Below are positions 1-52,285 of a stretch of DNA of 52,285 nucleotides, in pieces. The notes beneath the pieces are model-generated. The model searched no databases, was not told the DNA's origin, and worked only from the letters and a program-made list of their open reading frames with translations. The stretch's first letter is position 1. Each line of letters starts with the position of its first letter. Source of the DNA: Verrucomicrobiota bacterium. GTDB taxonomy: Bacteria; Verrucomicrobiota; Verrucomicrobiia; Limisphaerales; Palsa-1400. A program made the translations under genes and the position numbers. The DNA lies in the NCBI GenBank assembly GCA_049510745.1, contig JBEKYR010000039.1:1-52285 (forward strand), read 5' to 3'.

Positions 1-2
1 CG

Positions 3-113
3 GCCTCTCGCCCTTCACGAAAAAGCCTGCGGAACAGGGCGGCCAGCGGGAGTAGTCTTCAGAGGGCACCGCGTCCGGCCCCCTGTGGAAGCAGGCTGGT
101 GAGGGCGAGAGGC
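3..113. repeat. Long nested imperfect hairpin
   Basis: 3-18 GCCTCTCGCCCTTCAC pairs with 99-113 GTGAGGGCGAGAGGC (1 bulge); 24-30 AGCCTGC with 91-97 GCAGGCT; 34-44 ACAGGGCGGCC with 77-86 GGCCCCCTGT (1 bulge). Confidence 0.85.
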
Positions 114-335
114 TGAGAACGCGGGCAAAAAAAGGGATTTGAAAACATGACCAAATGGGGCGCGGGGTCGCGGTGGCTTGTCGCTCAGGGGAAAGACTCG
201 CTGTGGAGCGTTCGCCCGGTTGAGAAGGTCCAGACGCGCAGAGCGAGCGGAGCAAGACCGAGCATCGTAACCGGAGCAACCGGGCGAGGAAGCGCAGCGG
301 AGAGGTTTTCCACTGAGGGACAAGCTGGAATTGGG

Positions 336-423
336 CGTGGCCTGAGTGCGGTGGTTTTCGCGGAGCACAGCCTCGGACGAAGGAGAAGCGTAGCGGAGCA
401 AAAGCCGCCGCTCTCAGGCCGCG
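336..423. repeat. 26-bp imperfect inverted repeat enclosing GCGNAGC mini-hairpins
   Basis: 336-361 CGTGGCCTGAGTGCGGTGGTTTTCGC vs 398-423 GCAAAAGCCGCCGCTCTCAGGCCGCG; 21/26 Watson-Crick plus 3 G-T pairs. Confidence 0.85.
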
Positions 424-502
424 GGGGAATCAGCCTGTTTGGCAGTGAAAGCGAGGCAGTATCAAGCGAAGTGAATTGCGAGAATTCGTCAGACCGTTGG
501 GT

Positions 503-3232
503 TTAGTGCCACTGGCCGGTGAGTGTGAAGGCTGCCCAAAAAAAAGGATTTGAGAAATCCTTTGAATGTAGCAGGGACAACTGCGCCTCCCGCCACGCTT
601 GGGCTCGCGGCTCGCCAGTTTGCCAACGCCCTATGAATTCGGTTATCAATTGGCTTGTCGCTTTGTCGCTAATCTTCCAATGGCTCGCCAATACCGTCTG
701 TGCTCCGGCGATGCGAAAAGCGCGTCGTAACGACATCATGCCCTCGCCGGTCTTTACCTCGCCCGTACCACTGTCACAGGCGCTCAAGATCACCAATTCG
801 GTCCCATGCAGGTTCAGCAATGACGCCTCTAATCCCGTGAGAAGGCCATTTTCGGCCGCGGCGTTTGAGATTTGCAGCGCATGATTCGCGCCTGCCAGTG
901 CAATGCCACAACGCAGCATCGGATTTTCCCAATCGTGTCCCAACGGGGTGATGTTCCCACCAACGGCAGAATCCATGCTCGTCGATGGCATCAAGCTGCT
1001 TCGCAATTGGACCATTCGTTTGAAGACCTCATCTGAAAGAAAAAACCCATGTGTAGCCAAGTGCAGCACAGTCGGCGCACTCACCGCCTTTAAGTCCGCC
1101 TCACGCGCCCTCGCGCCAAGCAGCAAGACACATCTGTCTCCGAGTAGTTTTGCCACACTGCGCGCCTCGTCTTCCGCACCAGGCAATGGCTCGAACTTGA
1201 GATCGCGATCCTCAGGGTTTAATAACCGCCCCACTGGTGCTGCACCTGCCGCTGGCGGACCATCTGGTTTCGCATCGCTGGCTTTCCGTCCTGGAGTGCT
1301 GTCGGAACCAAGGAGCTTTATCTCTCCGTTGCCAGCTTTCGCCAAATCCAAATCAAAGTCTGGATTGCCGATAACCACCGGCGCGCTGGTCGCCACTTTT
1401 GCAGGGCCTTGGGCCAGACGCGTGATCTCCCGTCCACTGCCAACATAACTGACGGTCTTATCTTCGATCAAAAATCGGCCCTCATACGAGAGCATCTCGA
1501 ATGGCAGCCGGCTCAATTGGCCATCGGGGCAGATGATGAGGTGTGAGACATTGACGAGGTGCCTGGCCAATGGAGCATAGACCAGATGCTCAACCCGCTG
1601 TAACGCCGACGGCAAATTTCGCGCGGCGAATTGCCCAGCAGACATCCTTTTGCAAACGGTCTCAACGGCTACATTGATCGGCGTGGCTTCACCCAAATTC
1701 ACTCGCTCGACGATAATGTTTGTGGAATCTTTCCCCGCCGGGAACGTGAGATAAGCGGCATAGGATTGCTGCTCCCATCGGTTTGTCGTGGTAGCCAGAT
1801 CGAAGTTGTGATATTGGACGAAATCCAGCAGTGCGGATTGCGGTGGAAGATTCCGTGCGATGTCTGTCAGTGTTAGGTTTCGTTCATGAACCGTTGTGGC
1901 CACCAATTCAGCCCGTTCTGCCAACGCGGTTTCAAGTTGATTCAACTCATCTTGCAGCGCGCGACGCTTGATTTCGCGCTGTGGTAATGAGAGACTGCTT
2001 TGCTTCAGGCGATCCAACTGTATCGTTGCCGTACGGTATTGAATGAGCAGTTCCTTGGTTGAGGTACGCGGATCGGCATCCAACGCAGCTTGAGCGGCGC
2101 GTACTTCTTCAAGAAAAGCCTTGTTTAGCGCCAATTCCTCGGCTCCAGCACGACAAGTGCCGACCGAGGACCCGGCTGGCGCTTCGGCGCAGACTGAGTG
2201 AAAGATTTCCGCCGATTGGAACGAGACCTGGATGGAATGGAGCGCCGTGGAATCAGGTAATGCGACGATTTGCCCAACAAAATAATGACGTTGCCTTTTG
2301 AAAACTTCGACGAAATTGGAAATGCTTTGTTCAAAATTTCGCTGCTTCCCAAGTACGGTCGCCAACTCAGTCAATTCTTCGATTACATCTGGATTTTCGG
2401 GACCTGAGTTCCTTTCATCAATCGAGATTGCTCGGCGACACGCGGACGCCGCTTCCGCGTAGTTTCCGATGTCGCAATGGATTTGGCCAGAAAGAAATAT
2501 ATTCTCGGCGACCATCGGATGCTCTGGCCCCAGGTGCTTTTCTCCAATAGCAATAGCCTGCTCGCAGAGAGCAAGCGCCTCGTTGTAGTCACCAAGCTCC
2601 CTGCGAATCGCAGCCAACGTATGAAGACTGTCGGTGAGGTCCGGGTGATCTTCGCCCAATACTTTCTTTCTGATTTCCAAGGCTCGCTGGCACAGCGGCA
2701 ATGCGTGTGCGCAGTCTCCCTTTAGGCGGTAAACATCCGCCATGTTGTCCAACGTTGTTGCAACGTCAAAATGTTCCTTGCCGACGAGCTTTTCCGTGAT
2801 CACCAGACTCCGCTGGTAAAGTGGTAGCGCCTGGTCGTATTCTCCCATTTCTTGATATTCGTATGCGAGATCGTCCAAAACGTCCCCGACTTCCATGTTC
2901 TGAGGTCCCAGCAATTCTTCTCGAATCGCCAAACAACGTTGGTCAAGCGATGCAGCTTGGGCGTAGTCACCCATATCATCGTAAAGGCCAGCCAGATCGC
3001 TGAGCAGGTTGGCAACATTTGTGTCGCTACGGCCGAATGATTTCTCTGCAACCTCCAAACGTTGTTTTACGGCACGAAGTGAGTTCGTCAATTCTGCGTA
3101 AGTGTTGGTGTTGGAATCAAACGTGGTCCTGTCCGTCGGGGGCGTGGCGCGAGCGACCTCCAAGCAGATCAGGCTGACCAGGGCAGCCATGCCTGCGAAG
3201 CAGAATTCTCGACAGCGTTGCCAACAGCGCAT
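503..3232 (-). CDS. Secreted TPR-repeat + CHAT (caspase-like, clan CD) protease
   Basis: N-terminal hydrophobic signal; ~42-aa TPRs (LGxxHPDVAxxLxxLA...YxQALPLYQRSL); CHAT motifs ICPDGQLSRLPFE, LHLATHGFF (His), LVILSACDSG (Cys), PFFWAAF. Confidence 0.93.
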   Translation of the reverse strand: MRCWQRCREFCFAGMAALVSLICLEVARATPPTDRTTFDSNTNTYAELTNSLRAVKQRLEVAEKSFGRSDTNVANLLSDLAGLYDDMGDYAQAASLDQRCLAIREELLGPQNMEVGDVLDDLAYEYQEMGEYDQALPLYQRSLVITEKLVGKEHFDVATTLDNMADVYRLKGDCAHALPLCQRALEIRKKVLGEDHPDLTDSLHTLAAIRRELGDYNEALALCEQAIAIGEKHLGPEHPMVAENIFLSGQIHCDIGNYAEAASACRRAISIDERNSGPENPDVIEELTELATVLGKQRNFEQSISNFVEVFKRQRHYFVGQIVALPDSTALHSIQVSFQSAEIFHSVCAEAPAGSSVGTCRAGAEELALNKAFLEEVRAAQAALDADPRTSTKELLIQYRTATIQLDRLKQSSLSLPQREIKRRALQDELNQLETALAERAELVATTVHERNLTLTDIARNLPPQSALLDFVQYHNFDLATTTNRWEQQSYAAYLTFPAGKDSTNIIVERVNLGEATPINVAVETVCKRMSAGQFAARNLPSALQRVEHLVYAPLARHLVNVSHLIICPDGQLSRLPFEMLSYEGRFLIEDKTVSYVGSGREITRLAQGPAKVATSAPVVIGNPDFDLDLAKAGNGEIKLLGSDSTPGRKASDAKPDGPPAAGAAPVGRLLNPEDRDLKFEPLPGAEDEARSVAKLLGDRCVLLLGARAREADLKAVSAPTVLHLATHGFFLSDEVFKRMVQLRSSLMPSTSMDSAVGGNITPLGHDWENPMLRCGIALAGANHALQISNAAAENGLLTGLEASLLNLHGTELVILSACDSGTGEVKTGEGMMSLRRAFRIAGAQTVLASHWKISDKATSQLITEFIGRWQTGEPRAQAWREAQLSLLHSKDFSNPFFWAAFTLTGQWH

Positions 3233-3299
3233 TTGGTGAATTCTGCCACACTCCGTGCAATCCGTCGAGCGTTACGATGGCAGGAGGCGAATTTGGAAA

Positions 3300-3725
3300 T
3301 CAGCGCGGCGGAATACCGCCGTAACCTGAACAGAGCCATTCGACTTTTGTGGGCGGTGCCGGGGTGCCTCCTCGCCGCCAAGCTCGATGTCCATATCCAT
3401 CGCCAACCCATCCGCCATCCGAGATCTTCGTCGGTTGCGCAGAACTGGTCGCAGCGGTCGTTCCATTTACCCAATAACCCACCCACCAAGTTGTCCGACC
3501 GTCGTGATTGCCCCAAGCAGCTTGAGGACTCTTAGGCTCAGGCATGATATATGTCCAATCGGCCTGTTTAAGTTCGACCGCCGTTCTGATCGTTGATTTG
3601 TCGCAAGAAAAGTCTGCGTGTCGCAACTGAGGCGAAGGAGAAGTTGGCGCGCCAACCGCAGGCGCGCACATTGCCGCGCCAAACATCAACATTAGGAGAG
3701 CAAATACATTTTTTTGTGAATTCAT
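3300..3725 (-). CDS. Small exported hypothetical protein
   Basis: Signal-peptide-like N-terminus; Trp/Gly-rich body (MPEPKSPQAAWGNHDGRTTWWVGYW); co-oriented with neighbours. Confidence 0.7.
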   Translation of the reverse strand: MNSQKNVFALLMLMFGAAMCAPAVGAPTSPSPQLRHADFSCDKSTIRTAVELKQADWTYIMPEPKSPQAAWGNHDGRTTWWVGYWVNGTTAATSSAQPTKISDGGWVGDGYGHRAWRRGGTPAPPTKVEWLCSGYGGIPPR

Positions 3726-3775
3726 AGTTTTACGAGTGAATTTGACCTGTCACATGCGGTCCATTTACTGGGGCA

Positions 3776-4048
3776 TCACGGTCTGCAAACTTTGCAAGGC
3801 CTGTGGCCAGCCTTGATCGCTTCTTCACGCGTTTTGAAAGTTTGCAGATTGGCAGATGAAATGCGCCGCGCCCACTTGCAGTCGGGTCTGTGGAACGGCT
3901 CACGATTGATCGAGGCAACATACGCAGCCTCGCTTTGCGCCGGTTTATCCGACACTTGTTCCGCCGTTTTCTCCGTGCAGCCGACAAAACTGGTCACCAA
4001 CAGCAAGGCAACAAGAGTGAATTTGATCAGGGTTGTCATTGTTCGCAT
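3776..4048 (-). CDS. Lipoprotein with Ada-type metal-binding domain
   Basis: Lipobox-like FVGC; YVAS...FHRPDCKWA...F.TREEA.KAG.RPCKVC.P pattern of the Ada Zn-binding domain. Confidence 0.8.
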   Translation of the reverse strand: MRTMTTLIKFTLVALLLVTSFVGCTEKTAEQVSDKPAQSEAAYVASINREPFHRPDCKWARRISSANLQTFKTREEAIKAGHRPCKVCRP

Positions 4049-4080
4049 TCGTTAGTGGTGATTCAGGCGCCTGGAATTTG

Positions 4081-4440
4081 TTACCAACGGTACGATGTTT
4101 TCGGCACACGAATCGTGCCGAATCCACGATAGCTAAGGTTGTCCGTAACCGTGTTGTTCGGCGGCGTGCGGTGGTATGGGGCCACGTACGTCCCGTTAGA
4201 ACGAAGGTAGCCCTTAAGGCTGACGGATGGATAGGCGGCGTATGGGTTGCGATACACGTAATCGCGGCTCGAACTGGAATACCCAGAATAGCTGCCGCGG
4301 AGCGAGCCGCTGTCGGAGCGGTAGTACGGCGCGATGTAGGTGCCATTGCTGCGGTAGTAGCCACTCACCGACCCAGCTTGGGCGGCCAATGTGGTACAGA
4401 AGATCGCTGCGGCGAGAACGAGTTTCATTAGACTTTTCAT
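4081..4440 (-). CDS. Small exported basic protein with two V.GY.RSNGTY.APY.R repeats
   Basis: Signal peptide MKLVLAAAIFCTTLAAQA; repeats VSGYYRSNGTYIAPYYRS and LKGYLRSNGTYVAPYHRT; start placed at ATG 4440. Confidence 0.8.
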   Translation of the reverse strand: MKSLMKLVLAAAIFCTTLAAQAGSVSGYYRSNGTYIAPYYRSDSGSLRGSYSGYSSSSRDYVYRNPYAAYPSVSLKGYLRSNGTYVAPYHRTPPNNTVTDNLSYRGFGTIRVPKTSYRW

Positions 4441-4533
4441 AATTTTTATTCTTTTGTGTTTCAGGCGGTTCGTTGGTGCCGGCGGCTTTCGCCGCTCGGT
4501 TTCTGTTTGTTCACCCAAACAGCCTTCACTCGC

Positions 4534-4564
4534 TTCATCGCAAATCGTGAAAGATTTCTTACAA
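4534..4564 (-). promoter_or_regulatory. Putative ECF-sigma promoter copy 1 (TGTAAG-N17-CGATGAA)
   Basis: Minus strand TTGTAAGAAatctttcacgaTTTGCGATGAA; same boxes and spacing as 5211-5241. Confidence 0.7.
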
Positions 4565-4596
4565 TTATTCGTTCTCCGCCTTCAGTCCTATATCCC

Positions 4597-4625
4597 TTGC
4601 CAATGTTTTGCTGTTGTGGCATGCT
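4597..4625 (+). promoter_or_regulatory. Putative sigma70 promoter for the ECF gene (TTGCCA-N17-CATGCT)
   Basis: Spacing counted directly; predicted start site falls near in-frame GTG 4632 (leaderless). Confidence 0.4.
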
Positions 4626-4631
4626 GCGGCT

Positions 4632-5210
4632 GTGCAAAAATTGCCCGACCTCAAAGCACTCCAGTCTGGCGATATGGCGGCGTGGGACACGGCTTTCTTG
4701 TGGCTCTGGCCCGCAGCTTACGGCGCGGCGCAAATCCAATTAGAACCATATCTCCCTGCGGACGTGGAGGATGTAGCCATCGAAGCGTTGGAGGAACTGG
4801 TCGAAAAAGTGCAGGAAGTCAATTCGGTTGAGGAACTCAAACCGCTGGCTGCAAGCATTGCTCATCACCGGGCGGTGAGCCGACTCCGCCGGCATTTTGC
4901 CGCCAAGCGTGGGTGTGGTCAAAACGAAAGTCTCGAAGCCAAAACGCAGGAGGCTGGAGACCCGCCAGAAATGGGGGTATGGGATTCCCCGCTGGCGATG
5001 TTGGAGGAGAAGGAGTTGGCCGACGCACTACGCAGGGTTTTGGCTGAAATCAAACCGCCTCAGGGAGCCATCGTGGCCGATTTCTTTCTTCACGGATTGA
5101 ACTACGGTGAAATTGCGACGAAGCACCAAGTGGCCCTTGGCACCGTTGGCGTTTATTTGAAACGTGGACTGGGCAGCATGCGCCGCATCTGGGAGAGGAA
5201 CGAAAAATAG
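4632..5210 (+). CDS. ECF RNA polymerase sigma factor
   Basis: GDMAAW, DVEDVA, IAHHRAVSRLRR (region 2); FFLHGLNYGEIA...LGTVGVYLKRG (region 4). Start uncertain (4608 or 4632). Confidence 0.92.
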   Translation: MQKLPDLKALQSGDMAAWDTAFLWLWPAAYGAAQIQLEPYLPADVEDVAIEALEELVEKVQEVNSVEELKPLAASIAHHRAVSRLRRHFAAKRGCGQNESLEAKTQEAGDPPEMGVWDSPLAMLEEKELADALRRVLAEIKPPQGAIVADFFLHGLNYGEIATKHQVALGTVGVYLKRGLGSMRRIWERNEK

Positions 5211-5241
5211 TTGTAAGAAGCGAACCGGATTTTGCGATGAA
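5211..5241 (+). promoter_or_regulatory. Putative ECF-sigma promoter copy 2, directly upstream of the anti-sigma gene
   Basis: TTGTAAGAAgcgaaccggatTTTGCGATGAA, followed 4 nt later by in-frame ATG 5246. Confidence 0.7.
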
Positions 5242-5245
5242 CTCA

Positions 5246-5953
5246 ATGAATGACCAAAACTTTTTCGATCTGGCGATGAAAGCCATCGCCCGCCAGGCCA
5301 GTGATGCTGAACGCGCCGAATTGGATGCCTTGCTCACGGGCCACCCAGAGTTGAAGGCTGAGTTTGATCGGTTGCAAGTGGACGTTCGCACCGCCAAGGA
5401 AACTCTGGCACTCGTGAATGCGACCAAGGCAACGGAGCCCGAACTTCCAGCTTACGTGCGAGGTCGGTTGCAAACCAAAGTCCGACAAGCACTTGGGCGC
5501 CCCAAAGTGTCGGACGAACGAGAGCGGGAGCTAAAAATGATTTGGAACTGGCGGTGGATTTTGGGGTTGGCGACTTGCGCAGCGGCGGTTGTCTTGCTCT
5601 TGTATCCCGTACGCACACGCCCCTCTGGAGCGATGATTCAGGTCGCCATGCTGGACACTGTGGGGACAGTTCGAGGTTCTGAAACCAGTGAGGCCGAAAT
5701 TCTCAAACAGGAGTGGAAAAGTTCAAGCATCCAAAGTTTTGATAGCCCTGCCCTGTTGGGAAACTGGGAAACGAATTGGCCGAAGGGCAGCAAAGTGATC
5801 GCGAAGGTGGTTTACGACCGCGCCGCCGGAGAAGTGCGCGTGTCGCTGCATGGCACCGTTAAACTACCGCGACGAACTTTTGTTGTCGAGCGCGATTTAC
5901 CCACGACGCTCCAAGAAGCAAATGCGTTCATTCAGGAACACACGAAGCACTGA
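5246..5953 (+). CDS. Membrane-anchored anti-sigma factor
   Basis: Follows ECF; N-terminal ASD-like helices (ASDAERAELDALL...PELKAEF), single TM (WRWILGLATCAAAVVLLLY), extracytoplasmic C-terminal domain. Start 5237 or 5246. Confidence 0.8.
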   Translation: MNDQNFFDLAMKAIARQASDAERAELDALLTGHPELKAEFDRLQVDVRTAKETLALVNATKATEPELPAYVRGRLQTKVRQALGRPKVSDERERELKMIWNWRWILGLATCAAAVVLLLYPVRTRPSGAMIQVAMLDTVGTVRGSETSEAEILKQEWKSSSIQSFDSPALLGNWETNWPKGSKVIAKVVYDRAAGEVRVSLHGTVKLPRRTFVVERDLPTTLQEANAFIQEHTKH

Positions 5954-5954
5954 T

Positions 5955-6083
5955 ATGCCCGTTATTAGACAACTGACCAGATTGCTTCGCCTCGCTGTTC
6001 GCTTGTTGCTGGCTTGTGCCGCGCTTGTACGAGGACAGGACACGAATTTGGAGGCCGACGCGACCTGCGTCGAAATAGATTGA
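5955..6083 (+). pseudogene. 42-codon stub: signal peptide plus a few residues
   Basis: MPVIRQLTRLLRLAVRLLLACAALVRG-QDTNLEADATCVEID*; starts 1 nt after the anti-sigma stop. Confidence 0.45.
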
Positions 6084-6085
6084 TT

Positions 6086-7231
6086 ATGGAAACTACGAAT
6101 GACCTGAAGATATTCATCATCGGTGCTGGCTGCTCGGCTGACTATGGCTACCCACTTTCCAAGGACTTCCTTGAATGCCTGAAGAGTTACGGCAAAAAGG
6201 TTGCGGGGAGACCCAACTGTGATCGGTTGCGCCAAATCGTGACCGAAACCGCCGATTTAATGGAAAGCTCCGGCACCCCGACCATTGATAGGTTGGTCCG
6301 TTGGATCGACGAGCAACCGAGTAAACTTGGACCCCGCTCGATGTTTTATGACCACCCGGACAATAAAAATTATAAGGACAAAATAGCTTGGGCGGAGAAA
6401 CAAGTTTTGGACGCCAAGAGGGTGACTATGGCTGATTTCCTGGAGCGCGAAGAAGATGTCCGTGAGACGGCCCTGTGCGGCTATCGTGACTTCCTCCACG
6501 ATGTCTTCGATGAGAGGCGGGACTTGGGTTCGTTATCGACGACGAATAGCCGAGTTCTTAGCTTTAATTATGATCGCCTATTCGAGATAGCCTTTGGCAG
6601 TTACTTTAAGCTCCAACGAGATTGCTACGTGAATTCCTACGGAAAGGAACTGCTGAACTCTGGTTGGAACGGCGCCGGCGGACGCGGGGAGGAAATCGCT
6701 CCGGATCGCTTCTGCTTCTTGAAGTTGCACGGATCGGCCGGGGCCTGGATTATGGGATCCCATGGAGAGCCACGTTACTTTTCCAGCGCGGCGCTGCGCG
6801 GGCCTGAGCATTGTATCAATGACGATTTCTTCTTGCCCCCAGGACGAAAACTTTCGCCGATTCCACGAGAGAACCCTGAGCCCTTCATCGTGTTTCCGCA
6901 CGAAAAGGAGGGTGTGCAGCAATCTGGCCATACACCAATTTGCAAGGAATACCTCGACGCAGTCTGGCATAAGGCGGAAGAGTTGGTTGGCAACGCACGA
7001 CAAATCTGGGTCATAGGCTACTCATTTGATCCCAATGATCGAATGTCCTTGATGGGCCTCCTTCGTAGAAAGGCACAGGAGTGCGAGATCGTTGTTCAGA
7101 ATCCGAGCGCAGAGGAAATCTGCAATGAACTGAGGCTCCAATATCCCGATCTCGCGGGGTCGCTCGTGCCTTTTCCCAAGCGGTTTGGACATATCGCGGG
7201 GTCGCCCATTAGTGCGAATGTCACGAAATAA
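6086..7231 (+). CDS. SIR2-like (SIR2_2/AbiH-like) domain protein, candidate anti-phage NADase
   Basis: IFIIGAGCS..YGYP, SFNYD, LKLHGS and VIGYSF...D motifs in canonical order. Confidence 0.85.
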   Translation: METTNDLKIFIIGAGCSADYGYPLSKDFLECLKSYGKKVAGRPNCDRLRQIVTETADLMESSGTPTIDRLVRWIDEQPSKLGPRSMFYDHPDNKNYKDKIAWAEKQVLDAKRVTMADFLEREEDVRETALCGYRDFLHDVFDERRDLGSLSTTNSRVLSFNYDRLFEIAFGSYFKLQRDCYVNSYGKELLNSGWNGAGGRGEEIAPDRFCFLKLHGSAGAWIMGSHGEPRYFSSAALRGPEHCINDDFFLPPGRKLSPIPRENPEPFIVFPHEKEGVQQSGHTPICKEYLDAVWHKAEELVGNARQIWVIGYSFDPNDRMSLMGLLRRKAQECEIVVQNPSAEEICNELRLQYPDLAGSLVPFPKRFGHIAGSPISANVTK

Positions 7232-7291
7232 AAAAACTAACCGGGCGAGCGTAGTGGTGGCGGAGTTCGGTCGCGGCGGGTACACGAGACG

Positions 7292-7573
7292 TTGCAACTG
7301 GAAATAATCGCCGTCCTGGAATCGCTGAACCAATTGCGAGAGAGTCCTGATTACGAGCTTTGCCGAATCAGCGAGCAAAAACCCGGCGTGTTGAATGAAC
7401 TTGCGGCGGAGAGAAAGAAGTTGCTGAAAATCGAAAGCGCCGAATTGGAAGCGCAAGCCAGCCGCCTTGCCCAGGAAATCAACGAGTTGAGCGGCGAGGG
7501 GTCATCACGAATCGGTTGGCGTGGTTTATATCAGCAGTGTTCCACTTTGGCGAGGCTTTTGGGCGTTGAGTGA
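7292..7573 (+). pseudogene. Coiled-coil ORF, probably a 5'-truncated gene fragment
   Basis: Protein-like helical sequence, but TTG start without RBS and frame open further upstream without a start. Confidence 0.35.
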
Positions 7574-7731
7574 GGTCCCGAATTCAGCCAATGGGTCGTT
7601 GCAGAAAGTGGAGGCCAAGACTGGCAAGAATGAGAATCGTAACGAGAGAAACGTGTGATGGTGGAAGCCTGAATCCGTGACGGTATTTCTTATATTTGAT
7701 TTTAAGGCCGGAGTGATGGACATTCCACATT

Positions 7732-8301
7732 ATGGATCAAGATTATGTTGTGCTGGACCCTCATGGTGAGCCTTGTGGATCATTGAACATGGCTATTTGT
7801 GCGGACTACACCGCTCTGGACAAGGTCATGCCGTTCAGTCGGCTGGAAGAGGCCGCCAGATTTTCGAAACTTACAGACCCTGCCTCCTTCGGTTTCAATT
7901 TTTTTGAGAAGCAGTTGCCGAGGCGTGACATTTACCCGGTGGCCGCATTACTCGATTTGGAGATTGATTACAAGAAGCGGAGGCGTGGATACGGCGCAAC
8001 GGCGCTCTGCGCATTTAGGGCGGTAGCAGCCGATCACAAGGCACGTCTGGGGTTGCTTCGAATTGGCACCACCATCGGGGACGAGGAATATGAGGCGGCC
8101 ATGCTTTGGCGCAAGGATTTTTACTCAAAACATGGCTGGGTGGCTTTCAATACTCCCCCCGTGCCTAGATTAATCCTCGTATGGATGTACCACCTTCTTC
8201 CGCCCCTGTCAGATGAGGAATGGATTGTGCGGGACCGATTGAGGGAGGCAACGCCGGAGCAGAACAAGTTTGCGGGTTTTGACCCGTCTTTGACAGTTTG
8301 A
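7732..8301 (+). CDS. GNAT-like acetyltransferase
   Basis: LEIDYKKRRRGYGATAL (motif A R.xG.G) and FYSKHGW (motif B). Confidence 0.6.
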   Translation: MDQDYVVLDPHGEPCGSLNMAICADYTALDKVMPFSRLEEAARFSKLTDPASFGFNFFEKQLPRRDIYPVAALLDLEIDYKKRRRGYGATALCAFRAVAADHKARLGLLRIGTTIGDEEYEAAMLWRKDFYSKHGWVAFNTPPVPRLILVWMYHLLPPLSDEEWIVRDRLREATPEQNKFAGFDPSLTV

Positions 8302-8399
8302 AAATCTTGCCCCTTAGGTTTCAACGGGGCGGAACGAGCACAGAAGCAGAACAGAAGCCAGATTGACGCGGAATGGAGGCGGGCAAGTTTGGTCACGGT

Positions 8400-8894
8400 T
8401 TACAGGTGAAATAGTTTTCGGACGAATTTTTGCATCCCGGCTGTTACATGGCCGACAAGAGCGAAAGAATATAAAATGCGCTTTTCAGGGTGGTGTTCGA
8501 GGAAAGCCTTTAGGTCGTCCTTGGTTCCGACGAGTGGGAAGGCCGTCATTGCCCAAAGATCAGCGTGCCATGCTTCACCGCATTTTCGACGCAGCACTCG
8601 TCTGGTCTTGTAGGTGGCTTCACCCAAAATTTCATTTTCATACGGGCGATTGATGAACCAAGGCATACGGAGCGGACGGGGATTTTTGAATTGGGGCGTG
8701 AAATGGCTGATCTCACGCAGGAACGTAAAAATCACGTCATGTTGCGGCTGATCGAGAGGAATGACGGCGACGGGTGGTTCGGAATGCTGGCAGCCACAAA
8801 ACAACAGCAGCGTGTCCTTGGGAGTTTCGATTGTCACCCCGACCTCTGCGGCCAGGGCCACCAGTTTCTTTTGGATTTCGGCGTTCATGTTCAA
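8400..8894 (-). CDS. ImmA/IrrE-like metallopeptidase-fold protein with degenerate active site
   Basis: FTFLREISHF where HExxH is expected; downstream EAWHADLWA; coupled to the XRE repressor. Confidence 0.55.
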   Translation of the reverse strand: MNMNAEIQKKLVALAAEVGVTIETPKDTLLLFCGCQHSEPPVAVIPLDQPQHDVIFTFLREISHFTPQFKNPRPLRMPWFINRPYENEILGEATYKTRRVLRRKCGEAWHADLWAMTAFPLVGTKDDLKAFLEHHPEKRILYSFALVGHVTAGMQKFVRKLFHL

Positions 8895-9268
8895 TTTGGT
8901 TGATGTTTTTTGGCGAATCCATCCGCCACGCTCAAGATGATCGCTATTTCATCATCTGTAAGCGAGGCCAAGGAACGCATCAAAACACGTCCCTGCTCCT
9001 TTTTAAGCACCTTGTTTACCACTGCATCGTGGCGTTCGGCGGCATCAAAAAGCTGGCCGCGCGGCTGGATGTCCAAGACATCTTCGAGCCGGACAAGGAT
9101 TGTGTCCGCTGGAACCCCACGAACCCCGTGCAGAAGCCTGGAAAGGTAAGCCGGTGAAATGTCAGCCTTGAAAGCGACCTCCGCCTTGGTCAGCCCTGAG
9201 CCGCGAATGGCTTGGGCCAGCAGGCGGATGAACTCCGGCGGGGCGGATGTTGGCTGTTGCTTTAGCAT
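8891..9268 (-). CDS. XRE-family HTH repressor (ImmR/CI-like)
   Basis: GLTKAEVAFKADISPAYLSRLLHG...P HTH. Confidence 0.9.
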   Translation of the reverse strand: MLKQQPTSAPPEFIRLLAQAIRGSGLTKAEVAFKADISPAYLSRLLHGVRGVPADTILVRLEDVLDIQPRGQLFDAAERHDAVVNKVLKKEQGRVLMRSLASLTDDEIAIILSVADGFAKKHQPN

Positions 9269-9411
9269 CGGCTTGAATTTATCACATTTGCACTGCGAGT
9301 CAAAGAAAAAATGATAAACAGATGTAACATGTTGATAATCAACGATAAAGTTTTGCAGTTTGTATTTGCCCTCTCAGGTCAATTATGAGATTTTAAACGA
9401 GAAGGTATACG

Positions 9412-9621
9412 ATGAAGAACTCGGTTAAAGAATTTCGCCAACGCAAGGGCGTGTCAAAATCACACCTTGCACGGAAGATCGACGTGTGTCCCTCTTACGT
9501 CACAAAACTTGAGAATAATGATATTCAACCGAGCGGCGAGGTGATGTTCCGTTTGGCAAATTATTTCAAGTGCCGGATTGAAGATGTGTTTCAACCCGAA
9601 ATGGCAGGCGGCAGGAAATGA
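9412..9621 (+). CDS. Small XRE/Cro-like HTH regulator
   Basis: MKNSVKEFRQRKGVSKSHLA...YVTKLENNDIQPS...LANYF...IEDVF; divergent from the repressor; GAAGG RBS. Confidence 0.9.
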   Translation: MKNSVKEFRQRKGVSKSHLARKIDVCPSYVTKLENNDIQPSGEVMFRLANYFKCRIEDVFQPEMAGGRK

Positions 9622-9773
9622 TTTTTGAATGAAAAAATTGCCTATGTGTCAATTCATGTTCAAGTGGCGAAGCGAGCGCAACGCACTCGCCAATGCAATT
9701 TCCCCGTTGTGCCTCCGTCGGCAACAGGGAAAGAACAGAACAAGGCGGAAATAAATGGAAAGGTTAAATAAGT

Positions 9774-10040
9774 ATGCAAATTAAAGTGCTGGTCATTGAC
9801 AAGGTGTCGGAAACTTTCGACACAAAGAAAGGGTCCAAGACGCTCCATCTGCTGGTGTGCCAGGATCAATCCCGTCCGCCCCTTCGGAATTCGTTCGATT
9901 ACGAAATGACGGCGGACGAGCTGACCAAACACGGCGCGTCGCTGGTGGACAAGACCGTCGAACTGAACATCCGGGACATGAGCCAGAATTTCTCTGGGCG
10001 CATTCGGATGTCGGGAGCCATCATGCGGGTCGTTGCGTAA
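9774..10040 (+). CDS. Small beta-rich protein, candidate ssDNA-binding protein (gene V-like)
   Basis: 88 aa, alternating hydrophobic strands, basic hairpin FDTKKGSK; TAATG-coupled to Rep. Function inferred from size and context. Confidence 0.55.
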   Translation: MQIKVLVIDKVSETFDTKKGSKTLHLLVCQDQSRPPLRNSFDYEMTADELTKHGASLVDKTVELNIRDMSQNFSGRIRMSGAIMRVVA

Positions 10041-10540
10041 TGGAAACGGCGCTGACATACACGCTGCAACGCGTTCACTGGCAGTTCTTTGGCACCCTGT
10101 CATTTAAGAGTGCCAGGCTGCCGGAACGCGTGCGGCTGGCGATGTTTTTTGCCCTCGTCCGCTGCCTGTGCCGCTGGCACAAAGTGCTGTTTCGCAAGTG
10201 CGTCTGGGCTTTGCGCCAGGAGCCGGGGGAAATCGGCGGACGACTTCACTTTCATTTCCTGATCGCGGGTTTGCCGCGGTATGCCGTCCAGGTCGCCACG
10301 TGTATGAGTATCAAGGCGCAGTGGGAAGTACTCGGTGGCGGCATGGCTCGCGTCAGGGAATACGATTCGAGAAAACAAGGTCTCGCATACACGTTAAAAT
10401 GTCTCAACGTCACGAATGGGGGAGCGAATCTCTATGAAGTGGGGAAGTTTTCGCATTCGACGGATGAGGTGATGTTGGCGAATGCAATCTGGGACCGGGC
10501 TAATACTGCACGGGTTTCGGATACCCTTGGCACTGCCTAG
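10040..10540 (+). CDS. HUH-endonuclease rolling-circle replication initiator (minimal, 166 aa)
   Basis: Motif I FGTLSF, motif II E....GRLHFHFLI, motif III AYTLK; ATG overlaps the upstream stop. Confidence 0.82.
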   Translation: METALTYTLQRVHWQFFGTLSFKSARLPERVRLAMFFALVRCLCRWHKVLFRKCVWALRQEPGEIGGRLHFHFLIAGLPRYAVQVATCMSIKAQWEVLGGGMARVREYDSRKQGLAYTLKCLNVTNGGANLYEVGKFSHSTDEVMLANAIWDRANTARVSDTLGTA

Positions 10541-10582
10541 TCGAACGCTCGGCGGCGGTGGATTCGTCAACCGATTCGGGTA

Positions 10583-10617
10583 GGGGGTGGGCGCGCGCGG
10601 AGCGCGCGCCTGCCCCC
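10583..10617. repeat. 16-bp GC-rich hairpin with GGA triloop just downstream of rep
   Basis: GGGGGTGGGCGCGCGC-GGA-GCGCGCGCCTGCCCCC; 14 Watson-Crick + 2 G-T pairs. Confidence 0.85.
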
Positions 10618-10711
10618 TGCCCGATGGCTTGAAGAGGAACTCTGTACGGGGCTTGGGCTTGGTGAGATGGTAAACCCGCCCGGCATGTTTCGGCGGGTGC
10701 AAGAGGTTGGT

Positions 10712-11065
10712 ATGACTGACGAGCTAATGAAAGCGGCGGTTGCGACTTGGGCAACGAAGGATTTGCCCGCGCGACTGGATGTGACAACGACAGCGAAGCT
10801 GCTCGGCTTCGCGGAGCATGACATTCAGGTTCTGATGTCGTCGGGGAAGTTGGTGCCGCTCGGCGATCCCGCTCCCAACGCGCCCAAATGGTTTGCGGCC
10901 GTCGAGGTCATTCGTCTTGCCACGGACCCGGATTGGTTGCACAAGGCAACCAGGGAGATTTCCAAATACTGGCGGCACAAGCGAGAGCGTCGCCAATCAG
11001 GGGATACGAGATCGCATTTAGTATGCGCTCATGGTGGGGTGGTTGTTAATCACAGCTTGCCGTGA
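10712..11065 (+). CDS. Excisionase-like winged-helix DNA-binding protein
   Basis: LDVTTTAKLLGFAEHDIQVLMSSGKLVP...KWF pattern of Xis/MerR-like HTH; GAGG RBS. Confidence 0.6.
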   Translation: MTDELMKAAVATWATKDLPARLDVTTTAKLLGFAEHDIQVLMSSGKLVPLGDPAPNAPKWFAAVEVIRLATDPDWLHKATREISKYWRHKRERRQSGDTRSHLVCAHGGVVVNHSLP

Positions 11066-11090
11066 AAATGTCAGTTGGCATACTACAATT

Positions 11091-11417
11091 ATGACGCAAT
11101 CCGAATTATCAAAGATGGACCCTGGCAGAAGGGCGGCATGGCTGGACAGCGTATCTCCCACAAGCAGTTGGTCTCTTGGGGATGACGTATTCTGCTTGCA
11201 CTGCGATGCAGTTTTCAAAGCTGAGGACGTGGCTTGCGACCATGAAGGTGACCCAACCTGCCCGGTGTGCAAGTCTAGCACGCCTCTGGATTTTCACCAT
11301 ATTCCTTGGTGGAGGGGCGACCTGGTTGGTGAGGATTTTGAAAGAGGCGGATACTGGAAAGGCACTCCGATTACGGCGGTCTCTGGTAAGCCAGGTCAAC
11401 TGCCTGCGGAGCGTTAG
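11091..11417 (+). CDS. Zn-ribbon hypothetical protein
   Basis: CLHC...CPVC. Confidence 0.65.
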   Translation: MTQSELSKMDPGRRAAWLDSVSPTSSWSLGDDVFCLHCDAVFKAEDVACDHEGDPTCPVCKSSTPLDFHHIPWWRGDLVGEDFERGGYWKGTPITAVSGKPGQLPAER

Positions 11418-11459
11418 AATAGGTTTGCTGCAAAAGGCCGACCGTTGACACCGTAGGCC

Positions 11460-11498
11460 CCGGCAGGATGTGGCCGGATTAGAATCGCCTCCTGCCGG
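11460..11498. terminator. Hairpin between convergent genes
   Basis: CCGGCAGGA...TCCTGCCGG; no U-tract. Confidence 0.35.
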
Positions 11499-11510
11499 AA
11501 CCCGGGCTAT

Positions 11511-11657
11511 TTACTTGCCTCCGGGAGGATTGTTCCCTCTTCCTCCGCCGGATGGATTGCCGGTTGTGCTCGGCCAGTTTCCACCGCTGCCTTTGCCCCC
11601 GCCCTTGCTTCCACCGCCGCCCTTACCGCCTCCATTCTTGGATTTACGTTGAATCAT
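11511..11657 (-). CDS. 48-aa Gly/Lys-rich microprotein
   Basis: AAAGGA RBS; MIQRKSKNGGGKGGGGSKGGGKGSGGNWPSTTGNPSGGGRGNNPPGGK. Confidence 0.6.
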   Translation of the reverse strand: MIQRKSKNGGGKGGGGSKGGGKGSGGNWPSTTGNPSGGGRGNNPPGGK

Positions 11658-11953
11658 AACGTTTCCTTTCTTTCTTAGCTTGGGGGTCACTTTGACTCCC
11701 TTGGGCCAATACGGGGCGGTTTGCAGAATCTTGCTTTTGCCTCCTGCCGGCGCCAGACATCCCACCGTTCAGACATTCGTCTTGACACTAAAGTTTCACC
11801 TAATTCTTCACCTGGCGAGCAATTCGGAGGCAATAACAGGGCAGTGCGTAGCGGTGAAAGAACGAACAAAAAAACGCTTGACTCCCCTATGAAAACAGCC
11901 TAGATTAAGCCTTGAAACAGAGTGTGTTAGGCTCGGAACGGTAAAGCTACCGC

Positions 11954-11978
11954 GTTCGATTTCGACCCCCGCTTCCCA
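11954..11978 (+). other. Degenerate tRNA 3'-end-like sequence, candidate attR
   Basis: GTTCGATTTCGACCCCCGCTTCCCA resembles T-loop + acceptor stem + CCA of initiator-Met-like tRNAs; sits at the composition break. Confidence 0.45.
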
Positions 11979-12026
11979 CTGTTATTGCTGGCCCGGCAAG
12001 GAGCCGCTTCCTTCCGAGTCTTCGGT

Positions 12027-12491
12027 TCAAGCGGACGGACCAAGTTTTGCCAATCGGAAAAATAAACTCCCCTTTGGCGGACTGATGATGACGCTCCTGG
12101 TCGTTCCGTCGTCCGAAACCGTGATGCTGCTGTTCGACCAATTGGTCGTGCTGAGGTCTGAATTCTGCTGCAATCCCCAGCCGGCGGAAGCCGACGGCCA
12201 GGAAATCTTCACGGTTGTCGGGTCAATCAGTTGGACGGCCAGGGACGGCGCGCCGGGAGTTTGCACGGCAGCGATCAGGCTCCAAAAACCGCTCGTGAGT
12301 GAATAGTTGCCGCCCGTCAGCGGCCCGCCGGCGTCGTGCCGGCCGATGGTGCCGCTGACGGAATAGACGCCGCTCGTGCAGGCGCCGCCGCCGCCGCCAA
12401 TCGTCCACCAGTTGATCGAGTACTGCCCCTGAACGGTGAGCGCGGACAGAGCCAGAAGGAGCAGCAGGCCCAGCTTGATCTTGGGTTTCAT
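12027..12491 (-). CDS. Secreted partner protein with C-terminal ...FFRL domain
   Basis: Signal peptide; YSINWWTIGGGGG...YSVSGTIG..DAG...GFW domain; TAATG-coupled to the upstream fibre gene. Confidence 0.85.
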   Translation of the reverse strand: MKPKIKLGLLLLLALSALTVQGQYSINWWTIGGGGGACTSGVYSVSGTIGRHDAGGPLTGGNYSLTSGFWSLIAAVQTPGAPSLAVQLIDPTTVKISWPSASAGWGLQQNSDLSTTNWSNSSITVSDDGTTRSVIISPPKGSLFFRLAKLGPSA

Positions 12492-15400
12492 TATTGGCCT
12501 CCAGTCGAGTTGGATTTGACGAGTTGTTCCAAGGCCGCCAGGCGCCGCTCGAGGTCCGCGATTTGAGTGTCCTTCTGCTTGACGGTTTCTTCGAGTTTTT
12601 TGTTCAGCCCCTGGATGGCGGCCAGGGCGACCCCGTGCAGGTCGGTGTCGTTGAGCATGGTCTCGGTGTCGTTGAGGGGGAAGAGGGCGTGGAAGTCCTG
12701 GGCCATGGGGCCGATGTGGCGTTGCGGATAGCCCTGGTAACTCCACTCGCTCAGGGCCAGGGAGGAGAGTTTCTCGAGGATTTCCTCGCCGTCCACCGGG
12801 GTGAAGTTCTCCTTGGTGTTGCGATCGCTGGTAAAGCTCCACGAGCTGTTGCCGGGCGCCCAGGAAACCGTCTGGTTCGCAGTAAGGGCGCCGCTGGTGA
12901 AGCGGACGCCGCCCACGCAGCGGAAGCTCACCTGGTTGTTGGCTGTCGAGGCAAAAGCCCCGGCCTGCGAGTCCGCCCAGACAAAAGCGCCGTTGTTGAC
13001 GGCCTGCGCCTGACTTCCGGCGGCAAAACTGCCGGCGCCAGCCGCAAGGTTGAGCGAGCCGCCGGGGATCACCGAGTTGTCGCCGGAGGCGATGTTCTGC
13101 TGGCCGCCACCGACCGCGGAGTATTGGCCGCCGGCGGTGTTGACGTAGCCGCCCGCAACGGTGGCGGCATAGTTGGTGGCGGCATCGTTCACGCCACCGC
13201 TCACGGTGCTATATTGGTTGGCCGTGCTGTTCATTTCCCCGCCGGCAATCGTGGACCCCTCCGCGCCGTCGGCGTTGTGACTTCCCCCTCCGATGACGGC
13301 ATAGGGGGCGTTGCTGCCGACCGTGTTCATGTAGCCGCCGGCGATGGTGGCGGCGTAAGTGTTGGACCTGATGGTGTTGAAACTGCCGCCCGCGATCGTA
13401 CAGTTTTGCGAGTTGGTATCGATCCGGTGGCCTGAACCGCCACCGATGGCGCCCTCGTCGGAGTTGACCATATTGGTATAGCCGATTTCTCCGCCGCCGG
13501 CAATCGTTGCGCCGTGGACGCCGGCCAGGACGCTGTTGTACTTGAAACCACCGATGACGTTGGCTGCGTTGGTGTTCGGCTCCAGCCGGAAGGCACGGCG
13601 ATTGTTCACCCAGAGTTCAAGCGGATTGTTGTCCGTCGTGCCGAGGAAGTTGGCGGGCGTCGTCGTGCCGGCATTTCCTGTGAGGCTCCAGCCACCGCCG
13701 CCCCCGCCACCCGCGGCGAGGGTGAGGGTGTTGCCATTCGTGGTGAGGGTGATATTGGCGCCGGCGGCGAGGACGATGTCATCGGTCAGGCCATTGAGGG
13801 TCTTGACGACGGCTCCGCTGGCGATGGAACCGGCGGTGATGCCAGAGAGGGCTGATCCATCACCGGCGAACGCGGACGCAAGGACCTGGCCATCGCTTGT
13901 TATTCCCATTTTTTGGCCGGCGCCGACCATCCAGAAGCCAAGGGACCCAGTTGGCCCCGGCTGAACGGCGATGTCCCACCCCGCCGCGCCGGTCGCCGCC
14001 AGACGCAAGCGGACCGCATCGTCACCATTCTGCTGCTCGAACAGGGCCTGCGGGTTGTTCCAACTGCCGGTAGAGCCCACGTGCAGCGCCGCGGCAGGGG
14101 AAGTCGTCCCGATGCCGACACCGCCGGTGGCGCGCACCAGGAATTGGTTGCTGGCCGTCGAGCCAAACGGGCCGGGGGTCGAGTCCGCCCAGACGAAGGT
14201 GCCCGCCTGCATGGCGAGGGCGTTCTGGCCGGCGGCCAGGCTGCCGCTGCCACCGACGACGTTGTTGGCGCCACCGGGGATGACGGAGTAGTTGGCGCCA
14301 GCCATGATTTGATTGAGGCCGCCGCCGCCGATGGTCGCGGCCAGCGTGTTGGAATGGATGACGTTCTGGAAGCCCCCGCCCACGGCGGAGTCCATGGAGC
14401 CAGGCTCGATGACGTTGGCATTGCCGCCGGCGATGGTTGACATCGAGGCGCCAGTCTGGACGACGTTGAGATAGCCGCCGCCGATGGCCGCGTCCTGGGC
14501 GGAGTTGCCGACATTGTTGAATTCGCCGCCGGCGATGGTGCTGTGGGCGGCGCTGCTGCCAATGACGTTGGTGCTGCCGCCGGGGATGGTGGCCTCGTTG
14601 GCGTTGGCCATGATGAGGTTGCCCGTGCCCCCGCCAATGACGGCTTGAACGGCGTTGCTTTGAATCGTGTTCCAATCGCCGCCGGCGATGAGCGAGAAAG
14701 TGGCGTTGGGACCAAGCAGGTTGCCCGCGCCGCCCCCAATCACAGACCACCAGGCATTGGTCCCGATGATATTGCCGCCGCCGCCGTGGATGGCGGCATA
14801 CCAGGCCGTGTTCGAGATCGTGTTCTGGCCGCCGCCGCTGATGGTGGAATACCAGTTATTGCTCTGGATGGTGTTGTTGACGCCCCCGGCAATCGTCGAG
14901 TTCAGGTCGCCGAACTGGACGGCGTTGTTCTGGCCGCCGCTGATGGTGGAGTAACCGGACGAGGGGCCGATGGCGTTGGCGGCGCCGCCGCCGATGGTCG
15001 CGTAGTCAGAGCCTACGCCGTTGATGTTCCCGGCCTGGCCGCCGCCGCCAATGGCCGCGCCGGCCACGCCCGGAACCGCGATGTTGCCGCTGAAACCGGC
15101 GATGACATTGGGCGCATTGACGTTGTACTCCAGGCGCAAGCCGCCGGTGTTGTTGACGCGCAATTCCAGCGGCTGGTTGTTGAGGGTGCCGAGGAAGTTA
15201 CCAGGCCCGGCATTGTTGCCCTGGAGTTGCCAGAAATCCGCGGCGTGCAGGCCGTCCACGGTATTGGCATCGCCGCCGATGTCGCCCACGATCTTGCTGC
15301 CGGCCAGCGACGCGATCCAGGCCGGGTCGGTGTAAGAACCGTTGTCATAGACGCCGTGGGTCACCGTGGCGGCATTGCCGGTGATGCTGATGTTCGCCGT

Positions 15401-15829
15401 GCCCGGGCTCATCTGCGCGGCGGGCAGCGTGCCGGAAAGATTGCTCGCCGTGTTGGCGAAGATGGCATAGGGGGCGGGGGTCAACTGCTGGCGCGGGCTG
15501 AGCGTGCTGAAAGCGCCCGGGCCGCTGGTGCGCACGGCGATCTCCAGCCAGCGCGCGTTGCCGTCGAACTGGTTGCCAAAATCCATCGTGACGACGAAGT
15601 AACCGTTGCTCACGGCCACGGCGTTCGTGGCGAACGTGGCGCCTTGTTGCGCGCCGCCGCTGGCGGCGTTCCACAGGGCGAAGGAGAAATCATAAACGCC
15701 GTTGGCGGCGTTGCCGCCGCTGGCCAGTTCGCCCTGGTAGGTGAAGGCCGTTTCCTGGCCGAAGGCGGGGAGTTGAGGCGTCAATAGCAGAACGAGCGCG
15801 AGCAGCGTCCGCGTGATTGTTGTTTTCAT
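12491..15829 (-). CDS. Secreted fibre-like protein with GGxxN repeats and C-terminal peptidase S74 intramolecular chaperone
   Basis: GAAGGAGA RBS, signal peptide; many (S/A)TIxGGxxN repeats; SDRNTKEN...HIGPMAQDF...LAAIQGL + coiled coil. Confidence 0.88.
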   Translation of the reverse strand: MKTTITRTLLALVLLLTPQLPAFGQETAFTYQGELASGGNAANGVYDFSFALWNAASGGAQQGATFATNAVAVSNGYFVVTMDFGNQFDGNARWLEIAVRTSGPGAFSTLSPRQQLTPAPYAIFANTASNLSGTLPAAQMSPGTANISITGNAATVTHGVYDNGSYTDPAWIASLAGSKIVGDIGGDANTVDGLHAADFWQLQGNNAGPGNFLGTLNNQPLELRVNNTGGLRLEYNVNAPNVIAGFSGNIAVPGVAGAAIGGGGQAGNINGVGSDYATIGGGAANAIGPSSGYSTISGGQNNAVQFGDLNSTIAGGVNNTIQSNNWYSTISGGGQNTISNTAWYAAIHGGGGNIIGTNAWWSVIGGGAGNLLGPNATFSLIAGGDWNTIQSNAVQAVIGGGTGNLIMANANEATIPGGSTNVIGSSAAHSTIAGGEFNNVGNSAQDAAIGGGYLNVVQTGASMSTIAGGNANVIEPGSMDSAVGGGFQNVIHSNTLAATIGGGGLNQIMAGANYSVIPGGANNVVGGSGSLAAGQNALAMQAGTFVWADSTPGPFGSTASNQFLVRATGGVGIGTTSPAAALHVGSTGSWNNPQALFEQQNGDDAVRLRLAATGAAGWDIAVQPGPTGSLGFWMVGAGQKMGITSDGQVLASAFAGDGSALSGITAGSIASGAVVKTLNGLTDDIVLAAGANITLTTNGNTLTLAAGGGGGGGWSLTGNAGTTTPANFLGTTDNNPLELWVNNRRAFRLEPNTNAANVIGGFKYNSVLAGVHGATIAGGGEIGYTNMVNSDEGAIGGGSGHRIDTNSQNCTIAGGSFNTIRSNTYAATIAGGYMNTVGSNAPYAVIGGGSHNADGAEGSTIAGGEMNSTANQYSTVSGGVNDAATNYAATVAGGYVNTAGGQYSAVGGGQQNIASGDNSVIPGGSLNLAAGAGSFAAGSQAQAVNNGAFVWADSQAGAFASTANNQVSFRCVGGVRFTSGALTANQTVSWAPGNSSWSFTSDRNTKENFTPVDGEEILEKLSSLALSEWSYQGYPQRHIGPMAQDFHALFPLNDTETMLNDTDLHGVALAAIQGLNKKLEETVKQKDTQIADLERRLAALEQLVKSNSTGGQ

Positions 15830-16005
15830 TTGTTGGTCTCCTTCGTGATTGGTTGGGTTCTCGATCACTTTCATTGGGCCGGCGCGGTTGTCATTCCAGG
15901 CTCTTCGCCGCAGGGGGGACGCGGAGTTTGGAAGCGCCGTTTCCCAACGCCGGCGTCCTAAGCCCCCAGTTGGAAATTATGATCGAAACGGATTCGCTTG
16001 AAAAG

Positions 16006-16035
16006 TCGGCTGTTCAGGGACAGCCGAAAAGCCGA
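16006..16035. promoter_or_regulatory. Palindrome/repeat of ACAGCCGA: terminator of the LuxR gene or an operator
   Basis: TCGGCTGTT-CAGG-GACAGCCGA plus AAAAGCCGA; AACAGCCGA recurs at 16482-16490. Confidence 0.4.
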
Positions 16036-16037
16036 CC

Positions 16038-16454
16038 TCAAAGGGGCACGCCTCTGAAGCCTGATCGCGGCTTGCGACGCAGAAACGGACAGCGGCCGTT
16101 CTCCTGTTTAGGGCAAATGGGCGGCAGCAAACTGCCTTCCGCGCGGGTGAGGAACAGCAATTGTTCCATGACGCGCAGGACCAATTGCGCGCGGGTCGTG
16201 GCTTGAAGTTTCAGAAACACACGATTCATGTGGGAATGAATCGTGTGCGGCGAGACGCGCAGGTTGGCGGCCAGGGCCGATTCGGTGAGGTTGTCGAACA
16301 CGCCCCGGACGACCTCCAGCTCGCGCGGCGACAACCGCAGGGCCCCGCCAATTTGGCGCCAGGCAAGGCTGCCGATCAAGGCAGCACCCGCAGCCCGCGC
16401 GCGTTGTCCGACTCCGCGCGACCGGACGAGTTCGGATGAAGCCGCCCTGTTCAT
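16038..16454 (-). CDS. LuxR-type HTH regulator (no receiver domain)
   Basis: LSPRELEVV...LAANLRVSPHTIHSHMNRVFLKL...R.QLV. Confidence 0.85.
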   Translation of the reverse strand: MNRAASSELVRSRGVGQRARAAGAALIGSLAWRQIGGALRLSPRELEVVRGVFDNLTESALAANLRVSPHTIHSHMNRVFLKLQATTRAQLVLRVMEQLLFLTRAEGSLLPPICPKQENGRCPFLRRKPRSGFRGVPL

Positions 16455-16728
16455 CGCTTTCGGTTGAAAAAATCATCCGTCAACAGCCGAAGAAATCAGG
16501 ATCAACAAAGACTCGAGCCGGAGGCAGAACCAAGGCGCTCGGCGTGTCTCACGGACAACACTCTCAACACGCAGATGATAACCAGGCCCGGCCCCGGATG
16601 CAAGCATCAGTTGCGGCGATGTTTGGAGAAGGCGGATGCGTTTGGTCTGGTGTTTTCGGGTTTTCCCGGGCATAGCTCTTGAGATTGTCGAATGGCTTGA
16701 AACCTGGCTCTGAACTTCTGTTGGTCCC

Positions 16729-17604
16729 GTGAGCATTTTGGATGTCATTCAGCGGAGCGCCGATTTTCTGGCGAAAAAAGGAGTGGCCTCGCCCCGCCTT
16801 CAGGTCGAGCTTCTCCTGGCGCACGCCTTGGGAATGCCTCGCATGAAGCTCTATTTGAATTTCGAGCGGGTGCTCACCGCCGGGGAATTGGACACCCTCC
16901 GCGCCCTGGTCCAGCGCCGCGGCCAGCGCGAGCCTTTGCAGTATATCGTCGGCTCGGCTTCCTTCTGCGGCCTGGAAATGGCGTTGAACCCGAAGGTGCT
17001 CATTCCCCGGCCGGAAACGGAGTTGCTGGCGGAGCGGGGGTGGAAGTTCCTCCAGAATTGCGCGGGCACTCCGACGGCGCTGGACCTGGGCACCGGCAGC
17101 GGATGCCTGGCCATTGCCTTGGCGCGAAACGCCCCCGCCAGCCAAATCCACGCCACGGATTTTTCCGGCGAAGCCCTGGAAGTCGCCCGTCAGAACGCCG
17201 AGCGCCACGAAGTGGCCGGGCGCATCCGATGGCACCGGGGAGACGTTTTCGCGGCCGTGCCGGCGGAACTGCGTTTCGATTTGATTGTCTCCAATCCGCC
17301 TTACATCCCCTCGGCGCGGATCGACACGCTCGAACCGGAAGTGCGCGAGCACGAGCCGCGCAGCGCCCTGGATGGCGGCGCCGATGGGTTGGACTTTTAC
17401 CGGCGCATGGCGGCCGAGGGGCGCCCCTTCCTGCGGCCCGGCGGACGTCTCATGGTCGAATTGGATGATGACGGCGCGGAGGCGGCCCGCGAGATTTTTC
17501 AACGGGAAAACTGGAGTGTCGAGGCGGTGGAAACGGATGACAACCGCACTCCGAGGATTTTGATTGCGCATCTTCCGTCCCAGGCACAGGATGGCCGCGG
17601 TTAA
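16729..17604 (+). CDS. prmC: Release factor glutamine N5-methyltransferase
   Basis: EPLQYI, VLIPRPETELL, LDLGTGSGC, VSNPPY, ALDGG.DGL. Confidence 0.95.
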   Translation: MSILDVIQRSADFLAKKGVASPRLQVELLLAHALGMPRMKLYLNFERVLTAGELDTLRALVQRRGQREPLQYIVGSASFCGLEMALNPKVLIPRPETELLAERGWKFLQNCAGTPTALDLGTGSGCLAIALARNAPASQIHATDFSGEALEVARQNAERHEVAGRIRWHRGDVFAAVPAELRFDLIVSNPPYIPSARIDTLEPEVREHEPRSALDGGADGLDFYRRMAAEGRPFLRPGGRLMVELDDDGAEAAREIFQRENWSVEAVETDDNRTPRILIAHLPSQAQDGRG

Positions 17605-17618
17605 AGCTGAACTGATTC

Positions 17619-18881
17619 ATGGATAGCTTTCTGATCAAAGGCGGCACGCCTCTGCACGGTGAGGTCCAGATCAGCGGCGCCAAAAACGCCGTGCTGCCGA
17701 TCATGGCCGCCGCCCTCCTGACACCCGAACCCTGCCTCATCCGCCGCGTCCCCAACCTGAGCGACGTGCGTTTCATGGGCAAAATCCTCGAATCCCTCGG
17801 CGCCTCGGTGAAATTTGAGGGCGACACCGCCGCCATTCACGCGGCCAAGGTCAAGGGGCTGGGCGATTACGAGTTGATCCGCAAAATGCGCGGCTCCATT
17901 TGCATTCTCGGCCCGCTGCTCGGACGCAACGGCAAGGCGCTGGTTTCGTTGCCGGGCGGTTGTGTCATTGGCGCCCGGCCCATCGACTTGCATCTCAAAG
18001 GGCTGAAGTCGCTCGGCACGAAAATCACGATTGAAAACGGTTACATCAACGCCTCCGCCAAAAAGCTCCGGGGCGCCGAGGTCTTCCTGGGCGGACGCGC
18101 CGGGCCGACCGTTCTGGGCACGGCCAATGTCCTCATGGCCGCCGTGCTGGCCGATGGCGTGACCACCATCGAGAGCGCGGCGTGCGAGCCGGAGGTCATC
18201 GACCTGGTCCATTTCCTCAATGCCATGGGCGCGCGCGTTTCGGGCGCGGGCAGCCCCACTCTCACCGTCACGGGCGTCAAAAGTTTGCACGGCGCGGAGC
18301 ACGAAGTCATTCCTGACCGCATCGAAACGGCGACCTTCGCCGTGGCCGCGGCGGCGACCAACGGGGAAGTCACCATTCATGGAGCGCGCCCCGACCATCT
18401 CCACGCGGTGCTGGACAAGTTGCGCGAGGCGGGGGTCAGCGTGGAACGTTCCGGGCCGGCCCTCAAAGTCTCGCGGCGCGGCCGCCTGAAAGCGGTGGAT
18501 ATTACGACGCTGCCTTACGCGGGTTTTCCCACCGATGTCCAGGCGCAAATGATGGTGTTAATGGCGTTGACTCCGGGCATCAGCATCATTACCGAGCGGA
18601 TTTTTGAATCGCGCTTCATGCACGTGAGCGAACTGGCGCGGTTGGGCGCGGACATCGCCATCGAAGGGCCGAGCGCCATTGTCAAGGGCGGCAAACCGTT
18701 GAGCGGCGCGCCCGTCATGGCCAGCGACCTGCGCGCCTCGGCCGCGCTGGTCATCGCCGGCTTGGCCGCCCGCGGCGCCACCGAGGTCAACCGCGTCTAT
18801 CATATTGACCGCGGCTACGAGAACATCGACGGCAAATTGCGCCAGCTCGGCGCCAAAATTGTGCGGCAGGAGGCATCGTGA
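17619..18881 (+). CDS. murA: UDP-N-acetylglucosamine 1-carboxyvinyltransferase
   Basis: SGAKNAVLPI, LPGGCVIGARPIDLH, GFPTD.Q, ASDLRA, HIDRGY. Confidence 0.97.
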   Translation: MDSFLIKGGTPLHGEVQISGAKNAVLPIMAAALLTPEPCLIRRVPNLSDVRFMGKILESLGASVKFEGDTAAIHAAKVKGLGDYELIRKMRGSICILGPLLGRNGKALVSLPGGCVIGARPIDLHLKGLKSLGTKITIENGYINASAKKLRGAEVFLGGRAGPTVLGTANVLMAAVLADGVTTIESAACEPEVIDLVHFLNAMGARVSGAGSPTLTVTGVKSLHGAEHEVIPDRIETATFAVAAAATNGEVTIHGARPDHLHAVLDKLREAGVSVERSGPALKVSRRGRLKAVDITTLPYAGFPTDVQAQMMVLMALTPGISIITERIFESRFMHVSELARLGADIAIEGPSAIVKGGKPLSGAPVMASDLRASAALVIAGLAARGATEVNRVYHIDRGYENIDGKLRQLGAKIVRQEAS

Positions 18882-19276
18882 AATTCGTTATTGCCCTGGT
18901 CATCATCATCGGGCTGTCCCTGGGGGTCCGGCAACTTTATCGCTATTGGGGAACTTTCAAAGAAAAGGCACCCGCCGCCGCGCCGGCGCGCGCGGAAGTG
19001 CCGGACGATCAATTGCCGGGCTTGCCCGCCGCCCTTCAATCTGATCTGGAGGAGGCCCGCCAGCACGGAGCCGCCGGTCTGCGGCATTTTTTGGACGCCT
19101 ACGGCAAATCGATCCAGGACCCGCGCCGGGCCTCCATTGAATTGGATTACGTGGTCCTGCTCACCCAAAGCAATCCCGCCGAAGCCTGCCGGGTTTTTGC
19201 CAAAATCAAAGAGCGCCTGCCGCCGGACTCGCCCGTCTATGATCGGATGAAACGACTTGAAAAAACCTACGAATAA
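18878..19276 (+). CDS. Membrane-anchored hypothetical protein
   Basis: GTGA overlap with murA; N-terminal TM. Confidence 0.75.
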   Translation: MKFVIALVIIIGLSLGVRQLYRYWGTFKEKAPAAAPARAEVPDDQLPGLPAALQSDLEEARQHGAAGLRHFLDAYGKSIQDPRRASIELDYVVLLTQSNPAEACRVFAKIKERLPPDSPVYDRMKRLEKTYE

Positions 19277-19354
19277 GGCGCGCAAAATTTGCCTCGATTT
19301 TTTTTAAAAGGCGCTTATTCTTTCACCAACAAACCGCACCAAAGCGAGCTAACT

Positions 19355-19864
19355 ATGGACCTCAGTTTCAAATGCCCCTCCTGCGGCCAGGAATTGGAGG
19401 TCGATGCCAGCGCCGCCGGCTCGACCATCGACTGCCCCGCCTGTTCCAACTCTCTCACCGTTCCCGCTCCCGAAGCGGCGGAAGAAGCCGCGCCCGCGGC
19501 CGAAGCGGCGGAAGAGAGCGCGCCCGCGGCCGAAGCGGCCGCCCCGGCGCCGCCCCAACCGGAGAAGCACTTCGCCGTGCCCATCCACGAGCATGTGACG
19601 TCCGAAGTGCTGATAAAAAAGGCCAACAAACCGCTGGATGTCGCGGCCAAAGAGAGCGATAGGACCCTGCGGGTCAAAACGATCAAACGAACCGATTGCC
19701 TGGAAGTGGGGCACGACAAATTCGATGAAATCGTGTCCAGGTTCCTGGACCGGGTCGGCAAGGAAAACATCGTCAGCGTCACCTCGGTCAACTACAGCTA
19801 TCTGGAACTGAGCAGCAAGACGATTTTGATCGATTACGGCATCATGATTGTTTACAGGGGCTGA
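19355..19864 (+). CDS. Zn-ribbon protein with Ala/Glu/Pro linker
   Basis: CPSC...CPAC; start placed at ATG 19355. Confidence 0.8.
   Translation: MDLSFKCPSCGQELEVDASAAGSTIDCPACSNSLTVPAPEAAEEAAPAAEAAEESAPAAEAAAPAPPQPEKHFAVPIHEHVTSEVLIKKANKPLDVAAKESDRTLRVKTIKRTDCLEVGHDKFDEIVSRFLDRVGKENIVSVTSVNYSYLELSSKTILIDYGIMIVYRG
19471..19539 (+). repeat. In-frame 30-bp tandem repeat (~2.3 copies)
   Basis: CGAAGCGGCGGAAGAAGCCGCGCCCGCGGC / CGAAGCGGCGGAAGAGAGCGCGCCCGCGGC / CGAAGCGGC. Confidence 0.85.
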
Positions 19865-19913
19865 CGGCGCCCTCCCCAACCTGGCGCTTTGCCGGCTGGG
19901 TTCCCGGGGGCCG

Positions 19914-21293
19914 CTATTTGGAATGGGTCCCGCCGATGGCGAGCAGTTCGTGGCGCGTGCGGTAGTAAAGGGTCCCGTCCGAAACGGCCGCCGTCGAAAG
20001 GCAGGTTTCGTTGAGGGTGTTGGTCGCGGCGACGGAGAAGCTGGCGCCGGCCGGGACCACATAGACATTTCCAATCTCGCTTGTAAAGTATAGATTCTTG
20101 CCGTCGGACACCGGGGAGGCGGTGAATCCTTCCGACCCGTTCCCGAGGCGTTCGCTGTAGCGGATCGCGCCGGACCTGGCTTCGAAACAGGTCACGATTC
20201 CGTAATCGGCGCAACTGTAAAGGAAGTCTCCGACCACAATCGGCGTTTGCATGTAATTTCCCTTGCGGTCCTGCTGCCAGGCCACGGCGGGATTGGTCGC
20301 TCCCGCGGGCGTGACAGTGAGGTGCTGGTCATCGAGCCGGACAGCGCGCATCGGGTGTTGCGCTCCGTGGGCGCTGGTGAAGAAGGCCAGGCCACCGGCG
20401 ACGATGGGCGTGGGCACGGGAATGTCGCCGCCGCCGTCCAGTTTCCAGATTTCCCTGCCGTCGGCAAAATCGTAGGCGCCGGTGTGGCGCCAGCCGTTGA
20501 CCAGAATCTCGGTTCGATCCCCCGCCCTGGCCACCGCCGGAGTGCCCCAGGTGGGAACGTCGTGCCGCGCCGTGCGCCATAATTCACGGCCATCGGCCAG
20601 ATCAAACTCGGCCAGGAACGAATCCCCCAACACATCGCACAGCACCACCACTTTGCCGTCATGAATGACCGGCGAACTGGAAAATCCCCACTGCGCGCTG
20701 GGGACAACATAGAACCCGGACTTCATCGGGCCGAGGTCCTTTTTCCAGATCAGTTTTCCCTCGCGATCAAAGCAGAACAATCCTTCCGAGCCAAAGATGG
20801 CCGCGATCCGTTGTCCATCGGTCGCGGGGGTCGAATTACAGTGGGTCGATTTGGGATGGCGTTTGCCCCGCGGAATCCCTTCATAGCCCAGCTTGTCCCA
20901 CACGATTTTGCCCGTGTTCTTCTCCAAGGCCAGCAAGCGCCACTGATGCGATTCCTGGTCGTCCGCCGGCGTGATGTCCCCGTAAAGCCCCACCTTCACC
21001 TCCTGATTGCCGGGGCCGACCGCCGTAATGACGTAAATAACGTTTCCCCAAACGATGGGCGACGAATGCGCCAGCCCGGGAATCGGTGTGTGCCAGCGGA
21101 TGTTCTCGCCTTTCTCGATATTCCAGTGGACGGGTGTCGGCGCGCTCGCCTCGATCCCGGAGGCATCGGGACCGCGAAACTGGGGCCAATCGGCAGCCGC
21201 GGCGCAGCCGGCCCAGAGGACAGCCAAGAAAAAACCTGCTCTGCGTATGTTGCTCACGGCCGAAAGGAGACAGAAAACCAGCCCTGCCGTCAA
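19914..21293 (-). CDS. PQQ-like beta-propeller (BamB-like) secreted protein
   Basis: DWPQFRGP, HSSPIVWG, NSTPATDG, G..W repeats; start uncertain. Confidence 0.9.
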   Translation of the reverse strand: MTAGLVFCLLSAVSNIRRAGFFLAVLWAGCAAAADWPQFRGPDASGIEASAPTPVHWNIEKGENIRWHTPIPGLAHSSPIVWGNVIYVITAVGPGNQEVKVGLYGDITPADDQESHQWRLLALEKNTGKIVWDKLGYEGIPRGKRHPKSTHCNSTPATDGQRIAAIFGSEGLFCFDREGKLIWKKDLGPMKSGFYVVPSAQWGFSSSPVIHDGKVVVLCDVLGDSFLAEFDLADGRELWRTARHDVPTWGTPAVARAGDRTEILVNGWRHTGAYDFADGREIWKLDGGGDIPVPTPIVAGGLAFFTSAHGAQHPMRAVRLDDQHLTVTPAGATNPAVAWQQDRKGNYMQTPIVVGDFLYSCADYGIVTCFEARSGAIRYSERLGNGSEGFTASPVSDGKNLYFTSEIGNVYVVPAGASFSVAATNTLNETCLSTAAVSDGTLYYRTRHELLAIGGTHSK

Positions 21294-21304
21294 GCGCGCG
21301 GTGT

Positions 21305-21339
21305 GAAGTCAGAAGGATGAAGGAAGAGGGAAGAAGTCC
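21305..21339. repeat. Degenerate heptamer tandem repeat
   Basis: GAAGTCA GAAGGAT GAAGGAA GAGGGAA GAAGTCC. Confidence 0.6.
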
Positions 21340-21414
21340 CAGTTCCGACGGGTGCAGGCAGGACCGAGGAAGCCTGATGGCGGGGCGGGGAAGTGGGCGT
21401 TGGGCAAGGGGATG

Positions 21415-21816
21415 TCACGATTTGTGGACGTAATTGCGGATCTTTTGGACGGTATCCTGGATCGGCCCGATGACCCCCATTTTTACCAGCAGCACGATCA
21501 AAAGAGTGTAAAGCAGAGAGATCGCCAGATCACGGCACAAGCATTTTCGGGAATAAGGCTGGTCGGCCTCGCTGATGATTTTCGCGCCGCCCTTTTGCAT
21601 GAGGACAAAGCCGAGGAGGTTGGAGAGCCAATAAGCCAGGATGAGACTGGCGGTGAAGGCCGGTTTGTAGAACCAGCTTGTGACCCAGGCGCAAGCCAGG
21701 GCCAGCGGCCAATTGACAAAGAGGTCGTTCCACCAGGAGAGCGGCGAGAGCATGTAGCCGATGAGGGCCAAAGTGCCGCCGGAGATTTTCCGTTTTGTGA
21801 TCCGCAACTTTGCCAT
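21415..21816 (-). CDS. Integral membrane hypothetical protein
   Basis: GYMLSPLSWWNDLFVN motif; 3-4 hydrophobic segments. Confidence 0.8.
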   Translation of the reverse strand: MAKLRITKRKISGGTLALIGYMLSPLSWWNDLFVNWPLALACAWVTSWFYKPAFTASLILAYWLSNLLGFVLMQKGGAKIISEADQPYSRKCLCRDLAISLLYTLLIVLLVKMGVIGPIQDTVQKIRNYVHKS

Positions 21817-21943
21817 GCAAGGGGAAGGTTAGCAAAGCCCGGCCTTGGCCGCCACGTTGGCGTTCGGATCATCGGAGTTTGGGCTGTTCCGGGCCAGATA
21901 AGAGAATTGACATCGATCCTGAAAAAGCATAAGTATTGATTAT

Positions 21944-24900
21944 ATGCAACGTATGAATGCCATCGCGCGATCCCTGGAAAACACACCCTGTCTGCTGGTC
22001 CTGGCGGCGGGACTGCTTTTGTCCCAAACCCTCCCGGCCGCCGTCAATTTCACCGTGACACCGCCGGCGGTCAGCAACACTTACAGCGGTTTTATCACGC
22101 TTCAGGTGACTGGCCTCATCAGCGGCGATACGGTGTTGGTGCAGAAATTCATCGATCCCAACGCCAACGGCGTCATTGCGACCAATGACTGGCTGCTGCA
22201 ACAGTTTCAACTGACCGATGGCCAGGCCGGCATGGTCATCGGCGGCATCGTCAATTCCAACGTCCCCGGCGATACCGACACGACGGCGGGACAAATCACC
22301 GCGCAGTTGAATTTCCAGAACGGCGACTTCATGCAGGACGTGATTGGGCAATATGCGTTCGTGCTCTCCAGTCCGAGCGGGCATTTTTCGCCGATCACGA
22401 ATCTCTTCAGCGTCACCAACTTCCCCTACGGGCAGAAGTTCACCGGCAACGTGGTCATCAATGGCACGAGCACGACGGTGCCCAATGCTGTTGTCCTCCT
22501 GTTCCCGGCTGCCGGAAAGGGGAGTCCGGAGATGGGCGCGTGGGCGAACAACTCCGGCGGCTACACCATTCAAGCGCCGCCGGGGACTTATGGATTAGCC
22601 GCCATCAAAAGCAATTATGTCGTCAATATCGAGACGCGGCCGGTTCTCACTCTGGGCAGCGGCCAGACCGTCACCACCAACCTCGCCGTGACCAACGCCA
22701 CAGCCTCCGTCTCCGGCCAACTGGTCAATGCCACCAATGCTGCCATCGGGCTGCCCGGCCTCCTTTTGTCGGTCCAGGCGACCAACGGCCTGATGGGGGT
22801 GGGTTTCACCGATAGCAACGGCAATTTCACCGTGGGCGTCGCCTCCAACTCCGGCTTGTGGGAGATTGACGTGTCGGACTCGCGCCTGCTTGCTTATGGC
22901 TATGTCGGATGGAACAACGACACCAACGTCAACTCCGGCGCCACGGGTCTCTCCCTGGTATTCCCCAAAGCCTCGGCTCTCTTTTACGGCAGTGTGCGGG
23001 ACATTCTGGGAAATCCCCTTCCGGGCATTGAAGTTGAGGCCGACGACAACAATAACATCTACGACGCCGATGGCTACACCGATCCCAATGGGTATTATGC
23101 CGTCGCCGCCCTGGGCGGACTGGATAACAACCCCTGGCGGGTTCGAATCAGCACTGACCACAGTCCCGCCAATTACCTTTTTGGGCAGCCGGACTTAGAT
23201 CAAAACGGCGGCACCAACATGAGCAACGGTGAGGCGCTGCTGGCAAACTTCACTGGCATTCTCGCGACCAATTCCATCTCCGGCTATCTTCAGGATGGCA
23301 GCGGCACTCCGATCTCCGGCGTTGAGATCGACACCAGCGCGACCATTAGCAACGTCTATTATCAGGCGCAATATGTCGATACCGGCGCCAATGGTTATTA
23401 TTCGGTGAACGTGGCCAATGGCACTTGGACGGTTAGTGTCAGTACTTGCAGCGATTGCAATGATGGTTTGCCCGCCAACTATCTCAGCCCGCCTCGTCAG
23501 ACGGTGGTCATTTCCAACGACAATGGCACAGCCAACTTCGTCGCCCTTCTCGCGACCAATACCATCTCCGGCTATCTCAAGGATAACAGCGGCAACCCGC
23601 TGGCCGGGATCGGGATCTACGCCAACGACCAGAGCGACACCAATTTTCAGGCCTACGCGGACACCGGCGCCAATGGCAATTATTCGCTGAACGTAGCCAA
23701 CGGCGGTTGGTCTGTCGGGGTAAATTGCAATGGCGGCAGTGACAGCCTGGACAACATTTTTGGCCCTGGGAATTACCAATGCCCCGCCAACCTCAACCTC
23801 ACCATCACCAACAACAATGGCACGGCGAATTTCACCGTCCCACTTTGCAGCGGGCTTGCCATCACGACCGCGTCCCTGCCCGCCGGCCAAGTCAACTCCT
23901 ATTACGATCAGTATCTCCAGGCTTCCAGTTGCAGTTCCAGCTTCACCTGGTCGCTCATTGCCGGTTCATTGCCGCCGGGTTTTGCCGCGAACAGTTCCAC
24001 CGGCGAAATCTATGGCACGCCCACCAATGCCGGCACCTTCAATTTCACCGTCCTGGTCACCGACGGCAACGGCCTGACAACGACTCAGACCCTGTCGCTG
24101 ACGATCAACGGCGGCGTGTTGCAAGTGACGACCACTTCACTGTCCAGCGGCACAACCAACGTGGCCTACACCAGCCAGCAGTTGACCGCCATCGGCGGTC
24201 AGCCGCCGTATCGCTGGTCGCTCGCCTCGGGGCTGCTGCCGCCCGGCTTGAGTATCGCCACCAACGGGCTTATTAGCGGGACTCCCACGACCGCCGGGAC
24301 TTCCAATTTCGTCGTGCGAGTGACGGACAGCCTATCAGCGACGGCGACGCAGCCCTTGTCGCTGGCCGTCTATCCGTTCTCAACTTCCGTGACCTTTGCG
24401 GTCACGCCCCCTGCCGTGAGCAACTTTTACACCGGGACCATAACTCTTCAGGTGGGCGGCTTGTTCAACGGCGAGACGGTGCTGGTCGAGAAATTCCGCG
24501 ACAACAACGCCAACGGACTTATCGACGCGGGCGATACGCAGGTGCAGCAGTTCCAGCTGACCGATGGCCAGGCGAGCGTCTTTTTCAACGGAACAACCCC
24601 CGTCACGAACTTCAACATCCCGGGAGACCTGACCCCGGCCGATGGGGCGATCACAGCGCGGTTGAATCTTGCCCTCGGCGGAATCTCGCAGGTGACCGTG
24701 GCGCAATACGCCTTCCGACTCTCCAGCCCCACGGGCCGCTTCGCGCCCATCACCAACCTCTTCAACGTCACTAACTCCGCCTTCGCGCAGTCCTTCTCCG
24801 GCAACGTGGTCTGCGGCGCCACCAACGTCCCCCGTGCCATCGCCTGTTTGTTTGCCCTCCCCTTCGGCCCCAACAGCCCTGTCATCGCCACCGCCTTGGC

Positions 24901-26950
24901 TGATGGCAACGGCGCCTACCGCCTCAACGCCCCGCCCGCAACCTATCTGCTCTGCGCCTTCAAGAACGGTTTCGTGGCTTCCTACCAATACAGCCCGGTC
25001 CTCGCCTTGGGCGCTAATGCCGCCATCACCACTAACCTGAGTCTGCTTCCGGCCACTTGCTCCATCTCCGGCAGTTTCGTCGATGCCGCCAACAGCAACG
25101 CCGGACTGCCGTGCCTCAAAGTGGACGCGGGCACCGGCGACGGCCTGATCACGGCCGACTGGACGGATGGCAATGGAAACTTCTCCCTGCCAAGCACAAC
25201 CGATTGGTGGGTGTTTTGGGGTGACCCCGCCAACCTTGATTTTCAAGGGTTTCTTGGTTTGCAGTCCCCCACCGTCGTCAACACCGGCTCCGGCAGCGTC
25301 GCGGGCCTGACCATCCCGTTGCCCAGGGGCACCGCCCTGGTCTATGGCACCGTCAACGATGCGCAAAACCATCCGCTCGCCGGCGTCCGCCTCTCCGCCA
25401 GTCAAAACGACGGTTCCAGCCCTTATGTGGGCGACGCCGCCACAGACCAGAATGGGAACTACGCCATGGCGGTTAACAATGCCGGGGTGTGGAATGCCTT
25501 CATCAGCGGCAACAATCAGGCCTTTTCCAACTATCTGTGGTCTGGCTGGATGGGAGATACGTCGCTCTCCAATGGCCAGGCCGTGCAGTGGAATTTCAAC
25601 GGCCTGCTTGCGACTAATACCATCTCCGGCTCTCTCAAGGACGACAGCGGCCACCCCATCCCCGGTGTCTGGCTGTTTGCCGGCACAACCGTCGGCGAGG
25701 CGACCTTCAACCTGGGCGGCGTGACCACCGACAGCAATGGCAATTATTCGATGACCGTGGGCAACGGCACCTGGACGGTGGGTATCGCCGGCAGCGGCAA
25801 TGGCGTCTTGCCCGCCAACTATCTGTTCCCTCCAATTCAATTGGTTGTGATTTCCAACTACAACGGCACCGCGAATTTCATCGCGCCTGTTGCCACCCAA
25901 CAAATCACCGGTCATGTCCAGCAAAACAACGGCACTCCCATCACCGGCCTGGCGGTCTGGGCCGTCATGTCCAGTTACAATCAATTTCGGAACACCGATG
26001 CCAGCGGCAACTACTCCCTGGGCGTGACCAACGGCCTTTGGTCCGTCTCCCTCCAAACCAGCGGCGGCATGAATAGTTTGGACAGCATCCTCGGCGGCGG
26101 CAATTATGAGGTTCCGCCCAGCCAGTCTGTCGCCGTTACCAACAACAATGGCACGGCGAATTTCACCGTCCAACTTTGCGGCGGCGTCTCCATTACCACC
26201 ACGTCACTGCCCTCCGGCCAGGTCAACTCCTATTACAATCAGTTCCTCCAGGCTTCCAGTTGCAGTTCCACCTTCGCCTGGTCGCTCCTTTCCGGCTCGC
26301 TCCCGCCGGGCTTGACCACGAACGCTTCCACCGGCGAAATCTACGGCACTCCCACCAATGCCGGCACATTCAATTTCACCGTCCAGGTCATCGACGGCAA
26401 CGACTCCTCGACGAATCAAGCTCTGTCCATTTACATCGCTCCGGCGCCTTCGACGCTGCAATTGACGACCCCTTCCCTTTCCAACGCCACGCAAAACGCC
26501 TATTATAGCACGACCCTGACCGCCACGGGCGGACAGCCGCCCTACACGTGGGGACTGGCGCCGGGTTCGGCCAGCCTGCCCCAGGGGTTGTCTTTGGGCA
26601 CCAACAGCGGCGTCATTTCCGGCACGCCCCCCAGCAGCGGAACCAAGAAATTCATCGTGCAAGTGACCGATTCTGCGCCAACGTCCGCGTCCCAAGTCCT
26701 GTCGCTGACGGTGAACAGCTCCACCAACCGGCCGGTGATTATCCTGACGGCGCCCGAGCGGCCCGCGACCAATCAATTCCAATTCTCCTTCATCAGCGCG
26801 TCTGGCGTGAGCTACACCATCCAATACAGCACGAATCTCAAAAGCTGGTTTCCCGTCCTGACGATAAATGGTTCTGGCGGAACAGAGACCGTCATCGACC
26901 CCAACGCCGCCGGCTCCGCCACGCGCTTTTATCGCGTGATAACACCGTAG
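21944..26950 (+). CDS. Large secreted protein with carboxypeptidase-regulatory-like and putative Ig (He_PIG-like) domains, internally duplicated
   Basis: Signal peptide; ISG.L.D..G.P...T..NG.Y and ITTxSLP..LPPGL..GTPT.AG repeats; C-terminal ...RFYRV. Confidence 0.9.
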   Translation: MQRMNAIARSLENTPCLLVLAAGLLLSQTLPAAVNFTVTPPAVSNTYSGFITLQVTGLISGDTVLVQKFIDPNANGVIATNDWLLQQFQLTDGQAGMVIGGIVNSNVPGDTDTTAGQITAQLNFQNGDFMQDVIGQYAFVLSSPSGHFSPITNLFSVTNFPYGQKFTGNVVINGTSTTVPNAVVLLFPAAGKGSPEMGAWANNSGGYTIQAPPGTYGLAAIKSNYVVNIETRPVLTLGSGQTVTTNLAVTNATASVSGQLVNATNAAIGLPGLLLSVQATNGLMGVGFTDSNGNFTVGVASNSGLWEIDVSDSRLLAYGYVGWNNDTNVNSGATGLSLVFPKASALFYGSVRDILGNPLPGIEVEADDNNNIYDADGYTDPNGYYAVAALGGLDNNPWRVRISTDHSPANYLFGQPDLDQNGGTNMSNGEALLANFTGILATNSISGYLQDGSGTPISGVEIDTSATISNVYYQAQYVDTGANGYYSVNVANGTWTVSVSTCSDCNDGLPANYLSPPRQTVVISNDNGTANFVALLATNTISGYLKDNSGNPLAGIGIYANDQSDTNFQAYADTGANGNYSLNVANGGWSVGVNCNGGSDSLDNIFGPGNYQCPANLNLTITNNNGTANFTVPLCSGLAITTASLPAGQVNSYYDQYLQASSCSSSFTWSLIAGSLPPGFAANSSTGEIYGTPTNAGTFNFTVLVTDGNGLTTTQTLSLTINGGVLQVTTTSLSSGTTNVAYTSQQLTAIGGQPPYRWSLASGLLPPGLSIATNGLISGTPTTAGTSNFVVRVTDSLSATATQPLSLAVYPFSTSVTFAVTPPAVSNFYTGTITLQVGGLFNGETVLVEKFRDNNANGLIDAGDTQVQQFQLTDGQASVFFNGTTPVTNFNIPGDLTPADGAITARLNLALGGISQVTVAQYAFRLSSPTGRFAPITNLFNVTNSAFAQSFSGNVVCGATNVPRAIACLFALPFGPNSPVIATALADGNGAYRLNAPPATYLLCAFKNGFVASYQYSPVLALGANAAITTNLSLLPATCSISGSFVDAANSNAGLPCLKVDAGTGDGLITADWTDGNGNFSLPSTTDWWVFWGDPANLDFQGFLGLQSPTVVNTGSGSVAGLTIPLPRGTALVYGTVNDAQNHPLAGVRLSASQNDGSSPYVGDAATDQNGNYAMAVNNAGVWNAFISGNNQAFSNYLWSGWMGDTSLSNGQAVQWNFNGLLATNTISGSLKDDSGHPIPGVWLFAGTTVGEATFNLGGVTTDSNGNYSMTVGNGTWTVGIAGSGNGVLPANYLFPPIQLVVISNYNGTANFIAPVATQQITGHVQQNNGTPITGLAVWAVMSSYNQFRNTDASGNYSLGVTNGLWSVSLQTSGGMNSLDSILGGGNYEVPPSQSVAVTNNNGTANFTVQLCGGVSITTTSLPSGQVNSYYNQFLQASSCSSTFAWSLLSGSLPPGLTTNASTGEIYGTPTNAGTFNFTVQVIDGNDSSTNQALSIYIAPAPSTLQLTTPSLSNATQNAYYSTTLTATGGQPPYTWGLAPGSASLPQGLSLGTNSGVISGTPPSSGTKKFIVQVTDSAPTSASQVLSLTVNSSTNRPVIILTAPERPATNQFQFSFISASGVSYTIQYSTNLKSWFPVLTINGSGGTETVIDPNAAGSATRFYRVITP

Positions 26951-27056
26951 AGCGAACGAGTTATTCCCTGGGATTGATGACCAATTTTGAAGTCACGCGC
27001 GTCCTCATAATTTTAGAGCTTTGAAACGCGGGCCGGTTCCGGCAGAGTGGCGTCCT

Positions 27057-30000
27057 GTGAGCACACAAACGCCAAGGTTTGTCGCCGCGATTTTCTTCGC
27101 CTGGTTCGCCCTGACCGGGGCCGGTCTGTCCCAAAGCAGTCTCCAGACCATTCACGGCCAAAGACCGCCGGGGATGGGCCAATTGAAGCCGCTCGCGCGC
27201 CCCGCGCCTTCGACCAATCTGAACCTGGTGGTGGGTCTCCCGTTGCGCCACCCGGAGGCGCTGGCCAGCTTGCTCCATCATCTCTATGACCCAGCCAGCC
27301 CGCGGTTTCACCAATACTTGACGCCTGGCCAGTTCGCGGAGCGATTCGGCCCGAGCGAGCAGGATTACCAGGAGGTCATCCATTTCGCCGCGGCGCGCGG
27401 CCTGACCGTCACCGGCGCCCATGCCAATCGAACTTTGCTGGATGTCACGGGATCGGTGGCGGATATTGAGAGGGTTTTCCACGTGCGCATGGGGGTCTAT
27501 CAGCATCCCACCGAGGCGCGCACGTTCTACGCCCCGGACGCCGATCCGTCCGTCGATCTGGCCGTTCCAATTCTGGCCGTCAATGGACTGGATGACTTTG
27601 TTTTGCCCCGTCCGATGAATCTCCACGTGGCTTTTGGCAGCACGAACGGGCCGTCCTATGTGTCCGGTTCCGGGCCGGGCGGATATTTCCTGGGCAACGA
27701 TTTGCGGGCGGCGTACGCGCCGGGCGTGGCGCTCAACGGAGCGGGACAAGCGGTCGGGCTGTTCGAGTTGGATGGCTATTACGCCTCGGACATCGCCGAG
27801 TATGAAAGTCTGGCCAAGCTGCCGAATGTGACCCTGACCAATGTTTTGCTGGACGGTTTTAACGGCGTGCCCGGCCAGAATAATATCGAAGTGGCGCTGG
27901 ACATTGACATGGCCATTTCCATGGCGCCGGGGCTGGCGGAGGTGATTGTCTATGAGGGTTCGACGCCGGACGATATTTTGAACCGGATGGCGACGGACAA
28001 CCGCGCCCGCCAGTTGAGTTGTTCGTGGGGCTTTGGCCCGCAAACGGACGCGGCGCGGGAACAGATTTTTGCGCAGTTCGCCGCGCAAGGCCAGACGATG
28101 TTCCAGGCTTCCGGCGACAGCGGGGCCTACGCGGGAGCGGTTTATCCGCCGTCGGATGACACGAACGTGACGGTGGTGGGCGGCACGTTGTTGACGACCA
28201 GCGGGCCGGGAGGGCCGTGGTTGGCGGAGACCGTGTGGCCCGAAAGCGGCGGCGGCTTTAGTTCCACCTTTGCGCTTCCCACCTGGCAGCAGGGCTTGGG
28301 CACGCCGGCCAATCAAGGATCGACAAGCTTCCGCAACATTCCGGACGTGGCGGCGCTGGCCGGTGTTTCCATTTGGCTGGTTGCGTTTAACGGCGAGCAA
28401 GGCCCCATCGGCGGCACGAGCGCGGCGACGCCGTTGTGGGCGGGTTTTGCGGCGCTGGCCAATCAGCAGGCCGCCGCGCGCGGCCAGCCGCCGATCGGTT
28501 TTCTCAACCCAGCCCTCTACGCCATAGGCCGGAGCGCAGGCTATGCGGCCGCTTTTCATGACATCACCGCCGGGAACAATACCAATGGCGTCAGCCCGTC
28601 CAATTTCTTTGCCGTTCCCGGCTATGATCTTTGCACCGGCTGGGGCACGCCCGCGGGGAGCAATTTGATCAACGCGTTGCTCACCGCGCCGGACGCGCTC
28701 CAGGTCTTCCCGGCAACGGCCTTGACGGCCGGCGGCGGAAAGGGAGGCCCGTTCAACCCGGCGGCGCAGAACATGGTCTTGACAAACATCGGCGCGGCTT
28801 CCCTCAGTTGGACGGCCGCCAACACGACCGCCTGGCTTGATGTCGCTCCGGGCGGCGGCACGCTGACGCCGGGGGGCGCGGGAGCGGTTGTGACGCTGAG
28901 CCTGAACTCCGCCGCCGGCAACCTCCCGCCGGCAAGCTATGCCGCGACCGTCTGGTTCACCAATCTGAACGACGGCGTCGCCCAGAGCCGGCGATTGATT
29001 CTGAACGTTGCCCCGGCGTCGTCCGTCCCCCTGATCCTCAGCCAGCCACTCAGCCAGACGGCGCCGCCCGGAGCGTCCGCGGTTTTCACGGTGACGGCCG
29101 TTGGAAACGCGCCCTTGTCCTATCAATGGCAGGAGGACACAACGAATCTGTCAGACGGCGGCAACATCTCCGGTTCAACCACCGCCGTGTTGACAATCGA
29201 CAATGTTTCATCGGCCGCCGCCGGAACCTATTCCGTCATCGTGAGCAACTCTCTGGGCTGGGTTTCCAGCACGGGCGCCGTCCTGGCGGTGGCATCGGTC
29301 ACGGCGCCGGGAGTGACATTTTCCACGCTCTACTCGTTCACGGGGGGAGCCGACGGGGGCAATCCCAACGGGTTGATGCAGGAAACCAACGGCAACTTCT
29401 ATGGCACGACCCAAAGCGGCGGCATCGAGGGCTCGGGCACGGTTTTTCAAATGACTCCATCCGGCGTGGTGACCACTTTGTTTTTGTTCAGCAATGCCGG
29501 CAGCGGCGGGTATTCCCCTGTCGCCGGGCTGGCGCAGGGCGTTGACGGCAATTTATACGGCACGACGGAGAATGGCGGCTCAAACGGCTGGGGAACCGTC
29601 TTCAAAACCACCACCAATGGGAACCTGACCACGGTGGTCACGTTCACCAGCGGCAACGGCGCCGAGCCTGATGAAACCATGATCGTGGGCGCGGATGGCA
29701 ATTTCTATGGGACAACTTTTGTCGGCGGAGCCAGCGGCGAGGGCGAGGTCTTCCGCATGACGCCCAACGGAGCGCTGAGCGTTTTGGCCTCGTTCAACGG
29801 CCTTAATGGCTTCAATCCAAGCGAACTGGCGCAGGGCGCGGACGGCAGCCTTTACGGCACAACGCTCGAGGGCGGGACCTATGGCGACGGCACGATTTTC
29901 AAAGTCACCACCAACGGCACGCTGACCAGCTTGTTTTCGTTCTCTTATACCAACGGCGGCTTTCTTCCTTTTGCGGGGCTGACGCAGGTTGCGGACGGCA

Positions 30001-32516
30001 GTTTCTACGGGACGACATACGAAGGCGGAGCGTTCAGCTACGGCACGGTCTTCAGCATGTCGCCCTCGGGCGGCGTGACAACGCTTTACTCGTTTACCGG
30101 CGGGAATGATGGCGGCCATCCCGCCGCCGAGCTGATCCTGGCCGCCGACGGGAATTTTTATGGCACAACCTTTGCCGGCGGGGCTTACGATGACGGCACG
30201 ATTTTCAGAATGGCGCCCGGCTACGCCCCTGTCACCCTCGTGTCGTTCGATGGCGACGACGGCGCCAATCCCCAGACGCCGCTGGTGCTGGGAGCCGATG
30301 GCAATCTCTATGGCACGACACAAAACGGCGGCGCCGGCGGCAATGGTGTCATCTTCCGTGTCAATATCAATTCTCCTTCCGTCCAAATCACGGGCCAGCC
30401 TGCCGGCCAAAGCGCCTTTCTCGGGGGGAACGCGGTCTTCAGCGTCGCCGTCGCGGGCAATCCTCCGCTCTTTTATCAATGGCGGAAAAACGGAGCGGAT
30501 TTGGCCGATGGCGGCAACCTTTCCGGCTCCATGACCCGCGTCCTGACGGTCAGCAACGTCGGCGTGTCGGACGCGGCCATTTACTCCGTCGCCGTCAGCA
30601 ACGCGGCCGGATCGGCGCTGACCAGCGACGGAGCGTTTCTCGAAGTGCTCGTGTCGCCGCCGCAAATCATCACGCCGCCGGCCAGTCAGACGGCCGCGGT
30701 GGGAGGGGCCGCCGTGTTCAATGTGGCCGCCGTGGGCGATCTGCCGCTGGCTTACCAATGGCAAAGCAATCAAATCAATCTGGCCAATGGCGCCACTGTC
30801 TCCGGCGCCACGACCAGTTCCCTGACTTTAAGCGGATTAACTCAACGGAGCGACGCCACGTATTCTGTGATCGTGAGCAATGCCGCCGGCGCGGTCAGCG
30901 CGGCCGCGACCCTGGCCGTTTTTCCCGTCAGCGCGCCGGGCACCAGGGTGGCCTCGCTTTACTGGTTCACCGGCGGCAACGACGGGGGTTTCCCCAACGG
31001 TTTGACCCTGGGCGCCAATGGGGTTCTCTATGGAACCACACAGGGGGGCGGCGCTTACCACGATGGAACCGTCTTCAGCGTCACGACCAACGGCGCGTTC
31101 ACCACCCTCGTTTCATTCAACTTGACAAACGGCTCCAGCCCCGGGGCGGCGCTGGCGCCGGGCGCGGACGGCAATTTTTACGGCGTTACCGCGTCGGGCG
31201 GAATGAATTCCGGGGGCACTGTGTTCCAGATGACCCCCGATGGCGCGCTCACCACGCTGGCCCTGTTTACGAACGAGGCCAGCGTCAATCCCTATACCGC
31301 GCTGGCGCAAGGGGCGAACGGCAACTTCTACGGCGCGACGGAGAACGCCTACACGAGCGGCGACGGCAACATCTTCGAAATGACTCCGTCGGGGACGCCT
31401 GGCATTGTCTATTCGTTTACCGGCGGGCTGGACGGCAATGCTCCGGTGGGCGCGTTGGTTCAAGGCGCGGATGGCAATTTTTACGGCATGACGGCGGGCG
31501 GCGGCGCCCACGGCCACGGCGGTGTTTTCAAAATGACTCCCGCCGGCGCGCTGACCAATTTCTATTCGTTTACCGGCGGCGCCGACGGCTATAACCCCGC
31601 CGGCGCGTTGGTCCAGGGCACGGATGGCAATTTTTATGGGGTGACGAAACGCAACGTCATCAGCGGCTTTGCCTTCTACGGCACGATCTTCAAGGTTTCC
31701 ACCAACGGCGCGCTAACCACGTTGTATGCGCTCAATCCAAGTGTTTATGGCGATGGCGCCTATCCTTTCGCCGGATTGATTCAGGGGGCGGACGGCAATT
31801 CTTATGGCACCACTTACCTGGGCGGCGCCGCCGGCAATGGCACGGTGTTTAGAATCACTTCCGCCGGCGCGTTCGCCACTCTCGTCTCATTCAATGGCTC
31901 CGATGACGGCGCGCAGCCCGAGGCCGCGCTGGCGCAAGACGCCGAGGGCAATTTTTACGGCACGACCACTTCCGGCGGTCCCTACGGCAAAGGCTCCATT
32001 TTCCGGTTAAGCATCACTTCGGCCCCGCAAATCACCACCCAACCGGCCAATCAGACTGCGTTCGCGGGGGCCAGCGTGGTGTTCAGTGTGGCCGTCTTCG
32101 GCGCTTCGCCTTTGAGCTACCAATGGCAGGAGAACGGAAACAATTTAACCGATGGCGGCAACGTTTCCGGGTCCACTTCGCGCATCCTGACTCTCAGCGA
32201 TATAACCGCGAACAACGCTGGAAGCTATTCCGTCATCGTCAGCAACGCGCTTGGCGCCGTCACCAGCACGAACGCGACCCTCGTCGTGGAAACGCCGCCG
32301 GTCTTCCAATCCGCCGCGCAAGCCGGCGGAGCGCTGACGCTGACCTGGAGCGCGTCGCCGGGCCAATCATACCAGGTGCAATCCACCACCAATCTGGCTT
32401 CACCCAACTGGATCAGTGTGGGCGGCGCCCTCACGGCCACCAACTCCAGCATGAGCGCCTCCTACGGCATCGGCTCCAATTCCCAGCAGTTCTATCGGAT
32501 ACTCCTGTTGCCGTAA
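27057..32516 (+). CDS. S53 (sedolisin/kumamolisin) protease with pro-domain, Ig domains and GloVer-type propeller repeats
   Basis: Pro-domain YLTPGQFAERFGPS; catalytic EVALD, ASGDSG, GGTSAATP; GYDLCTGWGTP; many QGADGNFYGTT..GG...GTVF repeats; start 27021 or 27057. Confidence 0.92.
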   Translation: MSTQTPRFVAAIFFAWFALTGAGLSQSSLQTIHGQRPPGMGQLKPLARPAPSTNLNLVVGLPLRHPEALASLLHHLYDPASPRFHQYLTPGQFAERFGPSEQDYQEVIHFAAARGLTVTGAHANRTLLDVTGSVADIERVFHVRMGVYQHPTEARTFYAPDADPSVDLAVPILAVNGLDDFVLPRPMNLHVAFGSTNGPSYVSGSGPGGYFLGNDLRAAYAPGVALNGAGQAVGLFELDGYYASDIAEYESLAKLPNVTLTNVLLDGFNGVPGQNNIEVALDIDMAISMAPGLAEVIVYEGSTPDDILNRMATDNRARQLSCSWGFGPQTDAAREQIFAQFAAQGQTMFQASGDSGAYAGAVYPPSDDTNVTVVGGTLLTTSGPGGPWLAETVWPESGGGFSSTFALPTWQQGLGTPANQGSTSFRNIPDVAALAGVSIWLVAFNGEQGPIGGTSAATPLWAGFAALANQQAAARGQPPIGFLNPALYAIGRSAGYAAAFHDITAGNNTNGVSPSNFFAVPGYDLCTGWGTPAGSNLINALLTAPDALQVFPATALTAGGGKGGPFNPAAQNMVLTNIGAASLSWTAANTTAWLDVAPGGGTLTPGGAGAVVTLSLNSAAGNLPPASYAATVWFTNLNDGVAQSRRLILNVAPASSVPLILSQPLSQTAPPGASAVFTVTAVGNAPLSYQWQEDTTNLSDGGNISGSTTAVLTIDNVSSAAAGTYSVIVSNSLGWVSSTGAVLAVASVTAPGVTFSTLYSFTGGADGGNPNGLMQETNGNFYGTTQSGGIEGSGTVFQMTPSGVVTTLFLFSNAGSGGYSPVAGLAQGVDGNLYGTTENGGSNGWGTVFKTTTNGNLTTVVTFTSGNGAEPDETMIVGADGNFYGTTFVGGASGEGEVFRMTPNGALSVLASFNGLNGFNPSELAQGADGSLYGTTLEGGTYGDGTIFKVTTNGTLTSLFSFSYTNGGFLPFAGLTQVADGSFYGTTYEGGAFSYGTVFSMSPSGGVTTLYSFTGGNDGGHPAAELILAADGNFYGTTFAGGAYDDGTIFRMAPGYAPVTLVSFDGDDGANPQTPLVLGADGNLYGTTQNGGAGGNGVIFRVNINSPSVQITGQPAGQSAFLGGNAVFSVAVAGNPPLFYQWRKNGADLADGGNLSGSMTRVLTVSNVGVSDAAIYSVAVSNAAGSALTSDGAFLEVLVSPPQIITPPASQTAAVGGAAVFNVAAVGDLPLAYQWQSNQINLANGATVSGATTSSLTLSGLTQRSDATYSVIVSNAAGAVSAAATLAVFPVSAPGTRVASLYWFTGGNDGGFPNGLTLGANGVLYGTTQGGGAYHDGTVFSVTTNGAFTTLVSFNLTNGSSPGAALAPGADGNFYGVTASGGMNSGGTVFQMTPDGALTTLALFTNEASVNPYTALAQGANGNFYGATENAYTSGDGNIFEMTPSGTPGIVYSFTGGLDGNAPVGALVQGADGNFYGMTAGGGAHGHGGVFKMTPAGALTNFYSFTGGADGYNPAGALVQGTDGNFYGVTKRNVISGFAFYGTIFKVSTNGALTTLYALNPSVYGDGAYPFAGLIQGADGNSYGTTYLGGAAGNGTVFRITSAGAFATLVSFNGSDDGAQPEAALAQDAEGNFYGTTTSGGPYGKGSIFRLSITSAPQITTQPANQTAFAGASVVFSVAVFGASPLSYQWQENGNNLTDGGNVSGSTSRILTLSDITANNAGSYSVIVSNALGAVTSTNATLVVETPPVFQSAAQAGGALTLTWSASPGQSYQVQSTTNLASPNWISVGGALTATNSSMSASYGIGSNSQQFYRILLLP

Positions 32517-32744
32517 AGAGTGCTTGCGATTATCCTCAAGCGATTTTTCAATCGGCGCACGCGGATCGGCAGATATGTGGATTTCCCCGCTCCGCGTTGC
32601 GCCCCGGCTGCCCTCGCAACCCTGGGGCCAATGCCGCCAACGCCAGGGAGCGATTGCGCCAGTTCGTCACTTTTCTCGAAACGATGATCTCGATGGTCGA
32701 GTTAGGGCTTGACAGCCACCGAAACCTTTGCGATATACCCTTTT

Positions 32745-33161
32745 ATGAGCGACAAAATTATGTTGAGTGTGGAGCTTTTAGAGGAAAATACGACCAATCC
32801 TAATACCTTAAAGTTCAATGGCGAGCAACGACAATTGAAATTGCCATCTCCGCTTTGGAGGAATGTTCCAGTCGGCCGCGACCCAGCACGTTACAGAGTT
32901 CCAGCAATCCCGAAAGAACCTGGTTTCTTGGATATTCGAGTTTATGAGCCAGTTGAGGCAGATCGTTTTAACTCATACGCCGACAAAAGATGTTGTGCTA
33001 TCCTGACCAGCGAGTCTGGTACTTCCATCGTGATCCAACGCTGCCTGCACTGGGAGGTTAAAATCCAATATTTCCAAAAGGACGGCATCGTATCGCTCAC
33101 AGGCCCATTTTGGGGCTTTGTGCCGGGAAATCCCATCCAACTTTCAGTTCGTTCACAATGA
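32745..33161 (+). CDS. Hypothetical protein (low-GC islet)
   Basis: ORF ATGA-coupled to the next gene; start uncertain. Confidence 0.55.
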   Translation: MSDKIMLSVELLEENTTNPNTLKFNGEQRQLKLPSPLWRNVPVGRDPARYRVPAIPKEPGFLDIRVYEPVEADRFNSYADKRCCAILTSESGTSIVIQRCLHWEVKIQYFQKDGIVSLTGPFWGFVPGNPIQLSVRSQ

Positions 33162-34327
33162 AGGAACCAGGGTATATTTATATTTTGGTCAACCCTTCAA
33201 TGGACGGGTTCGTAAAAATCGGCAAAACAACTCGCGAACCGGAAGCCCGCGCCAAGGAACTTTCTCAGGCGACCGGCGTTGCAACCCCGTTCTATGTAGC
33301 CTATTCAATTCGAGTCGCCGACTGCCAAAGTGCCGAAGAATACGTTTATACGGTTCTCGAGTACAACGGATTCCAGCGTACGCCGAATCGGGAGTTTTTC
33401 AGAATACCGTTGCGCAAAGCCATTGAAGTTTTGATGCTTGTTGAACAGCAACTCCAAAAGGATACCGATTCGTCGGAGGCAAGCGGTCAAGAAAGTGCTT
33501 CTCTTGGTGCTGGGGAAATAGAAGCCAAATTTGGCTCGGAAGAACAGCACCCTGGTCGGCCTATATATTGCGAAGCAGTGGCCGCCTTTCTCGGTCTTGG
33601 TGACGCAATCAAAGACGAAGATGAGGCATTACGCCTGCTCTTTCAGGCCAAGGTATTGAACTTTCCCGCCGCATATACTGCGCTGGCATGGTACTACAGG
33701 ATGCACGCCCCGTGTGTAAGCGACGAAGACTACTACAACCGAAACCGTCAAGCGATGGACATTCTCAAGGAAGGTGTAGTGAAGGGACATGGCAGGTGCT
33801 ACATAGCCATGGCACATCTCTTCAATGGGGAGAGCAACGAAAATGCAGCAAAGTGTTGGAAGAAGTATTTCTTAAGCGAAACATTCGCGAAAGACGATGA
33901 CGAACGGTGGACTAAAGATATTAACGAACTTGCTATTGGTGACAGCGGCAGCTCAAGGGTTTTACATTCGTTGACGTACTTTATTTTCCTCTCTTGGGGT
34001 TCAATTAAGGCCGACGACGATATCAGAAATCTCTTGATACCGTTACGGGAGGAAATCCTTCTGATCATTCAGAGGCAACTGGATTACTCTCGAAATCAAA
34101 CAAAAGGAGCGGTGATTTTGCCTGCAAATCTCACCGATCCGCAAACCGACGGTGAATTTATCGATCTAAGTTTGGAAATTTTCGATCTGAACGCAAAACT
34201 GCTACGCACAAAGAGCTTGGTGCAGTTCGTCGTCTCTCGAAATCAAACTGGACGTGAATATATAGATCTAAACGAAAAACTGTTTCGCTTTGCTCAAGAT
34301 TACTTTGGCATTCAACCCCCAACTTGA
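33158..34327 (+). CDS. T5orf172/GIY-YIG-domain protein with Sel1-like helical C-terminus
   Basis: GYIYILVNPSM.G.VKIGKTT.....RAKELS.ATGV..PF...NREFF; DEALRLL..A / AAKCWKK helices. Confidence 0.85.
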   Translation: MKEPGYIYILVNPSMDGFVKIGKTTREPEARAKELSQATGVATPFYVAYSIRVADCQSAEEYVYTVLEYNGFQRTPNREFFRIPLRKAIEVLMLVEQQLQKDTDSSEASGQESASLGAGEIEAKFGSEEQHPGRPIYCEAVAAFLGLGDAIKDEDEALRLLFQAKVLNFPAAYTALAWYYRMHAPCVSDEDYYNRNRQAMDILKEGVVKGHGRCYIAMAHLFNGESNENAAKCWKKYFLSETFAKDDDERWTKDINELAIGDSGSSRVLHSLTYFIFLSWGSIKADDDIRNLLIPLREEILLIIQRQLDYSRNQTKGAVILPANLTDPQTDGEFIDLSLEIFDLNAKLLRTKSLVQFVVSRNQTGREYIDLNEKLFRFAQDYFGIQPPT

Positions 34328-34403
34328 TGCCCTCGAACACAGTCGAAATGAGAGTTTTTAGGATGGAATCTAATTGAACCGCACCCTTACAGTTTCACAT
34401 CTT

Positions 34404-34958
34404 CTACACATTTACCTTATGTACACCTTGATGATCTGAGGTTGCGTATTCAATGTAAAGCACACCACAACGACGTTGATCGATTAGGTGTTGTTTTACA
34501 GGAGATTCAAGTGCAAGCCAAGTTGACTCCCTGTGGGGATGCCCAGGATGAATCAATGTCTCATATTCCGTGAAAGGGCTTGCTGGTCCGGGACGGAATT
34601 TTAATTCAAAAGCATCTTTATCAACAATACGATCTGATTTTGGATGAATACGAAGTTGTGTGGGTTTATTCCAGAGCCAAAGCGTCCACCAGTGCCTTTG
34701 CTTCGCGCAGAAATAGGCTCTCGCTATGTATAAATTAACTAGACCCGCATTACTCAAGTGAATTTGCAATGATTGAGCCGCGCTTTGCGGCGGCACAGAG
34801 ACGGGTCCGCCACTGGTTACATTTACATGAAGGTGTTCATATTTTCGAGGGAAGGCCCTCCGAATCAACCCCAATACACCGAAGCCGAAAAGCATTTCGA
34901 GAAATCCATGTTTTGTAAACCATTCCAATCCATCCAATGCTGTATTCCAAATGTTCAT
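34404..34958 (-). CDS. Hypothetical protein with N-terminal TM
   Basis: 184-aa ORF in AT-rich DNA. Confidence 0.65.
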   Translation of the reverse strand: MNIWNTALDGLEWFTKHGFLEMLFGFGVLGLIRRAFPRKYEHLHVNVTSGGPVSVPPQSAAQSLQIHLSNAGLVNLYIARAYFCAKQRHWWTLWLWNKPTQLRIHPKSDRIVDKDAFELKFRPGPASPFTEYETLIHPGHPHRESTWLALESPVKQHLIDQRRCGVLYIEYATSDHQGVHKVNV

Positions 34959-35187
34959 GGAAACGGGTTAGTGCCGCATAATCGCGTATTGTCGTTTTCT
35001 TCCCGCATCGCGCAAAAGTTTCGCCCTGGAAGCAGCAGCAGTCAAGTGTAATCGCTTGCACCAGGCCGGGTCAGCAAGCTGCCCACCATCACAACCGGCC
35101 GCCCGAATTCGGGCTGAGGCGCGATCAATTTCGGCAGACGTTCAATCCAGAACTCGACGTTGCAGATCAGGCGATTGGCTGCTCATG

Positions 35188-35257
35188 ACTGAAATAGAAA
35201 ACTCGCCTATTTCAGTTTAAAGGCAAGAACTGAAACAAGAGGATTCCTTGTTTCAAT
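35188..35257. promoter_or_regulatory. Two related 29-bp palindromes (operator-like)
   Basis: ACTGAAATAG-N9-CTATTTCAGT (35188-35216) and ACTGAAACAA-N9-TTGTTTCAAT (35229-35257). Confidence 0.6.
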
Positions 35258-35263
35258 TCAATT

Positions 35264-35695
35264 TCACTCCGCGTCGATTTCGCGGATGCGCTCGGCGTGA
35301 CGGCCGCCGGCGAAGGGCGTGTCCAGCCAGACTTTGACAATTTCCAGGGCCAATTCCAGCGGCATCATGCGCGCGCCGAGGGACAGGACGTTGGCGTCGT
35401 TGTGCTCGCGGCCCAGGCGGGCGCTTTCGAGATTCCAGCAGAGCGCGCAGCGGACCCCGCGCACGCGATTGGCCACCATGGCCTCGCCGTTGCCGGAACC
35501 GCCCAGGACGACGCCCCGTTCCACTTCTCCCCGCGCCACCGCCAGCGCCACCGGCCGGATAAAAAGCGGGTAGTCCACCGGGGTCTCGCTGTCGGTGCCG
35601 AAATCGCGCACCTCGTGGCCCAGGTCGCGGAGCAATTGCTTGATCCGCTCTTTGTATTCAAATCCGGCGTGGTCTGAACCGATGCCAATTTTCAT
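35264..35695 (-). CDS. rpiB: Ribose 5-phosphate isomerase B
   Basis: IGSDHAG, VDYP, GGSGNGE, HNDANVL, F.GGRH. Confidence 0.95.
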   Translation of the reverse strand: MKIGIGSDHAGFEYKERIKQLLRDLGHEVRDFGTDSETPVDYPLFIRPVALAVARGEVERGVVLGGSGNGEAMVANRVRGVRCALCWNLESARLGREHNDANVLSLGARMMPLELALEIVKVWLDTPFAGGRHAERIREIDAE

Positions 35696-35896
35696 AAAGC
35701 TGCGCGGGAAGGTAGCAAAGGACTGCCGCGCTGAACACCGAAAACCGCCAAAATTCCACAGGGCGCCAATTCCAAGCTTACGGAGGCAGGGCAGGTCAAT
35801 TTCCCCTCGCGCATTTGCGCCGAGGCGTAGGGATGTCCCTGGGGTTTGTCGGCGCTGAGGATGTGCGTAATCTGTTCGTCACGCTTTGCCCTCGCA

Positions 35897-36139
35897 TCAG
35901 GATTTGCCGGAGTCTTGCCCATACGCAGGCGGCTCTTCGCGGAGCGCGGGAGTGCCAGCCTGCTGTTGCTCCACGTAACGGCGCAATTGCTCCGCGTTCG
36001 CGATACTCGGGCCGGAAGGGGAAATACCCGCCGCCGCCCGGCGTACCAGTTCGCCCAGCCGGTTCAAGTCGCATCCGGCCTCCTGCCAGAGGGACTCCCG
36101 GATTCGCCTCACTTCGGAAACGATTGGATCATCTTTCAT
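35897..36139 (-). CDS. Putative antitoxin partner of the PIN protein
   Basis: MKDDPIVSEVRRIRE pattern; 3 nt downstream of the PIN gene. Confidence 0.7.
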   Translation of the reverse strand: MKDDPIVSEVRRIRESLWQEAGCDLNRLGELVRRAAAGISPSGPSIANAEQLRRYVEQQQAGTPALREEPPAYGQDSGKS

Positions 36140-36142
36140 GGT

Positions 36143-36613
36143 TCAGTCTCCCATCAATTCATCGGGAGTGCAAATGGCAGGCAACCGCCAACCGGCACGG
36201 GAAGCCACCTCCTGCATTCGTCCGACCAGTTGTGCGTTGGCCAGGTGAGCGCAATTCCACGTCAGCAAATAATTCACCCCTCCGGCCACGGCCAGTGCCA
36301 GATGCAGGGCGTCTGCCTGCGCGTTGTGCGGCAGCGCCCCGGCCGCCACAAATTGGCCGGCCAGCCGCAGAACCTCCGGGGTCGTTTGCAGTCGCGGCAG
36401 CCCCGCCGCCAGCCGCAACCGCGCTCCCGACGGCGCGGCGTCACCGCGGCTGATTTCCGTCACCAGAAAATCCGATACGACACAAATGAATTCATGCCGC
36501 CGTTTCGCCCACCAGTCCGCCGTCGTCCGTTGATGCCCTGCCACCACCACATCCCGGCTGGGTCGGGCGACCAGATAACTGAAGATCGTAGTTTCCAAAT
36601 ACACCGTTTCCAT
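36143..36613 (-). CDS. PIN-domain (VapC-like) toxin
   Basis: VYLETTIFSYL...EI..GD...DALHLA.A...YLLTWNC.HLAN. Confidence 0.88.
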   Translation of the reverse strand: METVYLETTIFSYLVARPSRDVVVAGHQRTTADWWAKRRHEFICVVSDFLVTEISRGDAAPSGARLRLAAGLPRLQTTPEVLRLAGQFVAAGALPHNAQADALHLALAVAGGVNYLLTWNCAHLANAQLVGRMQEVASRAGWRLPAICTPDELMGD

Positions 36614-36812
36614 GCGTCCTTCGCTAGTCGACGGTCAACATGCGCAAGCCCTCGTTGCCGCGTGGGTCAAGCACCGTCAAGCCGAGGATAGATATTGTCC
36701 TGCCGGTGCTCACGGGGCAGAGTGTGCGGTGGACTGTCCAGAACGGCAATTCAAATGCAAGAGGACCAGGGCGCCCGGATTCAAGTAATCGTGGCTTCAT
36801 TGTCCGCCGACG

Positions 36813-36840
36813 TGTCCGCCATAGTTTTAACGAATGCGGA
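36813..36840. repeat. Degenerate REP-like palindrome
   Basis: TGTCCGCCATAGTTTTAACGAATGCGGA (TCCGC...GCGGA arms). Confidence 0.4.
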
Positions 36841-36870
36841 TGGAATTTGAAATTGGCCCGGCACGGACGC

Positions 36871-38043
36871 TCAGCGCAGCCGCCCGACGAATCGCGCCAT
36901 CCGCCCGGTCGCCTCTTCAATTTTATCCAGCGCGGTGGCGAAGCAGCAGCGCAGGTAACCTTCCCCGCTGGGGCCAAAGGCGCTGCCGGGAACGCAGGCC
37001 ACTTTCTCCGCTTCCAGCAGTTGCAAGGCGAATTGTTTTGAATCCAAGCCGGTCGAACGGATGCATGGAAAGGCATAAAACGAACCCCGCGGCAAGTGAC
37101 AGGTCAGGCCCATTTGGTTGAGGGCGTTGACGATGAAATTGCGCCGCACCCGATATTGCTCGCGCATCTCGGCGGTGTCCGCCTCGCCGTGTTGGATGGC
37201 CTCCAGGGCCGCTTCCTGGCTGATGCTGCTGGCGCACAGCATCGCGTACTGGTGAATCCGCATCATCGCTTCGATGATTTCAGCCGGCCCGCAGGCGTAC
37301 CCGATGCGAAAGCCGGTCATGGCGTAGGCCTTGGAAAAGCCGTGCAGGAACAGGGTGCGCTCCTTCATCCCCGGCAGCGAGGCGATGCTCACGTGGCCGC
37401 CTTCGTAGGTCAGCTCGGAATAAATCTCATCGGACATCACCATCAGATTGCGCCGGCGCGCCAGGGCGGCGATCTTCTCCAATTCCGCGCGGCCCATCGT
37501 GCCGCCGGTCGGATTGGTGGGGAAATTCAACACCAGCACCTTGCTCTTGGGCGTGAGGGCGCGTTCAATCGCCTCCGCCGTCACCGCGAAGCCGTCCTCC
37601 GCCCGGCACGAAACGGGCACCGGCACCCCGTGGGCCAGGGCGATGCCAGGCGAGTAGCTGACGTAGCACGGCTCGTGATAAATGACCTCGTCGCCCGGAT
37701 CGATCAGGGCGCGAAAAGCGATGTCCATCGCCTCGCTCACTCCCACGGCGATGAGAATTTCCTTCCGCGGGTCGTAGGCGACATGGAAATGCTTCCCGAC
37801 GCTCTGCGCGATGGCTTCCCGCAATTTGAGCAGGCCGAGGTTCGAGGTGTAAGTGGTCCGGCCCCGTTCCAGCGCGTAAATGGCCGCCTCGCGGATGTGC
37901 CACGGGGTGGCGAAATCCGGTTCGCCCACTCCCAGCGAGATGACGTCCTTCATCCCTTGGACAATGTCGAAAAAATCGCGGATGCCGGAGCGGGGAATGG
38001 CGCGGACGTTTCGGGCGACAAAACTTTCTGGTTGAAATTGCAC
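36871..38043 (-). CDS. PLP-dependent aminotransferase class I/II
   Basis: LGVGEPDF, NFPTNPTG, SDEIY, GFSKAYAMTGFRIGY. Confidence 0.95.
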   Translation of the reverse strand: MQFQPESFVARNVRAIPRSGIRDFFDIVQGMKDVISLGVGEPDFATPWHIREAAIYALERGRTTYTSNLGLLKLREAIAQSVGKHFHVAYDPRKEILIAVGVSEAMDIAFRALIDPGDEVIYHEPCYVSYSPGIALAHGVPVPVSCRAEDGFAVTAEAIERALTPKSKVLVLNFPTNPTGGTMGRAELEKIAALARRRNLMVMSDEIYSELTYEGGHVSIASLPGMKERTLFLHGFSKAYAMTGFRIGYACGPAEIIEAMMRIHQYAMLCASSISQEAALEAIQHGEADTAEMREQYRVRRNFIVNALNQMGLTCHLPRGSFYAFPCIRSTGLDSKQFALQLLEAEKVACVPGSAFGPSGEGYLRCCFATALDKIEEATGRMARFVGRLR

Positions 38044-38086
38044 AAATCCTTCGCTGGCGGGCCGGGACTGCTCCAGCCCGCGTCGT

Positions 38087-39382
38087 TCAGGCGGCCGCCT
38101 GGCTGGTCTTGCGCCGCAGCAGAGGTTTGGTTTCCCCCAGCACGGCGGGGCGGGTCACGGTCACGCCGATGATGTCCTCGTTGGCGGGAATGTCGTACAT
38201 CACGTCCAGCATGAGCTTTTCCAGCAGGCTGCGCAAGGCGCGGGCGCCGGTCCCCTTTTTCATCGCCTGCGCCGCCAGTTCGCGCAGGGCGTCGGGCGTG
38301 AATTCCAGATCGACCCCCTCCATGAAAAGCAGCTTGCTGTATTGTTTGATCAAGGCGTTGCGCGTCTCCGTCAGGATTGAAATCAACTGGTCTTCCGTCA
38401 GTTCTTCCAGCACGGTGACCATCGGGAGCCGGCCCACAAATTCGGGAATGAAGCCAAAGGAAATCAAATCTTCCGGCTCCACCTGTTGCAGCACCTTGTC
38501 GCGCTCGACGCCCGGCGTCTTCTGCCTTTGCTCGGCGGCGCTGAATCCCATGACGCGGTTGCCCAGCCGGCGTTGAATGACTTTTTCCAGCCCGATAAAC
38601 GCCCCGCCGCAGACAAACAAGATGCCGCTGGTGTCCACCCGGATGTACTCCTGTTGCGGATGCTTGCGGCCCCCTTGCGGCGGCACGTTGCAGACTGTTC
38701 CCTCCAGAATCTTCAGCAACGCCTGCTGCACCCCTTCCCCGGAGACATCGCGCGTGATCGAGACGTTCTCGGTCTTGCGCGCAATTTTATCGATCTCGTC
38801 GATATAAACGATCCCCATCTGGGTGCGCTTGACATCGTAGTCGGCGTTCTGCAACAAGCGCAGGATGATGTTCTCGACGTCTTCGCCGACATATCCCGCC
38901 TCCGTCAACGTCGTCGCGTCGGCGATGGCAAAGGGCACGTCCAGCACTTTCGCCAGCGTCCGCGCCAGCAACGTCTTGCCCGACCCCGTCGGGCCGATGA
39001 GCAGGATATTGCTCTTTTCAATCTCGACGTCTTGATGCCGGGCGGCGTCCAACTCGTCGGAGCCGGGGCGGGCGCCCTGGCTGGCGGATTCCTGCGTCAG
39101 CCGCTTGAAATGATTATGCACCGCCACCGCCAGCGTTTTCTTGGCGTGCTCCTGGCCGACACAATGCAGATCGAGGTGCTGCTTCAACTCGCTCGGTTTG
39201 GGCACCGAAATCCGCGGCGCGGTGCGTTTTGTTTCGGCGGACAATTCCTTGTCCAGGATGCTCTTGCACAAGTTGATGCAATTGTCGCAGATATAGACGG
39301 CCGGCCCGGCGATGAGTTTCCTGACTTCCGAGTGGGGTTTCCCACAGAAGCTGCATTGGGTGAAGTTGGAGGGTCGGGCCAT
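38087..39382 (-). CDS. clpX: ATP-dependent Clp protease ATP-binding subunit
   Basis: CSFC Zn finger, [38 protein letters not shown]. Confidence 0.98.
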
Positions 39383-39391
39383 GGCGACAAT

Positions 39392-40039
39392 TTAGAGTAG
39401 TTTCTCAGCCGGTTTGCCGTCGATCAAACCCGGAATCTCCTTCCGCGACTGCACCACTTCATCGACCAGTCCGTAAGACTTGGCCTCGTCGGAAGTCATG
39501 AAATTGTCCCGGTCGCAGTCCTTTTCGACCTGTTCGAAGGCGCGGCCGGTGTGTTTGGCGATAATGGAGTTGAGGCGGTGTTTCAAGCGGAGCATGTGTT
39601 TGACGCGGATTTCCACGTCGCTGGCCGGGCCTTCGGCGCCGCCCAGGACCTGGTGGATCATGATATTGGCGTTGGGCAGGGCGAAGCGTTTGCCCTTGGT
39701 CCCGCCGCACAGGAGGACGGCCCCCATGCTCGCCGCCTGGCCGATGCAATAAGTATTCACGTCGCAGGTCAGGAACTGCATCGTGTCGTAAATGGCCAGC
39801 CCGGCCGTCACGCTGCCTCCGGGCGAATTGATATAAAGATGGATGTCCTTTTTCGGATCGGTCATTTGCAAAAAGAGCAATTGGGCGATAATCAAATTGG
39901 CCACCATGTCATCGACCGGCGTGCCGAGGAAGACGATGCGATCGACCAGCAGGCGCGAATAAATATCGTAACCGCGTTCGCCCCGGCCCGTCTGCTCCAC
40001 CACCATCGGCACCAGAAAATTGTTCATAGGTTCTTTCAT
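39392..40039 (-). CDS. clpP: ATP-dependent Clp protease proteolytic subunit
   Basis: [33 protein letters not shown]. Confidence 0.97.
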
Positions 40040-40156
40040 CGAAAGCTCAGAGGCAAGCTACCGGAAGACGGGCGAGGCGTCAAGCGAACCCCGCGTGTTT
40101 CGGCAATCCCGGGCGCACGTCATATTTTTTGGGTGGCGGTTTCCGGTTCCTTTGAG

Positions 40157-40326
40157 GTAATGCCTCGGTGATGGGGGGGGAAATGCGAAATTGAGCATAC
40201 CCGCATTGAAAGCCGCAATGCGGGTATGCCAGGGTCGATTCTCTCTATTTGTCAAGGAAGATGTGCAGACGGCGAAATGAGAGTTTTTTTAGGCTCCGCT
40301 TTTTCCCACCGTCACTGAGGCATTAC
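40157..40326. mobile_element. 170-bp MITE with IS66-type ends
   Basis: TIRs GTAATGCCTCGGTGA / TCACTGAGGCATTAC (14/15); perfect 8-bp TSD CCTTTGAG at 40149-40156 and 40327-40334; internal 14-bp hairpin 40195-40229. Confidence 0.85.
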
Positions 40327-40455
40327 CCTTTGAGCTTTTTTCCTTCTTGAGTCAGCCATGAAAGTCCTGTATGTTATATTTTTGAAACGGGGGCGAGCCG
40401 TTGAGCGCGCGCCATGCTCAAACCAGAAATAATGACAATCAATAAACCGCCGATT

Positions 40456-41148
40456 ATGAACCAGAAAATCAAAATTCTCCTCACGACCGCAACCGTCGCC
40501 GGCCTGTGGCTGGCGGCGCCCGGAATGCTCAAAGCCCAAGTTTTGCAAACAGTCTCGATTTCCGGAACGATGCTGGCGCAAGGCACCAACACTGACAATA
40601 ACACGACCACCACGACAAAGGCGCCCACCAGAACCACCATCACGACGGCCAGCGTGCTCAAACAGTTGGCCCTGGACGAAAATGCCGCGGGAAACTACGG
40701 CAGCACCAAATTTCCACCCGGCGCCAAGCTGAAATATCTCGCCGGGACCGGGTTCCAGGTCGATAACGGAACCAACGAATTGGTGGACGTTTCCGATATC
40801 TTGTCTTTGGAGGTAAACGGACTGAACGACATCAGTGCGGGCAGTTACTCGGATGCCAATGGCCAGGGAATGCCGCCCTCCAGCCAAACCGATTATCAAC
40901 TGGTCACGATAACGTATGACGCCACCTCGCTTGGCGGCACGACAAAATACTTCGTGACTGGGCTGGCCACGTCCACGACCAGGACCACCAACCCAAGCGC
41001 CAAAGGCAATTACAGCGAAACCGACTCGTTCAGTTTTCAATCCGGCACGGGCGAAGGCATCAATGCCGCCGGCGCCAGCATCGTGATAACGGGATTCACT
41101 ATCAGCGCCAGCGGAAGCGCAGCCCAGAATAACGGCGCGGGAGGCTGA
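40456..41148 (+). CDS. Secreted Thr/Ser/Gly-rich hypothetical protein
   Basis: Signal peptide MNQKIKILLTTATVAGLWLAAPGMLKA; beta-rich body. Confidence 0.8.
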   Translation: MNQKIKILLTTATVAGLWLAAPGMLKAQVLQTVSISGTMLAQGTNTDNNTTTTTKAPTRTTITTASVLKQLALDENAAGNYGSTKFPPGAKLKYLAGTGFQVDNGTNELVDVSDILSLEVNGLNDISAGSYSDANGQGMPPSSQTDYQLVTITYDATSLGGTTKYFVTGLATSTTRTTNPSAKGNYSETDSFSFQSGTGEGINAAGASIVITGFTISASGSAAQNNGAGG

Positions 41149-41166
41149 CCCGCTCCAGGCGCCCAT

Positions 41167-42372
41167 TCATCCCGCCAGCTTTGCGTAGATGCGGCACATC
41201 CGCCCGCCCGCCGCGGCGAGGGAAAACCGGGCCGCCACTTTTTCGTGCAACTCCCGGCGCCGCGCCAGGTTCCAGCGTTCTTGCCGCGCCCAGCGCAACA
41301 TGGCTTCGGCCAGCTTCTCCACGGAGGCGGGCGGGATGAGCGAGGCGCTTTCAGCATCGACCAGCGCCTCGGGAATCCCGTCCAAATCCGAAGTGATCAC
41401 AGGCCGGCCGCATGCCAAGGCTTCGCAGATGACCAACCCGAAGGCCTCGGTGCCGACGGCCGGGTGGACCAGGCAGTCGATGGCATTCATGGCCTGGGGC
41501 ATGTCCGGGCAATAGGGGGTCAGCCAGGCTTTTCCCGCCAGGCCCAGGTTGGCGATGTCCTCCTGCAAAGTTTCGGCCAGGCTGCCGCGGCCGATGAGGA
41601 GAAAGCGGGCGTTGGGACACTGCTGGTGAATGCGGGCGGCGGCGAGCAAAAAATCCCGCTGCCCTTTGCCGCGAGGCTTGTCATAAGCGCCGGCCACCGC
41701 GAACACAAAATGCTCCGGCCCTACCTTCCACTGCGCCCGCAACGCCGCGCTTTCCATCGGGCGGAATTGCCCGGTGTCGATCCCCCCGTGAGCGGTGAAG
41801 ATTTTCGACTTGTCGCCCCGCATGGGCGGACGGGAGCGGCGCTCGGGATCGGGCGAAGCCGGTTCATAAGCGCCCTGGCGCAAGAGGTTGGCCACAAATT
41901 CCGAGACGGCGACGACGGCGTCGCAACGGGAGAGGAGAAATTGGCGGCTCATCCAGGAACCCGGACTCTTGGCCAGGTGGCGGCTGAGGACAATTTTGGC
42001 GGGCTGGCCGGAAAGCCAGACGGCAAAGATCGCCGGCCAATAATCGCGCCCATGATGGGCGTGAACAAACTGGGGTCGTTGGCGGCGAATGCATCGCGCG
42101 ACGTGCAGAATAAAACGGGATTTGCTGTTCCGAAGCGCGGGAGGGCAGAACAACCCCGCTTCCGCCAGCGCGGGGTCGAAAACCGAGCCGCCGGGGCCGG
42201 CCACCCAGACTTGGTGTCCCATCGCGCGCAACACCTGGACCAGGCGGACACAGTATTCATCGGTCCCGCCGCCGGTCAGAACCGAATTGACGTGGAGGAT
42301 GCGAAAGGGACGCGGGGGCGGCGCACCCGGCGCGAGGGCGGTCACGGCGGGGGCGTCTGTTGCAACTCCCAT
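41167..42372 (-). CDS. Glycosyltransferase family 4
   Basis: ILHV....GG.E, KGQ..FL.A, EAFGLVICEALACGRPVI; real start likely slightly downstream. Confidence 0.92.
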   Translation of the reverse strand: MGVATDAPAVTALAPGAPPPRPFRILHVNSVLTGGGTDEYCVRLVQVLRAMGHQVWVAGPGGSVFDPALAEAGLFCPPALRNSKSRFILHVARCIRRQRPQFVHAHHGRDYWPAIFAVWLSGQPAKIVLSRHLAKSPGSWMSRQFLLSRCDAVVAVSEFVANLLRQGAYEPASPDPERRSRPPMRGDKSKIFTAHGGIDTGQFRPMESAALRAQWKVGPEHFVFAVAGAYDKPRGKGQRDFLLAAARIHQQCPNARFLLIGRGSLAETLQEDIANLGLAGKAWLTPYCPDMPQAMNAIDCLVHPAVGTEAFGLVICEALACGRPVITSDLDGIPEALVDAESASLIPPASVEKLAEAMLRWARQERWNLARRRELHEKVAARFSLAAAGGRMCRIYAKLAG

Positions 42373-43106
42373 AATTTGGCGTATTTGAGGTAAGTGGCGA
42401 AGGCCCGCTCCCAGGCCAGCGCCACGCCGAGGGTTCCGCGGCGGAAGCCGCCTTGCAAGAGGTAGGCATTGAGAAACGCGCCCGCCGTGCGGCCGAGCAA
42501 TCCGGCCGCCCCAATCCGCCGCCCTTCCCTGGCCAGCGCCTGGGCCGAGAGGGTCGAATACTTGTTATCCTTGGCGATGCGGGATTCCCAGGTGTCGAAG
42601 ACAAGGTGCGACAGGAAGGCATCTCCGTAAACGGGCAGCGCCAGGATGTCGCCGTCCACATCCGGGGCGCGGTGGATGCGGTCGGAGTAACGCACCCGCT
42701 CGCGCCGCACCAGGCGCAGTTGGGCATCGGGGAACCAGCCGCAGCAGGTCAGCCATCGGCCGCGATAAAAATTGCGGCGCGGGATGCGAACGCCGGCGGC
42801 GCGGGTGGCCTCAAGGTGAGCGGCCATCCAGGCGACCAAGCCGGGAGACACGCGCTCATCGGCATCGACCACCAGCACCCAGGAATGGCGGGCCTGGGCC
42901 AGGGCGAAATTGCGGGCCGGTTCGACGAAGGCGGCGCGCGGGCACACCGCCACCCGGCAGCCAAACTGCGCGGCGATGGCGGCCGTGCGATCTTCGCTGT
43001 GCATGTCGGCGACGACGATGTCGTCGGAAAAGCGCAAGGATTCCAGGCAGCCGGGGAGGCGGGCTTCCTCGTTCAACGTATTGATCACGACGGAGACAGG
43101 TGTCAT
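42342..43106 (-). CDS. Glycosyltransferase family 2 (WaaE/KdtX-like)
   Basis: VSVVINTLNEE, D..SEDRT, ARNFAL, WVLVVDADE, WFPD. Confidence 0.9.
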   Translation of the reverse strand: MTPVSVVINTLNEEARLPGCLESLRFSDDIVVADMHSEDRTAAIAAQFGCRVAVCPRAAFVEPARNFALAQARHSWVLVVDADERVSPGLVAWMAAHLEATRAAGVRIPRRNFYRGRWLTCCGWFPDAQLRLVRRERVRYSDRIHRAPDVDGDILALPVYGDAFLSHLVFDTWESRIAKDNKYSTLSAQALAREGRRIGAAGLLGRTAGAFLNAYLLQGGFRRGTLGVALAWERAFATYLKYAKLWELQQTPPP

Positions 43107-43196
43107 TTGAGGCAGGCAATCTAAGGAGTCGCCCGCCAATGGAACAGCCTAAAATCAGAGCTTGCCCAACCTGGCCGGAGCGGCTATGGGGTGATT

Positions 43197-43346
43197 ATGG
43201 TCATTGAGTCCATCCGCGAGTTCAACCGGGCGGCGCCGTTGGAGCCAGACGAGATTCGCATGGCCGGCGGTAAACGCCAACCGGCGCCGCAGCGGGATTT
43301 TATCCCGGTCTCTCGCAAAGGCTCGATTGTCATGCGTTCGCCATGA
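43197..43346 (+). pseudogene. Degenerate/truncated small hypothetical gene
   Basis: MVIESIREFNRAAPLEPDEIRMAGGKRQPAPQRDFI... recalls small PVC-type proteins with a PF.P..I....G....V.HPD pattern, here eroded. Confidence 0.3.
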
Positions 43347-43443
43347 AATTCCCGGAACATTCCCAAAGTTTCAATCACACGGCCGCACCCGGTTTGTTGC
43401 CTGACCGTGACCGCTTCGCGGCTGTGCGGTAATTTACTTGACT

Positions 43444-44247
43444 ATGAGCGCTCGAAGAATTGCACGGTTTTGGACTTCCCTGCGCGAAAGCGCCGCCTAT
43501 TGGTTGGGAGGAAAGGATAATCTCGTGCCTCCTCGAAGGCTTATTGACGGCGTGGGCGGAGGCGACTTTACAGCGGTGGGCCGCGAGTTTTTCCGCTACT
43601 TCACCGACATCGGCGGAATGAAGCCCGACCACCGCGTGTTGGACGTGGGCTGCGGCTGCGGCCGGATGGCGGTGCCGCTGATTCCTTTTTTGTCAGGCGT
43701 TGGCGAGTACCACGGCTTCGACATCGTGCCCGACGCCATCAAATGGAGTCAAAGACACATCGCCCGCAAGTATCCGCGATTCCGCTTTGAATTGGCCGAT
43801 ATTTACAACAAACTCTACAACAATGAGGGCAAGATCAAGTCAAGCGAGTATCGTTTTGCTTACGCGGACAACTTCTTTGACTTCACGTTTCTCACGTCGG
43901 TTTTCACCCACATGCTCGCCGGCGACATGGAACATTATTTGTCGGAGATCGCGCGCACTCTCAAACCGGGCGGCAAGTGCATGATTAATTACTTTCTCTT
44001 GAACCCCGAATCAAAGGCCCTGATGGAGCAAGGGGCGAGCAGCATCCAATTCAAGCACGCGTTGCCTGACTGCGTGACCAGCGACAAGAAGACGCCCGAA
44101 GCGGCGGTCGCGTTCGAGGAATCTTTCGTCCGGCAATGCTTTGCGAAATATCGGCTGAATCTGATCGAACCTATCCACTTCGGCGGCTGGCCCGGCAGGA
44201 AACAACAACTGAGCTACCAAGATATCATCCTGGCGGTGAAAGGGTGA
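43444..44247 (+). CDS. Class I SAM-dependent methyltransferase
   Basis: VLDVGCGCGRMA, FDF..LTSVFTHM, LKPGG. Confidence 0.92.
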   Translation: MSARRIARFWTSLRESAAYWLGGKDNLVPPRRLIDGVGGGDFTAVGREFFRYFTDIGGMKPDHRVLDVGCGCGRMAVPLIPFLSGVGEYHGFDIVPDAIKWSQRHIARKYPRFRFELADIYNKLYNNEGKIKSSEYRFAYADNFFDFTFLTSVFTHMLAGDMEHYLSEIARTLKPGGKCMINYFLLNPESKALMEQGASSIQFKHALPDCVTSDKKTPEAAVAFEESFVRQCFAKYRLNLIEPIHFGGWPGRKQQLSYQDIILAVKG

Positions 44248-44260
44248 GTTTACTCTGACT

Positions 44261-44378
44261 TTTCCGGGAGTGGCGGTCTGTGACGGCCTTCAGGGGTCAC
44301 CCATCAGCATCTTGGGGTTCGCGCAAGAATAACCGCCGGTTGAGAGGTGTTATCCTCACATAAGGAGGCCCGCGAAAC
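44261..44378 (+). ncRNA. Structured non-coding region, possibly an orphan IS110-type non-coding end
   Basis: GGCGGT/ACCGCC outer stem enclosing GTGAC/GTCAC and TCTTG/CAAGA hairpins; GAGG/CCTC hairpin; TAAGGAGG RBS with no ORF following. Confidence 0.35.
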
Positions 44379-44450
44379 ATTGGCCGCACAGGTGCATCTC
44401 ACTTTTTTGGGTGCTGCTGTGTCGTGGACTGGATTTCAGCGATTGAAACG

Positions 44451-44929
44451 ATTGAGAATGGGTCATTGAGAATTTGTCATTTGTCATGTAAACACCTTCG
44501 GTATGACGCCCCAGCAACTCTCAGAGCGATTGTGGCACTTTGCGGCCCGCATCGCCAAGGTGGTGGACGCGCTCCCGGAGAGCCGTGTGGGCCGGCACGT
44601 CGCCGGCCAGATCGTCCGCAGCGGGATGGCGGCGGCGCCAAACTACGATGAAGCCCGTTCCGGGGAGAGCCGCGCGGATTTCGTTCACAAGGTCAATGGG
44701 GCGCTGAAGGAGTGGGTCGAAACCCGTGGTTGGCTCAAATTCATCATTTTGGCCGGGTTGCTTCCGGCCAAGCGGGTGGCCGTCCTGGTGGAGGAGTGCG
44801 ACCAGCTTTGCCGCATCTTGGGAAAGTCCATTGCGACGGCCAAAGCCGGCAGAAGACAGTTGCCCGGCGACGTTCTGGAGAGGGGTCTTGCGATAACCGA
44901 TGACAAATTCTCAATGACCAATTCTCAAT
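44451..44929. repeat. Inner 30-bp inverted repeat built from heptamers, bracketing the four-helix-bundle ORF
   Basis: 44451-44480 ATTGAGAATGGGTCATTGAGAATTTGTCAT vs 44900-44929 ATGACAAATTCTCAATGACCAATTCTCAAT, 29/30. Confidence 0.9.
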
Positions 44930-44949
44930 TGAAAGGTCCGAAATCTTAA
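44503..44949 (+). CDS. Four-helix-bundle protein (23S rRNA intervening-sequence protein family)
   Basis: LSERL..FA.RI...LP....GRHVAGQIVRSG.....NYDEA...ESRADFVHK...ALKE..ET..WL. Confidence 0.9.
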   Translation: MTPQQLSERLWHFAARIAKVVDALPESRVGRHVAGQIVRSGMAAAPNYDEARSGESRADFVHKVNGALKEWVETRGWLKFIILAGLLPAKRVAVLVEECDQLCRILGKSIATAKAGRRQLPGDVLERGLAITDDKFSMTNSQLKGPKS

Positions 44950-45067
44950 AGCGTTTCTTCGCCGACAAGAGTCACCCAAAAAAGTGAAATGCACCCTGGC
45001 CGCACAGGGAAGGGACCTGGTAGTTGACCGTCTGCGGCGGGGCTGGCATTCTGGGGCCATTATCACG

Positions 45068-45961
45068 TTGCCAACCAAGAGCATAACGGCTGGGGTCAAA
45101 GGCGTCGCGCCCATTCCGGAGGGTTCCAGGCCGGCGGAGCGCGTGGCGGTTGTTTTGCCCGTGTTCAACCAGTTGGAATATACCCGCGGCTGCGTGGATA
45201 GTCTGGCGCCGGACATCGCGGGCGGGGTGGAGTTGATCGTTGTCAACAATGGTTCGACCGATGGCACGGAGGCGTATTTGTCGTCGCTCCGTGGCGCGAA
45301 GGTCGCGCGGAACGAGAGCAACCTGGGCTGCGCCAAGGCGTGGAACCAGGGGGTGCATCTGTCCACGCGGGAATGGACGGTAATCCTGAACAATGATGTG
45401 GTCGTGGCGCCCGGATGGCTGGAGGCGCTGGTCGGGTTTGCCGGCGAGACGGGCGCCGAGATTGTCGCGCCGGCCCTGCGCGAAGGGCCGCTGAATTACC
45501 CGTTCCAGGAGTACGCGGCGGACTTCATGCGGCGGATGCGCGGAGTGCAGCGATGGGGCGAGGCGCACGGGATTTGTTTCATGGTGCATCGGCGGGTGTT
45601 CGAGGCGGTGGGGGGCTTCGACGAGAATTTTCGGATCGGGCAGTTTGAAGACGCGGATTTTTTCCGGCGGGCCAGACTGGCGGGGGTCAAAATGGCGATG
45701 ACGGGCGGCGCTTTTCTGCATCATTTCGGATCGGTCACACAAAACGCGATCCGGGAAGGTCCGCCGTCGGCGGGCGAGCGCGCGTATTACGCGGAAAACC
45801 GCGCCTACTACCTGCGCAAATGGGGTCTCAACCGGTTGCAGCGGATGGGGCAACGATGGCAGAGGAGAAGCAGGAACTGGCGCCAACGCACCGCCGAGCG
45901 CCTGCGCCACGGCCATTCGTTGCACGAGAAATGGATCGGCGGGCGGGTCCGGTATTTTTGA
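45068..45961 (+). CDS. Glycosyltransferase family 2
   Basis: VVLPVFNQ, VNNGSTDGT, NLG.AKAWNQG, LNND, GGFDE.F...EDAD; start uncertain, the 44984 start lies inside a TIR. Confidence 0.88.
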   Translation: MPTKSITAGVKGVAPIPEGSRPAERVAVVLPVFNQLEYTRGCVDSLAPDIAGGVELIVVNNGSTDGTEAYLSSLRGAKVARNESNLGCAKAWNQGVHLSTREWTVILNNDVVVAPGWLEALVGFAGETGAEIVAPALREGPLNYPFQEYAADFMRRMRGVQRWGEAHGICFMVHRRVFEAVGGFDENFRIGQFEDADFFRRARLAGVKMAMTGGAFLHHFGSVTQNAIREGPPSAGERAYYAENRAYYLRKWGLNRLQRMGQRWQRRSRNWRQRTAERLRHGHSLHEKWIGGRVRYF

Positions 45962-46032
45962 GTCGCACCGCCCGAATCCGGGCGGATTATATTGAGCTTT
46001 ACAGGTTCCGAAGCCAGGGAAACGGTCGTCCG

Positions 46033-46767
46033 TCATGCCTTCGTGAAACATAACATCTGCTGATGCCGCGGATGCCCCCAGTCGCCTATAAATTTCACCG
46101 ACAAGCCGGCAAACCGCGCCAGCATTTCCATTTCCGGCAATGAATAATGGAAGGGGTCGCGGTCGAAATGGGTGACGATCCCTCCGGGTTCGCGGGGAAT
46201 GGATTCCAAATGGAGCGGGGCCGGGGCCGGGAAGAAGGTCGCAAAAAATTTGCCCCGCGGCGCCAAAACTCTTTTTACCTCGACCAGGCAGCGCCCGACG
46301 TGATTGGCATAAAGATGGGTGAAAACCGAAGCGGCCAGCGCGTAGTCAAATTGGATTCCGAACTGAGCGAGGTCGAAACGGTCGGTAACCCGCAAGTCGG
46401 GCTGCTTGTCGATGTTCCCGGCGCTTTTGAAAAGCTCCTTCTTTCCGGCCTCGATGAGCGAAGCGTTGATATCAATCCCGTAATAATGACGCTTTTCAAG
46501 GTAGGGCACAAAATAGACGCCGCCTCGCAGACAGCCGCAGCCGATGTCCATCAGCCGATGGTTCGGCGCCAGGCCCTGAGACTTCAAGAAGTCAAACTGC
46601 TGGGAACCGATTTCGTCCCACATCCCGCCCACAAACTGGCGATGCTCGCCGGAGTCGATCTCGGCGGAGGTCAACTGACGCCCGTATTGGTTTTCGGCCT
46701 GATCCCCCTTCTTGTTTTCAGGCGGCCGGCTCCAGCCCGGCAGCTTTTTAAAAAGCGGTTTAAGCAT
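46033..46767 (-). CDS. Class I SAM-dependent methyltransferase
   Basis: LMDIGCGCLRGG, YYGIDIN, FDYALA.SVFTHL. Confidence 0.9.
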   Translation of the reverse strand: MLKPLFKKLPGWSRPPENKKGDQAENQYGRQLTSAEIDSGEHRQFVGGMWDEIGSQQFDFLKSQGLAPNHRLMDIGCGCLRGGVYFVPYLEKRHYYGIDINASLIEAGKKELFKSAGNIDKQPDLRVTDRFDLAQFGIQFDYALAASVFTHLYANHVGRCLVEVKRVLAPRGKFFATFFPAPAPLHLESIPREPGGIVTHFDRDPFHYSLPEMEMLARFAGLSVKFIGDWGHPRHQQMLCFTKA

Positions 46768-46926
46768 AACTTGGTTTCCACATTGAGGGTGGCAGTTTAT
46801 TTGCTCGCGTCAAGCGGGGAGGCTGGCAATACTCATCGGCTTGAAACACAAATGTGTGGTTGGCTGTGCGGAATCAAACTGGTTGGCGCCAAAGGCGGTC
46901 TTTTTGGCGCCGCGGTTTGAAACGCC

Positions 46927-47808
46927 TTGATTTGTTCCGATGCCTTGAACTTTCCGGGTCAATTTTTCATATTCGAACTGCTGCGGCTGCGTCGTGTGCT
47001 GCGTCCGGACCCGGTCTTCATCATCGGCATGCATCGGAGCGGCACTTCCGCGTTGGGCGGCGTTTTGGAACCGCTCGGGCTGACGGTGGGAAAAGCAGTC
47101 ATGCCACCCCATCCCGAAGGCGGGAATCCCAAGGGCTTCTACGAAAACCTCGCCCTGATGCAGCTTCACGACAGATTCCTGGCATCCATCGGCTCCGTCT
47201 GGCGGGATTATGAACCAGTGATCCGGAAACGATTTCGAGGCGGCAACGCGCGCCGGTTCCGAAAGGAATTGCTTGGACTGCTGATCGAGGAATTCGGGTT
47301 GGACCGCCCTCTGATCAAAGACCCCCGCCTGTGCCGGTTGATGCCTTTGTGGTTGCCGCTGATCAAAAGACATTTTCCGCGAGCCCGCTTCATTCTGCCC
47401 ATTCGGCATCCCGTGGAGGTCGCCTATTCTCTGCGCCAACGCGATCACCTCACGCTGGACCAGGGCCTCAAGCTCTGGGTTGTCCACGTGCTTGAAGCCG
47501 AAAGAACGACGCGCGGCTTCCCCCGCCTCTTTACCACCTACGATCAATTGATGCAGTCTCCCGTCGAGACTGTCCTCCGCCTGGCAAAAAGCCTGGAGCT
47601 TTCGGAGGACGCCGTCGCCGCCGCTGTTTCCAGGCAGATCGACTTCACGTTGCGGCACCACAGGGAACTGCCCTGGCCGGCGGGCGAACCCCACGGAGAG
47701 TTGACCCTTGCCATTCATCAGACGCTCGTGTCCGGGGAGGCGGCCAGGGAGAAAAAGTTAGACCGGCTTCGCCGCGAGTATTATCGGCGGATGGGTTGGC
47801 GCCGCTGA
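46927..47808 (+). CDS. Sulfotransferase-family protein
   Basis: IIGMHRSGTS (5'-PSB loop), NPKGFYE, KDPR, RHP.EVA.SL; start uncertain. Confidence 0.85.
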   Translation: MICSDALNFPGQFFIFELLRLRRVLRPDPVFIIGMHRSGTSALGGVLEPLGLTVGKAVMPPHPEGGNPKGFYENLALMQLHDRFLASIGSVWRDYEPVIRKRFRGGNARRFRKELLGLLIEEFGLDRPLIKDPRLCRLMPLWLPLIKRHFPRARFILPIRHPVEVAYSLRQRDHLTLDQGLKLWVVHVLEAERTTRGFPRLFTTYDQLMQSPVETVLRLAKSLELSEDAVAAAVSRQIDFTLRHHRELPWPAGEPHGELTLAIHQTLVSGEAAREKKLDRLRREYYRRMGWRR

Positions 47809-47844
47809 CCGGCTTTTCCAGTTGTTCTTGCGCGAGTCCCTGGC

Positions 47845-48849
47845 TCAACTGGCCGGAGGGGAAGGTTTCTCCGGCCACTCCTTCGCCGGGGCCAGGAAGC
47901 GGGACAAACGCCGCAGCCGTTTTTTGACCGACCGCACCTGCCTGCGGCAAAAACGAACCACCTCACCCGTGATCCAAAAAACCGGCCGCCACAGCGGGAA
48001 GACGGACTGACGATAGCGCGTCTGAAGCGCGGCCGCTTCGATCTGCCGCGTGCGTCGCGCCGTCCGGCCCAAATGATCGGCCACGTACAACCGCTGCCAG
48101 GCCGAACTCTCTTCCCACAGCCAGGGTTTGTCGTAGTTCATCAACAACCGGGTGTATTCCTTGTCTCCGATTTGCTGGGCGGCATTGAGCTTGGTTTGCT
48201 GGCGGGGATGCACTCGGAAACAACACAGCGGCCGGGGTGTGTAGGCAAAATCTCCCTGTTCCAGCAGGTGAAACCACATCTCCAAATCCACCAACTGTTG
48301 GAAGCCCCCGTCGAAACCCCGCCCCGCCTTGTCGCGACGGAACAGGACGGCCGACGGTTCGCCGATTAAATTCTGGTTCCGCGCCAGGCATTGCAAAATG
48401 GTTTTCCTGCCGGGATGGCGGCCCGCCGCGCCAAAGGGCGCCCAGAGGTCGATCTGATGCGACGCTTCATCAATGATCAGGCGCCCGCTGGCCGCCAGCA
48501 CAAGGGCGGCATCGGCCTCCAACATCGAGACCAGGAGGCCGAGGGCGGTTGGGTCGGCCAATTTGTCGTCGCCGAAGAGGAATTTGACATAGTGGCCGCG
48601 GGCGGCGGCCAGGCAGCGGTTCCAATTGGCCACCATGCCGAGGTTGGCGGGGTTGATTTCAAAGCGAAGTTGAGGATGCCGCCCGGCATAGCGCCCAGCC
48701 ACCTGGCGGCTGTCGTCGGCGGAACAGTCATCAATAATAATAAGCTCGTAATCCTGGAAGTCCTGCGCCAGGACCGATTCGATCGCCTCGCCCAGAAACC
48801 GCCCGTAGTTGTACGTCGGCATCAGGACACTGACCTTGGGCGCTTTCAT
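47845..48849 (-). CDS. Glycosyltransferase family 2
   Basis: VSVLMPTYN, IIDDCS.D, NLGMVANWN, GEPSAVLFR. Confidence 0.92.
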   Translation of the reverse strand: MKAPKVSVLMPTYNYGRFLGEAIESVLAQDFQDYELIIIDDCSADDSRQVAGRYAGRHPQLRFEINPANLGMVANWNRCLAAARGHYVKFLFGDDKLADPTALGLLVSMLEADAALVLAASGRLIIDEASHQIDLWAPFGAAGRHPGRKTILQCLARNQNLIGEPSAVLFRRDKAGRGFDGGFQQLVDLEMWFHLLEQGDFAYTPRPLCCFRVHPRQQTKLNAAQQIGDKEYTRLLMNYDKPWLWEESSAWQRLYVADHLGRTARRTRQIEAAALQTRYRQSVFPLWRPVFWITGEVVRFCRRQVRSVKKRLRRLSRFLAPAKEWPEKPSPPAS

Positions 48850-48885
48850 GTCAGATTAAAACTCTGCCTCCTTTTGGCCGGCAAG

Positions 48886-50034
48886 TCAGTCAGAAAAATC
48901 AGGCCGCTCCACTCCGGCCCATGGCCTTCCGCCGGCCGCCAGGCCGCCGCCCAGGGGGAGTAATTCCGCCGCGGCCTGGATGGCGCACGCCACGTGTTCC
49001 TCCTTCCCCAACACGACGCATCGCACGTGTTTTTCGCGGTGGTAATGCACCGGGTTGCTGCCGCGGAAAACGGCCAGGGTGGGGACTCCGAGCGCCACCG
49101 CCATGTGGTAAGGGCCGCTGTCCGTCGAGATAAACAGTGCGCAGGCCCGGATCAGCCCGGCCAACTCCAACAGGCTGGTCTGCCCGGCCAGATCATGCAC
49201 CAAGTGTTTCCGGCTGGGCGGCCACAGGCCGGCGAATTCCTGGTTGATGGCCCGCTCAAAGTTCGCGCCCGTCAGCACGATCACCGCGTCGTGTGCCTTC
49301 TGCACCTCTTCGACCAAACGGCACAAAGACCTCAGGCTGGGTCTCTTGACGACGGCGTCGGGTGTGCCGCAGCCGATGTTGACTCCGATAATCGTCGCGT
49401 CCGGCGGGAGGCGGAATTTTTCCCGGAAGGATTCCCGAAAAATCCTGCCTTCGTCGGTTTCCTCCAGTTCAATCGGAAGGCCGTTGCGCTCAATTTGCAG
49501 CGCGGAAAGGCAGACAAAATCGCGGCCGGTGTATTCCAGCGGGAACTCCAGTCCGCGCCGCCGGGCGAACTCGGCGGTGGAAACGGAGACCAGGTCATAG
49601 AAGGCGCCGCGCAAAGGGAATTGGCCGATGCCCGCCGTCACGGCACCGCCGGCGTGCCCCAGCCGCCAGGCGGCGAAGGCCGAATACAAGCCCGCCGGTT
49701 CAAAATCGATGACCAGGTCGGGCCTGACGGTCCTGGCCGCGTGGGCGGCCCAGGCGGAGAGCCTGGGCCATCCCCGGAGGCGGCCCATTCGTTTGTCAAC
49801 AGCAAGGAACCCATGCAGCAGATGGTGGCGGGCGATCAAGGATTCGGAGGCGTAGCCCGGTTCGCCGGTAAAGAGCGCCAGATGCAGCTCGGTTTTGGGA
49901 AAGGCATTCTTCAAGGCGCGCCACGCCGCCGAACTTCGCAGGAGATCGCCGATGCCGGCGCTGTGGCCTTTGAGCATCAGAATGCGTTCGGGCAGTTTTC
50001 CGAATCTATCCAGGTATGTTTGTGCGGGTGTCAT
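48886..50034 (-). CDS. Glycosyltransferase family 9 (heptosyltransferase-like)
   Basis: GIGDLL, DLAGQTSL.EL, FISTDSGPYHMAVALGVPT. Confidence 0.9.
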   Translation of the reverse strand: MTPAQTYLDRFGKLPERILMLKGHSAGIGDLLRSSAAWRALKNAFPKTELHLALFTGEPGYASESLIARHHLLHGFLAVDKRMGRLRGWPRLSAWAAHAARTVRPDLVIDFEPAGLYSAFAAWRLGHAGGAVTAGIGQFPLRGAFYDLVSVSTAEFARRRGLEFPLEYTGRDFVCLSALQIERNGLPIELEETDEGRIFRESFREKFRLPPDATIIGVNIGCGTPDAVVKRPSLRSLCRLVEEVQKAHDAVIVLTGANFERAINQEFAGLWPPSRKHLVHDLAGQTSLLELAGLIRACALFISTDSGPYHMAVALGVPTLAVFRGSNPVHYHREKHVRCVVLGKEEHVACAIQAAAELLPLGGGLAAGGRPWAGVERPDFSD

Positions 50035-50184
50035 GCCGGCGGCCAAAGAGCAGGGGATCCACCGCGTTGTTCGTGAGGCGCACCCTGCCAGCGGGATGCG
50101 GCGCGGTCAAACCAATTTACGGCCGGCGGCGGGCGAAATTTCTCGCCAAAGCGCGGGCGCCGCCGCAGACTGGGGGCAGGTTGC

Positions 50185-52029
<1,845 letters not shown>

Positions 52030-52139
52030 CTGATGCCGGGAGCCGGATTCCTCGCTTAAGTGCTTTCCGCTTTGCGCCGATAACCGGTAAGCGACCATTG
52101 CCGTGGGCAGTGCGGCCCGCTTTGCTCGCGGCGACACGC

Positions 52140-52285
52140 ATGAAAAATGAACCCGTTTTTCCATGGAAAGAGGCGGCGGCCCTGATGGGGCTGACGGCAA
52201 CGCCGTTGTCGGCGCAAAGTTTGACCACCGGCTATTCCAACACCCTCGGCCTCGGCGCCGCGGGCGGGATCATCCTCCTTCTTCT
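52140..52285 (+). CDS. Partial membrane protein (runs off the window)
   Basis: Open from ATG 52140: MKNEPVFPWKEAAALMGL...AAGGIILLL. Confidence 0.4.
   Translation, partial: MKNEPVFPWKEAAALMGLTATPLSAQSLTTGYSNTLGLGAAGGIILLL

Follow-up and report, generated by a model that had tools for sequence, protein, structure and literature searches.

The question raised by this locus is what kind of mobile element carries a replication module of the filamentous-phage type together with an integrase and no genes for building a virion. The window analysed here is a stretch of 52,285 nucleotides that makes up an entire contig (C39) of a 5.6-Mb verrucomicrobial genome, which is 94% complete. A previous sequence-only reading described the region at 8891..11065 as a capsid-less, integrative, rolling-circle-type element of a verrucomicrobial host, and our analysis supports all of these attributes at the level of sequence. 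We propose, with a probability of roughly 0.55, that the region belongs to a ~14.5-kb element at a tRNA-Cys gene, an element that combines an integrase with an SSB-Rep-origin module of inovirus type and lacks coat and export genes, and that members of its family can leave the chromosome, form single-stranded circles and enter the particles of a related inovirus acting as helper.

The gene at 10040..10540 (+ strand) encodes a predicted minimal HUH replication initiator of 166 aa without a helicase, and the HUH motifs FGTLSF, LHFHFLI and YTLK were all located in it. H70, H72, Y117 and E133 are invariant across 60 aligned homologues, and Y132 and K136 are nearly so. Since Y132, which lies in a YExxK motif (Y132-E133-x-x-K136), is conserved in addition to Y117 in at least 90% of these homologues, the earlier assignment of the protein as a one-tyrosine enzyme is not established. 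The best fold matches of the Rep model (pLDDT 77, low over residues 114-128) are HUH Rep nuclease domains with middling Z scores, 8.2 for SIRV1 ORF119 and 7.9 for MVM NS1; a Foldseek search of the PDB gave no match at E<=0.001, and a search of PDB sequences gave none. The Pfam family PF23343 (REP_ORF2-G2P) matches Rep at E 1e-3 with 19.9 bits, which is below the curated cut-off of 27.8, and many of the homologues bear a precomputed PF23343 annotation. A Y1 transposase (IS200/IS605) or a RAYT was considered and rejected, as there is no Pfam Y1_Tnp match and the elements are bounded by tRNA att repeats beside an integrase. Comparison with PHROGs returned nothing better than E 0.02, and tblastn found no match to Rep among INPHARED phages or in the 72,556 plasmids of PLSDB. 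The Rep family comprises 122 close homologues and 1,198 representatives at 50% clustering, and homologous modules occur elsewhere in the hundreds.

Immediately upstream, and overlapping rep by TAATG, is an 88-aa reading frame (9774..10040, + strand) encoding a predicted single-stranded-DNA-binding protein (SSB) with an OB fold, homologous to the product of the gene preceding rep in verrucomicrobial inoviruses. Its model (pLDDT 86) covers a full OB domain and is closest to SSB and PriB, with Z scores of 8.8-9.2 over 83-84 of the 88 residues. The description of this protein as gene-V-like is supported only in part: the model shows an OB fold, and the ESM Atlas gives a lead to the inovirus G5P family PF17426 (Putative_G5P) at 0.94, but the top 50 PDB matches are SSB-, PriB- and RPA-type proteins, with Ff pV absent among them. 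In BFVD the model has an RstB-like match at E 8e-4. The SSB gene precedes rep in 83 of 89 loci, with the TAATG overlap in 49, and natural fusions of an SSB-like domain to Rep were seen in the Rep alignment (P0096, P0104, P0110 and P0112). Both genes are under purifying selection, with dN/dS values of 0.11 at dS of 0.6-0.9, and almost all distinct copies are intact (61/63 for rep over the first 120 codons, 64/65 for the SSB gene).

The strong hairpin noted before lies directly 3′ of rep, at 10576-10624; it has a folding energy of -31 kcal/mol as DNA (z -7.5), and none of 200 shuffled sequences was equally stable. We predict that it forms part of a double-strand origin (10576..10635, + strand), consisting of a covarying stem, a GC-GNA-GC mini-hairpin with its loop at 10599-10601, and then GCTTGAAGA at 10627-10635, with the nick predicted after 10631. 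The hairpin occupies the same position across loci and varies in length and sequence. A GNA loop is found in 49 of 52 hairpins (GGA in 33, GCA in 8, GAA in 6 and GTA in 2; three lack it), and in each of these 49 copies the six base pairs closest to the loop are Watson-Crick. The nick motif GATGGCTTGAAGA follows the hairpin in 64 of 65 stretches, and GCTTGAA is invariant over 20 diverse loci. Covariation in the stem exceeded that of 500 out of 500 shuffles and of every slid control, in a set of 20 hand-picked diverse loci in which kinship among the sequences inflates the signal. GCGNAGC is a DNA-specific stable mini-hairpin that has been described at the origins of ssDNA phages (PMC13037366), and CTTG-A resembles the CTTGATA nick site described for pC194-type origins (PMC10378824). 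Conservation drops within ~25 nt past the nick motif and the gene content beyond it differs, as would be expected if modules were exchanged at the nick. A second conserved non-coding block, ~200 nt long, could serve as a single-strand origin or as a packaging signal. The window copy is interrupted by ~1 kb, which separates a 5′ piece at 7239..7281 (+ strand; blastn and alignment) from a 3′ piece at 8299..8398 (+ strand; nhmmer E 1e-20, model positions 83-190), and it lacks the central imperfect hairpin. Among the 59 loci whose upstream sequence is long enough, 22 have the block upstream; every inovirus locus lacks it, so no packaging signal common to both was found. Its folding z-scores were non-significant, on folding windows that mostly miss its hairpin, and the stem was judged from the arms alone.

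Where the element begins and ends was resolved by looking beyond the window, and the integrase and tRNA gene sought upstream are both on another contig, C68. The window and C68 overlap by 82 identical nt, at the start of the former and the end of the latter. C68 encodes a tRNA-Cys followed by a 370-aa tyrosine integrase, a DUF6573 gene and two small genes (Pfam), and we assign positions 1..440 (strand not applicable) to the left continuation of the element towards that contig. The join between C68 and C39 is inferred, because the junction runs through a repeat shared with a second element, which ends contig C12 and has a diverged SSB (hhalign 93.9%) and Rep (37%). Support for the join comes from L014, where the homologous stretch is contiguous, and from L024/L025, whose host site and orientation agree with those seen here. 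On the right, a conserved att arm with an attR core occupies 11790..11976 (+ strand); the core at 11954-11976, the tRNA-like att of the sequence-only reading, corresponds to the 3′ end of the C68 tRNA-Cys at 21 of 23 positions. In a genome scan allowing up to three mismatches this repeat matched nothing but two tRNA-Cys genes, and it retains the base that separates the C68 tRNA-Cys from the other. ARAGORN found no tRNA inside the window, and an Rfam search of window positions 1-13000 gave nothing. An empty-site comparison through prmC synteny was uninformative, prmC not being linked to tRNA-Cys in relatives.

Between these ends the element also carries regulators, a putative excisionase and cargo. 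The divergent XRE pair is present as described: a CI/ImmR-like repressor gene (8891..9268, - strand; HTH_3 E 9e-8) and a small Cro-like XRE gene (9412..9621, + strand; Pfam E 1e-11), with promoter-like matches on both strands at 9276-9339 between them. Downstream of the repressor gene is a homologue of ImmA/IrrE-family anti-repressor peptidases (8400..8894, - strand), whose own homologues match PF06114 (E 2e-7 and 3e-8); in the window copy, motif comparison shows HExxH degenerated to RExxH. The pair with its peptidase gene occurs in 17 of ~100 clustered loci and, judged by these comparisons, is a swappable regulator and not part of the core module. Regulator genes differ among family members. 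The excisionase-like gene was located at 10712..11065 (+ strand) and encodes a predicted Xis/Cox-like DNA-binding protein of a family found in 62 loci, for which the nearest named Atlas clusters, Phage_Cox and HTH_17 (0.92), serve as leads only. In inovirus prophages this family sits between Zot and the integrase (L111, L115). The cargo at 503..8301 (strand not applicable; Pfam and PHROGs) comprises a TPR-CHAT protease, small secreted proteins, an Ada Zn-binding protein, an ECF sigma/anti-sigma pair and weak SIR2-like and GNAT-like matches. PADLOC returned a weak TPR match only for those window cargo proteins to which it was applied. Defence cargo, which had been suggested for this copy, is clear in relatives, whereas the window copy has only the weak SIR2-like match; across the family, whose members often carry such genes, the cargo includes type III and type II restriction-modification, PD-Lambda-1, QatC (Qat), a ParD-PIN toxin-antitoxin and HEPN proteins.

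Sequence comparisons indicate that the element is one copy of a widespread tRNA-integrated family in Verrucomicrobia. We tested 19 tRNA-bearing stretches, of which 13 have a clear tRNA-end repeat; Rep is enclosed in 12. These represent 10 distinct elements, which measure 2.7-14.5 kb, use integrases of two families and sit at tRNA-Cys, Val, Thr, Pro or Ser. All 10 lack a pI/Zot ATPase or coat gene, and their Reps are 83-91% identical to that of the window. That a single Rep clade is found at five tRNAs and together with two integrases points to movement or module exchange after the loss of morphogenesis. The smallest intact-looking element (L079, 4.3 kb) contains the SSB and Rep genes, three unknown genes, a small gene labelled AlpA-like by resemblance, and the integrase gene. 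L011 lacks the SSB gene, the integrase of L012 is truncated, and L004, L006, L012 and L018 are broken copies. A census of 127 near-full Rep loci, redundant and skewed to close homologues, contained 72 capsid-less loci (Xis/Int within 1.5 kb, or att-flanked), six with Zot (five distinct inoviruses), five in primase elements, nine without Zot in 6 kb and 35 that were too short. Counting all contexts, Rep is present in 9 of the 11 genomes of the host's family and in 45 of 301 across the order, where Zot is present in 7 of 301; in an even sample of the phylum the figures are 7 of 401 for Rep and 24 of 401 for Zot. The same Rep and origin also occur within primase/XerC-pair islands, so the module is not tied to a phage way of life.

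The connection to inoviruses comes from verrucomicrobial prophages (L109, L110, L111, L126 and L020) with the gene order regulator-SSB-Rep-coat...Zot(-Xis-Int) and a Rep of the same family. In these five Zot lies 3.0-5.5 kb past Rep, followed in some by Xis, an integrase and a tRNA, and the hairpin and GCTTGAA are shared by three of them (L020, L109, L110). These Inoviridae (L020/L164, L109, L110, L111 and L126) thus resemble the elements in the SSB, in Rep (39-52% identity), in the origin motif (3/5) and, in some only, in Xis, integrase and tRNA site; they differ in having coat, pIII-like and Zot genes after rep, all three of which the elements lack. A coat profile built from seven verrucomicrobial coat-like proteins (of the class with a signal peptide and one TM helix) matches inovirus loci only, and Zot and coat profiles together match only inovirus or inovirus-remnant loci, never capsid-less ones. 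An orphan Zot remnant was seen at L107. Rep has a single match in IMG/VR, an inovirus whose genes include SSB, Rep, coat-like, pIII-like and Zot; a verrucomicrobial Zot used as query there gave no match. In gene content and order the capsid-less forms correspond to an inovirus backbone without the morphogenesis genes. The earlier observation that no Zot or coat gene is present extends to the whole element and genome by these profiles and PF05707: the PF05707 search gave 0 Zot matches, the verrucomicrobial Zot profile gave no better than E 0.28, and no ORF of the joined element has a Walker A motif. Candidate helper inoviruses exist in relatives, and none was detected in the element's own, 94% complete genome. 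Two Rep trees were built, from 38 and from 33 non-redundant rows; the second is a quick tree and the one of the two that includes the window's own Rep. Inovirus Reps are absent from the window's clade in both (support 99/96 and 100). Two other capsid-less groups adjoin inovirus Reps, giving at least three capsid-less lineages in trees that are unrooted, with long branches, and leave loss versus gain of morphogenesis undirected. At least three lineages and a dN/dS of 0.11 indicate that the elements are not simple relics.

The best reading of these results is that the elements are integrase-bearing inovirus satellites that would work like RS1 and TLC of Vibrio. The element lies between tRNA 3′-end repeats beside a tyrosine integrase, as seen in the sequence. 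Derepression, here through the XRE repressor and the ImmA-type peptidase, would let Int and Xis excise a circle. Rep would then nick GCTTG^AAGA beside the GNA hairpin, as the motifs, fold and covariation suggest, and the plus strand would be displaced by host polymerase and helicase and coated by SSB. The pI, coat and receptor-binding proteins would come from a helper inovirus, whose filaments could adjust in length to genomes of 3-15 kb with swappable cargo. In a new cell the second strand would be made and Int would insert the element at a tRNA. A broader version, to which we would give even odds, describes a large group of inovirus satellites with integrases of their own, or "natural integrating phagemids", which would have evolved repeatedly and be more numerous than their helpers in a major verrucomicrobial order of peat and soil. 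They would arise when the morphogenesis cassette is lost at the nick site, and filamentous virions would carry their defence cargo, which is flexible in size.

An unlikely alternative is that the elements are self-replicating integrative cargo or defence islands with no dedicated helper. Rolling-circle replication would then serve only to maintain or multiply the excised circle, and generalised transduction, vesicles or transformation would spread it. Such islands would need no helper to explain why the genes are under purifying selection and why the elements move between tRNAs, and they would fit the large excess of capsid-less over Zot carriers in the order; the restriction-modification, PD-Lambda-1, Qat and toxin-antitoxin cargo would suit them, and integrative HUH-Rep plasmids have been described (PMC6668415). 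However, islands of this kind would not be expected to keep a dedicated SSB in inovirus gene order together with an inovirus origin motif, or to include lineages that adjoin inovirus Reps. The pCRESS-group integrative HUH-Rep plasmids and IMEs are likewise att-flanked and capsid-less, with an integrase and an HUH protein; the present elements differ from them in lacking an SF3 helicase or coupling protein and in having the inovirus-type SSB and origin.

It is less probable still that these are integrative mobilisable elements, moved in trans by a conjugative element, in which the HUH protein would be the relaxase and the hairpin would be oriT. The integrase with att repeats, the ImmR/ImmA-like control in the window's subtype and the DUF6573 gene in the C68 arm would fit this, and IMEs with Rep-like non-canonical relaxases have been described (PMC5357655, PMC5704250). 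A coupling protein and VirB4, however, are absent from both the element and the host genome; no MOB relaxase was matched by Pfam in the window, the plasmid search was negative, and Rep and origin are shared with inoviruses. Least probable is passive persistence of decayed inovirus prophages that have lost their morphogenesis genes. The window's own copy is probably partly disabled or decayed, given its degenerate peptidase motif, split upstream block and att mismatches; the broken copies and the Zot remnant point the same way, and degraded CTX-like elements retaining cargo have been reported (PMC12715192). For the family this explanation is largely refuted by the dN/dS of 0.11 with dS of 0.6-0.9, the compensatory changes in the hairpin, near-identical Reps at five tRNAs with two integrases, and a window clade without any Zot-bearing member.

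The satellite reading has precedents. RS1 of Vibrio cholerae encodes a repressor, Rep and SSB and is not known to carry morphogenesis genes, and its initiator is of the Rep_trans type. The present elements share with it the satellite-like integrated state and the RstB-like match of the SSB model, and differ in using an HUH Rep and in carrying up to ~10 kb of variable cargo. Satellites of filamentous phages that have a rolling-circle replicon and no capsid are already known, namely RS1, TLC and pDolos (PMC11389934, PMC9226527, bioRxiv 2023.11.28.569023), RS1 being integrated and ~3 kb long (PMC11389934, PMC7574455). RS1 relies on host Xer at dif (bioRxiv 2026.06.12.731946), whereas the present elements have their own tyrosine integrase and tRNA targets. 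TLC is also an integrated satellite and has an HUH rolling-circle initiator, Cri (PMC9226527), but it is a single family in Vibrio that integrates through XerD/XafT at dif, and the available text describes no SSB-Rep-origin cassette shared in order with its helper. The satellite of the Shewanella inovirus Dolos, pDolos, is a rolling-circle replicon that has no phage structural genes and relies on an inovirus for packaging (bioRxiv 2023.11.28.569023); as described there it is non-integrating and has no recognisable phage proteins, unlike the present elements, which are integrative and collinear with inovirus prophages. IMEX such as RS1 and TLC use host Xer at dif and have no integrase of their own, a trait these elements do not share. 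The element is neither an inovirus nor an IMEX. With the module common to inoviruses of the same phylum and these three satellites known, the suggestion of a possibly undescribed class was too strong.

Our literature search found the family described nowhere; the host and cluster tables in the supplements of PMC6813254 and PMC6668415 may list members, and the main text of PMC6813254 contains neither "Verrucomicrobia" nor "satellite". In their available text, bioRxiv 2026.09.15.751708 and PMC11630473 concern different elements. Inovirus surveys, as described in PMC6813254, rely on the pI/Zot marker, and capsid-less relatives would therefore be invisible to them. The published filamentous-phage satellites that we found are a handful, from Vibrio and Shewanella. 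With its candidate helpers, a defined predicted origin and natural intermediates, the family allows a direct test of whether satellites originate when a temperate phage loses genes. A 166-aa predicted HUH nickase with a predicted target may also help in developing genetic tools for a phylum that is hard to manipulate.

The coverage excess and attP junctions anticipated for an active element did not appear in the data at hand: in peat metagenome assemblies the depth of the element equals that of the host (28 versus 27.4; 14-16 versus 16.9), a measure that is blind to rare excision, and no attP joint is listed across four such assemblies, two of which are possibly the source of the window DNA. 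There is no RNA dataset among the listed holders of this DNA, which recurs in peat and wetland metagenomes.

Additional clusters of coat and Zot genes from verrucomicrobial inoviruses lie in L108 (G004:C19, 1-5262) and in the prophage locus L110 (17011-18001). Besides the L108 cluster, genome G004 contains a capsid-less Rep locus, L008, and the two are a candidate natural helper-satellite pair. An inovirus-like SSB-coat-pIII-Zot-Xis cluster lies in L115 (G120:C70, 2761-7600), with no Rep detectable between its SSB and coat genes; this cluster is possibly a partner that lacks Rep and so complements the capsid-less elements. At L107, a short orphan Zot gene with Xis and integrase genes (17153-18386) is a decay intermediate; this remnant and the L003 element form a tandem at tRNA-Cys. 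A 153-aa PF23343-like Rep that differs from the family Rep is encoded in L004 (8156-8928, minus strand) next to a second Xis-like gene, facing the first element.

The window's own genome contains a second element (L130, contig C12, about 132000-152266) with an XRE gene, diverged SSB and Rep genes and an intact upstream block; it also carries an IS and extensive cargo, and C12 breaks off within the origin hairpin. The same genome has tRNA genes densely arrayed on the short contigs C73 (n=11), C74 (n=8) and C75 (n=4), and a tRNA-SeC gene on C19.

Cargo of the window element includes both a TPR-CHAT protease (503-3232, minus strand) and an ECF sigma/anti-sigma pair (4608-5953). A short way beyond attR, a gene (12491-15874, minus strand) encodes a secreted protein of 1127 aa that is rich in repeats and ends in a Peptidase_S74 chaperone domain; a 154-aa gene comes next.

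The family Rep also adjoins an XRE gene within primase islands (L117, L118, L122, L123 and L124), which encode a CHC2/Toprim primase of ~1000 aa and paired XerC-like integrases. Some of these islands form tandem arrays, some carry a fusion of Rep to an SSB-like domain, and L118, L123 and L124 share the origin motif.
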